The notes beneath the pieces were generated by a model. It saw only the letters and a list, made by a program, of their open reading frames with translations. It searched no databases and was not told the origin of the DNA. Both the position numbers and the translations under genes were made by a program. DNA of 64,000 bases, from positions 1,074,690 through 1,138,689 of the forward strand of contig OY969586.1 in assembly GCA_963701305.1 (NCBI GenBank). Direction: 5' to 3'. Shown piece by piece: positions 1-64,000 of this stretch. Numbering within the stretch: position 1 is the first letter of the stretch; every line of letters starts with the position of its first letter. Source of the DNA: Candidatus Aminicenantes bacterium. GTDB taxonomy: Bacteria > Acidobacteriota > Aminicenantia > Aminicenantales > CAVYOD01.

Positions 1-2201
1 AAACATTGCGCTAGCTCCCAGGCCACGAGAACAGCTTCCGAAGACGGCTTGAGGATAACCGAGTTGCCCGCGGCCAGTGCCGCGGCGACGCCGCCGCAGG
101 GGATCGAAATCGGGAAATTGAAAGGTGAGACGACGACAACAACACCCCTGGGCCGAGCAACCAGTGTGGGCATCTCCTGCCACCAGCTGGCGGTGTCACG
201 ATAGAACTCCACAAAGTCGACGGCTTCAGAGACCTCGGGGTCCGATTCCGAGATGGTCTTGCCGCCGCTGGCCAGGGCAGCGCCGACGAGGTCGGCGCGG
301 GCGAGACGGATCTCTTCGGCCACCTTGCCCAGCAGCTCGTGCCGACTGCCCGCCGATCTTCTCCGCCAGCCGTCTTCGTCGGCCAAGGCGCACTTGATCG
401 CAGCCTCGATATCGTCCTCAGTGGCTTGCCGGAAGCGTCCGACCACGAACCCCGGCCTGGAGGGATCGGGACAATTGCGGATCGCCCGTCCCGAAGTCCC
501 TGCGGACTTGTCGTGCTCAGCCGTCGGCCTGCCCTCGAAAATATCCTCCCCTCCGAGGACCAGCGGGATTTCGGAGGCCTTCTCGCCGTGCCGAGATTCC
601 CAGTTTGCGATCAACCGTTTCGCCCATTCGCTGTTGTGCGGCAGCGAAAAATCGGTGTCGGGCTCGTTCACGAAATGCTGCCAACCCCGGGCGACGGCGG
701 GCTGGAGTGGTGGCGGGAGCAGTCTGTTCTGCGTTCGACGCGGCGACTCGGACAGCTTCTCGATGGCCGCGAATGCATCTCTGAAGCCTCTTTCCAATCG
801 CTCCCAATCCAGACCGCCGGCCTTGATGCGAAAGGCGTAGCGGAGAAAGTTTTCGGGCCCGGTGTTTTCGTCGAGCCGGCGGATCAAATAGCCGATGGCG
901 CTGATGAAATTCTCTTTGCGGAACACCGGGGCATAGACAAGAATGTTTCCGGCCAGCTCGAAGAGCGCCCGTCTTTCGGGATTGGCCATGCCTTCGAGCA
1001 TCTCAAATTGAACTTTGTCCTCGAGATCGTTGTCCACGGCCAGGACCAGCGCGTAGGCTAGATCAAACAGGTTGTGGGAGGCCACGCCCAAGCGGACGGC
1101 GGAGATGTTCTGGGGTCTAATCGCCTCCTGGATCATACGCTTGAAATTGGCGTCCGTCTCGAGCTTTGTCTTGAAAGGCGCCTGCGGCCAGCCTTTGAGT
1201 GACGCCTCCACTCGCTCCATTTCCAGGTTCGCTCCTTTGACAATTCGCAGTGTCACCGGCGCGCCACCAGCCGCCACCCGCCGTCGGGCCCAGGCGTTGA
1301 GTTCCTTCTGGGTCCTGAAAGAATCGGGAATGTAGGCCTGCAGGGCGATGCCGGCGCTCACCTTCTCCAGCCCCGGCCGGCTGAGTGCCCGTATGAAAAC
1401 CTCAGCGGTGAGGCTCATATCGCGATACTCCTCCATGTCAAGATAGATGAACTTGGGCACGGCCGTGCCGTCGAGACGAACAAAGCTGAATCGTGCGGCA
1501 CTCCGGAAAAAGAGTTCGAGAAGATCGGAGAGGGTGGCGATTGTATGGTCGCGGGCAAGTCCCGAGATCTGCGAATAGAGCGTCGAGATTTTCAATGAGA
1601 TAACCTCGACCTCGGGGAGCTGGAGTCCGGCCAGGTTCAGGCGAATCCGGTTGGCAACCTCCTCCTCACTGAGCATCGCTTCGCCGAGGAAGTTCACGTT
1701 CATGCGAACGCCTTCGGCGCGGCGCTGGCGCAGGAAACGCTGGAGATCCTCAGCCTCGCCGGGAAGGACGATGTCCGAGGTCTCCCTCCGCATCCGGCTT
1801 TTGACGAGGGGAGCGGCGATGCCGGGCGCATAGCCTCCGAAGGCCCGAAGTCCCCTCAGGAGGGCCCGGTCTACGGGGCCGAGAAAGCGGGGGATGCCCT
1901 GGGAGCGAAGAATGTGATTGAATTGTTCCACGGCGCGGCTCGGCTTATTCGACCGGAAAGCCTGATCGGTCATGAGGACAAGAGTGGCTTTGTCCCGGGG
2001 ACTGTGGAGCAGGCCATCGAGCCTTGATCTCCGGCGGCGTTCGGAAGTCTTCTGCAGCCGTGAGGATCGCTCCTCAAGGAGGCGGGCGACGAAAAGAGCT
2101 TTTTGGATAACGGCCGGGAGCTGTGATTGAGGATCGGGCCTGAACTCGGCAAGCCGGTCTCGGAACCCGGCCCGCCGTGTCGGAACATTCCCCTGAGACA
2201 T
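1..2201 (-). CDS. putA: Bifunctional proline dehydrogenase / delta-1-pyrroline-5-carboxylate dehydrogenase (PutA-like). The N-terminal ~733 aa lie in the window; the C-terminus runs past position 1.
   Basis: Manual minus-strand translation from ATG at complement(2199..2201) gives an uninterrupted frame to position 1. It contains a PRODH TIM-barrel signature (RIVKGANLEMERVEASLKGW, SHNLFD) and then an ALDH-type motif (VVVVSPFNFPISIP). It is absent from the ORF track because there is no stop inside the window. Confidence 0.8.
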   Translation of the reverse strand, partial: MSQGNVPTRRAGFRDRLAEFRPDPQSQLPAVIQKALFVARLLEERSSRLQKTSERRRRSRLDGLLHSPRDKATLVLMTDQAFRSNKPSRAVEQFNHILRSQGIPRFLGPVDRALLRGLRAFGGYAPGIAAPLVKSRMRRETSDIVLPGEAEDLQRFLRQRRAEGVRMNVNFLGEAMLSEEEVANRIRLNLAGLQLPEVEVISLKISTLYSQISGLARDHTIATLSDLLELFFRSAARFSFVRLDGTAVPKFIYLDMEEYRDMSLTAEVFIRALSRPGLEKVSAGIALQAYIPDSFRTQKELNAWARRRVAAGGAPVTLRIVKGANLEMERVEASLKGWPQAPFKTKLETDANFKRMIQEAIRPQNISAVRLGVASHNLFDLAYALVLAVDNDLEDKVQFEMLEGMANPERRALFELAGNILVYAPVFRKENFISAIGYLIRRLDENTGPENFLRYAFRIKAGGLDWERLERGFRDAFAAIEKLSESPRRTQNRLLPPPLQPAVARGWQHFVNEPDTDFSLPHNSEWAKRLIANWESRHGEKASEIPLVLGGEDIFEGRPTAEHDKSAGTSGRAIRNCPDPSRPGFVVGRFRQATEDDIEAAIKCALADEDGWRRRSAGSRHELLGKVAEEIRLARADLVGAALASGGKTISESDPEVSEAVDFVEFYRDTASWWQEMPTLVARPRGVVVVVSPFNFPISIPCGGVAAALAAGNSVILKPSSEAVLVAWELAQC

Positions 2202-2226
2202 CCCTTTCGCCTGCTTCTTTAAGGAG

Positions 2227-2242
2227 GGTTGCACCTGCAACC
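2227..2242. promoter_or_regulatory. Perfect 16-bp palindrome GGTTGCACCTGCAACC, ~26 bp upstream of the putA start. It contains inverted GTTGCA half-sites.
   Basis: Seen directly in the sequence. GTTGCA is the half-site recognised by enterobacterial PutA repressor domains, so this is a candidate operator. Confidence 0.35.
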
Positions 2243-2533
2243 ATTTAATAAAAATCTAGAGCGGCTCGAGAATTCCCATCAAGGCGCCGCTCTGAGAGAC
2301 CTTCCGACGACAAAGGTTGGGCTCGGCCCCCGCAAAGAAATTCGGCGAAAATAACTCCGTTTTCTCCGGTCGGCAATCATCCCAAAATTGAATCGGCGGG
2401 GCGGGAACCCGACTGCACAAATACCTGCGTTGGAGAAACCATAGGCGTTTGGGCCTGTGCTCCGCAGGCAAGCTCAAAAAGCAAGAGAAACGAAACTCGT
2501 TTTTTTTCTGGCTAATCGCTTAAATTGATGCCT

Positions 2534-2935
2534 TTATTCCGTCTCGACGATGCTCTCGACCTTGATGATGTCCTTTTCCTTCGTGCCCATGACCGTGATC
2601 ATCATGTTGTCGGTTTTCGTAGTTTTGTTGAGCAGATCTGCTGCCATCTTGTTCCCGGCCGCGTCGAATTTGAAGAATTCGTATTTGCCCATCGAGTCCT
2701 TCATGATGATCCCATAGCCGGAGCTCATACAGCCCGGCATCTTCAAGCAGGCGACGGTGTGTTTTTCGGGGTTCATTTTCATGTCCGTTCCATCACCGGC
2801 CTTTCCCGCCGTCCAGCAGGCAACATCAGACAGAATTCCCTTGAATTCCATAGTTTTTGCCTGCACAGGAAGGAGACTGCCGAGATAAAGCACGGCCAGA
2901 AAGACAAAAATGCCCACGATAAACTTTTTGTTCAT
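2534..2935 (-). CDS. Small secreted/lipoprotein-like hypothetical protein, 133 aa.
   Basis: ORF with an N-terminal signal peptide (MNKKFIVGIFVFLAVLYLGSLLPVQA) and several Cys. No recognisable family. Confidence 0.5.
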   Translation of the reverse strand: MNKKFIVGIFVFLAVLYLGSLLPVQAKTMEFKGILSDVACWTAGKAGDGTDMKMNPEKHTVACLKMPGCMSSGYGIIMKDSMGKYEFFKFDAAGNKMAADLLNKTTKTDNMMITVMGTKEKDIIKVESIVETE

Positions 2936-3049
2936 TTAGTACCTCTCTTAGGGTTATGTTAGCGCATCCCGGAGCGACTGTCAATTTCCTACGTACTTTA
3001 CCCGGGTTGAGGGAGAGGCCCGGGAGATCGGTATAAATGAAAAGAAGGT

Positions 3050-5773
3050 TTACTTCGAGCCAAGGTCGGGGATGGGAACTTGCTCTGCGGCGCAGGTTGC
3101 CGACAACTCTTGCAGCGACCAAGGCTCGTCCTCAGGATAGATCGCCGAGTACGGCTGCTGAAGAAGCTCGACCGCCTCGCTGGTCTGCGCGTCGCACCAG
3201 CCGGGAATCTCCTTTTTGATTTCATTCAGCGAAACGCCGCTCAGTTTGAGGGTGATCAAGGTTTTCACGCTTTCGGTGTTGATCAGGATCGTTTTCATTC
3301 CTCCCTCAAGGATCTTCTTTTTGGCCCGGGCGATCTTCCCGTCCCCGATTTCGTCGAGGAGATGCATGTATTTCTCAAACAAAATCCATTCGTTGATAAG
3401 CACAGCTATTTCCGAAGGAGAAAACGAGGTCCAGAACCGGACGGGTTGCCTCAAACAGATGAACCGGCCGAGCATGAAGGTCCCCGCGGAATAGCCGTAT
3501 TTCTTTGTCTGGACGCATCTGCGGAGGGCATCCTTGAAAAACCTGATCTTTCTGTCCGGGGTCAAGAGGTTAAACACGGCGTGCTGTTTCAGATGGTCAC
3601 CCATCTCGCTTCGGAGAACATCCTTGACGTAGATGGTTCGATGGCCGTCGAACCATTTGTTGACAAGTTCTTTGGCCTTTTCCGTTTCCCCCCTGAATTC
3701 CAGGATCGCCAGCCGAATAATCTCCCGAAGGCTGGAGATCTGCTCCAGCTTCAGGCTGGCAATGAGTTCGTTGTAGGCCCGGTAAGCGCGGGCCATGGAG
3801 GCGAAGGCCGGTTTTTCCGCTTCATCCAGTTCAACGGCCTCGCCCTTCATATAGCGAAGCAGCCGGGCCGACTTGAACTTGGCCTTACCGAGATAGAGCG
3901 CCCTTCTGTAGGACGAGACGGTCACCCAATCGCCTTCTCGGATGACCAGGCCGTCCGGATTCACGAGCCTACGGCCGGCCGACCAGGTGATTCCTTTTTT
4001 TTCAAGGTTGATCAGGCCCGGCAGACCATAACTCTGACAGATGGTCACGACATGGATAGCCGCCGATGTCAAGCTGAGGATCGCGTCCATCTCGCGCATG
4101 ACCGCGGTGTCGCTCGGCTCGAATGCCTTTTTGCAGAGGCAGACCTTGTGTCCCATCTTTTTTTGGGCCAGGGCGGCCTCGGGAGTGAAGAAGACCTGGG
4201 CGGTCACGGCTGTCCGGGGAAGGAGCGAGACTCCCGAGCTGAAATGGACCAGCTCCTTGAATGACTCTGGATCGATCGTGTCCGACTCGATCTGTTTGAT
4301 TTGATAGGGCTTGATCAGTTCGGGAACCCTGCGCTGCGGGATGATCCCGCGTTTGTGAAGCTCCATCACGGCGATGAACGCCCCCCGACCGGTCATTTCC
4401 GAACGGTTCAGCTGGAGCAGGGCAAAAAACTCCTGCCGATCCGTAAAATCGGTCGCAAATTCAATGGTCACGGGAGACTGAAAATGTCGTTCCAGCCCGG
4501 TGAGCGCCGCGCTGAAATGATAAACCGCCGGGAAATCCGCTTTGATCTCGGCCCGCTCGGTGAAGTTCGTTTTCTCAGTTTCCACGGTGCCCGCCATGAT
4601 CTCTTCGCCAAAAATGTTCGTGGCGTGTTCGATCTGCTTGCATTCGCCCGTCCGGGGATGCCGGCTATAGAGAACCCCCACCTGAGAATTCTTGTTTCGG
4701 ACCGTGCAGATCATGTTCTGAAGGATCAGAGAGGGAAAGTGGGTCTCGCCCTTAGAAAAGGTGGTCAATAAATCCAGGTTGCTTTCGAAATACTTGTAGG
4801 CCTGCCTGACAAAAAAATCCGTCTGGTAATAGGGGTCCTGGAGGAGGTCCGGATCTTTCTTTTTGACCCGATCGAAAAGCTGGCCGAGCAGGGAGTTCAG
4901 GTTCTCGGGGGGCGCCTTGGGGCGCAAAAAGAGGGAGGCAAAGCCGCTCTGGTCCACGGCCCGGAGCATGTTCTTGAGGTTGTTCAGAAAGATCCGGGAG
5001 GCGGCCTCCTGGCCATAATAGAGGACGAGGGCAGGGAAGGCATTCTCCGTGACGCCGGCGTTGAGGTAGGTGGGCATGATGCCGGGCATGTAGCTGGGCA
5101 TGGCGCAGCGGATGGCGAATATCATAGGGTAAGTGGCCGAGCCAAGTGTTTGGGCGGTCAGCCTCTCCAAGTCATGCACTGCGGTTTCAATCTTCTTCTG
5201 ACGCTCCGGCGGCTTCTTCCGATAAACGTTGGCCGTCAAGATGACAAAATCCGGCACCGGATAACCTTGCTGGCTCAGACTCAAGAGAGTCGCACCCTTG
5301 TCCCCGGTGATTTTCTTAGAGTAGCGATCGGGACTCGTGCAGGGGACTACGCAATCATCACCCTGCCGAGGGACATTGCGGAAGAAATACCGCCACTCTT
5401 GATAATAATCGTTGATCAACCGGCGCATCTTCTGTTGAGACGGAGCGGAGCGATTCCGGGCGGAGAAAATGAGGCGGCAGTAGTCGAGCGCCTTTTTGAA
5501 GTCTTTCTGGCAAAGAAAGGGTAGGTCGAGCTCTCTGATCTCTGTCTCGCCGAGAAATCTCCCTCCTCTGCCGTAAAGCTCGAGAACCGGGGGAGAAAAG
5601 CCGGTCGGGCGCCGAGCCCGTTCATTCAAGAGACGCTCTTTCATGCTGCTCAGAATGGCCCGCTGGTTGGGGTAATTCCCGCTGACGAAGAACCTCTCGA
5701 TGGATCGAAGATCTTTGACAATCATCCCCTGTGCCACGGAAGATTCAGTATCATAGGAGATTGGGAAAGTCAA
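3050..5773 (-). CDS. PEP-synthase / pyruvate-phosphate-dikinase family protein (PPDK_N ATP-grasp-like nucleotide-binding domain plus PEP-utilising mobile domain), 907 aa.
   Basis: The motif GDKGATLLSLSQQGYPVPDFVIL resembles the PPDK N-terminal GGKGANL...GLPVPPGF motif. A central TSAAIHVV...GLPGLINL...EGDWVTVSS segment resembles the phosphohistidine swivel domain (GGRTSHAAI...GIPAVVG...DGDRVTVDG), but the His is displaced. The N-terminal ~150 aa and C-terminal ~270 aa are unrecognised. Confidence 0.6.
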   Translation of the reverse strand: MTFPISYDTESSVAQGMIVKDLRSIERFFVSGNYPNQRAILSSMKERLLNERARRPTGFSPPVLELYGRGGRFLGETEIRELDLPFLCQKDFKKALDYCRLIFSARNRSAPSQQKMRRLINDYYQEWRYFFRNVPRQGDDCVVPCTSPDRYSKKITGDKGATLLSLSQQGYPVPDFVILTANVYRKKPPERQKKIETAVHDLERLTAQTLGSATYPMIFAIRCAMPSYMPGIMPTYLNAGVTENAFPALVLYYGQEAASRIFLNNLKNMLRAVDQSGFASLFLRPKAPPENLNSLLGQLFDRVKKKDPDLLQDPYYQTDFFVRQAYKYFESNLDLLTTFSKGETHFPSLILQNMICTVRNKNSQVGVLYSRHPRTGECKQIEHATNIFGEEIMAGTVETEKTNFTERAEIKADFPAVYHFSAALTGLERHFQSPVTIEFATDFTDRQEFFALLQLNRSEMTGRGAFIAVMELHKRGIIPQRRVPELIKPYQIKQIESDTIDPESFKELVHFSSGVSLLPRTAVTAQVFFTPEAALAQKKMGHKVCLCKKAFEPSDTAVMREMDAILSLTSAAIHVVTICQSYGLPGLINLEKKGITWSAGRRLVNPDGLVIREGDWVTVSSYRRALYLGKAKFKSARLLRYMKGEAVELDEAEKPAFASMARAYRAYNELIASLKLEQISSLREIIRLAILEFRGETEKAKELVNKWFDGHRTIYVKDVLRSEMGDHLKQHAVFNLLTPDRKIRFFKDALRRCVQTKKYGYSAGTFMLGRFICLRQPVRFWTSFSPSEIAVLINEWILFEKYMHLLDEIGDGKIARAKKKILEGGMKTILINTESVKTLITLKLSGVSLNEIKKEIPGWCDAQTSEAVELLQQPYSAIYPEDEPWSLQELSATCAAEQVPIPDLGSK

Positions 5774-5909
5774 AAGACGTCTCTCTCGTCGTCGCGTCTA
5801 TCTCGCAGTCGCGTCGGGCTCATTACTCCTGCCCTTTCATCCTCACTTCCATTCTGCATTTACAAAAGCAGATCAAAAACATAAAATACAGCTCCTGGGA
5901 AAATTAGAG

Positions 5910-6650
5910 ATGAAAGCGAGACCCGATTCGAATCAGATTTGCGTACTGGATAAAATTCCCCTCAGGCTGGACGCCGACCAAGCCGTGATGGCGCTTCACT
6001 GGAACAGCAAGAGGGACCCAGAATCGGAGCTGCGAAAACTCCTCGATCAGGCGAAAATGCTGATTCAGGCAAAAGCCGTCTACCGTGTTTCTGCTGTTGG
6101 TTCGGTTTCGGGAGATGAGGTCGCCGTCGGGGGCGTAACATTTTCCAGTCGTGTTTTGAGGATCAACCTGGCGAGAGTCAAATCGGCATTTCCTTATATC
6201 ATTACGATCGGGAAATCCCTGGAAACTGAGGCTCAGTCATCTGGGGACCTTCTCAAACAATATTATCTTGAAACCCTGGGCGACTTGGCTCTCCATCTGG
6301 CAGAGGAATATCTCGCCAAAACGATAAAAAAAGAGTACCGGCTCAAGCATCTTTTCAGCATGAATCCCGGCTCGCTGAAAAACTGGCCTCTAAGCCAGCA
6401 AAGACCGCTTTTCGCCCTCTTTGGAAATATAGAAGGACTTCTCGGGGTTAGGCTCTCGGACCAGATGCTCATGATCCCAAGGAAATCGATCTCAGGCATC
6501 TTTATCCCGTCGCCTGCAAAATTCTCGAGTTGCAAGCTCTGTCGCAGGAAAAACTGCCAGGGGAGAAAAGCCCCTTATGACGCCCGTCTGAGACAAACTT
6601 ACCAGCTCGAAGAGGAGTTCGATTCGCCCGGCGAAAGCTGCGAATTCTAG
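5910..6650 (+). CDS. Stand-alone protein resembling the methionine synthase (MetH) B12 reactivation/AdoMet-binding domain.
   Basis: FSMNPGSLKNWPLSQQRPLFALFGNIEGLLGVRLSDQMLMIPRKSISGIFI matches the conserved core of Met_synt_B12 activation domains (FSPGYGDWPL..Q..LF.LL...IGV.LTESCMM.P.KSVS). There is also a C-terminal CKLCRRKNC cluster. Confidence 0.55.
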   Translation: MKARPDSNQICVLDKIPLRLDADQAVMALHWNSKRDPESELRKLLDQAKMLIQAKAVYRVSAVGSVSGDEVAVGGVTFSSRVLRINLARVKSAFPYIITIGKSLETEAQSSGDLLKQYYLETLGDLALHLAEEYLAKTIKKEYRLKHLFSMNPGSLKNWPLSQQRPLFALFGNIEGLLGVRLSDQMLMIPRKSISGIFIPSPAKFSSCKLCRRKNCQGRKAPYDARLRQTYQLEEEFDSPGESCEF

Positions 6651-6692
6651 CGCGGACGGCGCGTCGGAAATTCCGCTTTCAGTCTCCCATAT

Positions 6693-7184
6693 TCAGCTGA
6701 GGAAGCCCGCTTCTCCGATCTGGTAGCTCTCCACGTCTTGCCCATAATAAAGGCTTGGAATGTAGGGAATCGATCCGGTCCACCAAAAGCGCTTGGGATC
6801 GATTTCAATCGTCTGGATCCGCTTCTCCCGTTTCAGCCGGGCCAGAAAGGAAACAATATCCAGATGATCGGTATCCCGGAAGCAGGTCAAGAAGGGGCTC
6901 AAAGGCGCAACCGTCTTTATGAGGTCTTGATTTCGCTCGGGCAAAATCATGATAATCTGGGTCTCACGGAGGAATTTCTGGAGTGAGACGATGCTCATAA
7001 CCTCCTCTTCGTCTGCCGTCAGAAAAACGGCGATGTCCGGGGACGAGAAATTCCCCAGATAGCTGGCCAAGCCCGAGACGGTTCTCATGATCCTAAGCTT
7101 TTCGTCGGGAACAGTCTGCTTGATCAGTTCCTGGATTCGATATCCCTCATCCCGAGTTTTAGCCGAAAAAAAGAACAAGCTCAT
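6693..7184 (-). CDS. Hypothetical protein with a degenerate receiver-like (pseudo-REC) fold. Paralog of 8705..9112.
   Basis: Clear paralogy to the 8705..9112 product (DIAVFLTADEEEVMSIVSLQKFLRETQIIMILPERNQD versus LSVAILFAPTKEELLALVPLRESFRETKVLLILQDQD). The layout is CheY-like but the phospho-acceptor Asp and the Lys are missing. The ribosome-binding site is GGAGGG. Confidence 0.45.
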   Translation of the reverse strand: MSLFFFSAKTRDEGYRIQELIKQTVPDEKLRIMRTVSGLASYLGNFSSPDIAVFLTADEEEVMSIVSLQKFLRETQIIMILPERNQDLIKTVAPLSPFLTCFRDTDHLDIVSFLARLKREKRIQTIEIDPKRFWWTGSIPYIPSLYYGQDVESYQIGEAGFLS

Positions 7185-7243
7185 TGTTTCCCTCCGTCTG
7201 ATGCGTTTTTCTCATTTTTTTTCCGTGACTCTTTTCCCCTGAT

Positions 7244-7258
7244 TCAAGAAATGTGCCA
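7244..7258 (-). promoter_or_regulatory. Sigma54-type promoter (-24 TGGCAC / -12 TTGA, N5 spacing) upstream of 6693..7184.
   Basis: The minus-strand sequence reads TTGGCACATTTCTTGAATC. The same TGGCAC-N5-TTGA architecture recurs upstream of the paralog at 9158..9172. An NtrC-family activator is encoded nearby. Confidence 0.45.
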
Positions 7259-7466
7259 AACTCATAAGACGAATTCTCCCCCCGATTCAAGGGGAATATT
7301 TGAAATCCCGGGTCGGGTTGATCCAGTCTGAGTATCGCGATACAGAACAAATCTTCCTTCGCAGGACTCTAAGATAATATTCTGTATGTCGCTGTTTTCG
7401 GCCGGAATCGCGGAAAATGGACATATGATTTTATTTGGGCCGGCGGGGGCGAAAAGGAGGTCTCCT

Positions 7467-7497
7467 CTGGCCCCTCGCGGTCACCGCGGGGGGCCAG
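7467..7497. other. GC-rich hairpin (13-bp stem, 4-nt loop) in the 690-bp divergent intergenic region between the pseudo-REC gene and the superoxide reductase gene.
   Basis: CTGGCCCCTCGCGG-TCAC-CGCGGGGGGCCAG, seen directly. It is flanked by AAAGGAGG and AAGGAGATGG. Confidence 0.4.
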
Positions 7498-7873
7498 AAG
7501 GAGATGGCGAAGAGTTTATTTAAAAGGAGGAATTGAGAGTCTTGGATTCTTTGATCCACCTTCTTTTTAACAACCTCACTCGCCCATAATACAAAAAACA
7601 TGCCAAAGTCAGGACAACTACAGTTTTACTCTATAAGGGGAAAGGACCGGCTCTGCATCTAAGTTCGACACGCGAGGGCTCACTTTATTCTGCAAAACAG
7701 GAAAATTTCCTGCCAGGTGGGAATCTTCCCTCTATTTATATAAACTTGGATTCTCGAGTTCTGGACTTCAAGGGTATGGGAAACGGAGGGGGCTTGGCCA
7801 GATTCTGGTATGTATCTTGCAGGCAAAATTGAATTGAAGGACGTTTTATGCTCAATAAAAAGGAGGTTCCTTA

Positions 7874-8269
7874 ATGGCCGGCTTCAAGGACTTATTTCAG
7901 TCAGCGGATTGGAAGCAGGAAAAACACATCCCAGTCATTGACGCGCCGAAGAAGGTCAAGAAGGGGGAATTCTTCCAGGTCAAAGTGACCATCGGGAAAG
8001 AAATCGCCCATCCCAATAAGACCGAGCATCACATCAGTTGGATCGACGTTTACTTCCATCCGGAGGGAGAAAAATTCCCCCACCAAATCGGAAAAGCCGA
8101 ATTCATGGCCCACGGCGCTTCGACCCAAGGCCCCGATACCAGTACGGTCTATACCCACCACGAAGTCATTTTTAGCTTTAAAACCGACAGGCCAGGCGCT
8201 ATCTTCGCTTCAAGCCTCTGCAACATCCATGGGCTCTGGCAAAATTCTCAACCCCTAGAAGTCGATTGA
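7874..8269 (+). CDS. Superoxide reductase (neelaredoxin / desulfoferrodoxin-family ferrous-iron centre II domain).
   Basis: Contains EKHIPVI (EKHVPVI box), HPNKTEHHISWI (iron-ligand His) and CNIHGLW (Cys ligand, CNLHGLW consensus). Strong RBS AAAGGAGG 7 nt upstream. Confidence 0.8.
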   Translation: MAGFKDLFQSADWKQEKHIPVIDAPKKVKKGEFFQVKVTIGKEIAHPNKTEHHISWIDVYFHPEGEKFPHQIGKAEFMAHGASTQGPDTSTVYTHHEVIFSFKTDRPGAIFASSLCNIHGLWQNSQPLEVD

Positions 8270-8344
8270 GGAGCGGAGAAAGAATTGAGCAGGGACCTGC
8301 TGCGGCCGGAAAAGCGCTCTCTTAGATCAAATTGAAAAAATATC

Positions 8345-8686
8345 TTAGGAGAGAGGTTCTCTAAATTCTTCGGAGACGCTTGGACGTCCCAATCTCTTTT
8401 CCAGTATTCGTCTCGGATACTCGCCCGAGTGGCCGAAATAAAGCCAGCTGTCTCCCGCAAAATTTTCCTGGAGCCCGAGCAGGTCATCGAGAGCGATGAC
8501 CAGGTCGGCCATGTCTCTTTTCCTAATCCATCTTTTTTCCCTGAGGCGGACGATCCAGTCCAGAACCTCGGAGGAAGTATTGCAGGAGGTCAGAGGGATC
8601 GTATACAGGCAATCCCCTCCGCCGTTGCAAAATCGGAGCGACAAATTCTCCGCATCCGCCAACCACCTGCCCCATGTTTTTTTCAT
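8345..8686 (-). CDS. Hypothetical protein, 113 aa. It sits 19 bp downstream of the pseudo-REC paralog and is probably co-transcribed with it.
   Basis: ORF only. No family recognised. Confidence 0.4.
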   Translation of the reverse strand: MKKTWGRWLADAENLSLRFCNGGGDCLYTIPLTSCNTSSEVLDWIVRLREKRWIRKRDMADLVIALDDLLGLQENFAGDSWLYFGHSGEYPRRILEKRLGRPSVSEEFREPLS

Positions 8687-8704
8687 CGGCCCCTCCTTTG
8701 GGAT

Positions 8705-9112
8705 TCAGGCACCCATTCCCTCGAGCCCCGATCTATTTTGATGCGAATCCAACAGGTTTTGTAGCACCGAAAGGGTTCGGCTGTAATTATTCTCCGTGTA
8801 GGAAAGATAGGTTGGAAATAGCCTGTGAGCCAGAGAAATCGTCTCCCTATCCTGGTCCTGAAGGATGAGTAAGACCTTCGTCTCCCGGAAAGACTCACGC
8901 AGAGGGACGAGGGCCAAGAGCTCTTCCTTTGTCGGCGCAAAGAGAATTGCGACTGACAATGTGTTTTTGGGTTTCAAGAGCCTCTCAGACAAGCTCTGGT
9001 ACGTTCGGAAGATTTCCAACCCCGCCTTGGGTGCCGCCTGCCGAACGTCCCGGATGAGATGGGTTCCTTCGGCGCTCGTGCTGGCCGCATAAACAAATAC
9101 ATTCATATCCAT
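8705..9112 (-). CDS. Hypothetical pseudo-receiver-like protein. Paralog of 6693..7184.
   Basis: See the paralog entry. RBS is GGGGAG. Confidence 0.45.
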   Translation of the reverse strand: MDMNVFVYAASTSAEGTHLIRDVRQAAPKAGLEIFRTYQSLSERLLKPKNTLSVAILFAPTKEELLALVPLRESFRETKVLLILQDQDRETISLAHRLFPTYLSYTENNYSRTLSVLQNLLDSHQNRSGLEGMGA

Positions 9113-9157
9113 ACTCCCCTCTAGATCTTCTCATTCATTCTCCCAAGCTAAATGCAA

Positions 9158-9172
9158 TCAAGAAACGTGCCA
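9158..9172 (-). promoter_or_regulatory. Sigma54-type promoter (TGGCAC-N5-TTGA) upstream of 8705..9112.
   Basis: The minus-strand sequence reads TTGGCACGTTTCTTGATTGCA. It is the second copy of the motif found at 7244..7258. Confidence 0.45.
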
Positions 9173-9539
9173 AATCTCCTAGATTTCGGCGTTCTTCAGA
9201 CAAATTGCTCAACAGCCTAGAGGGGCCTTGAAAATCGGCGGCACCGATTCCGCTCCTTGGAGGCACAGAGTTGACTGAATAATTGAGTCCTTCAGTTTTT
9301 GTCCTGCGGGAGTAGACTGACTCCGCAAAAGAGGACAAGCTAATCCGTACACATTACCTCGTGCCTCGTGCCCCGTTCTCAAAGTATTTAAATAAGAAAA
9401 TACCTTAGCTTCTAAGCTGGCATGGCAGAGCGTCGGCCTTAGAGAACCAATTAAACTCCCGGCCTGCGGTTCGTTCCCGGTTAAGTATTTTATTTATAAA
9501 AAAGAATCAGAGTTGGCTTCCAGCGCATGTTCCAGGTGT

Positions 9540-10949
9540 TCAGCGGGAGGACGGTATCCTGTATCTTTTCAGCAGAGTGTACAGGCGGGACCTCGATAGA
9601 CCTGAGATCCTGCAGGCCTCTTTTATGTCGCCGCCGGTGCTCTTCATGAGGCTTCTCAGGTAATCTTGCTCGATCTTGGCTAAGCCCGTTTCCCGCACAT
9701 CCGCCAGGCTCTGGAGCCCGCCGGCCGAATCCGCCGCCGCACCCGATTCCTGGCTCGGCGTCTCCTTCTGACTGAATGATGACCGGGCCATGTGGATGCG
9801 GATGTGCTGAGGAAGGTGCTGGGGAAAGAGCGCCGGTCCGTCCAGGGCAACCACGACCGCCTTTTCCAGGGCCTGAATCAATTCCCGGACATTCCCAGGC
9901 CAACTATATTCCATAAGGATATCGAAAAATTCGGGGGAAAAACCTTTCATCGGCAGGCCGTACTGCTGGCATAGCTTATCAAGATAATGGAGGACGAGCT
10001 CCTTGATGTCTTCGCGGCAGGCTCGTAGTGGCGGCAAATCGATCGTCAGTGTTCGCAGCCTGTAGAGGAGGTCCTCGCGGAAGCTGTTTTTCTTGATCAT
10101 GGCCTCGAGGTCCCGATTCGTCGCGGCGATAAGGCGGAAATCGCTTTGGACCTCCTGCCCGCCACCCACCGGACGGAACATCCGCTCCTGGAGCACACGC
10201 AAAAAGGCTTTCTGAATCGATGGAGAGAGCTCTCCGATCTCGTCCAGAAACAGCGTTCCGCCATCGGCCTGCTTGATCAGTCCATCTCTGGGTTTATCCG
10301 CTCCGGTGAATGCTCCTCGGACGTGCCCGAACAGGGTGCTTTCGACAAGGGTCTCGGGGAGAGCGGCGCAATCGACCACGACAAAATTACTTTTGCTCCG
10401 GTTGCTGTTCCTGTGAATCGCCCAGGCAAAAAGCTCTTTACCGGTCCCTGTCTCGCCGGTCAGGAGGACATTGGCCTCGCTGCCGGCAGCCTGGGCGAGG
10501 CCGTCCAGGCAGGTTCGGAGCGGAGGGCTGTTGCCGATGATGCCCTCACGATGCAACGCGAAAGGCGGGCTAGCCGACTGCTTCTTTTCCCGATACTGGA
10601 TCGCTCGTTCGACAACGAGTGCGATTTCCTTCGTGGAAACGGGCTTTTCGAGGTAATCCCAGGCCCCCTGCTTGATGGCCAGTTCCGCGCCGTCGGGGTC
10701 TCCGAAACCGGTCATGATGACGACTTCGGGCGCACTAGGACTTCTTCTGATCTCAGGCAGTAGGTCCAGCCCCGAACCGTCAGGGAGCCTGACGTCGCAG
10801 AGGACAAGATCAAAAGAACCGGACATGATTTTTTGGCGGGCCTCGTTCACGCTGCCGGCCGTTTCGATTTTGTGCCCAAGGCTTTGAATGACCCTGCCCA
10901 GGGAATCTAGGACCAGGCGATCGTCATCGATGACGAGAAGACTTGCCAT
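9540..10949 (-). CDS. Sigma54-dependent response regulator (NtrC family: REC + AAA+ sigma54-activation + Fis-type HTH).
   Basis: Receiver motifs ([21 protein letters not shown]). AAA+ region ([15 protein letters not shown] and a GAFTGA loop variant in HVRGAFTGA). C-terminal HTH ([19 protein letters not shown]). The start was chosen at the internal ATG ([10 protein letters not shown]); the ORF track extends to 10994. Confidence 0.85.
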
Positions 10950-11192
10950 TTCTCTTTGTTTTAGCCAGTGTTCACGGCCCTTCCGAAAGCCCACGACTTT
11001 ATATCACGAGAAGAAACGCCTGTCAAACTGACGCCCTTCAGGAGTTGAGAGGAGCGAGGTGCAAACAGCATGAGGATCCTAGCTGGACTCCTCCCCCTAA
11101 CCCCTTATTCCTTACTTTTGGGAGTTTGCGCTTTTATTTGAATCACGGCCTGATGTATTCTAATGGGAGGGACCTAAGAAAGACGAGCCAGA

Positions 11193-12563
11193 ATGAAAAC
11201 CTACGATGTCGTGGTTGTCGGATCGGGTTCGGGCGAGATTATTGTGGAGGAGGCCCTGGCTCACGGCCTGAAAGTAGCGCTGATCGACCGGGGGGCCCTC
11301 GGCGGAACCTGCCTGAATGTCGGCTGCATCCCTTCCAAGTTGCTCATCGTACCAGCGGACAGGATCGTCGACATCCAGGACTCCCGAAAGCTTGGGGTCC
11401 GGGCCGAAATCGAGAGGGTTGATTTCACGAGCATCATGGAGCGGACAAGGCGGTCGGTCCGATCATCCGAACATCTGATCAGCCAAAGGATCCGGAAAAT
11501 CAAAAACCTCGAATTCTACGGACAGAGGGCGAGGTTTGTGAACAAATCCACCTTCCGGGTTGGTGGCCAGGATATCAGCGGAGGAAATATCTTTCTCGCC
11601 TCGGGGGCGCGGCCCTCTATTCCTCCCGTCAAAGGGCTGAGAAAAATTCCCTACCTGACCAACGAAACGGTCTTTGCTCTGAACAGGAAACCCCGGAGCC
11701 TCATCATCATCGGCGGCGGCTACATCGCGGCCGAATTTGCCCATTTCTTCGCTGCCGTGGGGACCGCCGTCACGGTCCTCCAGAGGGACCACCGTTTGGT
11801 CAAAGAAGAAGAGCCGGAGATCTCCGCGCTTTTGAAGAAAAAACTGGGAGAGAGGATGAAGGTTCGCACGGGAATGGAAGCCGTTGAAGCCAGGACAGAG
11901 GGAAAGTTCGTCGTGATCTCCGCCCGCGATAGGGACTCCGGCCGGAAGCAAGTATTCAAGGCCGAAGAGGTGCTCGTCGCCGCCGGTCGAAAGTCCAATG
12001 CCGATCTGTTGGATGTCGAGAAGGCGGGCATCGAAACCGACGGGAAAAACTACATCAGGGTGAACGAATATCTGGAAACGAGCCAAAAAAACATCTGGGC
12101 CTACGGAGACGCCATCGGACAAAAGATGTTCCGGCACGCCGCCAACTATGAAGCCGAGCTAGCTTTTCACAACGCTATTCACGGCGGAAAAAACAAAATG
12201 GACTTCCTCCTCGTCCCTCATGCCGTTTTCACATCGCCCCAGATTGCCTCGGTCGGGATGACCGAAGCGGAGGCCCGGTTAAAGCACAAAATCCTAGTGG
12301 GAAAGGCCATGTATTCGACGACCGCCATGGGCGAAAGCCTGATGGACACGGACAGTTTTGCCAAGGCTATCGTGGAGAAAGAGACCCTGAAGATCCTGGG
12401 TTTTCACCTGATCGGCCCCCAAGCTTCCCTGCTCATCCAGGAGGTCGTCGATGCCATGTCCTCCGACGGCACCATCCTGCCCATCATCAGGGGGATCCAC
12501 ATCCATCCAGCGCTCGCGGAGATCGTCGTCCGGGCTCTTATCAATCTCAAAGAAAAAGATTAA
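11193..12563 (+). CDS. Class I pyridine-nucleotide disulfide oxidoreductase, dihydrolipoyl dehydrogenase-like.
   Basis: FAD fold (VVVVGSGSG), redox-active disulfide box (GGTCLNVGCIPSKLL) and C-terminal HIHPALAE (HxHPT..E) dimer-interface motif. Confidence 0.8.
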   Translation: MKTYDVVVVGSGSGEIIVEEALAHGLKVALIDRGALGGTCLNVGCIPSKLLIVPADRIVDIQDSRKLGVRAEIERVDFTSIMERTRRSVRSSEHLISQRIRKIKNLEFYGQRARFVNKSTFRVGGQDISGGNIFLASGARPSIPPVKGLRKIPYLTNETVFALNRKPRSLIIIGGGYIAAEFAHFFAAVGTAVTVLQRDHRLVKEEEPEISALLKKKLGERMKVRTGMEAVEARTEGKFVVISARDRDSGRKQVFKAEEVLVAAGRKSNADLLDVEKAGIETDGKNYIRVNEYLETSQKNIWAYGDAIGQKMFRHAANYEAELAFHNAIHGGKNKMDFLLVPHAVFTSPQIASVGMTEAEARLKHKILVGKAMYSTTAMGESLMDTDSFAKAIVEKETLKILGFHLIGPQASLLIQEVVDAMSSDGTILPIIRGIHIHPALAEIVVRALINLKEKD

Positions 12564-13333
12564 GCCTTTCCGGTCCAGACTGTTCTGAGCCGTGTGAGTT
12601 CAACGCCCGACGCCTCGTTGGAAATTTGATGGAGAAAAACAACGGGCGCTTCGCCGGATTGTCTTCCGGCGCGCGAGATGACCCGCTCACCGCTGAAGGC
12701 CTCTGCACGGTAAGAGACTTCCACATCCGATGGCAGCATCGAGTTTGAGATGTCTTCGGGGACGGCTTCCAGGGCCCATTGGACATAAACGGCGTTGTTG
12801 ACGTGCCGGTTAAAATCCAGGTCTTTTCTTAAAACCGGGAATGTCAATTCAACCTCAGGCTGGCGGAGCTGGGGAAAGGGCTTGAAATCGTCGTCCAGAG
12901 CTCTCCGCTCCAGGACCATCCGCCCCGGAAAGGACTCGTTGAGCCGGATCGGCTGCTTTTTACCAAGATCGAGGAGGATCCACGAGCTTGTGGCCGCGAG
13001 GAAGACCTTCCCTCTCTCGTCGGCCAGCTCGAAATCCCTCAAGGCAAAAACCCCCTGCGTCGCCGACGGCCAGGTCGAAACCGTCACCTTGTCCCCATAC
13101 GAAGGATAGCACAGGACTTTGACGTGATAGCGGGAGAGGAGCCAGGTCTGATTTTTTTTGAGGAGCTCGGTGATCGAGAAGCCGAGCAGCGCGGCATGAT
13201 CGCCGGCCGCGTCCTGCAAATAATTGAGCAGCGAGACGAGATGCGCCCGCCCCTCGGAATCCACCTCGTACGCATGGAGATCGAATGTTTTCCTGTAAAG
13301 CTTGTGGACCGGGGTCAAGCTTTCGTCGCCCAT
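12560..13333 (-). CDS. Acyl-ACP thioesterase (FatA/FatB-type tandem hotdog).
   Basis: YEVDSEGRAHLVSLLNYLQDAA and DLDFNRHVNNAVYVQW motifs are typical of pfam01643. Confidence 0.7.
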   Translation of the reverse strand: MGDESLTPVHKLYRKTFDLHAYEVDSEGRAHLVSLLNYLQDAAGDHAALLGFSITELLKKNQTWLLSRYHVKVLCYPSYGDKVTVSTWPSATQGVFALRDFELADERGKVFLAATSSWILLDLGKKQPIRLNESFPGRMVLERRALDDDFKPFPQLRQPEVELTFPVLRKDLDFNRHVNNAVYVQWALEAVPEDISNSMLPSDVEVSYRAEAFSGERVISRAGRQSGEAPVVFLHQISNEASGVELTRLRTVWTGKA

Positions 13334-13433
13334 TCTGAATTTCCTCTCCTTCTATTCTATGAATCTCTCTTTTGTCTGTCCAGCCAATCTCACACCCTGG
13401 TGGCAGTACCCCGTGCCCTTAAAAACTGTGACT

Positions 13434-13586
13434 GGTAAGGAGTAAGGGGTAAAGGGTTAAGAAGCTATCAAAGTCTACTGAATCGTACCGTTAACCGCAA
13501 CACATCCGGCAGGGAATATTAAAATGTAGGGCGATCGCCAAAGACAGCTTACCCCTTACCATTTACTCTTTACCGTTCACCCCTGC
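13434..13586. repeat. Intergenic inverted pair of GGTAAGG / GGGGTAAAGGG-type repeats (REP-like family), flanking ~85 bp.
   Basis: GGTAAGGAGTAAGGGGTAAAGGGTTAAG at 13434..13461. Its imperfect reverse complement CTTACCCCTTACCATTTACTCTTTACCGTTCACCCCTG is at 13549..13586. Confidence 0.5.
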
Positions 13587-13594
13587 TATTTTGT

Positions 13595-14236
13595 TTAGAA
13601 GGGGGCGATAATAAACACCAAAATATCCCAGATCGTGTGACTCAAGGCGACGAGGACGACGGAGCGATACTGCCGATAGAGCCATCCCCAAAACAGACCG
13701 CAGACCGCCGCCGCCAGGACAAGCATCAGGTTTCCGCTTCCGAGATGAACCAGAGAATAGAACCCGCCGGAGACGAGCCAGCCCGGCGTATCTCCCCACC
13801 GCCCCATGAACCGGCGCTGCAGAGACCCTCTCCAGAAAACCTCTTCTCCGGGTCCGATCACGAGAATCATGAGCAGAACGATGCGGAACGTGGAGGCCTC
13901 TCCTCTAAAGGCGTAGACGCGGCGGATTCCCTCGCCGGCGAAAGGAAGGAGGGTGCTGGAGAGAACCTTTCCGACATAAAAAAAGCCGTAAAGGGCAAAG
14001 GCGGAGAGGATCCCCAACAGAATCTTCTTGGCCAACCCGGCGCGAAAGTCCGCTAAAAGAATTCGGCCGAACCGTCTATCGCTAGTAGAGCTTAAGAAGA
14101 GAAGCAGGATCAGGTCGAGACTCATCCACCACCAGAAATCGAACGGCCCGATCCGGCGGAAAACAAAGAGGGGGACAAAGAGCACGGCTGCGGACAAAGC
14201 TAATAAGAACAAACGGCGCGCGTCGGAAGGGGCCAC
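13595..14236 (-). CDS. CPBP-family (CAAX protease / Abi) intramembrane metalloprotease.
   Basis: Multi-TM protein with GEEVFWRG (EExxxR), YSLVHLG (FxxxH) and SHTIWDIL motifs. Confidence 0.7.
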   Translation of the reverse strand: MAPSDARRLFLLALSAAVLFVPLFVFRRIGPFDFWWWMSLDLILLLFLSSTSDRRFGRILLADFRAGLAKKILLGILSAFALYGFFYVGKVLSSTLLPFAGEGIRRVYAFRGEASTFRIVLLMILVIGPGEEVFWRGSLQRRFMGRWGDTPGWLVSGGFYSLVHLGSGNLMLVLAAAVCGLFWGWLYRQYRSVVLVALSHTIWDILVFIIAPF

Positions 14237-14246
14237 GGTCCGGCCC

Positions 14247-15191
14247 TCAGCGCAACCGGAGCAGATACTGAAGCCAGACTGCGGCCGTGCAGAGGATTCC
14301 GAAAAGGAGGTTGTAGTTGGCCGTGGCTCCGTCCAGGATGATAAAGTCCATGGGCCGTCGGGGCTCCCGGCGTCTCACCGCCCGGCGCCAGAGCTGGAGC
14401 GCCCTCGGCAAAGCCAGCCAAACCAGGAAGAAGGTTAAAGGCATGGGAGTTAGGGAGGGCGATATGACGCGGGGGATCAAGATCAGGCCGAAGATAATGG
14501 CCATAGAACCGAAAAGCAGAAAAGCATAATAAAAGAGAGAGCCCCCGTCTCCGAGAACGGAGGCCATTGTCCTGACTTTTCGCTCCCGATCGGTGATTGT
14601 ATCCCGCCAGTTGTTAGCATGGAGGATGGCGATGACCAGCATGGCCATGGGAACCGTCCAGACGACCGGCAGCCAGGAAAAAGAACGGGTCTGGACGACC
14701 CATGCTCCCAGCGAACCGAGCAGCCCGAAGTTCAGGAACACGGCCAGATCCCCGAGGGCGTGATACTTAAGAGCCGAGTAAAAAAGGCCAATAACGATGC
14801 CGGCCCCACCGATGATGAGCAGGACAGGGCCAGTAAGCCAAGCCAGGATTAGCCCGATAGCCGTTCCCAAGACGAACAGCGCCGCGGCCCCGCCGGCCAC
14901 CGACTGAGCGGAGAGCCAGCCGCGGACGATCGCGCCGCTCACGGGTGTGATGTCTTTGTCCAGACCTCGCCTGTGGTCGAAGACATCGCTGAGCATGTTC
15001 GCGGCCGAATGAAGGATCATCATGCCGGCCAGGGCGAGCAAAAAATGGAACGGCCGGAAGCGCGCTCCAGCCATCACGATAGCCAGGGACGTGCCGAAGA
15101 TGACCGGCATGGTCGAGGCTGGAAAGGACCACGGCCGGGCGGCGACGATCCATTTTTTTAGAAGTGGGGTGTGAACGGCGTTTTCGACCAT
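14247..15191 (-). CDS. UbiA-family aromatic prenyltransferase (MenA-like).
   Basis: Eight or more TM helices. N-terminal WIVAARPWSFPASTMPVIFG and Asp-rich NMLSDVFDHRRGLD motif. The start was set at the internal ATG (MVENAVH), which has an AAGGAA RBS. The ORF track extends to 15308. Confidence 0.7.
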   Translation of the reverse strand: MVENAVHTPLLKKWIVAARPWSFPASTMPVIFGTSLAIVMAGARFRPFHFLLALAGMMILHSAANMLSDVFDHRRGLDKDITPVSGAIVRGWLSAQSVAGGAAALFVLGTAIGLILAWLTGPVLLIIGGAGIVIGLFYSALKYHALGDLAVFLNFGLLGSLGAWVVQTRSFSWLPVVWTVPMAMLVIAILHANNWRDTITDRERKVRTMASVLGDGGSLFYYAFLLFGSMAIIFGLILIPRVISPSLTPMPLTFFLVWLALPRALQLWRRAVRRREPRRPMDFIILDGATANYNLLFGILCTAAVWLQYLLRLR

Positions 15192-15356
15192 GAAATTGTT
15201 CCTTGAGGTTTCCGCGCAATGTCCTCGCTGCGGAAACCTCAGAAAAATCAAATGAAGTCGTTTTTTATACCATACCCGGACCCCGCGGTCAAACGAGAGC
15301 TGCCCCAACCGGCTGGATTTCCGGGCCGGCGCCGCCCGCCTCTGTCCTCAGCACCT

Positions 15357-15923
15357 TTATTTTTTAGGACATTTAGCGACCCAGGGGCAGTTCTCGCAAT
15401 GGGAGTAGGCAAGGCTTTGATGAAAAGTCTCATTATGGAGAATCGAGCCGTCTTTGCTTTTCTCCATGATGTGAATTTCGCTGACCACAAAAGCCACAGC
15501 GTTTTTTACTCCCGATCGAATTGTCGTCCCCTCTGGAGGACCGCTCACGTAGACGGAGACCAATTTGAAGCTCAGTGTCTTCCCCTCGGCCCGCGTCTTC
15601 TTCCAAAATGCCGAGCTGTCTTGCCCGTAGATGATTTCAAAATTCTCTGTCGAAAGGACACCGAGACGCTCGACATAGAGATCGATCATCGCCTGGAAAT
15701 TCCCGGCCTGGAAACTGGAGCTGAGGAGCGCGTTATCTATCTCGATTTGCTTCGCTAGTGACTCCAGTGCTTCCGGCTTGATGGCCTGTGCCGCCTTACC
15801 GATGAGGCACAGCAGGTCTTTGAGCACTTGCCCGGGCGCGGCAGTCTGTTTCTGGGTCGAAACAGCGGGCAATGAAAAAAAGAAAAGCAAAATGACTCCC
15901 AGGACCCAACCTTTTGATTTCAT
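15357..15923 (-). CDS. Secreted hypothetical protein, 188 aa, ending in a Cys-rich tail (CENCPWVAKCPKK).
   Basis: Signal peptide MKSKGWVLGVILLFFFSLPAVS. No family recognised. Confidence 0.45.
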   Translation of the reverse strand: MKSKGWVLGVILLFFFSLPAVSTQKQTAAPGQVLKDLLCLIGKAAQAIKPEALESLAKQIEIDNALLSSSFQAGNFQAMIDLYVERLGVLSTENFEIIYGQDSSAFWKKTRAEGKTLSFKLVSVYVSGPPEGTTIRSGVKNAVAFVVSEIHIMEKSKDGSILHNETFHQSLAYSHCENCPWVAKCPKK

Positions 15924-16023
15924 AGATCCCTCCTTTTTGATGTTGATCTATCTTGATCTGTCCAACCCCCCTTGCGTCACCGGAGAAAGGACAGTTGATT
16001 CCCCCCTCTCTCAAGAGGCCGAG

Positions 16024-18618
16024 CTATAAATCACCGTATTTTTTCAATCGTTCTTCATGGGCCTTCTTTTGCTTTTTGAGGATTTCGATGAATCGAGGGT
16101 CAGCTCTTAAGGGATCATAGAAGAAACAGTTCAATAAGTGAGGATAGGGATAGAGATACTCAAAGATTCTTTTGAAACCCACTTCCGTCCCGTTGCGAAT
16201 GAACTCAAGAGCCTCATCCTTGAAACCCAAGATCGCGTAGTTTTGGGCCAGAAAATAGGTAAACCGAAAGGGATCTTCCTTTTTCGCCTTTTCTAAGATG
16301 GGCGCAGCCTTGGTTCTATCCCCTCTAACGGAATAAACAAAAGCTCGCGTGTAGAGAATATATTCGCTGCCCGGATTGGACTTCTCGGCAACGGCGATTT
16401 CTTTCTCAGCCTCATCCGTCTTTTTCGTCGCGATCAGAGCGCGGGCGAGAAAAAGCCGATTAGAAAGATTACCGGGCTCCATCTCGATCATTTTTTTCAC
16501 GTGGGCAAGTTCCTCCTCGTACCTGCCAAGAAACATCGCGCAGCGGGCCAGAAAATTATAGGGTTTAAGGGTCGAGTCGCCGAACCTGATAGCCTCGTGA
16601 TAATGCCTCATTGCCTGATCGAACAAACCCACGCTCCTGAGGAAGGAACCCACATGGAGGTGGATGAAGGAGTTTTCGGGTTCCAATCTTAGAGCGGTCT
16701 TGAAATATCCATAAGCCTTGTCCAGGTCCTCCTTAAAAAAATAGGCCCAGCCAAGCCCGGCATTGGCTCCGGCCAGATGTGGCTCTAATTCGTAAGCCCG
16801 TTCATAATATTTCTGCATCAGCTCATAATCTTCCGGCTCTTCTATGGCGACATACCTGCTCTGATAAACATCTCCTAAGCCCCAATAGGCCATGGCAAAA
16901 CGAGGATCTTCCCGGATCGCCGTTTCGAGTTTTCCGAGAGCCTGATGGAACAACGAATCCTTCTCCCTCGGATCGTCACTCAAGTATTCTTTCGTCTCCA
17001 GGTCTCTCGCTTCGAGATAACACTTCCAGGCCAAGGAAGAGCTCGTGGGGATTGGAGCCTCGGCTCCTTCGCTAGGGACCCTGAGATTCTCCAGGACATT
17101 CCTGGTTAGTGCAGGTACCATTTTATCGAAAGCGTCCTCCCCGGCTCCGTCTTCTTGGCCGGAGCCTATAGTCATTCCCGTCGCCGCTTCTTTGAGGTCG
17201 TAGATCAGCTTCAAACCACGGCCCGCTTTGAAAAAGTAACCGGTCATGATATGGGAGATATTACCCATGCCCCGGATTTTGCGCAGGTCCGTCAACGAAT
17301 AGGCGTTGGCTTTCTCTAGTCCCAGCGCGTTCAAGATATACAAAATGCTTTCCGGATTGAGAACCGTGACCTGCCGGGTGGACTGGCGAATGTCATAAAT
17401 AAAAAAATGACAGAGGCTTGTCTTCCAGTTGTCCAACCTCTGATCCCCGGTGTTGTTCGAAAAATAGAGGACCGCCAGCGAAGGCTTCCCCGGTGGAGAA
17501 GAGACCCCCGGTTTCCGCGGCCAGAATCGTGAGGTCGCCATAATGACAAGCAATATAATCAGTATTCCGGCGGCGCTGAGCGCTTTTTTTCTCTTAATCT
17601 GCTCCGTGATGCCTCCGAGGAAACCTGCCTTCTGTTTGAGCGACACTCGTTCCGTCGTCGGGAGTCCTTCCTCTATGTGCTTCAATTCGGCCAGGACTTC
17701 TGAGGCGCTCTGAAACCTCTTCTCTCTGCTTTTCTCCAGGCATTTGGAGATGAGTCCAGCCAGGGATTCGGGAAGTTGGGGATTGATTTTTCGGGGATCT
17801 GGAGGTGTTTCGGTTTTGTGTTTGAGGGCAACGCTCAGAGGATTGTCACCTTCAAATGGAACTCGCCCACAGACCATTTCATAGAGGATGATCCCCAGGG
17901 AATAGATGTCGGACCTTGGATCCCCACGCTCCCCGCCGGCTTGCTCGGGAGATGAGTATTCCGGAGTTCCGATCATGATCCTTGGACCGGTCGAGGCTTT
18001 TTCCTGGACGGAGTGGGCGATCCCGAAATCCATGATCTTGGCGTTTCCGTCCCTATCGACCATGATATTCTTTGGCTTCAGATCCTGATGGACGATCCCC
18101 AGCCGGTGGGCTTCCGTCAGACCCGCGCAGACCTGCCTGGCGATCGAAATCGCCTGTCCGGCGCTCAATGGGCCCATCATCCGGATCATGCTCTTGAGGT
18201 CTTCGCCGGGCACGTATTCCATGGTGATAAACGGGATCCCTTCGGCCTCGCCCAGGTCGTACATCCGGCAGACATTCTTGTGGGTGATCTTCCGGGCAAG
18301 CCTCAGCTCTTCCTGAAAACGTTCGTTGATTCGGCTGCGGTCAGCCAGTTCCGGCTTGATGAGCTTGAGCGCCACGATCTCTTTGATCTTGTGATCAAAG
18401 ACTTTGTAGACCTCGCCCATTCCGCCCCGGCCCAATTCCTCAATGACTTCGTATCTTCCGGCAAAGAGGCTTCCTCGATCGAGCCCGGAGACGGGCGTCA
18501 AAAGGGTGCTTGTTTCTGCGGGGGAGCCTGCCTTTGAACCGGGCACAAGGGCGCCGCAGTTCCCGCAAAACCGGGTGGTGCCGGGGTTCTCAAAGTGACA
18601 ACGAGGGCATTTCATCAA
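16024..18618 (-). CDS. Serine/threonine protein kinase with an N-terminal zinc-ribbon, one TM helix and C-terminal TPR repeats.
   Basis: CPRCHFENPGTTRFCGNCG zinc ribbon. Hanks kinase motifs (GRGGMGEVY, VALK, HQDLKPKNIM, DFGIA, GTPEYSSPE). TM segment ILIILLVIMA. Multiple TPR-like repeats toward the C-terminus. Confidence 0.85.
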   Translation of the reverse strand: MMKCPRCHFENPGTTRFCGNCGALVPGSKAGSPAETSTLLTPVSGLDRGSLFAGRYEVIEELGRGGMGEVYKVFDHKIKEIVALKLIKPELADRSRINERFQEELRLARKITHKNVCRMYDLGEAEGIPFITMEYVPGEDLKSMIRMMGPLSAGQAISIARQVCAGLTEAHRLGIVHQDLKPKNIMVDRDGNAKIMDFGIAHSVQEKASTGPRIMIGTPEYSSPEQAGGERGDPRSDIYSLGIILYEMVCGRVPFEGDNPLSVALKHKTETPPDPRKINPQLPESLAGLISKCLEKSREKRFQSASEVLAELKHIEEGLPTTERVSLKQKAGFLGGITEQIKRKKALSAAGILIILLVIMATSRFWPRKPGVSSPPGKPSLAVLYFSNNTGDQRLDNWKTSLCHFFIYDIRQSTRQVTVLNPESILYILNALGLEKANAYSLTDLRKIRGMGNISHIMTGYFFKAGRGLKLIYDLKEAATGMTIGSGQEDGAGEDAFDKMVPALTRNVLENLRVPSEGAEAPIPTSSSLAWKCYLEARDLETKEYLSDDPREKDSLFHQALGKLETAIREDPRFAMAYWGLGDVYQSRYVAIEEPEDYELMQKYYERAYELEPHLAGANAGLGWAYFFKEDLDKAYGYFKTALRLEPENSFIHLHVGSFLRSVGLFDQAMRHYHEAIRFGDSTLKPYNFLARCAMFLGRYEEELAHVKKMIEMEPGNLSNRLFLARALIATKKTDEAEKEIAVAEKSNPGSEYILYTRAFVYSVRGDRTKAAPILEKAKKEDPFRFTYFLAQNYAILGFKDEALEFIRNGTEVGFKRIFEYLYPYPHLLNCFFYDPLRADPRFIEILKKQKKAHEERLKKYGDL

Positions 18619-18735
18619 CGCCGTCCCTTTTTTGCTGTGCTTGCCTCAAATAAAGATAAGCTTGAGCCGACCAAATGTCAAATTCCGCAATTCAAGTGAG
18701 GAGTTGGATTTGCTGCTCAGTGCTTACTCCTCAAT

Positions 18736-18854
18736 CGTCTATCTGGTCTATCTCGTCCCTCGTCCTTCTCGTCAAGAGAAAGAACGCATTTGGTTCTTTC
18801 TTTTCGTAATTTTTTGTTGGGACAGACTAGATGACGAGAAAGACGAGAGAGACG
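18736..18854. repeat. Long imperfect inverted repeat (~22 bp arms with internal TCTATCTGGTCTATCTCGTC direct repeats) in the divergent promoter region.
   Basis: Left arm CGTCTATCTGGTCTATCTCGTCC at 18736..18773. Right arm GACAGACTAGATGACGAGAAAGACGAGAGAGACG at 18821..18854. About 19 of 22 positions are complementary. Confidence 0.4.
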
Positions 18855-18934
18855 TCCTTTGGTTTGAGATTCATTTTGGTCTGTGATATAAGCAATATCT
18901 TTATGTGATCTCAGGGTCCTTTTGAAGGAGGTCC

Positions 18935-20026
18935 TTGATGGCTAAATTTGAAGGGGTCAAATGGGCCTCCCGTCAGATGCGCTACAGTCTGGCCGAGAGG
19001 GAATTCGAGCTTTTGCCGGCCGACGCCCAGGTGTACGCGGTCTCTCGCTCCATCCACTATGCATTGTTCCTGGCCTTCGAGGGGATCAGGTTCTTCTGCA
19101 AGAAAAACGAGCGGGGCAGGACGGTGGCCATCTTTTTAAATTGGCACAAGAACCTGGAACGGTTCCAAAAAGGGATCGCCTTTAACCTGGGCCGCGACCA
19201 GCAGTCTTTGGTTCCATCGGCAGAGGAGATGGAACAGGTCTTCATCCAACGTTATTTCGGCCACCCTTCGATGCTGAGTTTTTTCGAAGAAATGGCCGGG
19301 ATGGAGGCGCAGGGTTATCTCAGGCCGTTTACGATCGACGAAGAGCAATCTACCGGCGTCACCTTCCCGGGAAAGCCGGCCATCCGGGCCACCGCCTACC
19401 GTTATGACCGCTACTTGGGAGAGCCCTTCTGCGGGGTTGTCATGCCCGGGATGGTCCGGGCCATCGGCATCAACAAAACGGGCTGTCTGAAGCTGGGCAC
19501 GAATTATGTCATCAGCATCAAGGCCATCGATGCCGCCAGGGAGATTTGCCCCGATTCGGCCTCGGCGCTCTTTCTCGATGACCAGCCGCACGCCAAACTC
19601 GAGGACCGCCGGATAACGGAATGGGATTCGTCCTGCTGTCTGTTCGGATTCAGGGACGGCACCGTCCTCAAGATCCCGGAGCACGAGCTGATCCTGCCTT
19701 CCGTGACCATCCTGGGGATCGTGGCCATTCTCAAAGAGGCGGGGGTGTCGGTCGAAGAGAGGCACCTGAAATATGGGGAACTTTTGGAAAGGGCAAAAAG
19801 CGGCGAACTTGTCGTGGCCTGTAGCGTTGGCACGGCAGGCATCTTGAACAGGTGCCAGAAGCTCGTCCTCACCGGCGAAAAAAACCAAATCATCGATACC
19901 CATCATCCGGACGAGAATCACCCGCTTTACCATAAGCTCGCTGAAGCCCGGGCGCGCTATTGGAGCATATTTAAAGAGAGAGCTTCGGCCCCACCTAACT
20001 GCAAGCTCTTCAAGTATGAGCTATAA
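18935..20026 (+). CDS. Class IV (fold-type IV) PLP aminotransferase-like protein (BCAT/DAAT family), atypical.
   Basis: Layout matches IlvE-like enzymes: SIHYALFLAFEGIRFF (hYg..vFEG.R), a Lys-containing GINKTGCLKLGTNYVIS, DGTVLKIP...LPSVT and ILKEAGVSVEERHLKYGELLERAKSGELVVACSVGTAGI. The usual E-x-G-x-N box is replaced by EWDSSCC. Confidence 0.55.
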   Translation: MMAKFEGVKWASRQMRYSLAEREFELLPADAQVYAVSRSIHYALFLAFEGIRFFCKKNERGRTVAIFLNWHKNLERFQKGIAFNLGRDQQSLVPSAEEMEQVFIQRYFGHPSMLSFFEEMAGMEAQGYLRPFTIDEEQSTGVTFPGKPAIRATAYRYDRYLGEPFCGVVMPGMVRAIGINKTGCLKLGTNYVISIKAIDAAREICPDSASALFLDDQPHAKLEDRRITEWDSSCCLFGFRDGTVLKIPEHELILPSVTILGIVAILKEAGVSVEERHLKYGELLERAKSGELVVACSVGTAGILNRCQKLVLTGEKNQIIDTHHPDENHPLYHKLAEARARYWSIFKERASAPPNCKLFKYEL

Positions 20027-20303
20027 TTCCGTCTCCGTGCCCCGTAAAGACAAGTGAGAAGTGAAGAACAAGAGTCGGGTTTCAGTCACTGCTTATCGCC
20101 CCAGGAGAAACTCATAGGCGGGTTCCCTCGCCCGAATCCGGAACCGCGCTCCACGAAATTAAAGCATTTTTGTTCTGACTGATAGCTTTAATGTTCTTTG
20201 TATTTGACTGCCCAGTGTTCATGGCTCACAGCTCACCATTTATGTTGATTAAATGAGGTTTTCTGTCTAAAATGATCCTAAACTTTCCCAGAGGAGGTCT
20301 CTG

Positions 20304-22703
20304 ATGAAATTATTCCCGGAATTGTCGCGCCCCAGAGTTTTCTTTCTGTGGTTGTGCGCGTTCATTTTGAGCACGGCGGGTTTTTCGGAGCAGGCGAGGA
20401 AACCGCAGATCGTCCAATCGACCGACCCCCAGCTTAGAATCAGCGGCTTCGAGCAGCATCTGGCCATGAAGCAGAGTTCCAAGTTTAAAGACCTGAAGTG
20501 GCAGTTCCTAGGCCCTAAGAATGTGAGCGGCCGCTGCACGAGCATCGCCGCAGTCACGCCCAAAGGCAAGAATTATGTCGTCTATGTGGCCAGCGCCTCC
20601 GGCGGACTCTGGAAAACCGAGAACGAGGGCACGACCTGGAATCCCGTTTTCGAGCAGTTCCCGTCGACCGCATTCGGCGCTGTGGCCGTTTCCCCTTCGA
20701 ATCAACAGATCGTCTGGGCGGGGACGGGAGAAGCCAATATTTTCCGCAGCTCCCAGTCGGGAATTGGCGTTTACAAGTCAATCGACGGGGGGAAGAGCTG
20801 GCAGCACATGGGACTCACTGGAACCTATACGATCCCCAGGATCGTCGTCCATCCCTCCAATCCCGAAGTCGTCTACGTAGCCGCTTCGGGCCACGAATGG
20901 ACATTCAATCCGGACAGGGGAGTTTTCAAGACGACCGACGGCGGCAAAACCTGGACCAAAGTCCTCTATGTCAACGAGAAGACCGGGGCCATTGACCTGA
21001 TCATGGACCCATCCAACCCCGACACGCTTTACGCGGCCACGTGGCAAAGGATCCGTTTCAAATGGAACGACCCCAGGAATTCTCCCGATTACACTGGGTC
21101 GGGCATTTATAAAACTGCAGACGGCGGAAATAGCTGGAAGGCTATTAACAGCGGCCTGCCGGAAGCGAAGTTCAGAGGCCGCATCGGGATCGACCTCTGC
21201 CGGGCCAACCCCAATGTCGTCTACGCTTTCATCGATGACTATGAGCTCGCCCGCCCATCCACGGAAGAAGAATCCGATTCCTACGGCCGGCCCTCGGGCG
21301 GAATCATTAAGGGAGCCACTCTCTATCGCTCGGATGACAAGGGCGAGAGCTGGAAGCTTGTCTGCCCCACGACCCCGGAGATGACAACGTACATGGAGAG
21401 GCACTCCGGGACCTACGGCTGGGTGTTCGGCCAGATGCGGGTCGACCCCAATGACGAGAACACGGTTTACACGATGGGGCTCGGGCTCAGCGTTTCAACG
21501 GACGGCGGTAAGACGCTCAAGGAAATCGGCGACATGCACGGCGACCACCACGGTCTGTGGATCGACCCCGACAACTCCAATTACATGGTCGACGTCAACG
21601 ACGGAGGGGTCGTTTTCTCCTACGACAAGGGAAAGACCTGGCGGAAGTTCCAGGACAATCTCCCCGTCACCCAGTTCTTCAATATCAACTACGACATGGG
21701 CACCCCATTCCGGGTTTACGGATCGGTCCAAGACTGGGGGAGCTTTCGCGGGGTCGTAGACCTCAGCCGGGGGCGGGACAAGATCCGGACGCAGGACTTC
21801 GAGAATGCGCCCGGCGGGGAGGGCAGCCATCATGCCATCGACCCCGATGAAGCAAACACCGTTTACTCGGCCGGTTTTTACGGAACGATCGAGAGAACCG
21901 ATTACACCTCCGGAAAGTCCTGGTATCAAGCCACGAAAATGCTGCTTCCCAAGACCTATCCCGATGAGCCGCGCCTCAGGGGTCAATGGCTGGCCCCGTT
22001 CATCCTCTCGCCTCACAATCCCAAGATCATCTACCACGGAATGCAGTACCTCTTCCGCTCCCTAGACCGCGGAGACACGTGGGAAAGAATCAGCCCGGAC
22101 CTGACCTACAACACCAAGACGGAGATGGGAGATATCCCCTACCACACCCTCTTCGCCATCTCGGAATCTCCTCTCAAATACGGGTTGATCTACGCCGGCA
22201 GCGATGACGGCAGGGTCTGGGTGACCAAGGACGGCGGAAGGAGCTGGGAGGAAATTAACGCCGGGCTTCCCTATCAAAAGTGGGTCTCCAGGCTCGCAGC
22301 TTCGGCCTACGACATGGGGACGGTCTATATGACCCAGAACGGAAAGCGCGACGATGACTTCACGCCTTATGTCTGGAAATCCATGGACTTCGGCAAAACC
22401 TGGGTCAACATCTCCAAGGGCATCCCTTTGGGGCCGGTCAACGTCATCCGCGAAGACCCAGTGGATAAGAATATCCTCTACGTCGCGACCGATTGCGGTG
22501 TTTACGTGACGACAGACGGCGCCAAGACTTGGAATGTCCTCGGCGCTAACCTGCCCTCGGCCTACGTCCATGACCTGATCATCCACCCGCGGGATAACAT
22601 CATCGTCATCGCCACCCATGGCCGAGGCACCTGGGCCCTCGACGCCAACGGGGTCAACAACAAAGACAAGAGACGACCCCGTTTCTATTTTGACGAAGAT
22701 TAG
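20304..22703 (+). CDS. Secreted BNR/Asp-box (sortilin/VPS10-like, GH74-like) repeat protein, 799 aa.
   Basis: Signal peptide plus at least 7 S/T-x-D-G-G-x-S/T-W Asp-box repeats (SASGGLWKT, TTDGGKTW, TADGGNSW, SDDKGESW, STDGGKTL, TKDGGRSW, TTDGAKTW). Confidence 0.7.
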   Translation: MKLFPELSRPRVFFLWLCAFILSTAGFSEQARKPQIVQSTDPQLRISGFEQHLAMKQSSKFKDLKWQFLGPKNVSGRCTSIAAVTPKGKNYVVYVASASGGLWKTENEGTTWNPVFEQFPSTAFGAVAVSPSNQQIVWAGTGEANIFRSSQSGIGVYKSIDGGKSWQHMGLTGTYTIPRIVVHPSNPEVVYVAASGHEWTFNPDRGVFKTTDGGKTWTKVLYVNEKTGAIDLIMDPSNPDTLYAATWQRIRFKWNDPRNSPDYTGSGIYKTADGGNSWKAINSGLPEAKFRGRIGIDLCRANPNVVYAFIDDYELARPSTEEESDSYGRPSGGIIKGATLYRSDDKGESWKLVCPTTPEMTTYMERHSGTYGWVFGQMRVDPNDENTVYTMGLGLSVSTDGGKTLKEIGDMHGDHHGLWIDPDNSNYMVDVNDGGVVFSYDKGKTWRKFQDNLPVTQFFNINYDMGTPFRVYGSVQDWGSFRGVVDLSRGRDKIRTQDFENAPGGEGSHHAIDPDEANTVYSAGFYGTIERTDYTSGKSWYQATKMLLPKTYPDEPRLRGQWLAPFILSPHNPKIIYHGMQYLFRSLDRGDTWERISPDLTYNTKTEMGDIPYHTLFAISESPLKYGLIYAGSDDGRVWVTKDGGRSWEEINAGLPYQKWVSRLAASAYDMGTVYMTQNGKRDDDFTPYVWKSMDFGKTWVNISKGIPLGPVNVIREDPVDKNILYVATDCGVYVTTDGAKTWNVLGANLPSAYVHDLIIHPRDNIIVIATHGRGTWALDANGVNNKDKRRPRFYFDED

Positions 22704-22737
22704 GATCGTGAGCACTGAGCGGTGAGCTGTAAGCAGC
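22704..22737. repeat. REP-like element (CACTGAGCGGTGAG type), downstream of the BNR gene.
   Basis: GATCGTGAGCACTGAGCGGTGAGCTGTAAGCAGC resembles 54928..54957 (GTGAGTCGTGGGCACTGAGCAGTGAGAAG). Confidence 0.35.
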
Positions 22738-23134
22738 TAAATTCCGGGGGCTGATGCAATCGAACTTTTCTTGGAGAAAAGGGACTTTGGAAAGGGCTTT
22801 GCTCCCGAAGCTTCGGTCGGCGGCCTGAGAGCCCCGTCTTTCTCGGCTCTTCCGGGCCAAAGCGCCGAATCAACCACGCCCCAGGGAGATGGGGCCCCGC
22901 GACGGCGCTCCCCCACGCCTGCCCCCCCATCTCCAAACAAATTTGATCTAGAACGGGGGACGGGGGACGGGCCGACGATTTGTTTGGTCTGATCTCCGCC
23001 TCATGGTCGCCGCAGCCCTTCCCAGAATCCCTGCTCGACGATCACGAGATTGGATAAGGTCACATCTTTTGTCTGGCTCTTGTGAATTTTCTTAAAACGC
23101 ACTAAAATCTAATCTTCTATTTCTTAAACCGTCG

Positions 23135-24415
23135 ATGGAGGTTTATTTGAGCAAAGCCAATAATAATCACGAGCACGAGATCGAGATGCCGAGCCGCCGA
23201 GATTTTTTTAAGAAGTCAGGAGCGGCTCTCCTCTTCCTGAATTCCCCGTTCCGGCATCTCGCGGGCGACGATTTTGAGCCGTTTTCGACGGCCCAAACCC
23301 AGCCGCCATCGGCGGCTCCCGGCATCTTCATCATGGAAGGCCCGCCGGGACCCGAAACAATCATCAGCGGCAAGCGATATGTTTACTTTGGGGGAACGGG
23401 TTACTTTGCCCTCCAAGGCCATCCTGATGTGATCGAGGCCGGGATCGCAGCCTTCAGAAAGTACGGCGTTCACCCGGCCACCTCTCGGACCGGCTTTGGA
23501 AACTGCCCCATCCAGCTCGACCTGGAGCGGAAGATCGCCGAGTACTTCGGCACGGAAGATTCCCTCCATTTTGTCTCCGGCTACCTCGACAACCTCTTCC
23601 AGGTCCAGGCTCACAAAGAAGAGATCGATGTCGTCTTTATCGATGAGACGGCGCATTTCAGCATCAAGGACGCGGTCTATTCGGCGCTGAAGCCGGTCAT
23701 CATGTTTCGCCACCGCGATCCCGAGGACCTGAGCAAAAAACTCAAAGAGACGCTTAAGCCCGGGCAGGTCCCCCTCCTGATGACAGATGGCATTTTCCCG
23801 ACCATGGGCGTCATCGCCCCCGTGCCTGATTATCTAAAAATCATCGAGCCCTATAATGGCTTCATTTGCCTGGATGATTCTCACTCGGTCGGAGTGCTCG
23901 GCCCGAACGGCCGCGGCACCTACGATCACTTTGGCCTCAAGTCCGATCGCCTCTACTACGCGGGAACAATGAGCAAGGCTTTCGGCGGACACGGCGGCTT
24001 TATCCCGGGGACCAAGAAGTACATCCAGTACATCAAGGATCATTGCGGCGCTTTCGCCGGAGCCACCCCGAGCCCGACGGCGGCGATGGCCGCTTCGGCC
24101 AAAGGCTTGGAGATCGTCAAAAACCATCCCGAGATGAGGGATCGCCTGAGGAAGAACGTGGCCATGGTCAAATCCGGAATGAAGAAACTCGGCTTCGAGA
24201 TGAACGACAACCCGGTGCCGATCGTGACCTGGACGATGAAGTCCGGAGATGATATGAAGAAGATCCAGCTGGAATTGATGAGCCGGGGCGTGGCCGTGGC
24301 CTATACAAAATATGTCGGCGCGCCTCCCAGCGGGGCTTTGAGGGCTTCCATTTTCTCCGAGCACAAACCCGAGCACATCAGCAAGCTGCTTGAAGAAGTA
24401 GGCAAGCTCGCCTAG
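23135..24415 (+). CDS. Alpha-oxoamine synthase family PLP enzyme (8-amino-7-oxononanoate synthase / serine palmitoyltransferase-like), with an N-terminal Tat-type signal.
   Basis: DDSHSVGVLGPNGRG and GTMSKAFGGHGGF (the PLP-Lys box). The N-terminus MPSRRDFFKKSGAALLFL resembles a twin-arginine signal. Confidence 0.75.
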   Translation: MEVYLSKANNNHEHEIEMPSRRDFFKKSGAALLFLNSPFRHLAGDDFEPFSTAQTQPPSAAPGIFIMEGPPGPETIISGKRYVYFGGTGYFALQGHPDVIEAGIAAFRKYGVHPATSRTGFGNCPIQLDLERKIAEYFGTEDSLHFVSGYLDNLFQVQAHKEEIDVVFIDETAHFSIKDAVYSALKPVIMFRHRDPEDLSKKLKETLKPGQVPLLMTDGIFPTMGVIAPVPDYLKIIEPYNGFICLDDSHSVGVLGPNGRGTYDHFGLKSDRLYYAGTMSKAFGGHGGFIPGTKKYIQYIKDHCGAFAGATPSPTAAMAASAKGLEIVKNHPEMRDRLRKNVAMVKSGMKKLGFEMNDNPVPIVTWTMKSGDDMKKIQLELMSRGVAVAYTKYVGAPPSGALRASIFSEHKPEHISKLLEEVGKLA

Positions 24416-24513
24416 ATCGCCCACGGCCAACAGCTCGTGGCCGATAGAGATCATAATCGTGATATATGAAAAGGGACGGCCTTTGAGCTGGTTTTGCAGG
24501 AAAGGAGTCAAAC

Positions 24514-25947
24514 ATGAGGGTCTTCAGGTTTCTTTTTTTAAGCCTCTTCTTGATCGGGTCAACAACCGTTTTTGGTCCGCTGGCCTCAGGGATTAACGGG
24601 CCGTCCTCCTCGGCTGCTCTCGATACGAAGACGATTGATGCATTCGTGGCCGATCAGGTCAAAACCAAAGGGTTGGTTGGGCTCTCGGTAGCCATTCTAA
24701 AAGACGGCCGGCCCGAGCTTGTCAGGGGCTATGGAGTGAGTTCCCTAGCGAACAGGCAGTCCGTCACCGAGGACACGATGTTTGCGATCGGGTCCATCAC
24801 CAAACAGTTCACCTCGGCATGCGTCCTTCTCCTGGCCGAGGACGGCAAGCTCACCGTCGGCGATAAGGTGGCCAAGTACTATCCCAACCTGACGAGAGCG
24901 AATGACATCAGCCTCCTCGACCTGATGAACCATGTCTCGGGCTATCCTGACTATTATCCTCTCGACTTCGTCGACCGCCGGATGCAGAAACCGGCCACCG
25001 TTGATGAAGTCATCCGCCAATACGGCACGACCAACCTCGACTTCGAGCCGGGCACGAAATGGTCTTACTCCAACACCGGTTTCTTGATCCTCGGCCGGGT
25101 GGTCGAGAAGGTCAGCGGGGAGCCGTTCGGTCAGTTCTTGACACGTCGCATTCTGAAGCCCGTCGGCATGGACCACACCGCCTATGAGCCCGACACCAAG
25201 AAACCCGGCTTCGCGCAGGGGCACAGCTCATTTTTCCTCAGCCCGCCGGAAACGCCCGTTTCGGAGCAAAAGGGCTGGATCGCAGCCGCAGGGGCAAATT
25301 ATTCCACAGCTTCCGACCTGGCCAAGTGGGATCTTGCGTTGATCGAGGGAAAGGTCTTGAAGCCAGAATCGTACAAGCTCATGACCACCGCGCGCAAACT
25401 GGCCGATGGCCGACCGACGGGTTACGGCTGCGGCCTGTCGGTGGGCGAACGAAGCGGGATCACCGTGCTCTCGCACAATGGAGCCGTGGCGGGCTTCTAC
25501 GCGCTCAATACGATGATCCCCTCCTCCAAGTCAGCTGCCATCCTGTTATCAAATTTCGACGATTACAACGAAGTGAACACTGTCTACACGAAAATTGTCC
25601 GCTCCGTGCTGCCCCAGCCGTCGGACCCCAACCTTCCGAAGGTCGCCGGCCTGCCGGCGGCAGAGGAGGCCATGGCCTTCTTCCATCGGCTCCAGGCTGC
25701 CTCGGTGGACCGTTCGGAGCTGGGCGATGAGTACAGCTATTTCCTGACCGACGCCAAGATCAAAGCCGCCGCGGAGCATCTCAAGCCTTACGGCGAACCC
25801 ACGGCAGCGGATGTCGAGGGCTTGCACGAACGGGGCGGCATGGAGGTCTCCACGGTGCGTTTGACCTTCAAGTGCGGCATCCTCAAGGCATCGATGTACC
25901 GCTCACCCGACGGAAAGATCCAGCAGTACCTTATCCAAAAGGACTAA
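24514..25947 (+). CDS. Beta-lactamase-family serine hydrolase (class C / esterase EstB-like), secreted.
   Basis: Signal peptide. S-x-x-K active site (GSITKQFT). YSNTGF (Y-x-N) motif. Confidence 0.75.
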   Translation: MRVFRFLFLSLFLIGSTTVFGPLASGINGPSSSAALDTKTIDAFVADQVKTKGLVGLSVAILKDGRPELVRGYGVSSLANRQSVTEDTMFAIGSITKQFTSACVLLLAEDGKLTVGDKVAKYYPNLTRANDISLLDLMNHVSGYPDYYPLDFVDRRMQKPATVDEVIRQYGTTNLDFEPGTKWSYSNTGFLILGRVVEKVSGEPFGQFLTRRILKPVGMDHTAYEPDTKKPGFAQGHSSFFLSPPETPVSEQKGWIAAAGANYSTASDLAKWDLALIEGKVLKPESYKLMTTARKLADGRPTGYGCGLSVGERSGITVLSHNGAVAGFYALNTMIPSSKSAAILLSNFDDYNEVNTVYTKIVRSVLPQPSDPNLPKVAGLPAAEEAMAFFHRLQAASVDRSELGDEYSYFLTDAKIKAAAEHLKPYGEPTAADVEGLHERGGMEVSTVRLTFKCGILKASMYRSPDGKIQQYLIQKD

Positions 25948-25980
25948 TACAAACGCAATAACTCATGCGACATCTCCGTT

Positions 25981-26111
25981 CAATGTTGCGCCGGAGGCCA
26001 CCCTTGGGACCCCGTAGCAGAGGGGGGCCCGTCGGCTTATCCGACGGGGGAACCGTGGGGACTGGTTCCTCGGGGGCCGGGGGCCAGAGGGTGGCCTCCG
26101 GCGCAACATTG
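25981..26111. repeat. About 130-nt highly structured repeat element, copy 1. It has a 23-bp perfect outer inverted repeat and two internal hairpins.
   Basis: Outer arms CAATGTTGCGCCGGAGGCCACCC (25981..26003) and GGGTGGCCTCCGGCGCAACATTG (26089..26111). Inner hairpins CCCGTCGG-CTTAT-CCGACGGG and GGAACC-GTGGGGACT-GGTTCC. A near-identical core lies at 34051..34150. Confidence 0.6.
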
Positions 26112-26176
26112 GACATTTCAAGTTGCTTATCGCGTCTGCATTGGTCCGAGCCCTTCATTTGTTTTCGGAGGAACAC

Positions 26177-26971
26177 ATGACGAGAGTCTTAGAAGGAAAA
26201 ATCGCGATTGTGACGGGCGCCGGTTCGGCGGGGGAGGGTATCGGAAACGGCAAAGCCACAGCCATCGTTTTCGCTCGTGAAGGCGCCAAGGTCATGCTCG
26301 TCGATCAAAAGCTGGACGCCGCCGAAGAGACCCGAGGGATCATTGAAAAGGAAGGCGGTGTGAGTTTCGCCTTCAAGGCGGATGTGAGCCGCCCCGATGA
26401 TTGCCGGAAGATTGTTGACGCCTGTCTCCGGGCCTACGGTCGGGTCGATATCCTTCACAACAATGTCGGGATCGAACTCGCCGGCGGACTTGAAGAAACG
26501 ACCGAAAAGGACTGGGACCGGACCCTGGCGGTCAACCTGACGAGCATGTTCCTGTTGAGCAAGTATGCCGTGCCTCACATGCTGGCCCAAGGCGGAGGAG
26601 TCATCATCAACATTTCCTCGATCAATGCTATCAGGACCTTGCCCGCCTTGTCGCTCGCCTATGGCGTTTCTAAGGCGGGTGTCATCTCACTCACCCGCGA
26701 GATCGCGGTGCAGTATGCCGCAAAAGGGATACGGGTCAATGCGATCCTTCCGGGGATGATGAATACGCCTTTCGTCCGCGTCTCACTGACCAAGGCCTAC
26801 GGGGGAGATATCGAAAAAATGACCAGGTTCCGGGATTCCCTCTGCCCGACCGGAAAACAGGGGGAGCCCTGGGACGTCGCCAACCTGGCTCTCTTCCTGG
26901 CGTCAGACCAATCAAAATACATCACCGGCCAGGCCATCATCGTGGACGGCGCCCAGACCTGCAAAATTTGA
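26177..26971 (+). CDS. Short-chain dehydrogenase/reductase (SDR).
   Basis: TGAGSAGEGIG cofactor motif, NNVG, and Y-x-x-x-K (YGVSKAG). Start at ATG with GGAGGAACAC RBS. The ORF track begins at 26123. Confidence 0.8.
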   Translation: MTRVLEGKIAIVTGAGSAGEGIGNGKATAIVFAREGAKVMLVDQKLDAAEETRGIIEKEGGVSFAFKADVSRPDDCRKIVDACLRAYGRVDILHNNVGIELAGGLEETTEKDWDRTLAVNLTSMFLLSKYAVPHMLAQGGGVIINISSINAIRTLPALSLAYGVSKAGVISLTREIAVQYAAKGIRVNAILPGMMNTPFVRVSLTKAYGGDIEKMTRFRDSLCPTGKQGEPWDVANLALFLASDQSKYITGQAIIVDGAQTCKI

Positions 26972-27975
26972 TGATCATGGAAACCAGGCGCATTTTTTCA
27001 ACGATCGATACGCACACCGCGGGTGGGCCGACGCGGATCCTGACATCGGGAGTTCCTTTCCTCTCCGGAGCGACCGTTGCCGAGAAATTTGATCATTTCC
27101 AGGCCAATTTCGACCCCATCCGCAAATTGCTGCTGACCGAGCCTCGCGGCCATAAGGATATGTACGGGGCCGTCGTGACCGAAAGCCGACTCGACGACGC
27201 CGACCTCGGGGTTTTCTTCATGACCGCCGCCGGATATCTCCCGACTTGCGTGCACAGCGCCATGGGAGTCGCCGCGGCCATGCTTCAGACCGGCGCTCTA
27301 ACCCTCGAACCCCCCAAAGTCGAATTGGCCTTTGAGACCCCCAGCGGACTCATCTCCCTGGAACCCCATTTTCGGTCGGGCAAGATCCATTCGATCAGCC
27401 TGCAGACCAAGCCCGCCTACGTTCAAGAAATCGGAGCGACTCTCGGGGCGGGTGGGAAAGACCTGCGCGTCGACCTCGTGTTTTCCGGCGTTTTCTTCGT
27501 ACTGGTTGATGCGGGCACGAACGCGCTGGAAATAAGACCGAGAAATCTTCCGGATATCGTCGCCCTGGGACAGCAGGTTTTGGCCGAGGCTAATCGGCGT
27601 TTCGAAACTCGCCATCCAGAGCTTCCCCAGGTCAAAGGATTCGCGCTGGCCCTTTTTTACGAGCGAATCGACAAGAACCACTTCAAAGATGTCGTGATCG
27701 GCCGGACCGGCGGTGTCGACCGCTCTCCCTGCGGGGCAGGCTCGGGCGCGCTGGCCGTTCTCCAAGCCGTCGGGGGGGAAATCGCTTCAACTGAGGAAAT
27801 CGACATCGAGGGCGTCATCGGCACTCATTTCGCAGCTCGGTTGGTCAGACAGCTCAAAGTGGGCGCCTATTCCGGCGGGACACCACGGATCAGCGGCAGC
27901 GCCTACGTGACCGGATTCCATCAGTTCATCCTGGACGCGGACGACCCCCTCCAAGAAGGTTTCGTCCTGGGATAA
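26968..27975 (+). CDS. Proline racemase family enzyme (proline racemase / 4-hydroxyproline 2-epimerase-like).
   Basis: Both catalytic-Cys regions are present (LPTCVHS and the signature DRSPCGAGSGALAV). The start overlaps the SDR stop (ATGA). Confidence 0.75.
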   Translation: MMIMETRRIFSTIDTHTAGGPTRILTSGVPFLSGATVAEKFDHFQANFDPIRKLLLTEPRGHKDMYGAVVTESRLDDADLGVFFMTAAGYLPTCVHSAMGVAAAMLQTGALTLEPPKVELAFETPSGLISLEPHFRSGKIHSISLQTKPAYVQEIGATLGAGGKDLRVDLVFSGVFFVLVDAGTNALEIRPRNLPDIVALGQQVLAEANRRFETRHPELPQVKGFALALFYERIDKNHFKDVVIGRTGGVDRSPCGAGSGALAVLQAVGGEIASTEEIDIEGVIGTHFAARLVRQLKVGAYSGGTPRISGSAYVTGFHQFILDADDPLQEGFVLG

Positions 27976-28048
27976 AATCGTCTTTCCCCGCGAGTACGGA
28001 ATAAAACCTCGCCTGGTGTTGTATTATGTTTATCGAGGAGGACGAACG

Positions 28049-31000
28049 ATGATCAGCCAATCGCTACGGAATATTATTGCGGCGGTTTTGTTCGCCGCTC
28101 TGCTCATCACCGCGGGAAGCGTGGTCAAAGGCAGGCAGGCTGGGCCGATGCAAGAGAAAACGACGCAGGAGCTCTGGAAAAAGGTCGCAGAAGCTGAAAA
28201 GAGCGGGCTTCCGAAAACGGCCGCTGATTATCTCAAGCAGATCGCGGCGATGGCCCTCCGGCAAAAACGATATGGGGAATCACTCCGCGCCCTCACCAGG
28301 CAGATCATTCTGGAATCAGTCATCAAGGGGAACAAGCCGGAGGTTCGAGTCGCCCGGCTGCAGGAGGAAATGGAGAAAGCGCCGGCGGAAATGAAGCCCA
28401 TGATGAAGCTCATCCAAGCCCAGTGGTATTGGCATTACTATTCGCGAAATAAATGGAGGTTCATGAACCGCACCGCGACAGAGGGGTTCGATGAAAAGGA
28501 CTTCACCACCTGGGACCTGCCCAAGCTGTTCCGGGCGATCGACTTCCTCTACCGAGAGATCCTGAAAGATGAAGCGGATCTCAAGAAGGAGGCGCTCTCC
28601 TCTTGGAAAAACCTTCTGATCGAAGGGAATCGGCCTCCAGCGCTTCGCCCGACCGTTTTCGATTTCGCAGTCTTCGAAGCCCTGGACTTTTACACCTCGG
28701 GAGAGCAATCCGCACTCCCGGAAGACGCATTTTTCATCCAGGCTGATTCCGACGCCCTCGCCCCGGCCGGCCAGTTTCTCAAATACGTGCCGGAGACGAC
28801 CGATCTGGATTCCCCCAAGCTCCAGGCCCTTAGGCTTTTCCAAAAGGTGATGTCTTTTCACCTCGAAGACGGAAACAGGGACGTCTTTCTGGATGCGGAC
28901 CTCCAGCGCCTGGGTTTCGTCAAAAACGTAGCCGCGGGTGAGGGTGCCTCCGACCGGTACCTGGCACGGCTGAAAGAGATTGCTGAGGCCTCCCCCTCCT
29001 CCGAGCTTTCGAGCTTGGCTCTGTACCACATGGCCCAGGAATTGTACGATCGAGAACAACCGGTCGAGGCGTACGCACTCGCCGACCGCGCTCAGAAATC
29101 GCATCCCTCTTCTCTGGGCGCCTCCAACAGCAGGGCTCTGTTGGCTAGGATTACGGCCAAGGAATTTGAGCTGCGCTGCGAAGCCGTTCTCCGGCCCGGC
29201 TCTCCGGGGAAGCTGGGGCTCGAATATCGAAATATCTCCTCCCTTCATCTCCGGGTCATCCAAGACGATATCTCGGCGCTCCTGGCCAGAAAAGACGGAG
29301 AGAGTCTTCTCTGGCCTTCGAATGAATTCGTCCGGGGACTTGTCCGACGAGCTCCGGCCGCCCGTTGGACCGCGAGCCTCAAACCCACTCCAGACTATAA
29401 AAAGAAAACCGCCTTCCTTGAAATTCCTCCTTTAAAGCCCGGATTCTACTGGATCTTCGCCAGCTTCCGGGAAAGCTTTTCCTGGGAGGAGAACAAGGTC
29501 CAGGTGGCCTCATTCTGGGTCAGCGACCTGGGTCTGGTCACGCGAGGCGTGGCCGGCGGCCTGCAGGGATACGTTGTCCGCAACCAAGCAGGGACACCCG
29601 TGGAATCCGCCGAGGTCACACTCTATAATTGGAATTACAACAGCTCGGCCTTCCAAAAAGTGGGCAGTGCACGGACCGACAACCTGGGTTCTTTTTCCCT
29701 GAGCCTGCCCGATTCCTACTCCAATCGTATCGTCCTCGTCCGGGAGGCGCAGGGGGCCGAGCTCGCCGAGGTCGAGGTGCCCTCCCCATCCTCCCGAACC
29801 GAAAACCCAACCGCGATCTGTGTATTCTTCACCGACAGGTCGATGTATCGTCCCGGACAGATGATCTTCTTCAAAGGCATTTGCCTCAGTGTGGACAAAG
29901 CGCAAAACGATTACAGGCTCCTGCCGAAGCAAAGAGCAAGAGTCGCTTTCCGCGATGTGAACCATCAGGAGATCGCCAATCTCGACCTGGTCAGCAACGA
30001 GTTCGGCTCATTGAGCGGAACTTTTATCGCCCCCGCGGACCGATTGACCGGTCAGATGACGATCTCGACTGAATCGCCCCGTGGCTCTTGTTCAGTCAGG
30101 GTCGAGGAATACAAGCGTCCCAAGTTCGAGGTGAAGCTAAACGTCCCAGCGCAAGAATTCAGGCTGAACGATCAGATTGCCCTCCCCGGCGAGGCCATGG
30201 CCTACACGGGCGCGCCGGTGGACGGCGCGTTGGTTAAGTATCGGGTCGTCCGTGAAGTCCAGTACCCCTGGTGGTGGTTCTACTGGTCCGGTTGGTCGGC
30301 GAGAAGCCAGAGCCAGGAAATTGCCCACGGTATCATGAGAACCGACGAAACGGGTAAGTTCAGCGTTGGCTTCCAGGCCAAGCCGGATCCTTCAGTTCCG
30401 GCTTCCAGCGGCCCGACTTTCCAATACAAGGCGTACGTGGATGTCACCGACAGTGCCGGCGAAACACGCAGTGCGCAAGGCGGCGTGCGGTTGGGATATG
30501 CCTCGCTCGAGGCGGGCATGGGCTGCCGGGATTGGCAGGAGACGGGAAAGCCGGTCATCCTATCCGTCACGACCACGACGCTGAATTATAAGAAAGTGGC
30601 GGCGAGGGGAACGATCGAGGTGTTCAACCTGAACGGGCCGGAAAAGCCGGTGCCCGCAGATTTGATCGGCGAGGTGGCTTTCCGTGAACAGGAAGTGTCG
30701 AGAGGGAAGACGTTTCAAGGGCTCAGCGACACGGCCGATTGGAAGAAGTGGCCCGAAGGCCGGATGGCCGCCACAAAAGAATTTATCACTTCCGAAAAAG
30801 ACGATGTCCCGTGCACTCTTCCGTTCGACCTCAAGAAAGGCGCCTACAAGGCGAAGCTCAAGACTCAAGATAAATACGGTACGGCTGTCGAGAGCTATCT
30901 TTATTTCATCGTCCTCGATCCTGCCGAAAATAAGTTCCCACTCAAGATCCCCTTCTTCAACTCGTCGAAGGGCTCAACCGCCGAAGTGGGCCAGACGTAT

Positions 31001-34000
31001 GAAACACTTTGGGGGACGGGACATGAAAAAGGTCCGGTTCTGGTCGAGGTCTTCCAGAACAACGCCTGGCGGCAACGGTCTTGGATGCCACCTCAACAAA
31101 CCCAAGGCGTCCTCCGGGTGGCCGTGGATGAAAGCCTGAGGGGCGGCTTTACGGTCGCCATCTCTATGGTCAAAGAAAACCGATTTTATCGAAGCGAACA
31201 ACGCGTCAATGTTCCCTGGTCAAACAAAGTCCTCGACCTCCGCTGGCTGACCTTCCGTTCCAAGCTCAGACCGGGACAAGCGGAGACCTGGTCGGTGCAG
31301 ATCAAAGGCCCTCAGATGGCGCTCAGAGCCGCCGAGATGGTGGCCACGTTGTACGACGCATCCCTCGATCAATTCTATCGTCACGGCTTTCCGGGGATGA
31401 TCGGAGTCTTCCGGACGGATTGGACCTACGTGGCCTCGAATTTTGCGAACAGACGGCACGACCTCCAGACTTTCGTTGATCTTCTGAACTCATACCCGAG
31501 TTTCATATCGATCATCTACGTCCACTTTCCGCCCGACATCGAAGAGGATGCTTACGGATACGCCTACCCGCGCGCAGCCAGGGAACAATTGGCAGCGAGC
31601 CCTGCGGCCGCCGAAAAAAACAAGGATTTGGAAGGAAAAGTTCTCGGCGGAGTGGTCGGGGGCGTCTTGGGCGGTGTTGTCGGGGAAGCGGAAGCCAAAA
31701 AGGCCGCGGAAATAGACCTCACCAGTGTGCAGGCTCGGAAAAACCTGAACGAAACGGCCTTTTTCTATCCCCATCTTCTGACCGACAAAAAGGGCGTCGT
31801 AACTCTGGAGTTCAAGATACCCGAAGCGCTCACCCAGTGGCGCTTCCTCGGGTTCGCCCACACCAAAGACCTGGAAAGCGGATCTCTAGAGGCGACCGCC
31901 GTCACCCAGAAAGAGCTGATGGTCCAACCCAACCCGCCTCGGTTTCTGCGGGAGGGAGACAACCTCGAGTTCACTGTCAAGGTGACCAACATGGCCGAAA
32001 AAGAGGCCGAGGGCGCGGTCGAGCTCGCCTTTTTTGACCCGAGAACCGAGAAGCCGCTTGATGCCGCGCTGGGCAATCGCACAAAAAAGCTTGCTTTTAC
32101 GATTCCGGCCAAACAATCGCGGTCATTTTCCTGGCCGGTGGCCGTGCCAGACGGCCTGGATCTCGTGAGCTATAAAGCCGTCGCAGCCACGCCCGGCTTT
32201 TCAGACGGCGAAGAGGGCGTGCTTCCCATTCTGAGCCGCCGGCTTCTCGTCCGCGAATCCGTCCCCCTCTGGATCAGCGACCAGGGCGAAAAGAAATTCA
32301 CTTTCGAAAAGCTGGTGGCGTCCGCCGGATCCAAGACCCTCCGGAACATCGGGCTGGTCGTCCAGATGGCTTCCAACCCGGCTTGGTACGCCGTCCAGGC
32401 CCTCCCCTTCCTCATGGAATTTCCTTATGAGTGTTCCGAGCAAGTTTTCAACCGGCTTTACGCTAACAGCCTGGCTCAAAAGATAGCCAACTCCAACCCC
32501 AAAATCCGGAGAATTTTCGACCTCTGGAAAGGGACCGAGGCGCTCAAATCCAACCTCGAAAAGAACGAGGACTTGAAAAGTGTCCTTCTCCAGGAAACTC
32601 CCTGGGTGCTTGAATCCAAGGCCGAGACCCAAGCCAAGCACAACATCGGCCTCCTCTTCGATGAAAACCGGATGGGCCTCGAGATCAAGCAGGCCCTCGG
32701 GAAACTCGCCAACATGCAGCTCTCCGACGGCTCCTGGCCCTGGTTCCCCGGCGGCCGCGGGAACAGCTACATCACGCTCTACATTCTGACCGGGTTCGGC
32801 AGGCTGAAACATCTGGAGGTCTCCTCTGTCTCCCAGGCAACAGCCGAAAAAGCACTCGGCCACCTGGACGGCTGGATTCGGGAGATTTACGAGGACATCA
32901 TGCGCTCCGGAAACCAGGACCAAAACCACCTCAGCCCGGTCGCGGCGCTGTACCTTTACGGCCGGAGTTTTTATCTGACCACAAGGCCGATTCCCGAGGC
33001 CAGCCGAAAGGCCGTCGATTACTTCCTCAAACAAGGGGAAAGGTATTGGCTGCAACTCGACTGCCGCATGAGCCAGGCGCATTTGGCTCTCGCCCTGAAG
33101 AGATTTGGGGACGAGCCGACCGCTCAAAAAATCATGCATTCCATGAAAGAGCGCAGCCAGCTGGACCAAGAAATGGGCCGGTTCTGGAGCGAGCTCGAGT
33201 ATTCCTGGTGGTGGTATCGCGCCCCGATCGAAACTCAGTCGGTCATGATCGAGGCGTTCGACGAGATTATGAACGACCAGAAGGCGGTTGAGGAATGCAG
33301 GGTTTGGCTCCTTAAGCAAAAACAGACCCAGGATTGGAAGACGACCAAGGCCACGGCCGACGCCGTGTACGGCCTCGTCCTGAGGGGAACGGATCTTCTA
33401 GCCTCTGACAGTATTGTCGAGGTCAGCCTGGCAGGCAAAAATATCGAGCCGGAGAAAGTCGAGCCCGGCACGGGATTCTATGAGAAAAGGTTCGAACCGG
33501 GAGTGATCGTGCCCGCCATGGGAAACATCCTGGTGAAGAAAGCTGACAAGGGCATCGCCTGGGGCGGCGTCCACTGGCAATACATGGAGGATGTTTCCAA
33601 GATCACACCGCACAGCCAGAACCCGCTCCGGCTGAAAAAATCCGTTTTCGCCCAGAGGCTGACCAAGAAAGGCCCGGTCATCGAACCCGCGCAGGCGCCT
33701 CTTCATGTCGGCGACACGCTGATCATCCGCATTGAGCTGCGCACGGACAGAGACATGGAGTACATTCACCTGAAAGATCACCGCGGCAGCGGCCTTGAAC
33801 CGGTTAATGTGCTTTCCCAATATAAATATCAGGGGGGACTCCTCTATTATGAATCGACCAAGGACACGGCCACCCATTTCTTCATCGACTATCTGCCCAA
33901 GGGGACCTATGTCTTCGAATATCCGCTCCGGGTTGTCCACCGCGGCGCTTATCAGAACGGCCTGGCTCATATCGAGTGCATGTATGCTCCGGAATTCAAC

Positions 34001-34036
34001 AGCCACTCTGAGAGCCTGGAGCTGGAGGTCAAGTAG
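28049..34036 (+). CDS. Bacterial alpha-2-macroglobulin family protein (about 1995 aa; MG domains plus thioester-type domain).
   Basis: Size, signal peptide, MG-domain motifs (PGQMIFFKGI) and a thioester-like box FPYECSEQ (CSEQ at 32432..32443, versus CLEQ/CGEQ consensus). Start set at ATG with GAGGAGG RBS. The ORF track begins at 28016. Confidence 0.8.
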   Translation: MISQSLRNIIAAVLFAALLITAGSVVKGRQAGPMQEKTTQELWKKVAEAEKSGLPKTAADYLKQIAAMALRQKRYGESLRALTRQIILESVIKGNKPEVRVARLQEEMEKAPAEMKPMMKLIQAQWYWHYYSRNKWRFMNRTATEGFDEKDFTTWDLPKLFRAIDFLYREILKDEADLKKEALSSWKNLLIEGNRPPALRPTVFDFAVFEALDFYTSGEQSALPEDAFFIQADSDALAPAGQFLKYVPETTDLDSPKLQALRLFQKVMSFHLEDGNRDVFLDADLQRLGFVKNVAAGEGASDRYLARLKEIAEASPSSELSSLALYHMAQELYDREQPVEAYALADRAQKSHPSSLGASNSRALLARITAKEFELRCEAVLRPGSPGKLGLEYRNISSLHLRVIQDDISALLARKDGESLLWPSNEFVRGLVRRAPAARWTASLKPTPDYKKKTAFLEIPPLKPGFYWIFASFRESFSWEENKVQVASFWVSDLGLVTRGVAGGLQGYVVRNQAGTPVESAEVTLYNWNYNSSAFQKVGSARTDNLGSFSLSLPDSYSNRIVLVREAQGAELAEVEVPSPSSRTENPTAICVFFTDRSMYRPGQMIFFKGICLSVDKAQNDYRLLPKQRARVAFRDVNHQEIANLDLVSNEFGSLSGTFIAPADRLTGQMTISTESPRGSCSVRVEEYKRPKFEVKLNVPAQEFRLNDQIALPGEAMAYTGAPVDGALVKYRVVREVQYPWWWFYWSGWSARSQSQEIAHGIMRTDETGKFSVGFQAKPDPSVPASSGPTFQYKAYVDVTDSAGETRSAQGGVRLGYASLEAGMGCRDWQETGKPVILSVTTTTLNYKKVAARGTIEVFNLNGPEKPVPADLIGEVAFREQEVSRGKTFQGLSDTADWKKWPEGRMAATKEFITSEKDDVPCTLPFDLKKGAYKAKLKTQDKYGTAVESYLYFIVLDPAENKFPLKIPFFNSSKGSTAEVGQTYETLWGTGHEKGPVLVEVFQNNAWRQRSWMPPQQTQGVLRVAVDESLRGGFTVAISMVKENRFYRSEQRVNVPWSNKVLDLRWLTFRSKLRPGQAETWSVQIKGPQMALRAAEMVATLYDASLDQFYRHGFPGMIGVFRTDWTYVASNFANRRHDLQTFVDLLNSYPSFISIIYVHFPPDIEEDAYGYAYPRAAREQLAASPAAAEKNKDLEGKVLGGVVGGVLGGVVGEAEAKKAAEIDLTSVQARKNLNETAFFYPHLLTDKKGVVTLEFKIPEALTQWRFLGFAHTKDLESGSLEATAVTQKELMVQPNPPRFLREGDNLEFTVKVTNMAEKEAEGAVELAFFDPRTEKPLDAALGNRTKKLAFTIPAKQSRSFSWPVAVPDGLDLVSYKAVAATPGFSDGEEGVLPILSRRLLVRESVPLWISDQGEKKFTFEKLVASAGSKTLRNIGLVVQMASNPAWYAVQALPFLMEFPYECSEQVFNRLYANSLAQKIANSNPKIRRIFDLWKGTEALKSNLEKNEDLKSVLLQETPWVLESKAETQAKHNIGLLFDENRMGLEIKQALGKLANMQLSDGSWPWFPGGRGNSYITLYILTGFGRLKHLEVSSVSQATAEKALGHLDGWIREIYEDIMRSGNQDQNHLSPVAALYLYGRSFYLTTRPIPEASRKAVDYFLKQGERYWLQLDCRMSQAHLALALKRFGDEPTAQKIMHSMKERSQLDQEMGRFWSELEYSWWWYRAPIETQSVMIEAFDEIMNDQKAVEECRVWLLKQKQTQDWKTTKATADAVYGLVLRGTDLLASDSIVEVSLAGKNIEPEKVEPGTGFYEKRFEPGVIVPAMGNILVKKADKGIAWGGVHWQYMEDVSKITPHSQNPLRLKKSVFAQRLTKKGPVIEPAQAPLHVGDTLIIRIELRTDRDMEYIHLKDHRGSGLEPVNVLSQYKYQGGLLYYESTKDTATHFFIDYLPKGTYVFEYPLRVVHRGAYQNGLAHIECMYAPEFNSHSESLELEVK

Positions 34037-34050
34037 GGGCGGATCGAACA

Positions 34051-34150
34051 TCCCTTCAATGATCAGCCTGTCGGTTTGTCCGACGGGGGAACCGAGGGGA
34101 CTGTTTCCTGGGGGTGCGGGGGCAAAGGGGTGGCCTCCGGCGCAAACTTG
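34051..34150. repeat. Structured repeat element, copy 2. The left outer arm is degenerate.
   Basis: CCTGTCGGTTTGTCCGACGGGGGAACCGAGGGGACTGTTTCC...GGGGTGGCCTCCGGCGCAAACTTG. More than 85% identical to the core of the 25981..26111 element. Confidence 0.55.
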
Positions 34151-34184
34151 AACTGAGATGTCGCAGGTGGTTATTTAGCTGGTA

Positions 34185-35210
34185 TTAGCTGCTTTTTTTG
34201 TTCTTCGCCAAAAAATAATCGTAGGCGGACCGGGCGATAACTCCCATTTTGTGTTTGATTTCGTAGTGGATCTCTTTGAGGTCGTTCCCCCAGAGGCAGA
34301 TGATGAGGTGGCCGGCCTTTTCTGGGAGCCAGATCACCGCTGAATCAAGCAAGGCCGTGTTATCGCCGGACTTGACTAAACTGCCTCCCTTCCGGGCGAT
34401 CTCGGTGAGGTAGGGAAGATAACGCAGGATCAGCTCGGCTCCGGTGTGATTCTTCATCGTCTCAAGAATCTGATCGCTTGTCGTCCGGTCCACGATCTCT
34501 CCCTTCACGCATTTCTCCAGGAGCAAACTGATCTCTAAAGGAGTCGACGTGTTGTGCAGGGAAGATTCAAAGGCCTTCTGCTTGTCAAGGCATTCTCTGC
34601 TCGTCCAATAGGATTCAGGAACTTGCGCCAGCTCGGCGATGGTCAGGCGTTTCGAAGGGTCTAGCCCGAGAAAAGCCAAGATGACCTGGCGGGTGTCATA
34701 ATCGATCGTTGTGTTTTTCAATCCGAGCTCGCTCATGTAATCCGAAATCGCTTGCGCAGTGACCAGCTGAAATAGGATATCGGTGGCCGTATTGTCGGAT
34801 CGCGCCATCATCAGGAGCTGCAGGTCCTGGACGGAGATATTGAGACCGGGTTTCATGGAAACCATGAGCCCGCCGCCGTACGTCTTCATCCGCTCTTCAA
34901 AGTTGATCCGGTCGTCGAGAGATATCTTGCCGAGATGAATTTGCCTGTAAAGCGTGAGCAGGACGGGAATCTTAAAAACGCTGGCCAGCTGGAAGCGGCG
35001 GTTCTCATTGAACCCTAGGGATTCGCCCGATTGGACGTGTTTGATATAGACGCCCATCGTTCCTTGGATCTTATCGATCTGGTCCTTGACCACCTGTTCC
35101 AGCTCGGCTTTGGTCTTTGGAGCCTTGAACTGAAAATCCTGGGGCGAGGCAATAACCAGCCCCCCGCAAAAGCCTACTAAAACGAAAAAAATAATCAATC
35201 TTTCGGACAT
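34185..35210 (-). CDS. Class A beta-lactamase-like serine hydrolase, secreted.
   Basis: Signal peptide. S-x-x-K (ASVFK). SDN loop (RSDNTATD). Confidence 0.65.
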   Translation of the reverse strand: MSERLIIFFVLVGFCGGLVIASPQDFQFKAPKTKAELEQVVKDQIDKIQGTMGVYIKHVQSGESLGFNENRRFQLASVFKIPVLLTLYRQIHLGKISLDDRINFEERMKTYGGGLMVSMKPGLNISVQDLQLLMMARSDNTATDILFQLVTAQAISDYMSELGLKNTTIDYDTRQVILAFLGLDPSKRLTIAELAQVPESYWTSRECLDKQKAFESSLHNTSTPLEISLLLEKCVKGEIVDRTTSDQILETMKNHTGAELILRYLPYLTEIARKGGSLVKSGDNTALLDSAVIWLPEKAGHLIICLWGNDLKEIHYEIKHKMGVIARSAYDYFLAKNKKSS

Positions 35211-35234
35211 CAGGCCCTCCTTTCAGCTAAGTAA

Positions 35235-35350
35235 CCGGGGACGTTTCCCACGCCGACAGCCTCGAATCTTCAAGCACGGTTCTCATGGCAGCCAAACTGG
35301 AAACCTAATGAATGGAAACCAAAGAGTGTCCCCCTGGGGAACGTCCCTCA
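35235..35350. repeat. MITE-like inverted-repeat element, copy A (arms GGGGACGTTTCCCACG ... GTGTCCCCCTGGGGAACGTCCCTCAG).
   Basis: Terminal inverted repeats related to the copies at 52387..52504 and 61617..61737. The spacer is ~70 bp. Confidence 0.5.
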
Positions 35351-35428
35351 GTTTTTGATATTATATTTTGGGTGCTGGGACTTGACAACACAAAAAATAT
35401 CCTATAAAAGGTGGACGAGGGGGAGGTT

Positions 35429-36109
35429 ATGAACGAACGGGCAAACAACCCATTTGAAGTCCCGGCAACGATCAGCGAGACAATCTACAAGTACCTCAAG
35501 AAGGCCATCATCGAGGGCGAGTTCAAGCCTAATCAAAGAGTCCAAGAGAAAGAAATCGCGGGGCTTTTCAACGTGAGCACGACGCCGGTCCGCGAATCCT
35601 TCCGCAGGCTCGCGGCCGAAAAGTTCCTGACGATCGACGCCCGGCGCGGTATCGTTGTCATTTCAACCAGCCTGGACGAGATCAAAGACCTCTTTGAAGT
35701 CGTCACCATCCTCGATGTCTTCGCTACGAAGAGGGCGATGATGAGTCTGCCTCGCGAGGCCATAAACCAGTTGAAGGAGATGACCCGCGAGCTTGGAGAA
35801 CCATACCGCGAAAAACAGATCCTCTCCTATGTCAAAAAGAACTTCGAGATTCATTTCAAGATCTGGGAGTACTGCGGAAACGAGTTCCTGAGACGGGCCC
35901 TCACGGATTACGGAGAAAAAATCGTCTTCCATATGAACCAATTCTTCCTGCTTCTTCCCGAGCAGGCGTCCTATTTTGATAGGTCCTACAGAGACCATCT
36001 GGATCTTCTCGGGGCCGTAGAAAACAAGGATGAGGTTCAGGTTGAGAGGATCCTTCTTTCCCATTGGGGAAAAAACTTTTTTGGGGAGACGGATTCAAAA
36101 AGTGAGTGA
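35429..36109 (+). CDS. GntR-family transcriptional regulator (FadR/FCD subfamily).
   Basis: N-terminal winged HTH (VQEKEIAGLFNVSTTPVRESFRRLAAEKFL) and C-terminal FCD-like helical domain. RBS GGGGGAGG. Confidence 0.8.
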   Translation: MNERANNPFEVPATISETIYKYLKKAIIEGEFKPNQRVQEKEIAGLFNVSTTPVRESFRRLAAEKFLTIDARRGIVVISTSLDEIKDLFEVVTILDVFATKRAMMSLPREAINQLKEMTRELGEPYREKQILSYVKKNFEIHFKIWEYCGNEFLRRALTDYGEKIVFHMNQFFLLLPEQASYFDRSYRDHLDLLGAVENKDEVQVERILLSHWGKNFFGETDSKSE

Positions 36110-36180
36110 GCAAGCAGCCATCCCCCTTTCTGGCGAACTTAAAGATTGACCTGGCTTTTGTTCTGGGTTAAAAAGAATCC

Positions 36181-37668
36181 GTGAAAAGACATTTGGCTCC
36201 CATCCTTGGTTTCATTTTTGTCCTTGTCTTTGCGTCCTTTGATGCTCCAGGAAGTGCATCGCAGACGGAAAGAAAGGGAGAGCCTCTGAGTGAAGCATCG
36301 AAGCAGTGGCTGGACGAGGCCGTCCCCTACATCGTCACGACCAAGGAAAAAGAGGTTTTCCTCAGCCTTCCCACAGAAGCCGATCGCGGACGGTTCATCG
36401 AGATGTTCTGGAAGAAAAGAGACCCCAACCCCCAGACCCCCGAGAATGAGTACAAAATCGAGTTTTACAAGCGTATCGCCGCGGCCAATAAGCTTTTCGG
36501 GACAGGGGGCCTCACCGGCTGGAGAACGGACAGAGGGAAGATCTATATTCTCCTCGGCCCGCCCAAGGAAATACAACGAGACTCGAATCCTCAGCCCCAA
36601 GGGGCCACTCTGGTCTCCGTTTTCCAAGGGCCCAAAGAAACCTGGCAGTATTGGGGGCTTCCCAATCCCAACCTTCCCTACAATATGGAATTTGTCTTTG
36701 TTGATAAATTTGGCACCGGAAATTACATGCTGGAAAACACCTTCCAGGTCGAAACCGGACGGAACAGACCCTTTGATTCCAGCGACCTGACCTACCAATT
36801 CGACTACCAGGAATTGTTGGCCGAGGCCCAAAAGAACCCGTTCGAGGGCTTCGACAAGCTCAAGGAGATCATCACCACCCAGGTCAGCTACACGAACATC
36901 CCCTTCAGGTCGGAGGTCTTCTATCTCAAAGGAGCCGAGAAAAAGACACTCATTCCCCTGACGCTTGAAATCTCGACGGCCGCTCTCGCCTCCAAAAAAA
37001 TCGAGGCCCGGGAATTCTTTTCGCTGAGCCTGGTCCTCAACGTCAGCAACCCGCTCGGCCAACTGGTTTTCGAAAAGAGCCGCGACCTGAATTTCCGGAA
37101 GGCCGACGGGGAGGCGGGTTCGGCACAAAACAAAGCTTTCGAAGTCGAGACGGCACTAGAACTGGAGCCCGGCCGGTACAAGCTCCATCTTCTCCTCCTT
37201 GATAACTTCAGCGGCAAAGTCGGAACAGTCCACGAAGACCTGAGTGTGCCTTCGTTCGGAGGCCAAGAACTCGCCCTGAGCTCAGTCCTCCTCTCGTCTG
37301 GGGCTGCCGAGAGTGTCCGGAACAGGGAGGAAGATCGGCCCCAAGAAAAAACCGAGATGCGGACCGGCCGTGTGTTCCATAGCGGCGAGGAGCTCAACGT
37401 CTACTTTGAGGTTTATAACCTCTCGTTGGACCAGACGACGGGCCTCAACAAGTTCAGGGCTGATTATTCCTTTCTTCAGGGAGGGGCGCCTCTGATCCAG
37501 GTGCCTCCGTCGGCAACAAAACCCAGCCCGGAGAAGGATTGCCGAGTCCGGGTTTCCTTCCGGCTGAAGAATTTCAAGCCGGGAGAATACAATTTCAGGG
37601 TCAGAGTGATCGATGAGCCGTCGGGGAAATCGGTGATCCGCGAGACCTCACTCCTTATCTTGGATTAG
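36181..37668 (+). CDS. GWxTD-domain secreted protein.
   Basis: Signal peptide and the hallmark GWRTDRGKIYILLGPP (GWxTD domain, described mainly from Acidobacteria). GTG start. Confidence 0.8.
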   Translation: MKRHLAPILGFIFVLVFASFDAPGSASQTERKGEPLSEASKQWLDEAVPYIVTTKEKEVFLSLPTEADRGRFIEMFWKKRDPNPQTPENEYKIEFYKRIAAANKLFGTGGLTGWRTDRGKIYILLGPPKEIQRDSNPQPQGATLVSVFQGPKETWQYWGLPNPNLPYNMEFVFVDKFGTGNYMLENTFQVETGRNRPFDSSDLTYQFDYQELLAEAQKNPFEGFDKLKEIITTQVSYTNIPFRSEVFYLKGAEKKTLIPLTLEISTAALASKKIEAREFFSLSLVLNVSNPLGQLVFEKSRDLNFRKADGEAGSAQNKAFEVETALELEPGRYKLHLLLLDNFSGKVGTVHEDLSVPSFGGQELALSSVLLSSGAAESVRNREEDRPQEKTEMRTGRVFHSGEELNVYFEVYNLSLDQTTGLNKFRADYSFLQGGAPLIQVPPSATKPSPEKDCRVRVSFRLKNFKPGEYNFRVRVIDEPSGKSVIRETSLLILD

Positions 37669-37944
37669 CCATTTGTTCAAAAGATTCGGGGCGGAGGTTC
37701 AAACGAAAAACAAGTTTTTGAGACCGAGCTAGATAGAAAATTCCTGACCCTCGGAGGAAAGGCCGAAACCCAAGTCGATCAGTCTTCGATGGGCCGTGCC
37801 CTCTGGCGGAAGGGCGAGGTTCGAGTGGTTGAGGTGGGTGAAAAAAACCTCAGTCCCATTCCTCGTTCTCGGCCTCTCAAGAATCTCCATTGTATGAGTC
37901 ATCAAGGGGTGCCCGATCTTGCTCAGATCGCGGCCGGGCAGCTC

Positions 37945-38730
37945 CTACGCCGAGTAAAAGGTGCCGTCGAGAAGCGCGATGTCGACTCGAACGATCAGAT
38001 TCCGGATGGACTCATCCCAAGCTTCCCAGCTCTGAATATCCGGAATATAAAGCAGTTTTCTTTTCCTCCCTGAGAAGATGAACCCGAGCGTATCCGTGTA
38101 TTCGTCCCGGTGCGGCACAGAAAAGGGAAGGACCGTGAGGTTCGAGGTCAGCATCATGGCCTTCCCGGAGAAAAGGGGCCGGACGGATATGTTTCCCAGC
38201 CGGACGAGCTGGCTCCAGGGACCGTTTGCGGCCAAGAATCTGCGCATGGATTCGGTCCCGTAAACGGGCACTCCCTGGGCCGATATGGATTCATAGCCAT
38301 AGAACATCAGACCGGTATAATGGCCGATGTGGGCGTGGCTCAAGATAACGGCGTCGGGCAATCTTGTCCGGGTTGATTTTTCAAGGTCCCAGCCCAGGCG
38401 CTCGTGAAGGAGAGACGCCTGGGCCCTGATATCGGGTGTCGCATCTACCAGAAAGAATTTTCTCTCTTCGAAATCGATTAAGGCCAGGGAGGAAATCAGC
38501 CTGGCAAACTGGGGATCCTCCCGGGCCCGGCGGCAGTTCGGGCAATAGCATCCGATTTCTGGAAGGCCGCCGTCCTGCGCCGTTCCCAGGACCTTGACCA
38601 GGATCCCGGATTCCGTGAAGGCCTTTTTTTCTTGGGGTCCAGGGCGAAGAAAGAGATCTCTTTTTGGGTTTGAGAATCCCGGGGTCATCAGGATCCCAGA
38701 AAGAGCAGAAAAGAATTGCCTCCGTCTCAT
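37945..38730 (-). CDS. MBL-fold metallo-hydrolase with a Tat signal.
   Basis: MRRRQFFSALSGILM twin-arginine signal. Metal-binding box LSHAHIGHYTG. Confidence 0.65.
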   Translation of the reverse strand: MRRRQFFSALSGILMTPGFSNPKRDLFLRPGPQEKKAFTESGILVKVLGTAQDGGLPEIGCYCPNCRRAREDPQFARLISSLALIDFEERKFFLVDATPDIRAQASLLHERLGWDLEKSTRTRLPDAVILSHAHIGHYTGLMFYGYESISAQGVPVYGTESMRRFLAANGPWSQLVRLGNISVRPLFSGKAMMLTSNLTVLPFSVPHRDEYTDTLGFIFSGRKRKLLYIPDIQSWEAWDESIRNLIVRVDIALLDGTFYSA

Positions 38731-38759
38731 CGGAGCCCGGCCGACCGCCTAATCTTTTC

Positions 38760-39974
38760 TCAGACTTTTTTCAGCTTCTTGAGATAGGCCGGGTCGATGT
38801 CCACACCCAGACCCGGTTTCTCGGGGAGTGTGATCATGCCACCCTTGACCTTCATCCCGTCGACCACCGGGTCAATCGTATGGGAGAAATAGCCATCCAG
38901 GTCGGCGTAATAGATGTTCCGGCAGGCGCCGTGCACGTGGGCAGCCGCGGTCAGGGCGATCCGGGATTCGTTCATGCAGCCCAGCATGCAGCGCATGTTG
39001 GCCGCTTCGGCGACATGGGCGATCTTGAGCGAGGTGGTCATCCCGGCTGATTTCATCAGTTTGATGTTGAAAAAATCGCACGAATCGGCTCTGATGAGTT
39101 CCATCGCGTTGGCCAGACTGAAGAGGGCCTCGTCGGCCATAATCGGGATCGGATTTTCTTCGCGGACCTGCTTCATGCCGTTGATATCAGAAGCAAGGAC
39201 CGGCTGCTCGCAGTACTGGATCTTGAATTTCTCCATTTTACGCAAGGCATAGATGGCCTGGGGAACCGTGTAGCCCTGGTTCGCGTCGATTCGGATTGAA
39301 TAATCGTAGCCGATGGCGTCGCGAATCGCCTGCAACCTGGCCACATCCATATCTGGATCCTGACCAATCTTGACCTTGAGGGTTTTGAAGCCGGCCGCGA
39401 TGTGGTCTTTGGCATTCTTGACCATGTTCTCCGGCGTATCGATGCCCGTGGTGACATCGGTCTCAAAAGTCGTCTTGTCGCCGCCGAGGAGACGGAAGAC
39501 GGGGAGTCCGGCCGTTTTGCCGAGGATATCGTAAAGGGCCATGTCAAAAGCGGCGATGATGCTGGGGCTGGAATGGACGAAGGCCCCAAAGAGCTTATTG
39601 GCGCTGTCGATGGCCAAGGGGTCCTTACCTTTCAGCATTTCCCTGAGACTCTTGGCGACAGAGACATTGCTGTCCTGGGTTTCGCCGGTGATCGGCTGGA
39701 AGGGCGACGACTCGCCGATGCCGGTGATGCCGGAATCGGTCAAGATCCGGATCAGGACACCGTTGCTGCTATAAACGGTTCCGAGGGAGATCGTGAACGG
39801 CTCGGTGAGGGCGATCTCATAATAATAAATTTCAACGTCTGTGATTTTGAGCATTTTGGCCGTGGCCTTCGCTTCCTCCATCTTCTGCGAGGAAAAGCCC
39901 CAGCTCGCCGGCACAGTGGAGCCCAGGGCTCCGAAGCCCAGCATTTTTAAGAATTGTTTTCTAGAAAACGTCAT
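38760..39974 (-). CDS. Enolase-superfamily enzyme (mandelate racemase / muconate lactonizing / dipeptide-epimerase-like), with an N-terminal signal-like extension.
   Basis: Capping domain (ITGIGES), barrel motifs (KVKIG, IRIDANQGY, EQP, ADE) and an N-terminal SRKQFLKMLGFGALGS segment. Confidence 0.7.
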   Translation of the reverse strand: MTFSRKQFLKMLGFGALGSTVPASWGFSSQKMEEAKATAKMLKITDVEIYYYEIALTEPFTISLGTVYSSNGVLIRILTDSGITGIGESSPFQPITGETQDSNVSVAKSLREMLKGKDPLAIDSANKLFGAFVHSSPSIIAAFDMALYDILGKTAGLPVFRLLGGDKTTFETDVTTGIDTPENMVKNAKDHIAAGFKTLKVKIGQDPDMDVARLQAIRDAIGYDYSIRIDANQGYTVPQAIYALRKMEKFKIQYCEQPVLASDINGMKQVREENPIPIMADEALFSLANAMELIRADSCDFFNIKLMKSAGMTTSLKIAHVAEAANMRCMLGCMNESRIALTAAAHVHGACRNIYYADLDGYFSHTIDPVVDGMKVKGGMITLPEKPGLGVDIDPAYLKKLKKV

Positions 39975-40107
39975 GATGATTCCTCCATTTCAAAGCGTTG
40001 GTCCTTCCATTTTATTTAAATCGCGCCTCAATGACAAGATCATTTTTGGGTCTCCGCCGAAAAAGCGAGGCAAGAGCGGTGAGTTTTTGAAAAGGCGCAA
40101 CCGGCCT

Positions 40108-40132
40108 CTCTCCCTGACCCCTTACCCTTCAC
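40108..40132. repeat. REP-like element (CCTGACCCCTTACCC type), immediately downstream of the CocE/NonD gene stop.
   Basis: CTCTCCCTGACCCCTTACCCTTCAC. It is the reverse orientation of GTGAGGAGTCAGGGGTAAGGGGG at 41999. Confidence 0.45.
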
Positions 40133-41901
40133 TTTTTTATTATCGGAAGGACGATGGCTGAGGGGTGCTTGGCGTCGTGGTAGATCGTCTGGCGGGCGAT
40201 CCTGCGCTCGATGTCGGTCCCGATATCATTCCCGGTGTTCGTGTTCGGGAGAAACGTCGGAAAATAGCTACTCGAAACTTCGACACGGATGCGATGCCCC
40301 TTCAAAAATTGGTGCCCGGTCGCCCAGAGATCGATCTCGAACTCGTAGACCTTCCCGGTTTCGATATGCGTCGGCTTCTCGTAAGAATCACGATAGCGGG
40401 CCCTGACAATCCCGTAGGTCATCATCTGGGCCATGTCGTTGGGGTGGACATCGACGAGCACGCCCGTAAAATCAGTGTCCACGGCCGAGGAAGCGGCGTA
40501 AAGGGTCATCTTGACGGGCCCGACAACCAGCAAGTCCTCCTGGAGCGGTTCCGAGGTGAAGACGAGGACGTCGTCCCGCCTCTCGATCGGGCGCTGGTCG
40601 AGCGAGTCGCCGAGGCGGTCGGAGTCCGAGCCCGTGGGCACGGGATTCGATGGATCGTAGGTGAAATGGTCCTGCGGCTCCGTCGAAGGGGCCACAGGGC
40701 TGAGCGCCCCGTCTCCGATGAGGCTGTTGGCCCGGCCGCCGCCGTGGAGATAGTAGGGGACGAACTTGCTTTCCGGGAGAGGCCAATCGGTCGCGGTGAT
40801 CCAGTCATTCATTCCGGTAAGGAAGATCTTGATCGGCGGCGAGCTCATGATGCCCGTGTCGATCCCTTTGAGCCAGTAGTCGTACCAGCGGAGATGAAGC
40901 TCGTTGAAGCAGACTTTGGCCTTCTCGCCGAAATCGACCTCCCCGACCTTGGTCGAAGAACTGCAATGGCTCCAGGGGCCGATGAAGAGCTTTTGGCTCC
41001 TCCGGCCCTCTTCCGTCCGCCCTTTCTTGGCGACGCCCAGGTAATTCCTGATCGTCCCCATGATGTCGCTCTGGCTGTACCAGCCTCCGATATTGAGGGC
41101 CGGCACATCGATCTCCTGGAACTTATTGTGCACGCTCGTCCGCTTCCAGTACTCGTCGTAGGTCGGATGCTTGAAATAGTCCTTCCACCACGGAATGTTG
41201 AATCCGAAGTACTCGTCGGCTTTATCGAGGGGAAGGGTCATGAGGGCCCTCCTCAAGTCGGCGGACCTCAGGTTCCGCGAGGTCCGGCCCGCATCGCCCA
41301 GGGCCCAGTTGAGCCAACCCTGGTAGACTCCATCACGCATGAAACCTCCATCAAAATATGGATCGGAGGTCGCGTCGCGGGGGACCATGCACTTGAGGTA
41401 GGGATTCCGCAGGTGGGCGGAATACCACTGGATGCAGCCGCTGTAGGAACAGCCGAAGGTCCCGATCTTGCCGTTCGACCAGGGTCGGGTGCCGCACCAA
41501 TTCATCGTGTCGAAACCGTCTTCGGCGTCATAGATCTCGATGTAGAAGTCGCCCTCGGAATCCCAGCGTCCCCGGCAATCCTGGACGACAACCGCATAGC
41601 CGCGTGTGACTAAGTACCGGATAAATCCCGCATCATCCTGATGAAAGATGTCCTGAGTGCTTTTCCCGTAATAGGTTCGGGTGAGAAGGACGGGGAATTT
41701 TCCCTCGGCCTCCGGCCGGTAAACGTCAGCCGAGAGCTTGACCCCATCCCTCATCGGAATCGTCACATTGAATTCGCACTTGACCTTGAATTGAGGCTGG
41801 GAAAGGTTTGCCGTCGGCTTCGTCTCGGCGGCGAAAGTCTTCGCTGCGCAGATGAACGAAACGACAACCGCCAGGCCAAAGACCACGACTTTTTTCTTCA
41901 T
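40129..41901 (-). CDS. CocE/NonD-family hydrolase (S15 X-Pro dipeptidyl-peptidase-like), secreted.
   Basis: Signal peptide, nucleophile elbow GCSYSG, and ELHLRWYDYWLKG (family hallmark). Confidence 0.75.
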   Translation of the reverse strand: MKKKVVVFGLAVVVSFICAAKTFAAETKPTANLSQPQFKVKCEFNVTIPMRDGVKLSADVYRPEAEGKFPVLLTRTYYGKSTQDIFHQDDAGFIRYLVTRGYAVVVQDCRGRWDSEGDFYIEIYDAEDGFDTMNWCGTRPWSNGKIGTFGCSYSGCIQWYSAHLRNPYLKCMVPRDATSDPYFDGGFMRDGVYQGWLNWALGDAGRTSRNLRSADLRRALMTLPLDKADEYFGFNIPWWKDYFKHPTYDEYWKRTSVHNKFQEIDVPALNIGGWYSQSDIMGTIRNYLGVAKKGRTEEGRRSQKLFIGPWSHCSSSTKVGEVDFGEKAKVCFNELHLRWYDYWLKGIDTGIMSSPPIKIFLTGMNDWITATDWPLPESKFVPYYLHGGGRANSLIGDGALSPVAPSTEPQDHFTYDPSNPVPTGSDSDRLGDSLDQRPIERRDDVLVFTSEPLQEDLLVVGPVKMTLYAASSAVDTDFTGVLVDVHPNDMAQMMTYGIVRARYRDSYEKPTHIETGKVYEFEIDLWATGHQFLKGHRIRVEVSSSYFPTFLPNTNTGNDIGTDIERRIARQTIYHDAKHPSAIVLPIIKK

Positions 41902-41998
41902 GCGCCGACCCTCCTCATTTTCGATTCTTGTCCAGAACTCGTTAAGGGAATTATCATAGGTTATTCCCCCCGTGTCAACGCCGTTGCCAAAATAAAAG

Positions 41999-42024
41999 GT
42001 GAGGAGTCAGGGGTAAGGGGGCCA
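41999..42024. repeat. REP-like element (GTGAGGAGTCAGGGGTAAGGGGG).
   Basis: Direct-orientation copy of the dispersed motif. Confidence 0.45.
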
Positions 42025-42164
42025 ATCCAAAGCATCGTTAGACTTCTTGCTTTTGACGTTGTCCGTCAGACCGTTTGCTGCGCGGGGGGTGAGGCAGATT
42101 CTTAACGAGTGCTTTCAATCCGAGGCTAAATAAATTAGAATATCATTCCAGGAAAGGAGGCACG

Positions 42165-43859
42165 ATGTTCAAAAGCGTTTCTCCCTCAAGATTGTTGTTG
42201 GGTTTGGTTCTTGTTCTCTTTCTCGGCTCGCTTCTTTCGGCCGATGAGACGACGGACAAGGTCGATAAAATCTTCGCCCAGTGGGATAAGACGACCTCGC
42301 CCGGCGCGGCCCTGGCCGTGATCAGGGACGGACAGATCATCTACGAGCGCGGCTACGGCATGGCCAAGCTCGAGGACGGGATCGTCATGACGCCCAAGAA
42401 AATCTTCGACATCGGCTCGACCTCCAAGCAATTCACCGCCACCTGCATTGCCATTCTCGCCCGGGAAGGAAAGATCTCGCTCGATGACGACATCCGGAAA
42501 TATTTCCCCGAGATGAGAAGCTACGAAAAACCGATCACGGTCAAGCATCTCATCTATCACACCAGCGGGCTTCGCGATTACAACGGACTTCTGGAACTCG
42601 CCGGGTTCCGGGCCGAGTCCGATTGCCCGAATGTCGATGAGGCGCTGGACGTCATCTTCAGGCAAAAGAAGCTCAACTACACCCCCGGCCAGGAGTTCTC
42701 CTACACCAACACAGGCTATTTTCTTTTGGGTCAAATCGTCGAGAGGGTGAGCGGCAAATCGCTGAACGAGTTCGCCCAGGAGCACATCTTCAAGCCACTG
42801 GGGATGACCCATACCCTCTTTCAGGAGGACCACAGGCAGGTCATAAAAAACCGGGCCACCGGCTACGACCCGGCGGAGAACGGCTACAAAATCAACATGA
42901 GCAATTGGGACGAGACCGGAGACGGGAACGTTTATACTTCGGTCGAAGACCTCTACCTCTGGGATCAGGCCTTCTACAACTTCAAGCTGGGCAAGGACCT
43001 CATGGACATGCTCCAGACGACCGGATTCCTCAATGACGGGAAGAAGCTCGACTACGCCTTCGGGCTCTTCATCCATGATTACAAGGGACTCAAGGTCGTC
43101 GAGCACGGCGGAGCCTGGGCGGGTTTTCGTGCCGGCTTCGTCCGTTTCCCCGAACAACAATTCTCGGTCATCTGCCTGACCAACCTCGGCACCCAGAATC
43201 CTGATTCTCTCTGGCGCAAGGTCGCGGACATCTACCTGGCCGACAAGATCAAGGAACCCGCCAAGGAAGAAGCCAAACAAGAGAAAAAGAAGGCGGAGAC
43301 GATCACTCTCCCCAAACAGGAGCTCGAAGAAAAAGTGGGCAATTACCAGGACCGGAAGTTCGGGGGGTGGATGACCGTCTCCATAAAGGACGAAAAACTC
43401 ACGCTCTCCGCCATGGGGATGGATCTGGAGATCGCGCCGATCAGCAAAACCACTTTTAAGGCTGTGAACACCCCGGCCGAGATGGCCGAGATCACGGTGG
43501 AGTTTCAGCTCGACGCCAAGGGGAAGACGATGGGGGCCAGTGCCAGCATCGGCGGGATCGAGCGCTTCAGCATGATCAGATCCGCTCCCCTCGCCCCGCT
43601 CACACCCGCCCAACTCAAAGAATACGCCGGGGACTATGTCAGTGAGGAGCTGCTCAACGCCAAATACAGATTCGTCGTGGAAAAGGACGGCCTCGTCCTG
43701 AAGTTCAGGAGCGCCCCGCCGGGAGCCTTTAAGCCGATGGCGCCGGACAAGTTCACCCAAGGCATGATCAACGTCGATTTTGTTCGCGCCGGCAACAAGA
43801 TCACCGGGTTCAAGCTCAACATCGGGCGCGTCTCCGGCATCGAATTCGTGAAAAGATAG
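42165..43859 (+). CDS. Beta-lactamase-family serine hydrolase with a C-terminal beta-sandwich-like extension.
   Basis: Signal peptide. S-x-x-K (GSTSKQFT). YTNTGY. RBS AGGAAAGGAGG. Confidence 0.75.
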   Translation: MFKSVSPSRLLLGLVLVLFLGSLLSADETTDKVDKIFAQWDKTTSPGAALAVIRDGQIIYERGYGMAKLEDGIVMTPKKIFDIGSTSKQFTATCIAILAREGKISLDDDIRKYFPEMRSYEKPITVKHLIYHTSGLRDYNGLLELAGFRAESDCPNVDEALDVIFRQKKLNYTPGQEFSYTNTGYFLLGQIVERVSGKSLNEFAQEHIFKPLGMTHTLFQEDHRQVIKNRATGYDPAENGYKINMSNWDETGDGNVYTSVEDLYLWDQAFYNFKLGKDLMDMLQTTGFLNDGKKLDYAFGLFIHDYKGLKVVEHGGAWAGFRAGFVRFPEQQFSVICLTNLGTQNPDSLWRKVADIYLADKIKEPAKEEAKQEKKKAETITLPKQELEEKVGNYQDRKFGGWMTVSIKDEKLTLSAMGMDLEIAPISKTTFKAVNTPAEMAEITVEFQLDAKGKTMGASASIGGIERFSMIRSAPLAPLTPAQLKEYAGDYVSEELLNAKYRFVVEKDGLVLKFRSAPPGAFKPMAPDKFTQGMINVDFVRAGNKITGFKLNIGRVSGIEFVKR

Positions 43860-43897
43860 CGCAGGCGCCGCGAAAAACTCTCTCCGCGGACGGGAGA

Positions 43898-45637
43898 GTG
43901 AAGGATGATTTCTCGGAGGAGGAAGTTATATTGAAGCGTTTTGCATGGGGCATTGTTTTTCTTGGTTTCGCAGCGTTTCTAGCCGCATCCGGCTCGGCGC
44001 CGGAGACAGCGGGATATGACATCATCATCAAGGGGGCCAAGATCGTCGACGGGACAGGAAACCCCTGGTTTTACGCGGATATCGCAATCCAGGGCGATTC
44101 TATCGCCGAAATAGGGGACCTCAGCGGAGTGAGCGCCAAGGCGGTGATCGATGCCAAGGGTCTGGTGGTTGCGCCCGGCTTTATCGACATGCACACTCAT
44201 TGCGATTTCAACATCGGGAACCCGGAGTGCAAGGCCAATCTCAACTACCTTTCTCAGGGTGTCACGACCGTTGTGACCGGGAACTGCGGCGGCGGACCCT
44301 TGCCTGTGGGAGAGACGGCGGCTCTCTGGGAAAAGCAGGGCATCGGAACGAACGCGGTCATCCTGATGGGGTTCGGGACCGTGAGACGGGCCGTCATCAA
44401 AAACGAGCCTCGAGCCCCGACTCCCGAAGAGCTCGAGAAAATGAAAGCGATTCTTCGTCAAGGTCTGAAGGAAGGGGCGTGGGGGATGAGCACCGGCCTG
44501 GAATACATACCGGACAGATACTCGAAGACGGAAGAAGTCATCGCCATGACAAAAGTTGTCGAAGAATTTGGTGGAATCTACACCAGCCACATGCGCGACG
44601 AATCCGCCGTCATTTGCGATGCCGTGAAGGAGACGATCCGGATCGGCGAGGAAACGGGCGTCAGGGTCAACATCGCCCACTTCAAAGTTTGCGGGAAAAA
44701 CAACTGGGGATTGATGAAGCAGGCGATCCATCTTGTTCAGGAAGCGAGGGCCCGCGGAATCTACGTCTCTGCCGACCAGTATCCCTATACCAAGTCCGCG
44801 CCCTTCGGCCCCGTCTGGGAAATCCCCGTCATCCCCGACAAAATGGAGCCGCTGACAGCCATCCACAAGAAAGGAAGAGAACTCTACCGTAAGCACGCCT
44901 CCGAAGCAGAGCTCAACAAGCTGAAAGAAGAATATGTATCGGAGCTGATCAAGGCCCTCGGGAATAAATCCAAGCGGGAGGAGATCAAGAAGATGACCCT
45001 CGAGGGGACGGCCAACGACCCCAGCCCGATTGCCATGTGGGGCTGGCACAATTATACAATCCTCATCTCCAGGAAAAACCCGCAGCTCAACGAAAAAAAC
45101 ATGAGCGACCTGATCCAGGAACAGAAGAGAGACGGGTTCGAGATTCTGGCCGATCTGATTATGGAGGAGCCCGATGCGTTCTATTCCGGAGGCGCCATGT
45201 CGGAAGACGAAGTCAGGGAGGCGATGAATCAGGACTGGGTCATGATCTCGAGCGATGGAGAGGCCGCGCCGATCGTCAAAGAGACGGATGCGCCCCAGGC
45301 GGGACATCCGCGATTGTTCGGAAGCCAATCCAAGATTCTGCGTGAGTATGTGCGCGAGGACAAAGTCCTCACTCTCGAAAACGCCGTCCGGAAGATGACC
45401 TCCCTTCCGGCCTCCTTCCTCCGAATGAAAGATCGCGGCCTTCTCCTGCGCGGTTATAAGGCCGACCTGGTTATTTTTAATCCGGAGACGATCAAAGACA
45501 ACGCGACCTTTATCGATTCCCAGAAATATTGTAGCGGCGTTGAATTTGTCATTCTGAACGGACGTATGAGTATCGAGAAAGGAAAATTCAACGATTCCCT
45601 GAACGGGAAGGTCTTGCTTCGCCAGGACTCGGAATAG
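43898..45637 (+). CDS. N-acyl-D-amino-acid deacylase (D-aminoacylase) family amidohydrolase, secreted.
   Basis: VIDAKGLVVAPGFIDMHTHCD metal-binding motif and typical D-aminoacylase length. The likely true start is the TTG at 43931 (GGAGGAGGAAG RBS 7 nt upstream), which gives the signal peptide MKRFAWGIVFLGFAAFLAA. Confidence 0.75.
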   Translation: MKDDFSEEEVILKRFAWGIVFLGFAAFLAASGSAPETAGYDIIIKGAKIVDGTGNPWFYADIAIQGDSIAEIGDLSGVSAKAVIDAKGLVVAPGFIDMHTHCDFNIGNPECKANLNYLSQGVTTVVTGNCGGGPLPVGETAALWEKQGIGTNAVILMGFGTVRRAVIKNEPRAPTPEELEKMKAILRQGLKEGAWGMSTGLEYIPDRYSKTEEVIAMTKVVEEFGGIYTSHMRDESAVICDAVKETIRIGEETGVRVNIAHFKVCGKNNWGLMKQAIHLVQEARARGIYVSADQYPYTKSAPFGPVWEIPVIPDKMEPLTAIHKKGRELYRKHASEAELNKLKEEYVSELIKALGNKSKREEIKKMTLEGTANDPSPIAMWGWHNYTILISRKNPQLNEKNMSDLIQEQKRDGFEILADLIMEEPDAFYSGGAMSEDEVREAMNQDWVMISSDGEAAPIVKETDAPQAGHPRLFGSQSKILREYVREDKVLTLENAVRKMTSLPASFLRMKDRGLLLRGYKADLVIFNPETIKDNATFIDSQKYCSGVEFVILNGRMSIEKGKFNDSLNGKVLLRQDSE

Positions 45638-45640
45638 TAA

Positions 45641-45717
45641 ATGGTAAGTGGCAAGGCGTCAGGGGTAAGACACAAAGATCAAGGAACAAGGTTAATTTTC
45701 AGTGGCTTACTCCTCAC
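45641..45717. repeat. REP-like element pair (GGTAAGTGGCAAGGCGTCAGGGGTAAGACAC ... CAGTGGCTTACTCCTCAC) between the D-aminoacylase and pylSc genes.
   Basis: Inverted GGGGTAAG / CTTACTCC arms, seen directly. Confidence 0.45.
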
Positions 45718-45727
45718 TTTCTTTGTG

Positions 45728-45756
45728 TTGACTTCGAGTGAGTCTGTTTTTACAAT
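45728..45756 (+). promoter_or_regulatory. Sigma70-like promoter for the pyl operon (-35 TTGACT, 17-bp spacer, -10 TACAAT).
   Basis: TTGACT at 45728..45733 and TACAAT at 45751..45756. The predicted transcript start is only ~8 nt before the pylSc ATG, giving a near-leaderless mRNA with no SD. Confidence 0.5.
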
Positions 45757-45771
45757 ACTTGACATAGACAC

Positions 45772-46602
45772 ATGATCGGCTGGACATCCTCTCAAAAGCA
45801 GCGCCTAAGAGAATTGAATGCCGACCCCGGCCTGCAGGAGAAAAACTTTTTGAGCTCTCGGGAACGAGACAAGGCCTTCCCTCTAGCCGAACGGCCACTC
45901 TGCCAAAGGAGCCTTCGGAAGCTACAGAAAATAAGGGAGAGCCGCAAACGGCCCAAGATCTGCAGATTGGAATCCAGGCTCATCCGCGCTCTCGTACGGG
46001 AAGGGTTCGTTCAGGTGACAACACCCATTCTGATCTCCCGGGGATCTCTGGAAAAAATGTCTATCGGAGAAAGCCACGAGCTGGCCAAGCAGGTCTTCTG
46101 GGTCGACGAGAACCGCTGCCTGCGGCCTATGCTGGCCCCTAACCTCTATTTTCTCCTGCGAGAGCTTGTCAAAGTCTGGGAGAAACCCGTTCGAATCTTC
46201 GAGGTGGGACCTTGTTTTCGCCGGGACAGCGCGGGGAAACACCACCTCAATGAATTCACGATGCTGAATCTGGTTGAACTCGGCCTCCCGGAAAAAACCA
46301 AGACGGAGAGGTTCGAGGAGCTGGCCGCTCTGGTCATGAAGACCGCCGGGATTCAGAATCATAAGTTTACCAGGCACCAGAGCGAGGTCTACGGCGAGAC
46401 AATCGACATCGATTCTACGATCGAGCTTGCTTCGGGGGTGATCGGCCCGAATCCGTTGGATTCCCGGTGGGAGGTCGTTGACAACTGGGTGGGCATCGGA
46501 GTCGGACTGGAGAGGCTGATCATGGTCAGCGAAAAGTATCAGAATATTCAGCGGGCTGGCCGGGCGCTTGTTTATCTGGACGGGATTCGGCTCAACATCT
46601 GA
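45772..46602 (+). CDS. pylS: Pyrrolysyl-tRNA synthetase catalytic (C-terminal) domain protein, PylSc.
   Basis: Near-collinear match to the PylS class II core: CLRPMLAPNLY, PVRIFEVGPCFRRDSAGKHHLNEFTMLN, VYGETIDI, ELASGVIGPNPLD, W.GIGVGLERL and the C-terminal GIRLNI (archaeal GISTNL). Confidence 0.88.
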   Translation: MIGWTSSQKQRLRELNADPGLQEKNFLSSRERDKAFPLAERPLCQRSLRKLQKIRESRKRPKICRLESRLIRALVREGFVQVTTPILISRGSLEKMSIGESHELAKQVFWVDENRCLRPMLAPNLYFLLRELVKVWEKPVRIFEVGPCFRRDSAGKHHLNEFTMLNLVELGLPEKTKTERFEELAALVMKTAGIQNHKFTRHQSEVYGETIDIDSTIELASGVIGPNPLDSRWEVVDNWVGIGVGLERLIMVSEKYQNIQRAGRALVYLDGIRLNI

Positions 46603-46639
46603 AAAGGACAAGGCCGCCCATTCATCAAGGAGGTTGCCA

Positions 46640-47287
46640 ATGGCTAAAGAAGAGATTCTCAAGGAAGCCGCAGAATCCATCATCAATCATGATAAGGCCA
46701 AGGCCGAAGAGGTTGCCAACCGCGCTTTGGCCCAGGGGCTGGACCCGCTCGAAGTCATAACGAGGGGATTCCGGGAGGGCATCATCCAGGTCGGAGATCT
46801 CTTCGGGCGAGGTGAAATCTTCATGCCGGAGCTCCTGGACGCCGCTGAGGCGATGAAAACTGCCAACACCATTCTCACGGCCGCACTGCCCGAAGGGGCG
46901 CAGCAAAAAAAGGGAAAAGTGGTTGTCGGGACGGTTCAGGGCGACATCCATGACATCGGAAAACTCCTGGTTGTTTCTCTTCTCCAGGTCAACGGATTTG
47001 ACGTTTTTGACCTCGGGCATGACGTCGAAATCGGGAAATTTATCGAAAAAGCCCTGGAAGTCGATGCCGATATCATCGGCACCAGCGCTCTCTTGACGAC
47101 GACCATGACCGGCCAAAAGACGCTCGAAGAGGAGCTGAGAAAGGGGGGCCTCAAGCCCCGCTTCAAGACGATGGTCGGAGGAGCCCCGGTGACACAGCGC
47201 TGGGCAGACCGGATCGGAGCCGATGCTTATGGAGAGGACGCGTCCGAGGCAGTCAAAAAGGCCCTCGAATTGATGGAGAAAAAGTAG
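46640..47287 (+). CDS. Methylamine-type corrinoid protein (MtbC/MtmC/MttC-like B12-binding protein).
   Basis: N-terminal helical cap, then a B12-binding Rossmann domain with the D-x-H-x-x-G box (GDIHDIGK) and a C-terminal ...ADAYGEDASEAVKKAL. Strong RBS AAGGAGG. The ORF track starts at 46568. Confidence 0.8.
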   Translation: MAKEEILKEAAESIINHDKAKAEEVANRALAQGLDPLEVITRGFREGIIQVGDLFGRGEIFMPELLDAAEAMKTANTILTAALPEGAQQKKGKVVVGTVQGDIHDIGKLLVVSLLQVNGFDVFDLGHDVEIGKFIEKALEVDADIIGTSALLTTTMTGQKTLEEELRKGGLKPRFKTMVGGAPVTQRWADRIGADAYGEDASEAVKKALELMEKK

Positions 47288-47299
47288 CTCCATAATCTC

Positions 47300-48415
47300 A
47301 TGCTTGATCAGCCCGTGTTCTCTTTAAAATTAGAAGACGTTCTGGGGAAGGCCCTGAGCCTGAGGGGCCTGACGGGTCCGGAAATCGTTTTCCTGCTGGG
47401 TCTCAAAGCAGAAGACGAGATCTGCCTCCTCTTTCAAACAGCCCAAGAGTTGAGGGAACGCTTTTTTGGCCCCAAGGTCTTCGCCTACGGATTCGTCTAC
47501 TTTTCGACCTATTGCCGCAACAATTGTCGGTTCTGTTCTTCGCGCATCTCCAATAAACAAAAATCACGATACCGGAAGACCGAATTCGAGATCAGGGAAG
47601 CGGCCTCGGGCCTGGCTGAATCGGGGGTCCACCTGATCGACCTGACCATGGGGGAAGATCCTCGTTATTACGGCCGCAGAGAAGAGTTCGAGGGCCTGGC
47701 CGAATTGGCCGCTGTCGTGAAACGCGAAACGGGCTTGCCGCTGATGATCTCTCCGGGCGCGGTCTCCGGGAAGACGCTCGGAGATTTCGCCCAAGCCGGA
47801 GTGGATTGGTACGCTTGCTACCAAGAAACGCACAACCGTCGGCTTTTCGATGAGTTGCGCCCCGGCCAGAGTTATGAGCGCCGCATGCTGAAGAAATACC
47901 GGGCCAGAGATTTGGGGATGCTGATCGAGGAGGGGATCATGGCCGGAGTCGGCGAGACCAGCCTGGATATCGCAGATTCCATCTCGGCCATGCGCGGGAT
48001 GGGCGCCCATCAGACCCGGGTCATGAGTTTCATCCCCCAGGACGGAACGCCCATGGTCGATAGACACTCTCCTCTGCGCCTCCGCGAACTTCTCATCATC
48101 GCCGTTCTTCGTCTTGCCTTTCCGGACCGGTTGATACCGGCCTCTCTGGATATCGACGGCCTGGCCTACCTGAAAGAGAGGCTCGAAGCCGGAGCCAATG
48201 TCGTCACTTCACTCATCCCACCGTCGATGGGGTTGTCCGGTGTTTCCCAGGCCAGTCTGGACATCAACGAAGGAAACAGAACGATCCAGGGAATTATCCC
48301 GGTCCTGGACGAGACCGGATTGGAGCTGGCCGACGCGGAGGACTACGGGAATTGGGTCGGAGAGGAAAGAAGGAAGCTTCGACGACAAAATCTCAACTGC
48401 GAGGCCGAGATTTGA
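47300..48415 (+). CDS. pylB: PylB, radical-SAM 3-methylornithine synthase (lysine mutase).
   Basis: CxxxCxxC radical-SAM box (YCRNNCRFC). BioB-like length of 371 aa. Position between pylS and pylC. Confidence 0.85.
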   Translation: MLDQPVFSLKLEDVLGKALSLRGLTGPEIVFLLGLKAEDEICLLFQTAQELRERFFGPKVFAYGFVYFSTYCRNNCRFCSSRISNKQKSRYRKTEFEIREAASGLAESGVHLIDLTMGEDPRYYGRREEFEGLAELAAVVKRETGLPLMISPGAVSGKTLGDFAQAGVDWYACYQETHNRRLFDELRPGQSYERRMLKKYRARDLGMLIEEGIMAGVGETSLDIADSISAMRGMGAHQTRVMSFIPQDGTPMVDRHSPLRLRELLIIAVLRLAFPDRLIPASLDIDGLAYLKERLEAGANVVTSLIPPSMGLSGVSQASLDINEGNRTIQGIIPVLDETGLELADAEDYGNWVGEERRKLRRQNLNCEAEI

Positions 48416-49578
48416 AAATCGCTGTGGTCGGGGGAAAGCTGCAGGGCACCGAGGCGACCTATCTTTCACACAAAGCGGGCTGGGAGGTCGTCCTGATCGA
48501 CAGGAGACCTACCGTGCCGGCGATGGGATTGGCCGACGAATTCCATCAAATCGACGTCGTCGACCAGGCCTCGAAGCTGCCTTCGATCCTGAAGAAAGCC
48601 GACCTTGTCATCCCGGCCGTCGAAGACGCGCTGGCGCTGCTGTCTTTAAGACTGGTGACCGAGCAAGAAAACATCCCCCTTGCCTATGACGAAGCCTCGT
48701 ATCGCGTGTCCTCATCGAAGATAAAATCCGACCGACTCTTCAAAGACCTCGACCTCGCCGCCCCTCGAGTCTGGCCTCGTTGCGACCCACCCTTTCTGGT
48801 CAAGCCATCCAGCGCGAGCGGAAGCCACGGCGTCCGCAAGATCAAAAACAGAGAGGACCTCGCTCCTTTTATTGCCGCAAGAGATACGCAGGGGGAGAGT
48901 TGGGTCGTCCAGGAATTCCTGGAGGGCCCTTCCTATTCTCTCGAAGTCTTGGGCTGTCGAAGAAAATTCGTCGACCTTCAGACGACGACAATCGAGGTGG
49001 ACACCCTCTATGATTGCAAGAGAGTCCTGGCACCGGCGGATCTTCCGCCGGTGTTGAAGGCCAATTTCGGCGACCTCGCCCGGAAGATCGCCGCCGATCT
49101 GGATCTTCGGGGGATCATGGACATCGAAGTCATCCTCCACCAGGGTCAGCTCAAGATCCTGGAGATCGATGCCCGCCTGCCGAGCCAGACCCCGACCGCA
49201 GTATATTGCTCAACGGGCATCAACATGATCGAGCTCCTCGTCGATATTTTTGCGCGGGGCTCGCTTCCCGATTCTCTCACCATCGATCAAGAAAAAGCGG
49301 TGATCTACGAGCACATCAAGGTCACGCCAGAGACGATCGAGGTCGCCGGCGAACACATCATGGCCGGGGCCGAACCTCTCAGAGTCCGGAAGGGCTTTTT
49401 TGGCGCGGACGAGGCCATCACAGATTTCAAACCGGGAAAAGCTGAGTGGGTGGCCACCTTGATCTTTGTCGGAAAAAGCCCTCAGAAGGTTCAGGCGCGG
49501 AGGGAAGCGACGATTAACGAACTCAAAAAATACTTTGGCTTAAACGTCTATAGGGACACGGTCCCCGGGAAAGATTGA
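48412..49578 (+). CDS. pylC: PylC, ATP-grasp 3-methylornithine--lysine ligase.
   Basis: The N-terminus KIAVVGGKLQGTEATYLSHKAGWEVVLIDRRP matches archaeal PylC (MKTICLIGGKLQGFEAAYLSKKAGMKVVLVDKNP). ATP-grasp core present. Probable TTG start overlapping the pylB stop (TTGA). The ORF track begins at 48352, inside pylB. Confidence 0.85.
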   Translation: MKIAVVGGKLQGTEATYLSHKAGWEVVLIDRRPTVPAMGLADEFHQIDVVDQASKLPSILKKADLVIPAVEDALALLSLRLVTEQENIPLAYDEASYRVSSSKIKSDRLFKDLDLAAPRVWPRCDPPFLVKPSSASGSHGVRKIKNREDLAPFIAARDTQGESWVVQEFLEGPSYSLEVLGCRRKFVDLQTTTIEVDTLYDCKRVLAPADLPPVLKANFGDLARKIAADLDLRGIMDIEVILHQGQLKILEIDARLPSQTPTAVYCSTGINMIELLVDIFARGSLPDSLTIDQEKAVIYEHIKVTPETIEVAGEHIMAGAEPLRVRKGFFGADEAITDFKPGKAEWVATLIFVGKSPQKVQARREATINELKKYFGLNVYRDTVPGKD

Positions 49579-49619
49579 TGCGTTCCTTCAATGATCTTAA
49601 ACGCCGGGTTGGGTAGGAA

Positions 49620-50492
49620 ATGACGCGCCTGACGACGGAATTTGTCCGTTCCATTCCAGACGATCTCCGTCTCTATGACCAGGGATTGCTCGAGAAGACC
49701 GGCCACAGCCTCCGACAGATTGCCTGCCGGGCCTCCCGAATCGAAGAATCGGAGATGGGCATGCTTCTTGGCTCAACACTCGTCGGGATCGTACCGGTGA
49801 CCTCGGGAGAAGGTAAGATCGAGGGCTTCTGTCAGGCTGTTCAGGGCATTACGAACCACCTCGGCGCCCCTTCGTTCGTGACGCGTCATCCGGACGTGGC
49901 CGGCTTGGCCGAAGCCGTCGAACGAAGAGCCGAGGTCATCTTCCTCGCCGATGATGGCAGATTCATCGCCCTGAACATGGTGTCCAGGACGGCCGTCGAC
50001 AATTCCGAAGCCACCGCCCGGGGATATCTCGCGGCCCTCGATTTCCTTGCGAAGGGGCTGAGGGGGAGGCCCGTCCTGGTCATAGGCGCAGGCCGGGTTG
50101 GGGGAGAAGCGCTTTCCGTCCTTCAAGAGTACGGAGCACGGCCGGGAGTCTATGATCCCGACGACAGGAAAACCCGGCCCCTCGAATCGGGAAGCATGAT
50201 CATCATCGAAAGAGATCTGGAGAAGGCTCTGGAAAAATATTCTCTCCTTCTCGAAGCCTCTCCGGCCTCAGCGATCATTCAGGAGAGACACATAAAGCCT
50301 GATACTATGATTGCCGCTTGCGGCATCCCGCTGGGGTTGAGCCCCGCGGCCGCGGTCCTCGTCCGGGAGCGTTTGATCCATGATCCCTTGCAGATCGGTG
50401 TGGCCGCCATGTTGACGATGGCGCTCACGAGGCGGAGGAATAAAGTGTGGGGGGTAGATCGGAAAGATCCCATAGACCCTAAATCTATGTAG
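49620..50492 (+). CDS. pylD: PylD, pyrrolysine synthase (NAD-dependent dehydrogenase).
   Basis: GIVPVTSGEGKIEGFCQAVQGITNHLGAPSFVTRHPDVAGLAEAVERRAEVIFLADDGRFIALNM is collinear with archaeal PylD (VGIVPVTSGNGIIGNFSASL...DMPDVSGYYEAVQNGAEIILMADDRTFLAHN). Rossmann GAGRVGG. A C-terminal ~20-aa extension reads into the pylT gene. Confidence 0.85.
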   Translation: MTRLTTEFVRSIPDDLRLYDQGLLEKTGHSLRQIACRASRIEESEMGMLLGSTLVGIVPVTSGEGKIEGFCQAVQGITNHLGAPSFVTRHPDVAGLAEAVERRAEVIFLADDGRFIALNMVSRTAVDNSEATARGYLAALDFLAKGLRGRPVLVIGAGRVGGEALSVLQEYGARPGVYDPDDRKTRPLESGSMIIIERDLEKALEKYSLLLEASPASAIIQERHIKPDTMIAACGIPLGLSPAAAVLVRERLIHDPLQIGVAAMLTMALTRRRNKVWGVDRKDPIDPKSM

Positions 50493-50521
50493 CCGGGTGA
50501 AACTCCCGGACTCCCCGCCAC
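50450..50521 (+). tRNA. pylT: tRNA-Pyl (pylT), anticodon CUA, with the CCA end encoded.
   Basis: Manual fold: acceptor GGGGGGT/ACTCCCC (7 bp, one G-U); one nt (A); D-stem GATC/GATC with a 5-nt loop GGAAA; one nt (C); 6-bp anticodon stem CATAGA/TCTATG; loop CCCTAAA (anticodon CTA at 50480..50482); 3-nt variable loop TAG; T-stem CCGGG/CCCGG with loop TGAAACT; discriminator G; then CCA. These are the hallmark tRNA-Pyl features (6-bp anticodon stem, short D-loop, 3-nt variable loop, single nt between acceptor and D stems). Confidence 0.78.
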
Positions 50522-50578
50522 AACGATATAGATAGCGCAGTCGGCGAAACCAAAGGTTTCGCGACCGAGGCCGAGACG

Positions 50579-50908
50579 ATGACCGAGAAGATCAAGGAAA
50601 AATACTATCGAAAGCAGACCGACTTCTTTTTGCTGCTCGACAAGATCAAGCTTTGGCCGTCCCGAAAAGGTCTTCTTCACGGTGTCAAAGTCCTCGAGAT
50701 CAAAGGATCTCTGGCTGAGGTCACCACTCATTGCGACCGGACGTTCCGAGTTCGCTACTCACGGCACAGCCGGGCCGCCCGGTGGCTGCGCAACAAATGG
50801 CACAAGGGCCCCTGCCGGGAGTGCCAGATTCCCGACTGGAAACTCGAAAAATACGAGAAGACATATTTTGACCAACATCGAGGGTCAACCCTGAGAGGCA
50901 AGGACTGA
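50579..50908 (+). CDS. pylSn: PylSn, stand-alone N-terminal tRNA-Pyl-binding domain of the split pyrrolysyl-tRNA synthetase.
   Basis: LWPSRKGLLHGVKVLEIKGSLAEVTTHCDRTFRVRYSRHSRAARWLRNKWHKGPCRECQIP aligns with the archaeal PylS N-terminus ([61 protein letters not shown]), including the zinc-ligand Cys/His positions. Confidence 0.82.
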   Translation: MTEKIKEKYYRKQTDFFLLLDKIKLWPSRKGLLHGVKVLEIKGSLAEVTTHCDRTFRVRYSRHSRAARWLRNKWHKGPCRECQIPDWKLEKYEKTYFDQHRGSTLRGKD

Positions 50909-50939
50909 TGAATCCAGAAAAAAAGGAGGTGAAAAAGAC

Positions 50940-52325
50940 ATGTCGAAAATCAGAACCAGAATGGGAGATGCGTCTGTTGTCGAGGTCACCGAGGGCCGGC
51001 TCCGGGCCGACTTAGAGGAGGGAACGAAAGATGCGGCTCAACGGGGGAAAATTCCGCCGTTGTCGCAGGATGAGCTGAACCATCTGTATGATATCTACAG
51101 CGCGCCTTCAAGAGTGGTCGGCGTGGAGCCGGGCAACGAGGTCGTCTTCACCTATGACTCCACGGTGGGCGAAATCCAGCGCACCCTTATCCCTGTGAAC
51201 AGAATCCAGTCACTGCAGATGTTCGAGCGGATGTTGGGCGCGGACACAGTCGAACTGGCTCATAATGATTACAGCTTCAAAGCCGTAAAGCCCATCATCA
51301 GCGATGAACGCACCGCCCTGGAGCAAGCCCTTTTGGTGACGACGGTGCCCGTGCTCTACGGCGCCATGCCTAACCTCGGGCTCTATAATAAGCCCGAAGG
51401 CCCAGTTCCGAATTCCTCAAAACTGATGTCCGAAGGAAAAATCAAGGAAGCCAGAGCGTCCATGGAAGAGGCCATCGAATTTGCGATCCGGGATATGGTC
51501 TATGTGGCCAGCGAACTTTACGAATCCGGCGTCGACGCGATCGATTTTGACACCACGGGCTCGGCCGGTGATCCCGATTTTTTGGCCACGCTGAAAGCCG
51601 TCGAAATCCTGAAGAAAAAGTATCCTGATATCTGCGTCGAAATGGGAATGTCCGGAGAGTTTATCCTGGGAATGCACGGCGGACTGACTTATGACGGGAC
51701 CAGGTTGGCCGGGCTCTACCCGCACCAGCAGGTGAAGCTGGCCGAGAAAGCGGGCGTCACAATCTTCGGCCCGGTCGTCAACACGAACACGAGCAAAACC
51801 TGCGCCTGGAACGCGGCCCGAGTCATCACCTTCCTGAAGACCTGTGTAGAACAATCCAACATTCCCGTGCACGCGAATATGGGGATGGGTGTGGGCGGAC
51901 TTCCTGTGACCCCCTTCGTGCCTATTGACGCGGTTTCGAGGGCATCGAAGGCCGTTGTCGAGTTGACGAGACTGGACGGGTTGTAGGTGGGCGTAGGCGA
52001 TGTTCTCGGCATGGCCGCGACTCATGCGATCGCTTCGGGCATGGGCGGGATGCGCACTGCCGGAGATCTGGTGGCGCGCATGCAAATGTCCCGGGGCCTG
52101 AGAATCCGACAAGCCAAAGAGTACGTGGCCGGCAAACTGAAAATTAGCCCCATCGATCTGGCCGATCCGTTGATCATGTCAGAAATCAGAGAGGACTTGA
52201 AGCTGGGCCTGATCAATCCTCCTCCCAACTACGCGGTTGGGATCGAGGCCAAGTTCCATGTCGCCGCGCTTTTGGGAATCGAAATCCGGAGCCTCAAACG
52301 CTTCAAGGAAAAGGCGGGCCTTTGA
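50940..52325 (+). CDS. mtbB: Dimethylamine:corrinoid methyltransferase MtbB. A single in-frame UAG is read as pyrrolysine (codon 349). The ORF track splits it at 51986.
   Basis: Both halves are collinear with archaeal MtbB: RMGDAS..., GAMPNLGLYNKPEGP, VVNTNTSKTCAWNAARVITFLK, ...[17 protein letters not shown][TAG][51 protein letters not shown] (MtbB reads ...[53 protein letters not shown]...). Both ORFs are in the same frame. RBS AAGGAGGTG. Confidence 0.85.
51984..51986 (+). other. In-frame amber (UAG) codon predicted to encode pyrrolysine in mtbB.
   Basis: A TAG in frame joins ORFs 50940..51986 and 51987..52325 exactly at the conserved Pyl position of MtbB homologs. Confidence 0.8.
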
Positions 52326-52330
52326 GAGCT

Positions 52331-52346
52331 GCTCCCCAAAGGGAGC
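52331..52346 (+). terminator. Small hairpin GCTCCC-CAAA-GGGAGC, 6 nt after the mtbB stop. Possible weak terminator with no U-tract.
   Basis: Seen directly. It lacks a T-run, so confidence is low. Confidence 0.25.
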
Positions 52347-52386
52347 TGGCTTAAAAAGACTTATTAAACGGGCAGGGGAAAAGGAT

Positions 52387-52504
52387 GGGGACGTTCCCCA
52401 AGGGGACACCCTTGGGGAACGTGAGTCTTGGATGAAATTCCGCATTGCTGTATAGTTTTGCTCGAAGGCCGAAGGGTGTCCCCGTGGGGAACGTCCCTCA
52501 GTTT
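52387..52504. repeat. MITE-like inverted-repeat element, copy B. The left arm alone forms a perfect 14-bp hairpin.
   Basis: Left GGGGACGTTCCCCAAGGGGACACCCTTGGGGAACGTGAG at 52387..52425. Right GGGTGTCCCCGTGGGGAACGTCCCTCAGTTT at 52474..52504. Related copies at 35235 and 61617. Confidence 0.55.
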
Positions 52505-52533
52505 ATTCAGATAGACCAGGAAGGAGACACAGA

Positions 52534-54921
52534 ATGAGAGTTCGCGCCCTGATATTCATGGTTATGGTTACTTTGCTTTCGATGCTCACGCCGCTCGCCG
52601 GCCAACAGCAACTCACCCGTGATGATTATGCTCGGGCGGAGCGCTTTCTCATGTGGAACATCAACAAGCTGGTCTTCAAATTGAAGGTCACTCCCCACTA
52701 CGTCGGAAAAACAGACCGATTCTGGTACAAGAACGAGACCCGCGAGGGGAAGGAATTTGTCCTCGTCGACCCGGTGCTCAACACGCGGCAGCCCGCCTTT
52801 GACCAGGCCAGGCTTGCCGCGGGTCTCTCCACGGCCTCGGGGAAGGCCTATGAACCGATGAAACTTCCTTTTGAGATATTCGAATATGCGAGAGATGGGA
52901 AAGCCATCCAGTTCGATATCGAAAAAACGCGCTGGACTTGCGATCTCGGGACCTACGCCTGCACAAAAAGCGATGCGTCCAAAGCCATAGACGAGGGAGA
53001 GAGTCTCTCCCCGGACGGCCGCTGGGCGGCTTTCGTCAAAGACCACAATCTTTATGCCAGACCCACGGCGGGCGGGGCGGAGGTCCAGCTCACGACCGAT
53101 GGTGAGGCCTATTACGATTACGGCACCGAAACCGAGCAGAGCACATCCGCCGTGACCGTCCGGCTGAGCGGCAAAAAACAGCCTCCGGTTCTTCTCTGGT
53201 CCCCCGATTCCAAGAAGATTCTCACCCACAAGCTCGACCAGAGAAAAGTCGAGCCGCTCTACCTTCTCCAATCTGCACCGCCTCAAGGCTTTGGAAGGCC
53301 CGCTCTCCACACCTATCGTTTCGCCATGGTCGGTGATAAGAACCTTCCGCTCGCGGAGATGGTCATCATCGATGTCGAGCAGAAAAAACTATCGCCCTTT
53401 AAGGGCAAGCCGTTCGTGCTAAACTTCATGTCACCCGTCACGATGCAGCAGGTTTGGTGGGGCGAGGACAGCCGGAACGTTTATGCCATCGAGGAAGAGC
53501 GCGCCTATAAGGCGGTCCGTCTCTGGTCCGCCGATGCGGTCTCGGGAGAGACCCGACTCCTCGTCGAGGAAAAGGGCTCGACCTTCGTCGATCTCAACCT
53601 CATGGAATTCCGGCCGAATGTCCGGATCCTGGGAATCGGGTCAGAGATCATCTGGTTCTCCGAGCGCGACGGCTGGGCCCATCTCTATCTTTATGACGGC
53701 AAAACCGGGGCCCTCAAGAACCAGATCACCAGGGGGCCATGGGTTGTCCGCGACATCCTTCTCGTCGACGAAACAAATCGGTGGGTTTACTTTACAGGGG
53801 GCGGCCGGGAAAAGGGCCGTGATCCGTATTTTCAGCATCTTTACAGGGTGAAGCTGGATGGCTCCATGACTCAGCTATTGACCCCAGAAGACGCCGAACA
53901 CTCGCTCTCAACCATGCCGACGAATCCGGGCTCTCTGGAAATGCAGAGCACATTTTCACCATCGGGTCGCTATTTTGTGGATTCCTACTCCCGCCTCGAC
54001 ATGGCTCCTGTATCAGTGGTCCGGGACTCGGAGGGCCGGCTCGTCCGGGATCTCGAAAAGGGGGATGTCGATCTTCTGCTCGCCACCGGATGGAAATGGC
54101 CGGAGAGATTTTCGGTCAAGGCAAGGGACGGAGTCACGGATCTCTACGGCACCATCTATAAACCCACGAACTTTGACCCTGCGAAGAAATATCCGGTCAT
54201 TGACGGAATCTATCCCGGCCCTCAGGTCATCCGGACTCCGAAAGCCTTCGGCTCCGACCTCTTCTCTATCTACGAGCTCAGCGAGGACGTTTCTCTGGGG
54301 GAGCTGGGGTTTATCGTGGTCAACATCGATGGGCTGGGCACTCCCCTTCGCTCGAAAGCGTTTCATGATTTCTGCTATGGAAAGATGGAAGACGCCGGAG
54401 GGCTTGAAGACCACATCACCGGACTCAGGCAGCTGGCGGCTTCCAGGCCGTATATGGACCTCAGCCGGGTCGGTATTTACGGCCACTCGGGCGGAGGGTT
54501 CGCCTCGACGCATGCCATTCTGGCCTACCCTGACTTCTATAAGGTGGCCGTCTCCTCGGCCGGGAACCATGACCAAAGAGGATACCTGGCCGGCTGGGGC
54601 GAAAAATACCAGGGATTGCTCGAAGGGGACAATTACAAAGCCCAAGCAAACTTGGGCCTGGCCGCCAACCTCAAGGGAAAACTGCTTTTGGCCCACGGCG
54701 ACATGGACGACAACGTCCATCCCTCGCTGACCATGCAGGTCGTCGACGCTCTTATCAAAGCCAACAAGGACTTCGACCTTCTCATCTTGCCCAACCGGAA
54801 CCATGGCTTTTCTGTGGATCCTTACTTCACCCGGCGCAAGTGGGATTATTTTGTCCGGCACCTTTTGGGTGCCGAGCCTCCCCAGGGCTATGAGATCAAA
54901 ATGGGCAAATTGAATTTTTGA
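52534..54921 (+). CDS. S9-family serine peptidase (dipeptidyl aminopeptidase / acylaminoacyl-peptidase-like; beta-propeller plus alpha/beta hydrolase), secreted.
   Basis: Signal peptide. Nucleophile elbow GHSGGGF. C-terminal Asp/His region (AHGDMDDNVH, NRNHGF). Confidence 0.75.
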   Translation: MRVRALIFMVMVTLLSMLTPLAGQQQLTRDDYARAERFLMWNINKLVFKLKVTPHYVGKTDRFWYKNETREGKEFVLVDPVLNTRQPAFDQARLAAGLSTASGKAYEPMKLPFEIFEYARDGKAIQFDIEKTRWTCDLGTYACTKSDASKAIDEGESLSPDGRWAAFVKDHNLYARPTAGGAEVQLTTDGEAYYDYGTETEQSTSAVTVRLSGKKQPPVLLWSPDSKKILTHKLDQRKVEPLYLLQSAPPQGFGRPALHTYRFAMVGDKNLPLAEMVIIDVEQKKLSPFKGKPFVLNFMSPVTMQQVWWGEDSRNVYAIEEERAYKAVRLWSADAVSGETRLLVEEKGSTFVDLNLMEFRPNVRILGIGSEIIWFSERDGWAHLYLYDGKTGALKNQITRGPWVVRDILLVDETNRWVYFTGGGREKGRDPYFQHLYRVKLDGSMTQLLTPEDAEHSLSTMPTNPGSLEMQSTFSPSGRYFVDSYSRLDMAPVSVVRDSEGRLVRDLEKGDVDLLLATGWKWPERFSVKARDGVTDLYGTIYKPTNFDPAKKYPVIDGIYPGPQVIRTPKAFGSDLFSIYELSEDVSLGELGFIVVNIDGLGTPLRSKAFHDFCYGKMEDAGGLEDHITGLRQLAASRPYMDLSRVGIYGHSGGGFASTHAILAYPDFYKVAVSSAGNHDQRGYLAGWGEKYQGLLEGDNYKAQANLGLAANLKGKLLLAHGDMDDNVHPSLTMQVVDALIKANKDFDLLILPNRNHGFSVDPYFTRRKWDYFVRHLLGAEPPQGYEIKMGKLNF

Positions 54922-54927
54922 CCAAAT

Positions 54928-55035
54928 GGTGAGTCGTGGGCACTGAGCAGTGAGAAGAAAGGGAGCGGGAACAAGAGGACAGCGATCCGGCTTGAATTCT
55001 TTGCTCCTCACCCCTGACCCCTTACCCCTCACTGT
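54928..55035. repeat. REP-like element pair (GGTGAGTCGTGGGCACTGAGCAGTGAGAAG ... CTCCTCACCCCTGACCCCTTACCCCTCACTG) downstream of the S9 peptidase gene.
   Basis: Shares the CACTGAGC..GTGAG and CCCCTTACCCC cores with the other copies. Confidence 0.45.
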
Positions 55036-55074
55036 CCCTGTGCGAGAGACGATACCTTGAGAAGGAGGATGCTG

Positions 55075-56475
55075 ATGGCAAACTTCACAAAGAAGCTTGG
55101 TATTCTTGGGATCATAGTGTTGCTCTTGACCGGTTTCTTGGCCTTTGCTCAGGAAAAGGCCCAGGACAAGCGGAAAGCCCTCGACCCGAAAACACCGACA
55201 ACCGATGACCCCCGGCGGATTCCCGTGCCGCCGGGTCCACGCGGGCCGGAGGGTGTTCTCGTCCTCCGGGGGGGGCGCATCTTTGACGGCACGGGCGCTC
55301 CGGTGCGGCCCGGGACTCTTGTCATCCGGCGAAACAAAATTGACAAAGTCCTCCCGGCCGGGTCCGCCGACTGGCCGAAAGAGGCGCGGGTCATTGATCT
55401 TGCGGGGAAAACGGTCCTGCCGGGGCTGATCGACGCCCACACCCATATCGACTACGCCGAGCCCGGAGCCTCATTCCTGATGGAGATCAGCGAGGCCGAC
55501 GCCATGCTCCGGGCCGTCGAAAAGGCGCGGTTCTTTTTGGAGTGCGGCATCACCAGTATCCGGGACGTCGGCTCGTTGCACAACGTCCCCTTCCGGCTCA
55601 AGGAGTGGGTTTCACAGAACCGTGTCCCCGGCCCGCGCATCTTTGCCGCCGGAGCATTCATCACCTCGACCGGCGGCCACGGCGCAGAGGGAATCGACCC
55701 GGACATCCTCGTGCCCAAGAGCACCCGGATCGCCGAGGGCCCGGACGAGTGGAGGCAGGCCGTCCGGGAGCAGTTCAACCGCGGCGCCGACCTCATCAAG
55801 ACAGGTAGTCATTTCAGCCGCGAGGAGATCGGAGCCGCCGTAGAAGAAGCACACGCCCTGGGACTCAAAGTGGCCTGCGACGCCGAGACTTTTTACATCC
55901 GCTGGGCGGCCGAGGCCGGAGTCGACGTCATCGAGCATCCATTGCCCCGGACCGATGAGACGATCCAGCTTATGGCCCAAAAAGGCACCCAATCTGTGCC
56001 CACGCTCGTCCCCTACACCTATATCTTTGACCAGTCCGGCGGATACTTTTTCTCAACTTCACGCCGATTCACTTTCTCCAAGGAGGCCAACCTCGAAGTC
56101 CTCCGCCGCATGAAAAAAGCCGGAATCAAAATGGGAATCGGCACCGACCTGGTGACAGATTGGTTCCGCTACCTCCCGATCCCCTACATCAGCGAGCTCA
56201 AATATTTTGTCCAGGCCGGGTACACGATGGGCGAGGCCCTCGTGGCCGGGACCAAAACCAACGCCGAGATCCTGGATATGGATGATAAGCTCGGGACGCT
56301 GGAATCGGGAAAGCTTGCCGACGTCACTGTCATCGATGGAAAGCCGGACGAGAATCTGGACGACCTCGCCAAAGTGGACCTGGTCATCCGGGACGGGTTT
56401 CTCGTCGTCAAGGGAGGCGAAGTCGTTATACCGCGACACGTTCCCATCATACCGCCCCAGCCCAAAACCAAATAA
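55075..56475 (+). CDS. Amidohydrolase-family metallo-hydrolase (imidazolonepropionase / Xaa-Pro dipeptidase-like), secreted.
   Basis: Signal peptide. LPGLIDAHTHID metal-binding motif. RBS GAAGGAGG. The ORF track begins at 55057. Confidence 0.7.
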   Translation: MANFTKKLGILGIIVLLLTGFLAFAQEKAQDKRKALDPKTPTTDDPRRIPVPPGPRGPEGVLVLRGGRIFDGTGAPVRPGTLVIRRNKIDKVLPAGSADWPKEARVIDLAGKTVLPGLIDAHTHIDYAEPGASFLMEISEADAMLRAVEKARFFLECGITSIRDVGSLHNVPFRLKEWVSQNRVPGPRIFAAGAFITSTGGHGAEGIDPDILVPKSTRIAEGPDEWRQAVREQFNRGADLIKTGSHFSREEIGAAVEEAHALGLKVACDAETFYIRWAAEAGVDVIEHPLPRTDETIQLMAQKGTQSVPTLVPYTYIFDQSGGYFFSTSRRFTFSKEANLEVLRRMKKAGIKMGIGTDLVTDWFRYLPIPYISELKYFVQAGYTMGEALVAGTKTNAEILDMDDKLGTLESGKLADVTVIDGKPDENLDDLAKVDLVIRDGFLVVKGGEVVIPRHVPIIPPQPKTK

Positions 56476-56544
56476 GAATTAAAGATTACGCGGGGAAAAG
56501 GGGCGGCTCGCTCGTCCACCCGGACTCAAACATCTTTCTGTCAG

Positions 56545-57882
56545 CTAATCGTAGCCCTTAAACTCTTCTTCGAGTTTCAGGTGGAGAGTGGCCGTATAGC
56601 AGGTGAGGCAGGTCATGGTGACGTACATCTGCCAACTCTCATCGGCGCTTGTCAGAAGAACCCCGTTGTTGGAAACGGCACCGTTTATCCAGTCCGTTAC
56701 GATTCCCGTGAGATTGACGACCATGTCGACCTGATCGTTCGGCAGGTTCGCCCAAAAGGTCTTCAGCGTGTTCCAGCAATCAAACCCCTGCAGCAAAGGA
56801 CCGTCCAGCCTGTGCACTTTGCCGGCGCAGGAAAACAGGCTCTGGTTGGCGGAGTATGTGCCTTCCCTTTTGAGAAGCAGCATGGCTTCCAGAACGTGCG
56901 GCTTCTTCGCCTGGAATTGTTCTATCGGGAATTTCAGTTGGGCACGATGGATAAAGCCGTGCCATTGTGAGGTTCCTGTCGAATCCGTGTAGTAGAAGAA
57001 ATCAAAACCCACGTGAGCCTTGGAAATCCCCTGCTCACAACGGGGTCGGACCGGAAACGGATTCAGAAAATTGCTATTATGCACACACATCGCATTCGTG
57101 ATCGAAGCCTGCAGTGTATATTCGTGGACTTTCATGGGCCAGGTGAGGTGGAACCTGCCGCTCCAGGCGGTGAGGTTCTTCCCATAGCTGTAGAGGCGGA
57201 GTTTGTACCAGCCGGGGGCCATGATATCGCCAAAAGGGATGGTCCAGATGTAGAAATATTCATTGGGATGCGCAGGGCCTTCGGGTATAACGCCCGAGCC
57301 GGCCCCGTAGCCCCCCGAGTAAACCTCTATAATCTTATTCGAGCCGGTTTCGTTATAGAGCTCGATATCGAGGCCGTCATTAGGCAAAGTAACAGCCTGG
57401 AACACTATGTTCATTTTATCGCCGTTGTGCCAGGAGCTTTCCGGATTGGGTTGCACGACCTTGAGGAAAGGACTTATCTGCACCGCTACCTTCACGGGCA
57501 CTTTTGTCATGGGGGTTTTTGGAGATGGTTGCCCGGACACCAGGTTAAAAATGCCGCTGTCGCCATGAACATCCGCCCCTTTGACCTTGACCCTGATGCG
57601 GTAGCTTCCGTCCGGGATGTCATTCGGAATCGCCCATTGATAGGATCCGCTGTTCGGAACCCCGTCCGCTAACTCCCTGATGGTGGCGGTTGAGCTCTGG
57701 TTCCTCAACATGATCTTTACTGTATCGGGCATGTTCCCTGATTTTATCCAGGTGATGAGGTAAGTTTTGTTTTTTTCCCAGTTGTCCCCGGCCGCCGGTT
57801 TTGTCACCGTAATCGCGGGTGCGGAGTAAACCAGGCCCGCAAGCAGGCTCATGAAGAGAAAAAATGGCAGGATTTTTTTCAT
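56545..57882 (-). CDS. Secreted hypothetical protein, about 445 aa.
   Basis: ATG with a perfect GGAGGA RBS (7-nt spacer) gives the signal peptide MKKILPFFLFMSLLAGLVYSAPA. The ORF track extends upstream to 58017. No family recognised. Confidence 0.5.
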   Translation of the reverse strand: MKKILPFFLFMSLLAGLVYSAPAITVTKPAAGDNWEKNKTYLITWIKSGNMPDTVKIMLRNQSSTATIRELADGVPNSGSYQWAIPNDIPDGSYRIRVKVKGADVHGDSGIFNLVSGQPSPKTPMTKVPVKVAVQISPFLKVVQPNPESSWHNGDKMNIVFQAVTLPNDGLDIELYNETGSNKIIEVYSGGYGAGSGVIPEGPAHPNEYFYIWTIPFGDIMAPGWYKLRLYSYGKNLTAWSGRFHLTWPMKVHEYTLQASITNAMCVHNSNFLNPFPVRPRCEQGISKAHVGFDFFYYTDSTGTSQWHGFIHRAQLKFPIEQFQAKKPHVLEAMLLLKREGTYSANQSLFSCAGKVHRLDGPLLQGFDCWNTLKTFWANLPNDQVDMVVNLTGIVTDWINGAVSNNGVLLTSADESWQMYVTMTCLTCYTATLHLKLEEEFKGYD

Positions 57883-58085
57883 GGTGTGATCCTCCCTATC
57901 GGATGTTCCCATTTCCCTTGCGGCCAATTTATAAAAAGGCGGGAAAAATGTCAACCCTCCTTTGTCCCAAAATCCGGGGACGACGATCGGGCCGCACGAA
58001 CGCTGCTCGCCGCTCACCGGCTCACTTCTTTTTTGACATCTTCCGCGACTTCCTCTATCTTTATGGGTGATGTTATCGCTACGTT

Positions 58086-59399
58086 TTGGACAATTGCCTT
58101 TTCAAATTCGTGCTCATGGCTGAAAGAGACAGCGCTCCCGCCCGGGAAACGGGTGAGCCGTTCATTCTGGCGAGGTCCGGGCACCCGATCTCAAGGCGCG
58201 ACATCGACCCGGACGCCCTCAAGATCCTCTATCGCCTCTGCCGGCTGGGCTTCACCGCCTACCTCTGCGGCGGGGCGGTCCGGGACCTGTTCCTGGGAAA
58301 GCCGCCTAAGGACTTTGACATCGTGACCGATGCCCGCCCCGGGCAGATCAAGAGATGCTTCCACAATGTTTATATCATCGGGAGGCGATTCCGCCTGGCC
58401 CACATCCACTTCCAAGGAGGGAAGACGATCGAGGTGGCGACCTTCCGGAGGAACCCCGATGTCTGCGACGAGAACTCGCCCGATGCCAAGATCGATCCCA
58501 AAAACGCCTACGGGACCCCGCGCGAGGACGCTTTCCGCCGCGACATCACGATCAACGCCCTGTTCTATGATATCGCTACGGCCTCAGTCATTGATTATAC
58601 TGGGGGCATCGAGGATCTGGCCTGCCGCCTGGTCCGGGTTATAGGCGATCCCGCTGAACGCTTCACGGAGGATCCCGTCCGCATCTGGCGTGTCGTGAGA
58701 CACGCCGCTCGGCTGCAATTCGGGATCGAGGAGGCGACCGAGCGCGCGATTCCTCAGCTCAGACATCTGCTGGCGGAATGTTCCGGAGCGCGACTATACG
58801 AGGAGCTGAACAAGGACCTCGCCTACGAAAAGACACGTCCCGTCATTGAAGCCATGCGTCGATACCATCTTATGAGGTTTGTCCTCGGCCAGCCCGGCGA
58901 GGACTACGAGACTCATCCGGACCTCTTCTCCAGGGTTTGTTCGCTACTTGAGATCCAAGATAAGGCAAAAGCGTCGGGATACGTCCCCTCCCCGGTCGAA
59001 ATGTATGCCGTGGTCTTCTGGCCTTGGATGGAACCGCTCTTCACCGGAGCGCGCGGTGATATGCACGTGACCCTGAAGAACGCTCTGGCGACGGCAGGGA
59101 CAAAAGCGACCCTGCCCCGGAACCTACGAGCCGATGTCATCCAGACCATGATCATCGCCGGAAGAATGATCCAGGCCCTTCGCTCCGGCCAGATGCGCTG
59201 GTCCTTGAAGCAGCGTCCTCATTACGCCCCAGCCTCCCGGCTGCTTTTCCTGATCGAGAAGGGACGGCCGCAGGAAGCCGGGGAGTCTTTTGAGAGCCTT
59301 TTCCGGCAGGCCTTCCCTTCGGCTCCGACCAGGCGACCGAGACGGCGAAGGCGGCACCGGCGCTTCCGGAATGCTCCGACGGGGCCGGCCGCCCCTTAA
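58086..59399 (+). CDS. pcnB: Poly(A) polymerase / tRNA nucleotidyltransferase family protein (PcnB-like) with an Arg-rich C-terminal tail.
   Basis: GGAVRDLFLGKPPKDFDIVTDARP (head domain G-G-x-V-R-D and D-x-D). RFRLAHIHFQ. Basic tail RRPRRRRRHRRFR. Confidence 0.7.
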   Translation: MDNCLFKFVLMAERDSAPARETGEPFILARSGHPISRRDIDPDALKILYRLCRLGFTAYLCGGAVRDLFLGKPPKDFDIVTDARPGQIKRCFHNVYIIGRRFRLAHIHFQGGKTIEVATFRRNPDVCDENSPDAKIDPKNAYGTPREDAFRRDITINALFYDIATASVIDYTGGIEDLACRLVRVIGDPAERFTEDPVRIWRVVRHAARLQFGIEEATERAIPQLRHLLAECSGARLYEELNKDLAYEKTRPVIEAMRRYHLMRFVLGQPGEDYETHPDLFSRVCSLLEIQDKAKASGYVPSPVEMYAVVFWPWMEPLFTGARGDMHVTLKNALATAGTKATLPRNLRADVIQTMIIAGRMIQALRSGQMRWSLKQRPHYAPASRLLFLIEKGRPQEAGESFESLFRQAFPSAPTRRPRRRRRHRRFRNAPTGPAAP

Positions 59400-59495
59400 G
59401 AAAAGTTCGGGGGGGAAGTCGGTGGTTTCGTTGACCCTGTCTTTTTCTTGTGTTATAAGCGAGGAAGATAGCGCGAAAAAGAGAGGAACAAACCC

Positions 59496-60869
59496 ATGAA
59501 AGAAAAAAATAAGATTTCCCGCCGGACATTCCTGGGGACTTCCGCGACTGCGGCAGCCGCATTCATGGTCGTCCCCCGCCATGTGATCGGCGCCATCGGA
59601 GACAAGAAGGCGCCCAGCGATACCCTGAACATCGGTTGCGTTGGTGTCGGCGGCAAAGGATTTTCGGACACCCAGAGCGTCAGCACCGAAAACATCGTGG
59701 CTTTGTGCGACGTCGATGACATCATGATGGCTGATTTCCTGAAGTCGGATGAGCATCCCCCCGAGAAAAAAGTAAAGTACGAGAAGGCCAATAAATATCG
59801 TGATTTTCGGCTGATGCTGGATAAAGAAAAGAGCCTCGACGCGATCACGGTGAGTGTGCCGGACCATAATCACGCCGCGATTGCCATGGCGGCCATCAAA
59901 CTGGGCAAACATGTCTTTGTCCAGAAACCCTTGACCCATACGGTGAAAGAAGCTCGGCTATTGCTGCAGGCGGCGAGGCAGGCCAACGTCGTCACTCAGA
60001 TGGGGAATCAGGGGCACGCCAAGGAAGGAGCGCGTCTTATCAACGAGTGGATCTGGGCGGGCGCGATCGGCAGTGTCGGCGAAGTCCACGCCTGGACCGA
60101 CCGGCCGATCTGGCCACAAGGCGGAATCGATGCCCCCCCCGAGGTCCCCTCTGTGCCATCCACTCTCGATTGGGACGTTTGGATCGGCCCGGCGCCATTC
60201 CGTCCTTACCATCCCCTTATTCACCCTTTCAAATGGCGCGGTCTTTGGGATTTCGGCACCGGCTCACTCGGCGACATGGGCGCTCACATTCTTGACCAGC
60301 CTTTTTGGGCCCTGAAGTTAGGCTATCCGACGAGCGTGCAGGCCAGCTCTTCCGTTTTCAGCAAAGACTATTATCCTCTGGCGGAAATCGTGACTTACGA
60401 ATTCCCCGCCAGGGGCCCAATGGGGCCGGTCAAGCTGACGTGGTACGACGGAGGATTGATGCCACCCAGGCCGCCGGAACTCGAAGACGGCAGGATGATG
60501 GGTGATGAAGGCGGCGGCGTTCTTTTCCTCGGCGACAAAGGCGCCCTGATGTGCAGTGTCTATGGAGAGAACCCGCGTTTGATCCCCGAGTCCAGGATGC
60601 AGGAATACAAGAGGCCGGAGAAGACCATCCCCCGATCCCCAGGGATCCATGAGGAATGGATTGAGGCGATTAAGAAAGGGACAAAATCAACGACCGACTT
60701 CGAGTACTCCGCGCCCCTGACAGAGGCCATGCTCCTGGCCAATATCGCCGTCCGAATGAAAGAGTCGAACACGAAACTCCTCTGGAATGGAGAGAAGTTG
60801 GAGTTCACCAACCTCCCCGAGGCTAATAAGTATCTCCACTGTGAATATCGTCCTGGCTGGAGTTTGTGA
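59496..60869 (+). CDS. Gfo/Idh/MocA-family NAD(P) oxidoreductase with a Tat signal.
   Basis: SRRTFLGTSATAAAAFMVVP twin-arginine signal. Rossmann GCVGVGGKG. Family-typical length. Confidence 0.8.
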   Translation: MKEKNKISRRTFLGTSATAAAAFMVVPRHVIGAIGDKKAPSDTLNIGCVGVGGKGFSDTQSVSTENIVALCDVDDIMMADFLKSDEHPPEKKVKYEKANKYRDFRLMLDKEKSLDAITVSVPDHNHAAIAMAAIKLGKHVFVQKPLTHTVKEARLLLQAARQANVVTQMGNQGHAKEGARLINEWIWAGAIGSVGEVHAWTDRPIWPQGGIDAPPEVPSVPSTLDWDVWIGPAPFRPYHPLIHPFKWRGLWDFGTGSLGDMGAHILDQPFWALKLGYPTSVQASSSVFSKDYYPLAEIVTYEFPARGPMGPVKLTWYDGGLMPPRPPELEDGRMMGDEGGGVLFLGDKGALMCSVYGENPRLIPESRMQEYKRPEKTIPRSPGIHEEWIEAIKKGTKSTTDFEYSAPLTEAMLLANIAVRMKESNTKLLWNGEKLEFTNLPEANKYLHCEYRPGWSL

Positions 60870-61648
60870 GGGGGAAGAAAACGAAGCAGGTCCTGGTCAT
60901 GGCTATCTTATCTTCGACCATCGCATTGGTGGTTTCGGCCGAGAAGCAATGGCAGGTCCACGATCCTAGCAGGCCCCTCCCCCCGGTCGTTAATCCAGGT
61001 CCCGCCGGCCCTTCGATCCAGCCGCCGTCAGATGCCGCCATCCTCTTCGACGGCCGGGATCTTTCCCAGTGGACGGACGCCAAAGGCCATCCGGCAAAAT
61101 GGAAGGTTGAGAACGGTTATGCGGAGGTCGTGGACAAAACGGGGAGCATCCGCACGATCAAAGGATTCGGAGACTGTCAGCTCCATGTCGAATGGAGGGC
61201 GCCTCTCCCGGCCATCGGCGAAGGACAGGATAGAGGCAACAGTGGCGTTTTTTTGATGGACACTTACGAGATCCAGGTTCTGGATTGTCACAACAATAAG
61301 ACCTATGCCGATGGAATGGCGGCAGCCGTCTATGGCCAATATCCGCCCCTGGTGAATGCCTGCCGGCCGCCCGGAGAATGGCAGACCTATGATATCGTGT
61401 TCCACCGGCCACGTTTTGACCAGGAAGGGAAACTCCTGAAGCCTGCCCGGATGACCGTCTTCCACAATTGCGTTCTGGTTCAGGACGATGTTGCACTCAC
61501 CGGGCCGACGGCCCACAAAGCCCGGCCGCCTTACAAAGCCCATCCTGACAAGATGCCGCTTTCCCTTCAGGATCACGGCCACCCCGTCCGCTACCGGAAC
61601 ATCTGGATTCGTGAGCTGGGGGACGTTCCCCAAGGGGACACCCTTTAG
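60866..61648 (+). CDS. DUF1080 (3-keto-disaccharide hydrolase, LamG-like) domain protein, secreted.
   Basis: Signal peptide. ILFDGRDLSQWTD, HVEWR, GNSGVFLM and C-terminal YRNIWIREL are typical DUF1080 features. The start overlaps the upstream gene's stop (ATGA). Confidence 0.7.
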   Translation: MRGKKTKQVLVMAILSSTIALVVSAEKQWQVHDPSRPLPPVVNPGPAGPSIQPPSDAAILFDGRDLSQWTDAKGHPAKWKVENGYAEVVDKTGSIRTIKGFGDCQLHVEWRAPLPAIGEGQDRGNSGVFLMDTYEIQVLDCHNNKTYADGMAAAVYGQYPPLVNACRPPGEWQTYDIVFHRPRFDQEGKLLKPARMTVFHNCVLVQDDVALTGPTAHKARPPYKAHPDKMPLSLQDHGHPVRYRNIWIRELGDVPQGDTL

Positions 61649-61737
61649 TCCATAAAGGAAGAACAGCGGGGTGGTAAGCCTCATAATACGACATTCAGGG
61701 ATCAAGGGTGTCGCCTAGGGGAACGTCCCCCAGTGAG
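61617..61737. repeat. MITE-like inverted-repeat element, copy C. Its left arm supplies the last 9 codons of the DUF1080 gene.
   Basis: Left GGGGGACGTTCCCCAAGGGGACACCC at 61617..61642. Right GGGTGTCGCCTAGGGGAACGTCCCCCAGTGAG at 61706..61737. Confidence 0.55.
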
Positions 61738-61810
61738 CGCGGCATGCTCCGGGCCGCCCATTCTCCGGAATGATAGCTGTCTTACACCAAAACTCGGACT
61801 GAGACTAACC

Positions 61811-63967
61811 TCAGCAACCCGAATTCTTATTTATGGCACGGTCGATCGTTTCCGCGATTTCTTGGATCGAGAATGGTTTCATCAAAAATGCCTTGACCCC
61901 GGCGGCCTTCGCCTGGGCGGCGTCCACCGTCTCGCTGTACCCCGTGCAGAGGATGATGGGGATGTCGGGCCTGAGCAGGAGCATTTCTTCCGACAGCCTG
62001 ATGCCTGAGAGTTTGGGCATGATTTGGTCTGTGATCACAAGGTCGAAGGCGGCGGGATTTTTTCGGAAAAGGGCCAGCGCTTCCGAGCTGTCGGCCTTCA
62101 CGTTGACTTCATAGCCCAATCTCTCTAAGACGTTTTGATAGCTTTCGAGCTGCATCTTTTCATCATCCACGACTAGGATCCGGCCCTTCCCCCGAGTGAT
62201 CTTCCCCCTCCCGGGTTCAGGGGCGGGCGCCAGTCCTTTCACAAGGGGCAAGTAAACGGAAAACTCGGTCCCCTTCCCGAGTTCGCTCTGTGCCGTGACG
62301 CCGCCTCCGAGCATTCTGACGATGCCCAAAACGACCGAAAGGCCCATCCCGGAACCTTCGCCAGGTTTCTTGGTGGTGAAAAAAGGATCAAAAACTCGTT
62401 CCAGGACCTCGCGCTTTATCCCCGGGCCCGTATCGGACACGGTCAGCTTGAGATACGGGCCGGGCTTCAAATCCTGAAGGGCGGGCGGGAGGTTTGGCCC
62501 GACTTCCTCCTGAGCGAGTTTCACCTCGAGGACCCCTCCCTTTTCTCTCATCGCCTGCGAGGCATTATTACAGAGGTTCATGACAATCTGGTGAATCTGG
62601 CTGGGGTCGCCCAGGATCAAGTCGTTCCCGTCCTGAATCTGCTGCCGGATTTCGATCGTTTCGGGGAAAGAAGACCGGATTAGCTTCATCGTCTCCTTGA
62701 TGAGCGGGCCTAAGCGAAGCGGCTGCCGTCCCTGCTCTTTCTGGCGGCTGAAGGTGATGATCTGCTTAACCAGCTGCTTTCCCCTCGAGGCGGCGGAAAG
62801 AGCCAGCTCGAGCATATTCCTCGTTGGATTGCCCTCGGGGAGGCCGCGCAGGGCCATCTCTGTATTGATGATGATAGGCATCAAGATGTTGTTGAAGTCA
62901 TGGGCGATCCCGCCGGCCAGAGTGCCCAAGGCTTCGAGCTTCTGGCCTTGCCGAACGAGCTGGTCGAGCTTTAGCTGCTGGGTCACGTCGCGCTCGACCG
63001 CGAGATAGTTGATCACTTTTCCGAACTGGTCACGGATGGGTGAATAGGTGACTTCCAGCTCCTGCTCCACTCCTGAGGCGTTCTTCCGGCTCACCTGGGT
63101 ATTCAGGGAGTCCCCACAGCGGAATGCTCCCTCCAAATTCTTTTTGAGGACGGCATTTTCTGCCCCGCCGGTCAAGACATTAAGGTATTTCTTTCCCAGC
63201 AGGTCGGCTCCGGAGCATCCGGCGAGCTCCTCGAAAGCGGGATTGACATAGCTGATGATTCCCTCGGGCGAGGTGATGGCGATCCCTTCGCTGCCTTGCT
63301 CAACGGCCGCCGCGAGGCGCAGGCGCTCTTCCTCGCTTCGTTTTTTCTCAGTAATATCCGCAAAAGAGCCCACCCAGCCGAGGACCCCGCCCTCGGGGTC
63401 TTTGAGAACAGACAGGTTGACCAGGGCATCAGAGAGTTCATTATTTTTTCGGCGCAACCGCAACTCGAACGTCCTCCCTCCTTTTTCCGCGCCTCGGACC
63501 TCCTCGAAAGCCCGCGAGATCGCCGCGACCTCTTTTTTCGGCCAATAGGGCTGCGGCGACTCGGAACCCACGAGTTCTTTTTCGCCCCAGCCAAATAATC
63601 GGCAGAAAGTCCGATTGACATAAGTTTGTCTTCCCTCCAGGTCCCAGGCCGCGAGGCCGATCAGGACGGAATTGTCGATGGCCTGGCGGTAGGCAAAGGC
63701 CCAACGGGCTTCCATCTCTTTCTCTTTGCGGGCGCTGATATCGCTGACAGCGCATTGCATTCCCGTGACCGTCCCCGGCCAGACCTTGAGGCCGGAGCAC
63801 GAAAATGCCACCCAGAAACTGGTCCCGTCTGCCTTCCTCAATATGAGCTCGAAGCTTTCCTTGGCGCCGGTTTCAAAAACCCTGCTCTTACATTCCAAAT
63901 ATGCATCCCGCCACTCGGGCGCCACGAATTGGGAAAAAATGAGACCTCTGAGGGATGGCCGCGCCAT
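61811..63967 (-). CDS. PAS-domain hybrid sensor histidine kinase (PAS x2-3, HisKA, HATPase_c, C-terminal REC). It may extend past the window end.
   Basis: H-box AHDFNNILMPI. G-boxes (DTGPGI, GSGMGLSV). Receiver ILVVDDE...DLVITDQIMP. The minus-strand frame stays open to position 64000. Confidence 0.8.
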   Translation of the reverse strand: MARPSLRGLIFSQFVAPEWRDAYLECKSRVFETGAKESFELILRKADGTSFWVAFSCSGLKVWPGTVTGMQCAVSDISARKEKEMEARWAFAYRQAIDNSVLIGLAAWDLEGRQTYVNRTFCRLFGWGEKELVGSESPQPYWPKKEVAAISRAFEEVRGAEKGGRTFELRLRRKNNELSDALVNLSVLKDPEGGVLGWVGSFADITEKKRSEEERLRLAAAVEQGSEGIAITSPEGIISYVNPAFEELAGCSGADLLGKKYLNVLTGGAENAVLKKNLEGAFRCGDSLNTQVSRKNASGVEQELEVTYSPIRDQFGKVINYLAVERDVTQQLKLDQLVRQGQKLEALGTLAGGIAHDFNNILMPIIINTEMALRGLPEGNPTRNMLELALSAASRGKQLVKQIITFSRQKEQGRQPLRLGPLIKETMKLIRSSFPETIEIRQQIQDGNDLILGDPSQIHQIVMNLCNNASQAMREKGGVLEVKLAQEEVGPNLPPALQDLKPGPYLKLTVSDTGPGIKREVLERVFDPFFTTKKPGEGSGMGLSVVLGIVRMLGGGVTAQSELGKGTEFSVYLPLVKGLAPAPEPGRGKITRGKGRILVVDDEKMQLESYQNVLERLGYEVNVKADSSEALALFRKNPAAFDLVITDQIMPKLSGIRLSEEMLLLRPDIPIILCTGYSETVDAAQAKAAGVKAFLMKPFSIQEIAETIDRAINKNSGC

Positions 63968-64000
63968 TCCCAGCAGATCGGCCGCGGTTAGATTGGCTTC

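Follow-up and report, generated by a model that had tools for sequence, protein, structure and literature searches.

A gene for a probable MtbC-type corrinoid protein between pylSc and pylB in the pyrrolysine cassette of a Candidatus Aminicenantes bacterium

The published order of the bacterial pyl genes is pylT-pylSc-pylB-pylC-pylD-pylSn (PMC3941956). In the stretch of Candidatus Aminicenantes DNA analyzed here (64,000 nucleotides of contig OY969586.1, called the window), a gene for a corrinoid protein lies between pylSc and pylB. Why is a B12 carrier encoded inside a pyl cassette, and which methyltransferase does it serve? A sequence-only reading of the locus had described a complete gene of the methylamine type with a GDIHDIGK box and a strong Shine–Dalgarno sequence, had called its placement unusual, and had suggested that the placement would couple expression of the carrier to Pyl synthesis. 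Our analysis makes it likely that the protein is the cobamide-carrying, MtbC-type methyl acceptor of a Pyl-dependent MtbB, and that its gene belongs to a single operon of 6.6 kb, which runs from pylSc to mtbB.

The corrinoid protein and its relatives

The corrinoid gene occupies positions 46640–47287 of the forward strand and encodes 215 residues, from an ATG start to a TAG stop with no internal stop codon in the translation. A Shine–Dalgarno sequence, AAGGAGG, can be read on the same strand at 46627–46633, and the ATG follows 6 nt further on. Pfam identified an N-terminal helical B12-binding_2 cap (PF02607; residues 7–79, E 9.8e-19) followed by a Rossmann-type B12-binding domain (PF02310; residues 92–205, E 1.1e-24). 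This is the architecture of the TIGR02370 group, which is defined by two B12-binding domains and an expected length of about 210–220 aa. The TIGR02370 model itself, “methyltransferase cognate corrinoid protein”, matched with 235.8 bits (E 2.7e-70), above its cutoff of 215.3. These E-values are far beyond chance, and the open reading frame, the domains, the motif and the AAGGAGG bear out the sequence-only reading, whose coordinates and features for this gene were exact.

The GDIHDIGK box comprises residues 101–108 (bases 46940–46963) and belongs to a full set of motifs for base-off/His-on cobalamin binding: D102-I-H104-D-I-G107, S149-A-L151, and G180-G181. Residues D102, H104, G107, S149, L151, and G180 are unchanged in all 21 aligned homologues from loci with the same gene placement (called embedded here). 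The protein is predicted to bind a cobamide and to be methylated by MtbB. A CarH-like regulator was considered and rejected, because the protein lacks a DNA-binding domain and scores only 39.8 bits on the CarH model, whose cutoff is 400.

The top substrate-specific NCBIfam model was that of MtbC (NF041607), with 209.9 bits over residues 12–211. The cutoff of this model is 350 bits, and the protein therefore falls outside the archaeal MtbC equivalog by NCBI's rule. It is MtbC-like by context, yet outside the archaeal equivalog as defined. It would share MtbB as a partner with archaeal MtbC, from which it differs in being bacterial and in having its gene between pylSc and pylB. The top solved structure was MttC of M. 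barkeri (PDB ID: 7XCN, chain M), with 215.9 bits and 50 % identity over 206 residues. The two proteins share the two-domain fold family, the length and the cobalamin-binding motifs (residues 3–208 were aligned), as well as the role, proposed for the window protein, of carrying methyl groups for a methylamine methyltransferase that contains Pyl. MttC, however, is archaeal, its gene adjoins mttB outside the pyl operon, and it serves trimethylamine, whereas the enzyme in the window belongs to the MtbB (dimethylamine) family.

The nearest relatives beyond the embedded set are corrinoid proteins encoded beside mtbB or just 5′ of pylSc. Identity to the mtbB-adjacent corrinoids of canonical pylSc-pylB loci is 51–60 %. 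Identity to MtmC is 40 %, a greater distance than that to M. barkeri MttC, and identity to the mttB-adjacent corrinoids of Bacillota and Desulfobacterales is at most about 46 % (median about 40 %). In neighbor-joining trees, with sequences labeled by genomic context and a reference set without Methanosarcina MtbC, the protein lies outside the mttB-adjacent clade of Bacillota and Desulfobacterales (bootstrap 91 %). The deep nodes of these trees are weak (40–47 % bootstrap), so that affinity to MtbC and affinity to MttC are not separable by sequence. Together with the top model and the top structure, these relationships uphold the earlier assignment to the methylamine type. By identity, the protein is nearer to mtbB-adjacent corrinoids and MttC than to MtmC; the phylogeny that the earlier reading had called for does not divide MtbC from MttC.

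The cassette and its proposed transcription unit

Eight parts lie on the forward strand in the order pylSc, corrinoid gene, pylB, pylC, pylD, pylT, pylSn, mtbB. The catalytic subunit of pyrrolysyl-tRNA synthetase is encoded by pylSc (45772–46602; 276 aa, TGA stop; TIGR02367, 333.7 bits against a cutoff of 178), and methylornithine synthase by pylB (47300–48415; 371 aa; TIGR03910, 459 bits). For pylC (48412–49578), the TIGR03909 match of 453 bits begins at residue 23 of a longer open reading frame (48352–49578). The likely start is a TTG that overlaps the TGA of pylB (TTTGA), which gives the N-terminus MKIAVVGGK. The pylD gene (49620–50492) encodes 290 aa and has a TAG stop (TIGR03911, 241.7 bits, residues 2–265); its final 44 nt overlap pylT (50449–50520), which ARAGORN identified as tRNA-Pyl with the anticodon CUA. 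The tRNA-binding small subunit of PylRS is encoded by pylSn (50579–50908; 109 aa; TIGR03912, 119.2 bits against a cutoff of 51). The pyl cassette is complete: pylT, pylSc, pylSn, pylB, pylC, and pylD are intact, and all five protein models scored above their cutoffs. The order departs from the canonical one in the corrinoid gene between pylSc and pylB and in pylT between pylD and pylSn; most related embedded loci also have pylT in the latter position.

The last gene, mtbB (50940–52325), encodes a dimethylamine:corrinoid methyltransferase (TIGR02368) with an in-frame UAG at 51984–51986 (codon 349). The part of the protein before the UAG matches profile positions 7–355 with 380.1 bits, and the part after it matches positions 357–464 with 114.9 bits. 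In the profile, which has 466 positions, the UAG therefore corresponds exactly to position 356, the conserved Pyl site. A PYLIS_2-like element extends from the UAG (51984–52083, forward strand; Rfam RF02509, 64.4 bits against a gathering threshold of 36, E 3e-13). The in-frame UAG and the PYLIS_2 match mark mtbB as the gene of the presumed cognate methyltransferase within the same apparent operon, 3.65 kb 3′ of the corrinoid gene on the same strand. The sequence-only reading had implied that the carrier is set apart from its methyltransferase. This is correct in that the gene is embedded among pyl genes, but not in that the methyltransferase gene ends the same unit.

The corrinoid gene starts 37 nt 3′ of pylSc and ends 12 nt 5′ of pylB. 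At the other junctions, pylB and pylC overlap by 4 nt, and the spacings are 41 nt (pylC-pylD), 58 nt (pylT-pylSn), and 31 nt (pylSn-mtbB). The two gaps around the corrinoid gene contained no promoter-like site in a scan for the sigma-70-type consensus and no terminator-like site. Both junctions folded no better than shuffled sequences, with no significant hairpin. Promoters or terminators that would isolate the gene, which the sequence-only reading had named as evidence against coupling, were thus not found in these gaps. Terminator-like matches overall were not above shuffles (13 against 9.8±3.2).

The top consensus match between 45000 and 53000 was TTGACT-17 nt-TACAAT (45728–45756, forward strand), which agrees at 10 of 12 positions and lies 16 nt 5′ of the pylSc ATG. 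We regard it as a putative promoter. The sequence from its −35 hexamer to the ATG is near-invariant in two close relatives (L007 and L008), and it is diverged further upstream. Transcription from this site would leave a very short 5′ UTR. At the other end, mtbB is followed by hairpins (52326–52500, forward strand), a short one immediately past the stop codon and then a long, imperfect inverted repeat at about 52386–52500. The RNA fold of 52326–52533 has an energy of −88.3 kcal mol−1 (z=−5.1; none of 200 shuffles was as stable), and terminator-like matches lie at 52485–52500. The 3′ end of the unit is likely at these hairpins. In a search for known RNA regulators and riboswitches with Rfam, over the whole window at the gathering threshold and over 45400–52700 at E≤1, the only matches were PYLIS_2 and a chance match of a miRNA model to the hairpin after mtbB.

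The start of pylB has no evident ribosome-binding site at normal spacing, and its position 12 nt past the corrinoid stop is therefore compatible with translational coupling. This, the short gaps free of promoter-like or terminator-like matches and of significant structure, and the persistence of the order among diverged relatives (see below) all speak against expression of the corrinoid gene from a promoter of its own, with the adjacency a rearrangement of no regulatory meaning. Such a promoter could be of a type other than the sigma-70 type that the scan recognizes, and the pylSc-corrinoid gaps of 130–280 nt in six related loci (L002, L015, L017, L058, L070, and L082) would have room for one. 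For the window, we consider this explanation highly improbable. From the anatomy of the locus, we infer that the corrinoid gene and the pyl genes would be expressed in a coupled manner.

Recurrence of the embedded order

We surveyed gene order in the best 80 of at least 569 PylS loci from genomes, and in six metagenomic contexts. The order pylSc-corrinoid-pylB occurs in 19 of these 80 loci and in all six metagenomic contexts examined, where the homologues are 69–97 % identical. By label, the genomes (MAGs) with this order belong to at least five phyla and include Aminicenantes, Aerophobetes, Dehalococcoidia, Spirochaetes, and Deltaproteobacteria/Thermodesulfobacteriota. In 32 of the same best 80 loci, pylSc is followed directly by pylB. 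The placement is thus unusual against the published order, as the sequence-only reading had held, but it recurs well beyond this genome. All embedded loci fall within a single, weakly supported PylSc clade. Wherever pylT was detected in an embedded locus of the survey, it lies 3′ of pylD, whereas the large majority of canonical loci with a detected pylT have it just 5′ of pylSc. Counting the window, the cassette includes mtbB in 17 de-duplicated embedded loci, where the gene follows pylSn or lies just 5′ of pylSc, and mtbB is found beside the embedded corrinoid gene in nearly all loci long enough for judgment. One embedded locus (L058) has no mtbB within 3.8 kb downstream.

The order has been maintained across phyla although the proteins are only 54–77 % identical, and this speaks for selection on the gene arrangement. 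The embedded order is a conserved architecture of one pyl-cassette lineage rather than a quirk of this genome. Neither GC nor skew sets the cassette apart from its surroundings (GC 0.555–0.578 against 0.54–0.58 in the flanks), which gives no hint of a recent arrival by horizontal transfer. In a complete Aminicenantes chromosome (L010), an apparent truncation of the cassette is uninformative, because runs of N mask the region. In the open full-text literature, we found no description of the pylSc-corrinoid-pylB order; what it offers are general remarks, namely that bacterial clusters “can be interrupted” and that pyl genes group with mtxBC genes.

The relatives also bear on which enzyme the carrier serves. 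In three relatives (L005, L006, and L010), pylSc is directly preceded by an MttB-family gene that lacks a corrinoid gene of its own; in L005, its product as called is a single uninterrupted protein of 492 aa. A corrinoid adjoining an mttB-like gene (L018) clusters with the embedded clade, and the models for glycine-betaine MtgC (NF047995 and NF047996) also match the window protein, with 188.6 and 167 bits. The protein might then be a shared or mainly non-dimethylamine carrier for a non-Pyl MttB-family enzyme acting on quaternary amines such as glycine betaine, its adjacency to pylSc being a remnant of an ancestral mttB-pylSc-corrinoid neighborhood. However, the window contains no MttB-family gene, and the MtgC scores are lower than that of MtbC and lower than their own cutoffs of 310 and 370. 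Five loci (L001, L009, L011, L014, and L089) have a second corrinoid gene, 52–54 % identical, by an mttB-like gene upstream, besides the embedded one, and mtbB accompanies the embedded gene in nearly all loci of sufficient length. We judge this explanation unlikely for the window, although in relatives such as L005 and L010 more than one methyltransferase may depend on the embedded carrier.

The placement could also be explained if the protein acted in Pyl synthesis, where it would bind B12 in partnership with the radical-SAM enzyme PylB. The corrinoid gene is immediately 5′ of pylB and in the same frame, the spacer being TAG plus four sense codons, and the same operon supplies Pyl-tRNA(CUA). 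Pyl-dependent read-through of the corrinoid UAG (47285–47287), if programmed, would yield an MtbC-Pyl-PylB fusion of 591 aa that joins the B12 domain to the radical-SAM enzyme. Accumulated charged tRNA-Pyl would trigger it, and feedback from the fusion could then act on Pyl synthesis or on the level of the carrier. The frame is also open across a four-codon spacer in L007 and L008 and across a 23-codon spacer in L001, L012, and L014. The in-frame link is missing, however, in L005, L009, L011, and most embedded loci of other labeled phyla. The TAG stop is not special, because TAG is the stop codon of 13 of the window's 39 genes. Cassettes that have no corrinoid gene are the published norm as well as common in the survey, pylTSBCD alone suffices for Pyl incorporation in E. 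coli (PMC2933860), and the homology of the corrinoid protein to methyltransferase carriers extends over its full length, as the MttC alignment shows. Programmed read-through thus appears very unlikely, and a function of the protein in Pyl synthesis extremely so.

Proposed function and meaning of the arrangement

As an MtbC-type acceptor, the corrinoid protein would act in the following way. Transcription would start at the conserved promoter-like site 5′ of pylSc. PylB, PylC, and PylD would convert lysine to pyrrolysine, PylSc and PylSn would charge tRNA-Pyl(CUA), and decoding of codon 349 of mtbB as pyrrolysine would give full-length MtbB. With dimethylamine as the methyl donor, MtbB would methylate Co(I) of the corrinoid protein. 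The resulting methyl-Co(III) protein would be unloaded by a methyltransferase encoded outside the window (of the tetrahydrofolate or the MtbA type in relatives), and a reductive activase of the RamA/RACo type, encoded elsewhere, would keep the corrinoid protein active. Neither an unloading methyltransferase nor RamA/RACo was found among the roughly 39 genes of the window; the pathway is therefore incomplete there. In related loci, genes for the partners that are absent here lie beside the cassette: Pterin_bind and RACo (L058), RACo and CODH/ACS genes (L001 and L089), or URO-D genes (L005 and L088).

Since TAG ends so many genes of the window, amber suppression is probably costly. A single promoter for the suppressor machinery, the only enzyme that depends on it and the carrier of that enzyme would turn all of them on and off together and in proportion. 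A comparable conditional logic is described for Acetohalobium arabaticum, in which, according to work cited in PMC9723677, UAG is not avoided and Pyl decoding is on only with a methylamine substrate. The two systems differ in that A. arabaticum has the order pylSn-pylSc-pylBCD and uses trimethylamine (PMC2933860, PMC9723677).

The locus is a gene-order variant of a known system rather than a new system. It has all six components of the canonical cassette of the Desulfitobacterium hafniense type, with a split PylS and pylSn after pylD (PMC3941956, PMC2933860), and differs from it by the added corrinoid gene, the move of pylT to between pylD and pylSn, and the appended mtbB. As in Methanosarcina, where pylTSBCD lies beside mtmBC, the Pyl machinery is linked to methylamine methyltransferase and corrinoid genes; such clusters of pyl and methyltransferase genes have been proposed to move jointly by horizontal transfer (PMC5424206). 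The adjacent methyltransferase operon of Methanosarcina is transcribed separately (PMC2933860), whereas the client genes of the window are interleaved in one apparent unit. The principle that pyl and mtxBC genes cluster is already published, and the advance is accordingly descriptive and evolutionary, not conceptual.

The pyrrolysine “genetic-code expansion cassette” thus has a second, conserved architecture, in which MtbB and its presumed B12 carrier are interleaved with the genes for the tRNA, the synthetase and the biosynthetic enzymes. Such a unit would be a self-contained plug-in for dimethylamine use, and as a compact natural operon it would be suited to heterologous expression. Joint switching would explain how an amber suppressor is tolerated where UAG freely ends genes, as it does for a third of them here. 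The arrangement also widens the potential for dimethylamine demethylation to Aminicenantes and other uncultured lineages of sediment and soil.

The corrinoid gene and the unit around it

The corrinoid gene (46640–47287, + strand) is an intact ORF of 215 codons with an ATG start and a TAG stop. Its product carries the Pfam domain pair of corrinoid proteins associated with methyltransferases, B12-binding_2 (residues 7–79) and B12-binding (residues 92–205), and scores 235.8 bits against TIGR02370 'methyltransferase cognate corrinoid protein' (curated cutoff 215.3). The GDIHDIGK box comprises residues 101–108. D102, H104, G107, S149, L151, and G180 are invariant in an alignment of 21 embedded homologues, that is, those encoded between pylSc and pylB. 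An AAGGAGG sequence (46627–46633, +) precedes the ATG by 6 nt. The sequence-only reading had described a complete MtbC/MtmC-type gene with a strong Shine–Dalgarno sequence between pylSc and pylB, and each of these points holds; the flanking genes are matched by TIGR02367 (pylSc, 45772–46602, +; 333.7 bits) and TIGR03910 (pylB, 47300–48415, +; 459 bits). Within its known family the protein is unexceptional.

The unit runs on the + strand in the order pylSc, corrinoid gene, pylB, pylC, pylD, pylT, pylSn, and mtbB. The spacing is 37 and 12 nt, a 4-nt overlap, 41 nt, the overlap of pylT with the pylD end, and 58 and 31 nt. The likely TTG start of pylC at 48412 overlaps the pylB stop. The tRNA-Pyl(CUA) gene pylT (50449–50520, +) covers the final 44 nt of the pylD ORF (49620–50492, +), which stops with a TAG that falls within pylT. 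It is followed by pylSn (50579–50908, +; TIGR03912, 119 bits) and mtbB (50940–52325, +). An in-frame TAG (51984–51986, +) splits the TIGR02368 match of mtbB exactly at profile position 356, and a PYLIS_2 (mtbB) element (51984–52083, +; Rfam, 64.4 bits, gathering score 36) begins there. Since mtbB with its in-frame TAG and PYLIS_2 closes the cluster, the presumptive partner enzyme of the corrinoid protein is the product of the last gene. The embedding stands and the interpretation is supported, but the locus had been described only in part: the cognate mtbB belongs to the same apparent operon.

The flanks of the cassette (24514–45637 and 52534–56475) are dense in genes of peptide and amino-acid catabolism. 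These encode three β-lactamase-fold or D-aminopeptidase-like proteins, an S15 peptidase, DPP-IV, an Xaa-Pro dipeptidase-like amidohydrolase, proline racemase, an L-Ala-D/L-Glu epimerase-like enolase, and an aminotransferase. A bacterial α-2-macroglobulin of 2006 residues (28016–34036; MG2, A2M, and bMG10 domains) is also present. Directly 5' of pylSc lies a 579-residue amidohydrolase (43898–45637; Amidohydro_3), for which the best NCBIfam model, NF006560 'amidohydrolase family protein', scores 212 bits, below cutoff. An Amidohydro_3 gene adjoins the cassette in several Aminicenantes lineages, and in the loci of three relatives, L001 (13906–15645), L011, and L014, it is 3' of mtbB and 54% identical to that of the window. 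Either a rearrangement or a functional link, such as the enzyme releasing an amine substrate, explains the adjacency.

Transcription signals and amber codons

A promoter-like TTGACT-17-TACAAT (45728–45756, +) was identified before pylSc in a sigma-70-like scan. Because its −10 hexamer ends only 16 nt 5' of the pylSc ATG and no Shine–Dalgarno sequence is visible in 45700–45775, translation of pylSc may proceed from an almost leaderless mRNA. The stretch from the −35 hexamer to the ATG is almost invariant in L007 and L008, two close relatives, and the intergenic part further upstream has diverged past alignment. A conserved CTCCTCACTTTCTTTGTG block lies immediately 5' of the −35 hexamer.

The proposal that embedding couples the carrier to Pyl synthesis would have been refuted by promoters or terminators isolating the gene. 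A scan of 45000–53000 revealed no sigma-70-like and no terminator-like site in the gaps flanking the corrinoid gene, and neither junction folds more stably than its shuffled versions (z = +1.1 and −0.6). Terminator-like matches in this region numbered 13 vs 9.8 ± 3.2 in shuffles, i.e., no excess. Expression of the corrinoid gene from an unrecognised promoter of its own is disfavoured, as gaps of 37 and 12 nt and conservation of the gene order across phyla both speak against it. The anatomy of the locus, judged from its sequence, is that of a single operon, and we infer co-transcription from pylSc to mtbB. In Methanosarcina, by contrast, the methyltransferase operon is adjacent to the pyl genes and is transcribed separately (PMC2933860).

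Strong hairpins follow mtbB (52326–52500; the fold of 52326–52533 has −88 kcal/mol, z = −5.1). Here, between mtbB and a DPP-IV-like gene, 52386–52500 forms a long, imperfect inverted repeat in which GGGGAACGT / ACGTTCCCC motifs recur; it may act as a terminator or represent a repeated palindromic element. A miRNA-model match on this repeat is a chance match.

The 39 window genes end in TAG (13), TGA (15), or TAA (11), and the TAG set includes the corrinoid gene and pylD. Amber stops are thus not avoided despite a complete Pyl system, and Pyl decoding must probably be conditional in this organism. Placing the suppressor, its client enzyme, and the carrier under a single promoter would make it so, which gives the interleaving a rationale. 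Conditional decoding has been reported for Acetohalobium arabaticum, according to a citing statement in PMC9723677; here it is proposed.

The corrinoid TAG is itself in frame with pylB, with four sense codons between (47285–47299), and amber read-through would give a 591-residue corrinoid–PylB fusion. The same open link is found in L007 and L008 and, across a spacer of 23 codons, in L001, L012, and L014. It is missing, however, from L005, L009, L011, and most embedded loci of other labelled phyla, TAG stops are common in the window, and canonical cassettes, with pylSc directly before pylB, work without a corrinoid gene. A role of the corrinoid protein in Pyl synthesis, or as such a fusion, is accordingly of low probability.

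The corrinoid protein as a putative MtbC-type carrier

Among substrate-specific NCBIfam models, MtbC scored best (209.9 bits), followed by MtgC (188.6 and 167) and MtaC (129), all below their equivalog cutoffs. Among solved structures, the best match was M. barkeri MttC (215.9 bits), followed by a Moorella protein (166.1) and MtmC (144.7). We aligned 64 corrinoid sequences from fetched loci, labelled by genomic context, together with four PDB sequences. The window protein shares 54–98% identity with other embedded corrinoids, 54–61% with those encoded just 5' of pylSc, and 51–60% with mtbB-adjacent ones of canonical loci. Its identity is 50% with M. barkeri MttC and 40% with M. barkeri MtmC. 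The mttB-adjacent corrinoids have a median of 41% (range 38–68%); values above about 50% belong to Aminicenantes-type second corrinoid genes (52–54%) and one further locus, L018 (68%), and those of Bacillota and Desulfobacterales reach at most about 46%. In the tree, embedded corrinoids are intermixed with mtbB-adjacent and pylSc-upstream ones and fall outside the clade of Moorella and mttB-adjacent Bacillota and Desulfobacterales proteins (91% bootstrap). The deeper nodes are weak (40–47%), so MtbC and MttC affinity are not separable by sequence alone. The assignment to methylamine carriers survives this comparison: the nearest relatives are the embedded, mtbB-adjacent, and pylSc-upstream corrinoids, not non-methylamine ones, and MtbC is the best substrate-specific model.

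We consider it likely that the gene encodes a carrier of the MtbC type that is expressed along with MtbB and the Pyl machinery. The parts list, motifs, recoding signal, and conserved order are seen directly; the mechanism is modelled on established knowledge of methylamine methyltransferases (PMC5424206, PMC2933860). UAG read as Pyl would give full-length MtbB, which would not be made otherwise. MtbB would transfer a methyl group from dimethylamine to the Co(I) form of the corrinoid protein, a second methyltransferase would unload it, and a RamA/RACo-type enzyme would reactivate the oxidised cofactor. Neither the unloading methyltransferase nor the reactivase is among the genes of the 64-kb window, where the remaining genes encode peptidases, amidohydrolases, β-lactamase-fold proteins, proline racemase, kinases, and the like.

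Candidates lie beside the cassettes of relatives. L058 (15315–18876) has a Pterin_bind protein and RACo directly 3' of pylSn. L001 (1–7018) and L089 (1–9039) have RACo, a homocysteine S-methyltransferase-domain protein, and CODH/ACS genes upstream of the cassette; both also carry a second corrinoid gene, and a gene of the MttB family that is called as a single product with no interruption. L005 (16330–19559) has two URO-D (MtbA/MtaA-type) genes and a corrinoid gene, and L088 likewise has URO-D genes of this type beside the cassette. All of these neighbours are missing from the window; they point to tetrahydrofolate and the Wood–Ljungdahl pathway as the likely destination of the methyl group, at least in some lineages. 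In L005 and L010 the carrier could plausibly be shared with non-Pyl MttB-family enzymes or serve mainly these; this does not hold for the window, from which an MttB-family gene is absent.

A second form of the Pyl cassette

More than 100 database sequences are related to the corrinoid protein at 69–97% identity, and the few named ones are labelled Aminicenantes, Aerophobetes, or Acidobacteriota. All six contigs fetched among them have the order pylSc-corrinoid-pylB-pylC-pylD-(pylT)-pylSn-mtbB. The closest genome match among the loci listed is L008 (Candidatus Aminicenantes MFD04408.bin.2.57), with 97% identity in PylSc and 98% in the corrinoid protein; its many split tblastn matches in pylB, pylC, pylD, and mtbB look like assembly frameshift errors, not real pseudogenes.

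We also searched one genome per species with a diverse PylSc alignment of representatives clustered at 50% identity. The search confirmed at least 569 PylS loci, and gene order was analysed by tblastn and ARAGORN for the best 80 of these, the most query-like. In these 80, pylSc is followed by the corrinoid gene in 19, pylB in 32, pylD in 9, and pylC and pylSn in 5 each; the next gene is other, unknown, or without a call in 10. The 19/80 is no population frequency, because the 80 loci are biased to PylSc resembling the query. Together with the six metagenomic contexts, it corrects the sequence-only reading in one respect: the layout is lineage-wide, not a one-off.

Embedded loci come from MAGs labelled Aminicenantes, 'Eubacteriales', Dehalococcoidales, Spirochaetes, Deltaproteobacteria, Syntrophobacterales, and Thermodesulfobacteriota, and from Aerophobetes in metagenomic contexts. 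Wherever tRNA-Pyl was detected in them, pylT is 3' of pylD, mostly directly between pylD and pylSn. Canonical loci with a detected pylT have it just 5' of pylSc in the large majority of cases. The window, L001, L005, and other embedded-type loci have pylT mid-operon. Counting the window with the de-duplicated embedded loci, 17 have mtbB in the cassette, after pylSn or just 5' of pylSc. A neighbour-joining tree of PylSc places every one of the 23 embedded loci within a single 29-leaf clade (bootstrap 42%), and none of the remaining 55 leaves has the arrangement. The simplest reading is that one rearrangement created a second cassette architecture that was then inherited. The embedded cassette was probably exchanged between phyla after its origin; it has no compositional anomaly in the window genome. 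Clustering of pyl genes with mtxB and mtxC is known, as is the possibility of their joint transfer (PMC5424206). We found no description of the pylSc-mtbC-pylBCD-pylT-pylSn-mtbB architecture or its phyletic spread in full-text searches that covered few subscription papers.

The gene order is thus a conserved second form of the Pyl cassette that has so far been under-described. Excision of tRNA-Pyl from a polycistronic RNA would sever pylSn-mtbB from pylSc-pylD. Conceptually no surprise, the finding bears on how Pyl cassettes are arranged, regulated, and spread.

Follow-up and report, generated by a model that had tools for sequence, protein, structure and literature searches.

The pyrrolysine gene cluster

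The window, meaning the whole 64-kb stretch of DNA that was analysed, carries the full pyrrolysine cassette of an Aminicenantes-like bacterium, in the bacterial form with a split PylRS. The genes are all oriented on the positive strand in the order pylSc-mtbC-pylB-pylC-pylD-pylT-pylSn-mtbB, and the pyl genes were assigned with NCBIfam equivalog models, every match scoring above its curated cutoff. The cluster opens with pylSc (45772..46602; TIGR02367, 333.7 bits, cutoff 178), encoding the catalytic subunit of pyrrolysyl-tRNA synthetase (PylRS), followed by a gene for an MtbC-like methylamine corrinoid protein (46568..47287; TIGR02370, 235 bits) whose true start is probably near 46640, the gene call in an identical contig being 215 aa long. 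Next are pylB (47300..48415; TIGR03910, 459 bits) and pylC (48424..49578; TIGR03909, 453 bits), the latter given as its 384-aa gene call, with the mechanical ORF running from 48352. The pylD ORF encodes 290 aa (49620..50492; TIGR03911, 241.7 bits, cutoff 150.05), and the tRNA-Pyl gene, pylT, is separated by 58 nt from pylSn (50579..50908; TIGR03912, 119.2 bits, cutoff 51), encoding the small, tRNA-binding subunit of PylRS. The last gene, mtbB (50940..52325; TIGR02368, 380 bits), encodes a dimethylamine methyltransferase and contains an in-frame TAG, the pyrrolysine (Pyl) codon, at 51984..51986; the Rfam PYLIS_2 model matches 51984..52083 within this gene at 64.4 bits.

A sigma-70-like site (TTGACT-17-TACAAT, 45728..45756, positive strand) lies 16 nt upstream of the pylSc ATG and is the only strong one in the cluster. 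It is a candidate operon promoter as a consensus match only, found with a sigma-70 consensus that may not apply to Aminicenantes. The same scan returned no promoter-like site ahead of pylT inside pylD; a TTGACG at 50411 was rejected as a pylT promoter, being Met-Leu-Thr coding sequence with no properly spaced -10 element. No terminator-like site was found between pylD and pylSn. Judged from the sequence, this pattern fits a single operon transcript with the tRNA excised from it. Most likely, transcription would start at the promoter ahead of pylSc, and pylT would be excised from the polycistronic RNA by RNase P at its 5′ end and by 3′ trimming to the encoded CCA.

The split PylSc and PylSn genes and the compact pyl cluster are shared with Desulfitobacterium hafniense. 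The placement of pylT between pylD and pylSn, overlapped by the pylD ORF, is unlike that of D. hafniense, where the tRNA gene precedes pylSc. As in the Methanosarcina pylTSBCD operon, the tRNA gene is co-located, and probably co-transcribed, with the PylRS genes and pylBCD, and its product shares with Methanosarcina tRNA-Pyl a non-canonical cloverleaf and, by prediction in the window, the decoding of UAG for methylamine methyltransferases. In the archaeal operon, however, pylT comes first and is not overlapped, and PylRS is fused rather than split.

Structure and detection of tRNA-Pyl

ARAGORN called a single tRNA in the 64-kb window, a tRNA-Pyl with the anticodon cta at 50449..50520 on the positive strand, with the 72-nt sequence GGGGGGUAGAUCGGAAAGAUCCCAUAGACCCUAAAUCUAUGUAGCCGGGUGAAACUCCCGGACUCCCCGCCA. 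The preliminary description of this DNA had the right locus but set its coordinates, 50450..50521, one base too high; six Gs open the gene at 50449, G73 is at 50517 and the genomically encoded CCA, which that description had also claimed, is present at 50518..50520. The minimum free energy (MFE) and centroid structures are the same and form the tRNA-Pyl cloverleaf (-29.1 kcal/mol, z = -1.96), laid out in dot-bracket notation as 7/1/4-5-4/1/6-7-6/3/5-7-5. The acceptor stem of 7 bp is joined by a 1-nt linker to a D stem of 4 bp with a 5-nt loop, and a second 1-nt linker leads to the anticodon arm, whose 6-bp stem closes a loop of 7 nt; the variable loop has 3 nt and the T stem 5 bp. The T loop, UGAAACU, has no UUC motif and so lacks the T54-Psi55-C56 consensus; the D stem is GAUC/GAUC, and the D loop, GGAAA, has a GG that may or may not be the counterpart of G18G19. 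A G5·U68 wobble in the acceptor stem recurs in 25 of 26 aligned relatives. The identity elements of bacterial PylRS, namely G73, G1:C72, G10:C25 and A11:U24, are all present and are invariant in the alignment of relatives.

These features closely follow those of D. hafniense pylT, which shares the 6-bp anticodon stem, the 3-nt variable loop, the 5-nt D loop, the single nucleotide between the acceptor and D stems, the T loop UGAAACU without T-Psi-C, the CUA anticodon and all four of the identity elements named above (PMC1851642). The two tRNAs differ at position 33, which is U in D. hafniense and C in the window, and at the linker nucleotide, which is G in D. hafniense and A in the window.

R1, a covariance model trained on 26 distinct pylT sequences of relatives, scored the window gene at 98.4 bits (E = 2.9e-20). 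The Rfam tRNA model returned no match at pylT, either at its gathering threshold or at E<=10. The earlier suggestion that a covariance-model scan may miss this gene thus holds for the generic Rfam model, but ARAGORN finds it readily. The Rfam model is also blind to relatives with U33 (L002, L007 and L028), and therefore the miss is a general property of bacterial tRNA-Pyl; C33 was ruled out as its cause. The claim that pylT is genuine and has the unusual architecture of tRNA-Pyl, for which a stable cloverleaf on rigorous folding had been made the test, is borne out by ARAGORN, by the MFE cloverleaf and by the R1 match.

Relatives were collected with a search of genome contigs using the single PylD protein, which gave five loci, and a search of metagenomes using a PylD alignment, which gave 80 further loci. 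ARAGORN and R1 found one pylT in each of 50 sources, these being the window and 49 loci, and three more (L086-L088), fetched via PylD tails that predict C33, brought the set to 53 copies. Covariation also supports the fold: across the 26-sequence alignment, 99.3% of the cells in the proposed structure are paired, compensatory double changes occur in 8 of the 22 pairs, and none of 500 shuffles reached the observed covariation score, nor did slid controls come close. A PylD identical to that of the window is encoded by an NCBI/ENA contig of 4.07 Mb and by further assemblies. The nearest species representative, the Candidatus Aminicenantes MAG L001, on which the assignment of the window to an organism is based, has the same pylD/pylT overlap as the window, and its pylT, like that of L006, is identical to that of the window over 72/72 positions, with a different 22-nt spacer and different downstream sequence. 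Conservation of pylT between differing flanks is what purifying selection on a tRNA would produce.

The pylD reading frame ends inside pylT

In a full-length match to the PylD family (TIGR03911/PF21455), positions 1-262 of the 266 in the TIGR03911 profile correspond to PylD residues 2-265, and in the solved Methanosarcina barkeri PylD (260 aa; PDB 4q39/4j43), chain residue 257 aligns with query residue 266 (E 4e-29). The PylD fold therefore ends at approximately residue 269 (...AAMLTMAL), near 50426. No stop codon follows; instead, 21 more codons (50427..50489) translate the 22-nt spacer and the 5′ part of pylT into the tail TRRRNKVWGVDRKDPIDPKSM, giving a protein of 290 aa where about 260-270 aa would be expected if it ended with the fold. 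The profile, the structure alignment and the translation agree with the preliminary description that PylD has a C-terminal extension past ...AAMLTMAL, and that the 5′ part of pylT lies within the end of the pylD ORF. The 44-nt overlap is made up of 13 sense codons and the stop codon, together with 2 nt belonging to a Trp codon. That stop, TAG at 50490..50492 (positive strand), is at the same time the 3-nt variable loop of the tRNA, as is evident from the sequence, the ORF and the fold; of the two places proposed for it earlier, the variable loop is correct and the anticodon stem is not. Where the spacer holds no stop, the pylD frame continues into the tRNA until the tRNA itself supplies a stop triplet, which here is the UAG of the variable loop.

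This arrangement is not confined to the window. Whether PylD homologs end at the fold was checked in the 120 closest PylD protein clusters, and 79 of these end instead in translated pylT peptide, with all three frames represented. Most loci of the window's PylD subclade keep the order pylD-pylT-pylSn and a constant spacing of ~22-30 nt from the end of the PylD fold to pylT +1. Against this constant spacing the pylD stop drifts, producing overlaps of 9, 10, 27, 34-35, 44 or 113 nt, or gaps of 13-30 nt. In L010 and L063 the stop lies in the spacer and there is no overlap. A 9-nt overlap results where UAG falls at tRNA positions 7-9 (tail ...MRGG), a 27-nt overlap where UAG falls in the anticodon stem (...GGRIGRIA), and overlaps of 34-35 nt where the stop is UAA formed by U35-A36-A37 (...SHRP and ...RRL). 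The window has its UAG in the variable loop, and in L018 and L051, with a 314-aa PylD, the stop lies past the tRNA and the overlap is 113 nt. The pylD/pylT overlap is a lineage trait, widespread in related uncultured bacteria, rather than a peculiarity of this locus. A functional role for the tail as a conserved peptide was rejected, given the three frames and at least five stop positions among relatives; the tail is whatever the tRNA spells in the arriving frame, and hence it is not conserved as protein. We conclude that the 21 residues appended to PylD are an incidental product of tight packing rather than a functional domain.

In every overlap type seen, the pylD stop lies 3′ of the RNase P site. 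Excision of the tRNA would remove the stop, such that one transcript could yield either full-length PylD or mature tRNA, and an RNase P cut at pylT +1 would leave a non-stop pylD message in any of the overlapping arrangements. Excision of tRNAs from a transcript that also encodes a protein is known from the E. coli thrU-tyrU-glyT-thrT-tufB operon, and in animal mitochondria, where tRNA and protein genes overlap, tRNA excision sets the mRNA ends and can cut coding sequence. The window differs from both in that the ORF takes its stop from inside the tRNA, and excision would leave a non-stop mRNA.

These properties raise the possibility that the overlap is regulatory, with translation of the pylD 3′ end competing with tRNA excision and charged Pyl-tRNA feeding back on PylD by reading through the UAG. 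The prevalence of the overlap among the closest PylD clusters and the invariable position of the stop downstream of the RNase P site are in keeping with such a role, as is the frame that read-through of the pylD UAG would open, which runs from TAG through 12 codons to a second TAG and through 16 more to a TGA (50580..50582) that overlaps the pylSn ATG at 50579. However, the place of the stop, its frame and the tail peptide are all unconserved, with three frames and five stop places; in some relatives pylD stops within the spacer and does not reach pylT, and the arrangement of downstream stops differs even in L001. Because variation in stop, frame and tail is what neutral drift at a tightly packed junction predicts, a regulatory function of the overlap appears doubtful, and the tail is better regarded as a by-product of packing.

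Cytidine at position 33 of the anticodon loop

The anticodon loop CCCUAAA (50477..50483, positive strand) consists of C32 (50477), C33 (50478), the CUA anticodon (50479..50481), A37 and A38, as read from the sequence, the fold and ARAGORN, which puts the anticodon at position 31. The U33 of the canonical elongator anticodon loop is thus absent, and the C reported at this position in the preliminary description is confirmed. With U33 nearly universal in elongator tRNAs (PMC5041475), and with the view limited to one 64-kb window of a genome of ~4.07 Mb, this copy could in principle be a decaying or non-functional pylT, or the product of a sequencing or assembly error. Such an explanation is very improbable: independent assemblies carry this 72-nt sequence unchanged (L001, L006 and Logan contigs with an identical PylD), ten distinct C33 sequences have fully paired stems and an invariant CUA-A37, each C33 pylT is the sole one found in the examined stretch of its pyl cluster, and the neighbouring pyl genes and the TAG-containing mtbB are intact. 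A second pylT, with U33, may nevertheless exist in the genome beyond these 64 kb, as pylT duplications are reported in bacteria (PMC9630628).

Comparison of position 33 among related pylT genes revealed that C33, in the loop CCCUAAA, recurs in 16 of the 53 copies and in 10 of 36 distinct sequences, proportions that apply to a sample chosen by similarity to the window's PylD and are not a frequency for bacteria generally. The other loops among the 53 copies are CUCUAAA (30), UUCUAAA (6) and CUCUAAC (1). Among the 36 distinct sequences, positions 34-37 never change and A occupies position 38 in 35 of them. Variation in more than one sequence is confined, within the loop, to positions 32 and 33, and each of these always holds C or U. 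Judging from these sequences, the apparent constraint at position 33 is for a pyrimidine rather than for U specifically.

Neighbour joining of PylD sequences places the C33 genes within a single subclade, interleaved there with sister genes that carry U33. L007-9 are the sisters of the window and L006, L028 of L030 and L019, L068 and L084 of L064, and L011, L012 and L031 of L010. This interleaving implies several independent changes. In 19 clusters the PylD tail spells out positions 32-33, and in 16 of them it points to C33. The idea that the pylD frame forces C33 was rejected, as U33 at this site would give Ser for Pro and no stop. The variant is also unrelated to the type of overlap, occurring where there is no overlap (L010), where the stop lies upstream of the loop (L019 and its relatives) and where pylD reads fully through the tRNA (L018). 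Within this clade of bacterial tRNA-Pyl, C33 occurs naturally and is inherited, and it is not a one-off error.

Predicted consequences of C33

Exceptions to U33 have been described, among them the C33 initiator tRNAs of multicellular eukaryotes and the G33 of Candida tRNA-Ser (PMC5041475, PMC8887486). The yeast tRNA-Leu(GAG), which naturally carries C33, performs about as well as its C33U mutant (PMC13492127). The eukaryotic initiator tRNA-Met and the Saccharomyces cerevisiae tRNA-Leu(GAG) indicate that a change from U33 to C33 is tolerated in vivo (PMC5041475, PMC8887486, PMC13492127), and, as in the window, their anticodon loops are otherwise normal and of 7 nt. However, both of these known C33 tRNAs come from eukaryotes, and the initiator goes directly to the P site; the window tRNA is predicted to be a bacterial amber suppressor of elongator type and, unlike initiator tRNA-Met, must enter the A site against RF1.

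For tRNA-Pyl itself, U33 and A37 were reported to be identity or suppression elements for M. barkeri PylRS (PMC7609411), in contrast to the C at position 33 in the window, and changes at these positions cut PylRS binding and amber suppression, the loss of suppression from U33 mutations having been measured in E. coli (PMC7609411, PMC11467909). By analogy, C33 may carry a real cost. The anticodon loop is not protected by D. hafniense PylRS (PMC1851642, PMC7609411), and if bacterial PylSc and PylSn make no contact with the anticodon loop, charging should be unaffected by C33; from this comparison we expect it to be so in the split bacterial system. Any effect of C33 would then be exerted on the ribosome through a weakened U-turn, with near-neutral or modestly lower UAG suppression as the result. 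We read C33 as a pyrimidine variant that is tolerated, with a possible lowering of UAG suppression.

One reading of such a reduction is adaptive, in that C33 would weaken the suppressor and allow a TAG-rich genome to avoid massive read-through of its normal genes. TAG is the commonest stop in the window, ending 16 of 42 long ORFs (TGA ends 15 and TAA 11), so attenuation of a suppressor could matter here; the M. barkeri mutants described above point in the same direction, and C33 recurs in at least four tRNA backgrounds. Pyl decoding is conditional in Acetohalobium, the one bacterium in which it has been studied, as cited in PMC11467909. The close sisters L007-9, L028 and L068/L084 nevertheless retain U33, a distribution that drift at a weakly constrained pyrimidine fits equally or better, and the near-equality of C33 and C33U in yeast tRNA-Leu(GAG) likewise speaks against a benefit. 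Given these sisters, neutral drift accounts for the distribution of C33 at least as well as attenuation does, and an adaptive origin of C33 is on balance unlikely.

The reading that we favour, at a probability of about 0.78, is that of a functional, operon-internal pylT in which the PylD tail is a by-product and C33 a tolerated pyrimidine variant. A more elaborate proposal, which strikes us as rather improbable, joins the two unusual features into a self-limiting Pyl system in a large uncultured clade (Aminicenantes and neighbours), in which C33 would lower UAG read-through in genomes that often use TAG as a stop, and the two features together would link the supply of tRNA to the output of PylD and the translation of pylSn. 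Under that proposal, maturation of the tRNA would destroy the pylD stop, and Pyl-tRNA would read the pylD UAG.

Novelty and implications

What is described here is a subfamily of bacterial tRNA-Pyl genes that carry C33 and lie nested within the pylD 3′ end. A full-text literature search found no report of a natural C33 tRNA-Pyl, although published pylT alignments may contain such sequences unremarked, and no description of a pylD/pylT overlap or of a bacterial ORF with its stop inside a tRNA. In the main text of the most complete pylT survey, the variation discussed is at position 73 only (PMC9630628).

The pair of tRNA-Pyl and PylRS is the main tool for genetic code expansion, in which U33 is treated as important for function. 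Natural C33 genes with close U33 sisters offer ready-made pairs for probing position 33 in a suppressor tRNA, and C33 tRNA-Pyl may yield new orthogonal or tunable tRNAs. The variant also bears on how TAG-heavy bacteria tolerate an amber suppressor. If excision truly leaves a non-stop pylD mRNA, a tRNA and an ORF would be in competition for one RNA, which is unusual for a bacterium. Annotation pipelines may overlook the clash between pylD and pylT, since pylT escapes generic covariance models, and database entries for PylD bear spurious tails of 10 to 45 residues derived from the tRNA.

Reading frames around the pylD stop and mtbB

The read-through frame of pylD extends from its stop codon to the start of pylSn (50490..50582) and encounters three stops in the order TAG, TAG, and TGA. 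The second TAG (50529..50531) lies 12 codons after the first in the same frame, and beyond it the frame reaches a TGA at 50580..50582 that shares bases with the pylSn start codon (ATGA). In L001, a locus from a Candidatus Aminicenantes MAG with a pylT identical to that of the window, an additional TGA stands two codons earlier, by comparison with the read-through frame of the window. The pylD gene of L001 (4001..4809) is represented in the database by a 225 aa product (P0014) that is frameshifted relative to the window PylD. A tblastn comparison of L001 with the window PylD reveals 91–97% identity across the full length, and the frameshift is probably an indel of long-read assembly.

The 61-nt spacer between pylT and pylSn has a folding z of -2.15 and contains an 8 bp hairpin, GCGAAACC-AAA-GGUUUCGC, at 50543..50561. 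In L001 and L006 both arms of the hairpin are altered, from aaacc/ggttt to aaccc/gggtt; relatives more distant than these two loci were not seen to have it. It may have a processing or stabilising role.

Among the 42 ORFs in the window (1..64000) that are 120 aa or longer, a longest-ORF heuristic gives TAG as the commonest stop codon (16 TAG, 15 TGA, and 11 TAA), despite the presence of an amber-suppressor system in the same organism. Apart from mtbB and the junction of the MtbC-like corrinoid gene with pylB, read-through of the TAG-ended ORFs would add between 0 and 134 codons. At that junction (47285..47302), the pylB ATG (47300) is located four codons past the TAG of the corrinoid gene in a shared frame; read-through of this UAG would yield a corrinoid-protein/PylB fusion, and the arrangement may be a coincidence. 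Within mtbB of the window, the match to the Rfam element PYLIS_2 (51984..52083) begins at the TAG codon itself. Matches of 65–69 bits were found in mtbB of L007 (4204..4303) and L028 (5385..5484). What the model matches may be conservation of the sequence that codes for MtbB and not an RNA structure.

Detection and variation of pylT in related loci

ARAGORN called no pylT in six of the related pylD loci (L029, L043, L058, L061, L016, and L064), all of which were recovered at 84–97 bits by R1, a purpose-built covariance model. The first D-stem position is A, not G (UUAAUCG), in four of these six genes (L029, L043, L058, and L061). Three Ruminococcus MAG loci (L003, L004, and L005) encode PylD homologues with 35–37% identity, and neither ARAGORN nor R1 detected a pylT within 4 kb on either side of the pylD homologue.

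Five pylT genes lack an encoded CCA (L064, 1261..1332; L068, 908..979; L084, 2571..2642; L086, 3334..3405; and L088, 1027..1098), with 3′ ends reading GAUU, GGAU, GCUA, or GCCG. The anticodon stem is closed by an A31·C39 mismatch in L064, L068, and L084. In two further genes, those of L036 (3950..4022) and L065 (1082..1154), the discriminator base is U73 and not G73 (...CCCCUCCA), similar to the 'pylTU' variants mentioned in PMC9630628.

Follow-up and report, generated by a model that had tools for sequence, protein, structure and literature searches.

The biochemistry of the dimethylamine methyltransferase MtbB, of its corrinoid protein MtbC, of the activator RamA and of pyrrolysine (Pyl) itself has been established (PMC2933860). 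Zhang and Gladyshev (2007, PMC1976440) described bacterial mtbB genes with a conserved UAG, both in the delta-1 symbiont of Olavius algarvensis and in other Desulfobacterota. In Acetohalobium arabaticum and Desulfotomaculum acetoxidans pyl cassettes are interleaved with methylamine methyltransferase genes (PMC2933860; PMC5424206), and pyl genes usually cluster with mtxBC (PMC5424206). For the mtbB transcript a consensus structure has been predicted, deposited as Rfam RF02509 PYLIS_2 (Have et al. 2013, PMC3639795), and the PYLIS of mtmB1 was found not to be essential (PMC2933860).

Here we analyse a 64-kb stretch of DNA (further called the window) of a Candidatus Aminicenantes bacterium, in which positions 50940-52325 of the plus strand hold, with very little doubt, one intact mtbB gene for a Pyl-dependent dimethylamine:corrinoid protein Co-methyltransferase, the last in a unit of eight genes. 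As the source is an Aminicenantes bacterium, the proper comparison is with bacterial systems of split pyrrolysyl-tRNA synthetase (PylRS) and not with archaea. Pyl-MtbB in bacteria and pyl/mtxBC clusters have been known for years, so the arrangement is a textbook one, met here in a little-studied group; in the literature searched we found no account of pyrrolysine use in Aminicenantes.

With MtbB1-3 and MtbC of Methanosarcina barkeri the system of the window shares the family (PF09505/TIGR02368), the single in-frame UAG at a family-specific position, the alignment of the Rfam mtbB PYLIS model from UAG and, presumably, a cognate corrinoid protein. It differs in that it is a bacterial system and its PylRS consists of two subunits, PylSc and PylSn. 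Coenzyme M cannot be assumed as methyl acceptor here, and genes of MtbA and RamA are not found nearby. The genome of the Olavius symbiont has the same set of pylT, pylSn, pylSc and pylBCD, but it belongs to another phylum, carries several mtbB copies against one in the window, and has mtbC after mtbB and not inside the pyl cassette. A. arabaticum and D. acetoxidans also have a split PylRS, and in them too a methyltransferase gene is clustered with pylBCD and pylT.

The mtbB frame and the family of its product

A sequence-only reading of the window had pointed to two ORFs, 50940..51986 (348 aa, ATG start) and 51987..52325 (112 aa), lying in one frame and split by TAG 51984-51986 alone. This is borne out, and the peptide around the TAG is as it was quoted there. 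AGGAGG at 50924-50929 precedes the ATG at 50940, the TAG is the sole interruption in 462 codons and the final stop is TGA. Such geometry alone is not above chance, since the window contains 44 same-frame pairs of stretches that stay open for 90 codons or more and have one stop between them, and TAG is this stop in 17 of the 44. It is homology that makes the pair significant.

The 461-aa read-through product (X at TAG) gives one unbroken HMM alignment with Pfam PF09505 Dimeth_Pyl (E 1e-193), which joins residues 4-457 to model positions 3-462 of 463 and runs through the TAG. With the NCBIfam equivalog TIGR02368 it scores 512.5 bits (cutoff 369.1), and PF06253, the model of the MttB/MtgB superfamily, shows no match to it at E<=0.001. 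Non-Pyl members of this superfamily (MtgB, glycine betaine type) are similar in corrinoid-dependent methyl transfer and in having a partner B12-binding protein, but they belong to PF06253 and lack UAG, whereas MtbB of the window is not matched by PF06253 and its ORF has TAG. The earlier assignment to MtbB with UAG at the conserved Pyl position thus holds over the product end to end, and the best homology is not to the non-Pyl superfamily, which that reading had named as the competing family. For its claim of likeness to archaeal MtbB, support comes from the HMMs of the family together with the Rfam model; our protein search for a named archaeal MtbB returned C-terminal fragments only.

The nearest relative comes from a Candidatus Aminicenantes MAG (locus L002), with 96% amino acid identity, the same flanking genes and the TAG kept. 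Identity to Desulfobacterales loci is 56-62%, and across phyla it is about 52-60%, with an invariant active-site neighbourhood, in which residue 349 would be placed by analogy with the family. A sequence search of the PDB found no relative, and MtbB itself has no solved structure. The AlphaFold model of a 468-aa homologue, P0055, has a pLDDT of 67.9, falling below 50 after the Pyl position, and Foldseek with this model gave generic TIM-barrel matches only (among them MetH barrels, UROD and MeTr; E about 1e-4 to 1e-3), MtmB and MttB being absent among the matches; from this model we conclude nothing beyond a barrel-like fold. The same homologue was considered as a non-Pyl MtbB with Gln at the Pyl position, but its DNA reads TAG and the Gln comes from the alternative code used by the gene caller.

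Organization of the pyl cassette

The unit spans 45772-52325 in the order pylSc - mtbC - pylB - pylC - pylD - pylT - pylSn - mtbB, all on the plus strand. Just 5' of pylSc, at 45728..45756 (+), there is a candidate operon promoter, a sigma-70-like consensus match (TTGACT-17-TACAAT) agreeing at 10 of 12 positions. The first gene, pylSc (45772..46602), encodes the catalytic, C-terminal subunit of split PylRS (TIGR02367 PylS_Cterm, 333.7 bits, cutoff 178; class II aaRS domains). Biosynthesis of Pyl is represented by pylB for methylornithine synthase, a radical SAM protein (47300..48415; TIGR03910, 459 bits, cutoff 348), pylC for 3-methylornithine--L-lysine ligase (48424..49578, called as 384 aa, the ORF being open from 48352; TIGR03909, 453 bits, cutoff 248) and pylD for the dehydrogenase (49620..50492; TIGR03911, 241.7 bits, cutoff 150). 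The N-terminal, tRNA-binding subunit of PylRS is encoded by pylSn (50579..50908; TIGR03912, 119.2 bits, cutoff 51).

Between pylD and pylSn lies pylT for tRNA-Pyl with anticodon CUA (50449..50520, +), recognized by ARAGORN and by its fold. It overlaps the last 44 nt of pylD, whose TAG stop (50490-50492) falls inside the tRNA variable loop. In the cloverleaf a single base separates the acceptor stem from the D stem, the D loop has 5 nt, the anticodon stem 6 bp and the variable loop 3 nt, and the T-psi-C motif is lacking; compensatory changes among 15 homologues affect the acceptor stem as well as the stems of the anticodon and D arms. With the Rfam tRNA model pylT was not detected at E<=1. Separate pylSc and pylSn, together with a tRNA-Pyl(CUA) showing the expected oddities, characterize the system as a bacterial split-PylRS one. 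With all five protein genes above the NCBIfam cutoffs and the tRNA present, the cassette is complete and adjacent to mtbB, which makes mtbB its client gene in the window, as had been proposed earlier.

Ten Aminicenantes-clade loci span this region, and in every one of them gene order and the position of pylT are identical; among the 80 loci examined the order pylSc-mtbC-pylBCD-pylT-pylSn-mtbB with pylT overlapping the pylD end was seen in Aminicenantes-clade loci only. In L002 the pylB, pylC and pylD matches are fragmented, which suggests indel errors in that assembly. A palindromic intergenic repeat element with 29-nt inverted arms is located 3' of mtbB, at 52387..52498, with further copies at 35237-35348 and 61618-61731; it possibly marks the operon end.

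The earlier reading can be refined by the observation that a gene for a corrinoid protein of the cognate type, the presumed partner of MtbB, is present too, inserted between pylSc and pylB. This mtbC (46640..47287, +) codes for an MtbC-type methyltransferase-cognate corrinoid protein with B12-binding and B12-binding_2 domains, which scores 235.2 bits with TIGR02370 pyl_corrinoid (cutoff 215.3) and 209 bits, under the cutoff of 350, with the MtbC equivalog NF041607. An alternative start is TTG 46568; gene callers take the 215-aa form. Its stop is TAG (47285-47287), and it shares its frame with pylB. The TAG stop recurs in 7 of 8 Aminicenantes-clade loci and the common frame with pylB in 4 of 8, but as a general feature it is rejected, there being no enrichment outside the clade (TAA 20, TGA 8, TAG 6); it is probably a clade trait without meaning.

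Predicted pathway and its substrate

The mechanism proposed for the mtbB operon follows what is established for this enzyme family. PylB, PylC and PylD would convert two lysines into pyrrolysine, with which the split PylRS (PylSc and PylSn) would charge tRNA-Pyl(CUA). At UAG 51984-51986 the charged tRNA, delivered by the ordinary elongation factor, would compete with release factor 1, and translation past this codon would yield the 461-aa enzyme with Pyl349. The imine of Pyl is expected to bind and activate dimethylamine, the Co(I) corrinoid of the MtbC-type protein (46640-47287) to take the methyl group with release of monomethylamine, and a second methyltransferase, encoded elsewhere, to pass the methyl on to an acceptor. 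The ORFs in the 64 kb of the window include neither a methylcorrinoid:acceptor methyltransferase nor a RamA-type activator nor an amine transporter, a result that speaks for the window and not for the genome; within the window the pathway is therefore incomplete.

This absence of the second methyltransferase leaves some room for a Pyl enzyme of the MtbB family whose substrate is not dimethylamine, or whose methyl acceptor is an unusual one (e.g. homocysteine and not pterin). Pointing in the same direction are the corrinoid protein score below the MtbC equivalog cutoff and the genes that precede the cassette in a more distant Aminicenantes locus (L006): one of the homocysteine S-methyltransferase family, one for a second corrinoid protein and one of the non-Pyl MttB family. 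Against it, the dimethylamine methyltransferase equivalog model is passed by a wide margin, and the enzyme is conserved across phyla with its active-site neighbourhood unchanged. We regard such a divergence as unlikely and keep to a dimethylamine methyltransferase as the predicted function.

Aminicenantes are usually seen as fermentative, saccharolytic or proteolytic. The predicted system adds to them a complete genetic-code-expansion cassette with a methylamine-using enzyme, and such bacteria may compete for dimethylamine with methylotrophic methanogens in anoxic sediments.

Integrity of mtbB across the TAG

In the window TAG terminates 12 of 35 homology-supported genes (34% of stops), among them mtbC and pylD of the mtbB operon itself. 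The TAG-ended genes show no sign of back-up stops: a further stop in frame follows at a median of 30 codons, compared with 13.5 codons for genes ending in TGA and 42 for those ending in TAA.

Such frequent use of TAG as a real terminator, also within the operon, favours a pseudogene, in which a nonsense mutation would leave just a truncated, non-functional product of 348 aa. The comparative data go against this. TAG occupies the Pyl column in 89 of 89 mtbB copies from 80 bacterial genome loci, distributed over Aminicenantes, Desulfobacterota, Chloroflexota, Bacillota and others. The 112 codons after TAG are open and homologous to the family C-terminus, and comparison with Aminicenantes homologues gives a dN/dS of 0.14-0.29, which means purifying selection 3' of the TAG; moreover, the full pyl cassette adjoins the gene. 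The pseudogene reading is strongly disfavoured and we judge it very improbable.

Equally hard to sustain is a split gene, whose 348-aa and 112-aa chains, the second one started from GTG 51987, would assemble with no read-through. Gene callers do annotate two ORFs, and the GTG following the TAG here is a possible start. Codon 350, nevertheless, is GTG in 41 copies only, while other homologues have GTT (28), GTA (13) or an Ile codon, which cannot start translation, so that a start codon is not conserved at this place; no ribosome-binding site lies before it either, the preceding bases being the coding triplets GAC GGG TTG. Gene callers cut thousands of database mtbB homologues at the same point, into 348-aa N-terminal and 104-115-aa C-terminal parts. 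On the reading of one Pyl-containing gene, 50940..51986 and 51987..52325 belong merged, and the same mis-split is widespread in databases.

A sequencing or assembly error at the TAG can be dismissed as having a negligible chance: nothing specific favours it apart from the fragmented pyl matches of the L002 assembly, and two independent assemblies (ERR12036778, ERR15459715) record an identical N-terminal product of 348 aa together with the same neighbouring genes, which makes such an error unlikely, while TAG is also found in the 96%-identical L002 copy and in every other one.

Decoding context and the downstream hairpin

In Methanosarcina TAG is a rare stop, in contrast to the Aminicenantes window. 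With TAG ending 12 of 35 genes here and no back-up stops nearby, read-through of UAG is not automatically efficient or specific: where TAG is a common true terminator in the genome, its decoding must be conditional, by expression of the operon, and/or helped by context. Two features could serve as such a context. The first is the codon before UAG, UUG (Leu348, 51981-51983), which is TTG in 80 of 87 mtbB copies, with an entropy of 0.5 bit compared to about 2.3 at other conserved Leu columns. The second is an RNA hairpin of 13 bp, AUGCGC-A-CUGCCGG-AGAU-CUGGUGG-C-GCGCAU, at 52050..52081 (+), that is 67-98 nt counted from the U of UAG.

The hairpin is supported by its fold, by covariation and by synonymous diversity. 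Its predicted energy is -21.2 kcal/mol (z -4.04), the pairing is kept in 91.1% of cells and 5 pairs are changed on both sides. The core 52059-52070 (GCC GGA GAT CTG) is frozen at synonymous sites and belongs to the sole valley of synonymous diversity in mtbB, at codons 365-388. The structure is also kept in a lineage of 52% identity and 42% GC.

Rfam RF02509 PYLIS_2 (mtbB) matches 51984..52083 (+) with 64.4 bits (gathering score 36), model position 1 falling on UAG. Its 3' half is overlapped by the hairpin, and the 3' hairpin of the model (positions 73-92) is the core of the longer stem supported here (67-98); the model helix is paired in 86% of cells, and in 91% when extended. The 5' hairpin of the model, unlike the 3' one, is not kept: it has 4 mis-paired positions here and 68.7% of cells paired across bacteria, with almost no covariation. 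The 100-nt PYLIS region as a single stable structure was rejected as well (z just -0.93), and the alternative helix 61-65/74-78 proposed by RNAalifold is not preferred, having 94.6% of cells paired and zero covariation. Whereas no common RNA structure was found in the earlier bacterial survey (PMC1976440), one hairpin is supported in the Aminicenantes mtbB. It is too distant from UAG to act in the manner of a bacterial SECIS.

We tentatively propose, though we hold it for rather doubtful, that the hairpin and the fixed UUG form a cis-acting context signal kept across phyla, which would raise the yield of full-length MtbB where UAG also terminates. The signal might act from a distance to give Pyl-tRNA the advantage over release factor 1, or it might shield the downstream mRNA whenever ribosomes stop at UAG. 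If true, bacterial mtbB would have its first functional 'PYLIS', in a gene where, according to reviews, such an element could not be seen. The operon offers a compact bacterial test case for telling Pyl-UAG (mtbB) from stop-UAG (mtbC, pylD), and the hairpin downstream of the mtbB UAG is open to synonymous mutation.

Identity of the interrupted gene

The open reading frames 50940..51986 (ATG start, 348 aa) and 51987..52325 (112 aa) lie in one common frame, and the 462 codons of 50940-52325 (+) are interrupted only once on translation, by the TAG at 51984-51986, exactly as the sequence-only reading had described; AGGAGG is found at 50924-50929, upstream of the ATG. Such a geometry is unremarkable by itself, as the window (56% GC) contains 44 cases in which two open stretches of 90 codons or more share a frame and are split by one stop, TAG in 17 of them, and the evidence must therefore come from homology. 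The 461-aa product (X at the TAG) was matched by Pfam Dimeth_Pyl PF09505 in a single stretch (residues 4-457, model positions 3-462 of 463, E 1e-193) and scored 512.5 bits with the NCBIfam equivalog TIGR02368 ([dimethylamine--corrinoid protein] Co-methyltransferase; cutoff 369.1), while profile search gave no match of the read-through product to the MttB/MtgB family. The protein thus belongs with MtbB and not with the non-pyrrolysine MttB type. A TAG is aligned to 51984-51986 in 89/89 mtbB copies from 80 bacterial genome loci, which confirms the proposed location of the UAG at the conserved pyrrolysine (Pyl) position, here Pyl349.

Database search returned 2648 relatives, and the best 120 are nearly all exactly 348 (or 341/350) residues long, so that gene callers evidently cut them at the same codon; a query with the C-terminal part gave 2480 matches, mainly fragments of 104-115 aa. 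Purifying selection acts on the 112 codons following the TAG, with dN/dS of 0.14-0.29 in comparison with six homologues of the Aminicenantes clade. This part has no conserved start, as codon 350 varies (GTG 41 copies, GTT 28, GTA 13), and must therefore be reached by read-through. A sequencing error at the TAG is argued against by two independent assemblies, in which the identical N-terminal product and the same neighbours are recorded. Judged from these comparisons, 50940-52325 is very probably a Pyl-dependent mtbB gene.

Some full-length database proteins of the MtbB family show Gln at the Pyl position (the 468-aa homologue P0055 and those of loci L081-L083), because the gene caller used a code reading TAG as Gln; the DNA carries TAG, and P0055 was rejected as a full-length MtbB with Gln. 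Entries of this kind are a trap in hunts for non-Pyl MtbB homologues. One Desulfobacterales copy (L070, about 5520-5530) has a second stop immediately ahead of the Pyl-UAG, so that two stops in a row stand between RLDG and VG; a pseudogene or a fault of assembly may be the explanation.

The pyl cassette and its putative operon

The stretch directly upstream of mtbB carries a complete Pyl system on the same strand: pylSc (45772-46602), a corrinoid protein gene (46640-47287), pylB (47300-48415), pylC (48424-49578), pylD (49620-50492), the tRNA-Pyl(CUA) gene pylT (50449-50520; the sole tRNA found by ARAGORN in the whole window) and pylSn (50579-50908). The pylSc, pylB, pylC, pylD and pylSn products all exceed their curated cutoffs, and the earlier view of mtbB as a client of the adjacent cassette is thereby upheld; the corrinoid protein falls into the pyl_corrinoid subfamily and under the MtbC equivalog cutoff. 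The tRNA fold has one base between the acceptor and D stems, a 5-nt D loop, a 6-bp anticodon stem, a 3-nt variable loop and no T-psi-C motif, all known peculiarities of tRNA-Pyl, and an alignment of 15 homologues revealed compensatory changes in three stems. With a promoter-like match at 45728-45756 and a palindromic element downstream of mtbB, the eight genes from pylSc to mtbB look like one operon.

By analogy with characterized systems, PylBCD would convert lysine to pyrrolysine, the split PylRS would charge tRNA-Pyl and the general elongation factor would deliver it to the UAG, where Pyl349 would bind and activate dimethylamine, the methyl group then being taken by the Co(I) corrinoid protein (PMC2933860, PMC5424206). 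For Pyl decoding no dedicated factor and no obligatory mRNA signal are known (PMC2933860, PMC5424206).

Two gene junctions within the cassette deserve mention. pylD and pylT overlap by 44 nt, the TAG stop of pylD sitting in the variable loop of the tRNA, and if the tRNA were excised from the operon transcript, the pylD message would lose its stop codon; the two genes overlap by 9-44 nt in 8/8 Aminicenantes-clade loci checked. The corrinoid protein gene also ends in TAG, with pylB in frame four codons on (region 47285-47302), and read-through here would fuse the corrinoid protein to PylB. This TAG stop is found in 7/8 clade loci and the common frame with pylB in 4/8; outside the clade mtbC ends show no TAG enrichment.

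Lineage and gene order

The closest genome match is the Candidatus Aminicenantes MAG MFD04408.bin.2.57, with 96% aa identity in MtbB and conserved flanking amidohydrolase and dipeptidyl-peptidase genes; NCBI assigns these bacteria to candidate phylum Aminicenantota. The order pylSc-mtbC-pylB-pylC-pylD-pylT-pylSn-mtbB is kept in all clade loci long enough, down to 58% PylSc identity, including several records labelled 'uncultured Eubacteriales'. Dehalococcoidia loci differ in having pylBCD-(pylSn)-mtbB-mtbC, and in Desulfobacterales mtbB-mtbC is mostly apart from the cassette. In the nearest MAG locus (L002, 6355-9902) tblastn matches for pylB, pylC, pylD and pylSn are only fragmentary, which suggests indel errors in the assembly rather than gene decay.

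Pyl-MtbB has been known in bacteria since 2007 (PMC1976440), clustering of pyl genes with methyltransferase/corrinoid protein pairs (mtxBC) is described as usual (PMC5424206) and interleaved gene orders are documented (PMC2933860), so the mtbB gene itself adds little new; a GenBank MAG protein is already named 'dimethylamine:corrinoid methyltransferase [Candidatus Aminicenantes bacterium]'. Among the papers searched, those that mention both Aminicenantes and pyrrolysine contain no discussion of Pyl use by this group. What is added is confined to a gene order specific to the lineage and to the hairpin supported below.

UAG as stop and as Pyl codon

TAG terminates 12/35 homology-supported genes of the window, mtbC and pylD of the same operon included, and 26/88 mtbB copies themselves across loci; UAG therefore serves as both stop and Pyl codon, and avoidance of UAG is absent in these bacteria. 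No back-up stops close after TAG-ended genes were found among the 35. The double role was noted long ago in Desulfitobacterium (PMC1976440). The codon preceding the Pyl-UAG (51981-51983) is UUG in 80/87 copies (entropy 0.5 bit, where other conserved Leu columns reach about 2.3), TTC taking its place in the 52%-identical group L081-L083. The fixed UUG may bear, through codon context, on whether the UAG is suppressed or terminates translation.

A conserved hairpin after the UAG

The Rfam mtbB model PYLIS_2 (RF02509) matches from the UAG onward with 64.4 bits. In the window its 5' hairpin has four disrupted pairs, and the test on 89 mtbB copies gave this hairpin no support, nor is the whole 100-nt region unusually stable (z -0.93). 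Scanning codon entropy over the whole gene disclosed one frozen stretch, codons 374-377 (GCC GGA GAT CTG, 52059-52070), with GGA invariant (about 1.9 bits at other conserved Gly columns). The sole deep valley of synonymous diversity in a sliding window spans codons 365-388 (0.33 vs 0.596 +/- 0.056 in all copies; 0.06 vs 0.45 within the Aminicenantes clade).

A 13-bp hairpin at columns 67-98, counted from the U of UAG (52050-52081; -21.2 kcal/mol, z -4.04), has the frozen stretch as its core and extends the 3' hairpin of PYLIS_2. Its cells are paired in 91.1%, against 30-45% with partners slid, and five pairs have changed on both sides, giving 71 double-change cells vs 21 +/- 7 shuffled, counts that are not probabilities, since the sequences are related and the extended structure was derived from the window's own fold. 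The wobble pair 75:90 is UA in 34 copies, UG in 24, CG in 12, AU in 5, GC in 3 and unpaired in 7, with at least 15 changes on the tree in column 75 and at least 21 in column 90. The hairpin is kept in the 52%-identical, 42% GC lineage despite different amino acids. With the UAG in the A site it would start about 50 nt past the ribosome edge, an estimate that we take from general ribosome footprints, and so cannot act like a bacterial SECIS. A joint role of the hairpin and the -1 codon as a functional context signal in bacterial UAG decoding appears to us rather unlikely. An earlier study had predicted a consensus structure for mtbB (PMC3639795); a review saw nothing resembling the mtmB element in mtbB (PMC2933860).

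Genomic surroundings

A second methyltransferase, a RamA-type activator and a transporter are all missing from the 64-kb window, whose remaining genes encode peptidases, amidohydrolases, beta-lactamase-fold proteins, a proline racemase, regulators and proteins with similar functions. Upstream of the pyl cassette in a more distant Aminicenantes locus (L006, 458-4571) lie genes for a homocysteine S-methyltransferase-family protein, a SAM methyltransferase, a second corrinoid protein and a non-Pyl MttB-family protein, the last one uninterrupted, and another MttB-family gene lies at 19801-21015; the window has nothing of this set. The arrangement in L006 hints at one possible methyl acceptor.

On both sides of the operon (20304-45637 and 52534-56475) genes for the turnover of peptides and amino acids abound, such as those for X-Pro dipeptidyl peptidase, DPP-IV, a D-aminopeptidase-like protein, several amidohydrolases and proline racemase; an alpha-2-macroglobulin-like protein of 2006 aa is encoded at 28016-34036. 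The palindromic element, about 112 bp and intergenic, occurs at 35237-35348, 52387-52498 and 61618-61731, with conserved terminal arms of ~27 nt (GGGGACGTTCCCCAAGGGGACACCCT ... AAGGGTGTCCCCnTGGGGAACGTCCC) and a variable centre. A mir-3199 match from one copy was dismissed as spurious, and the element may be REP/MITE-like or a terminator.
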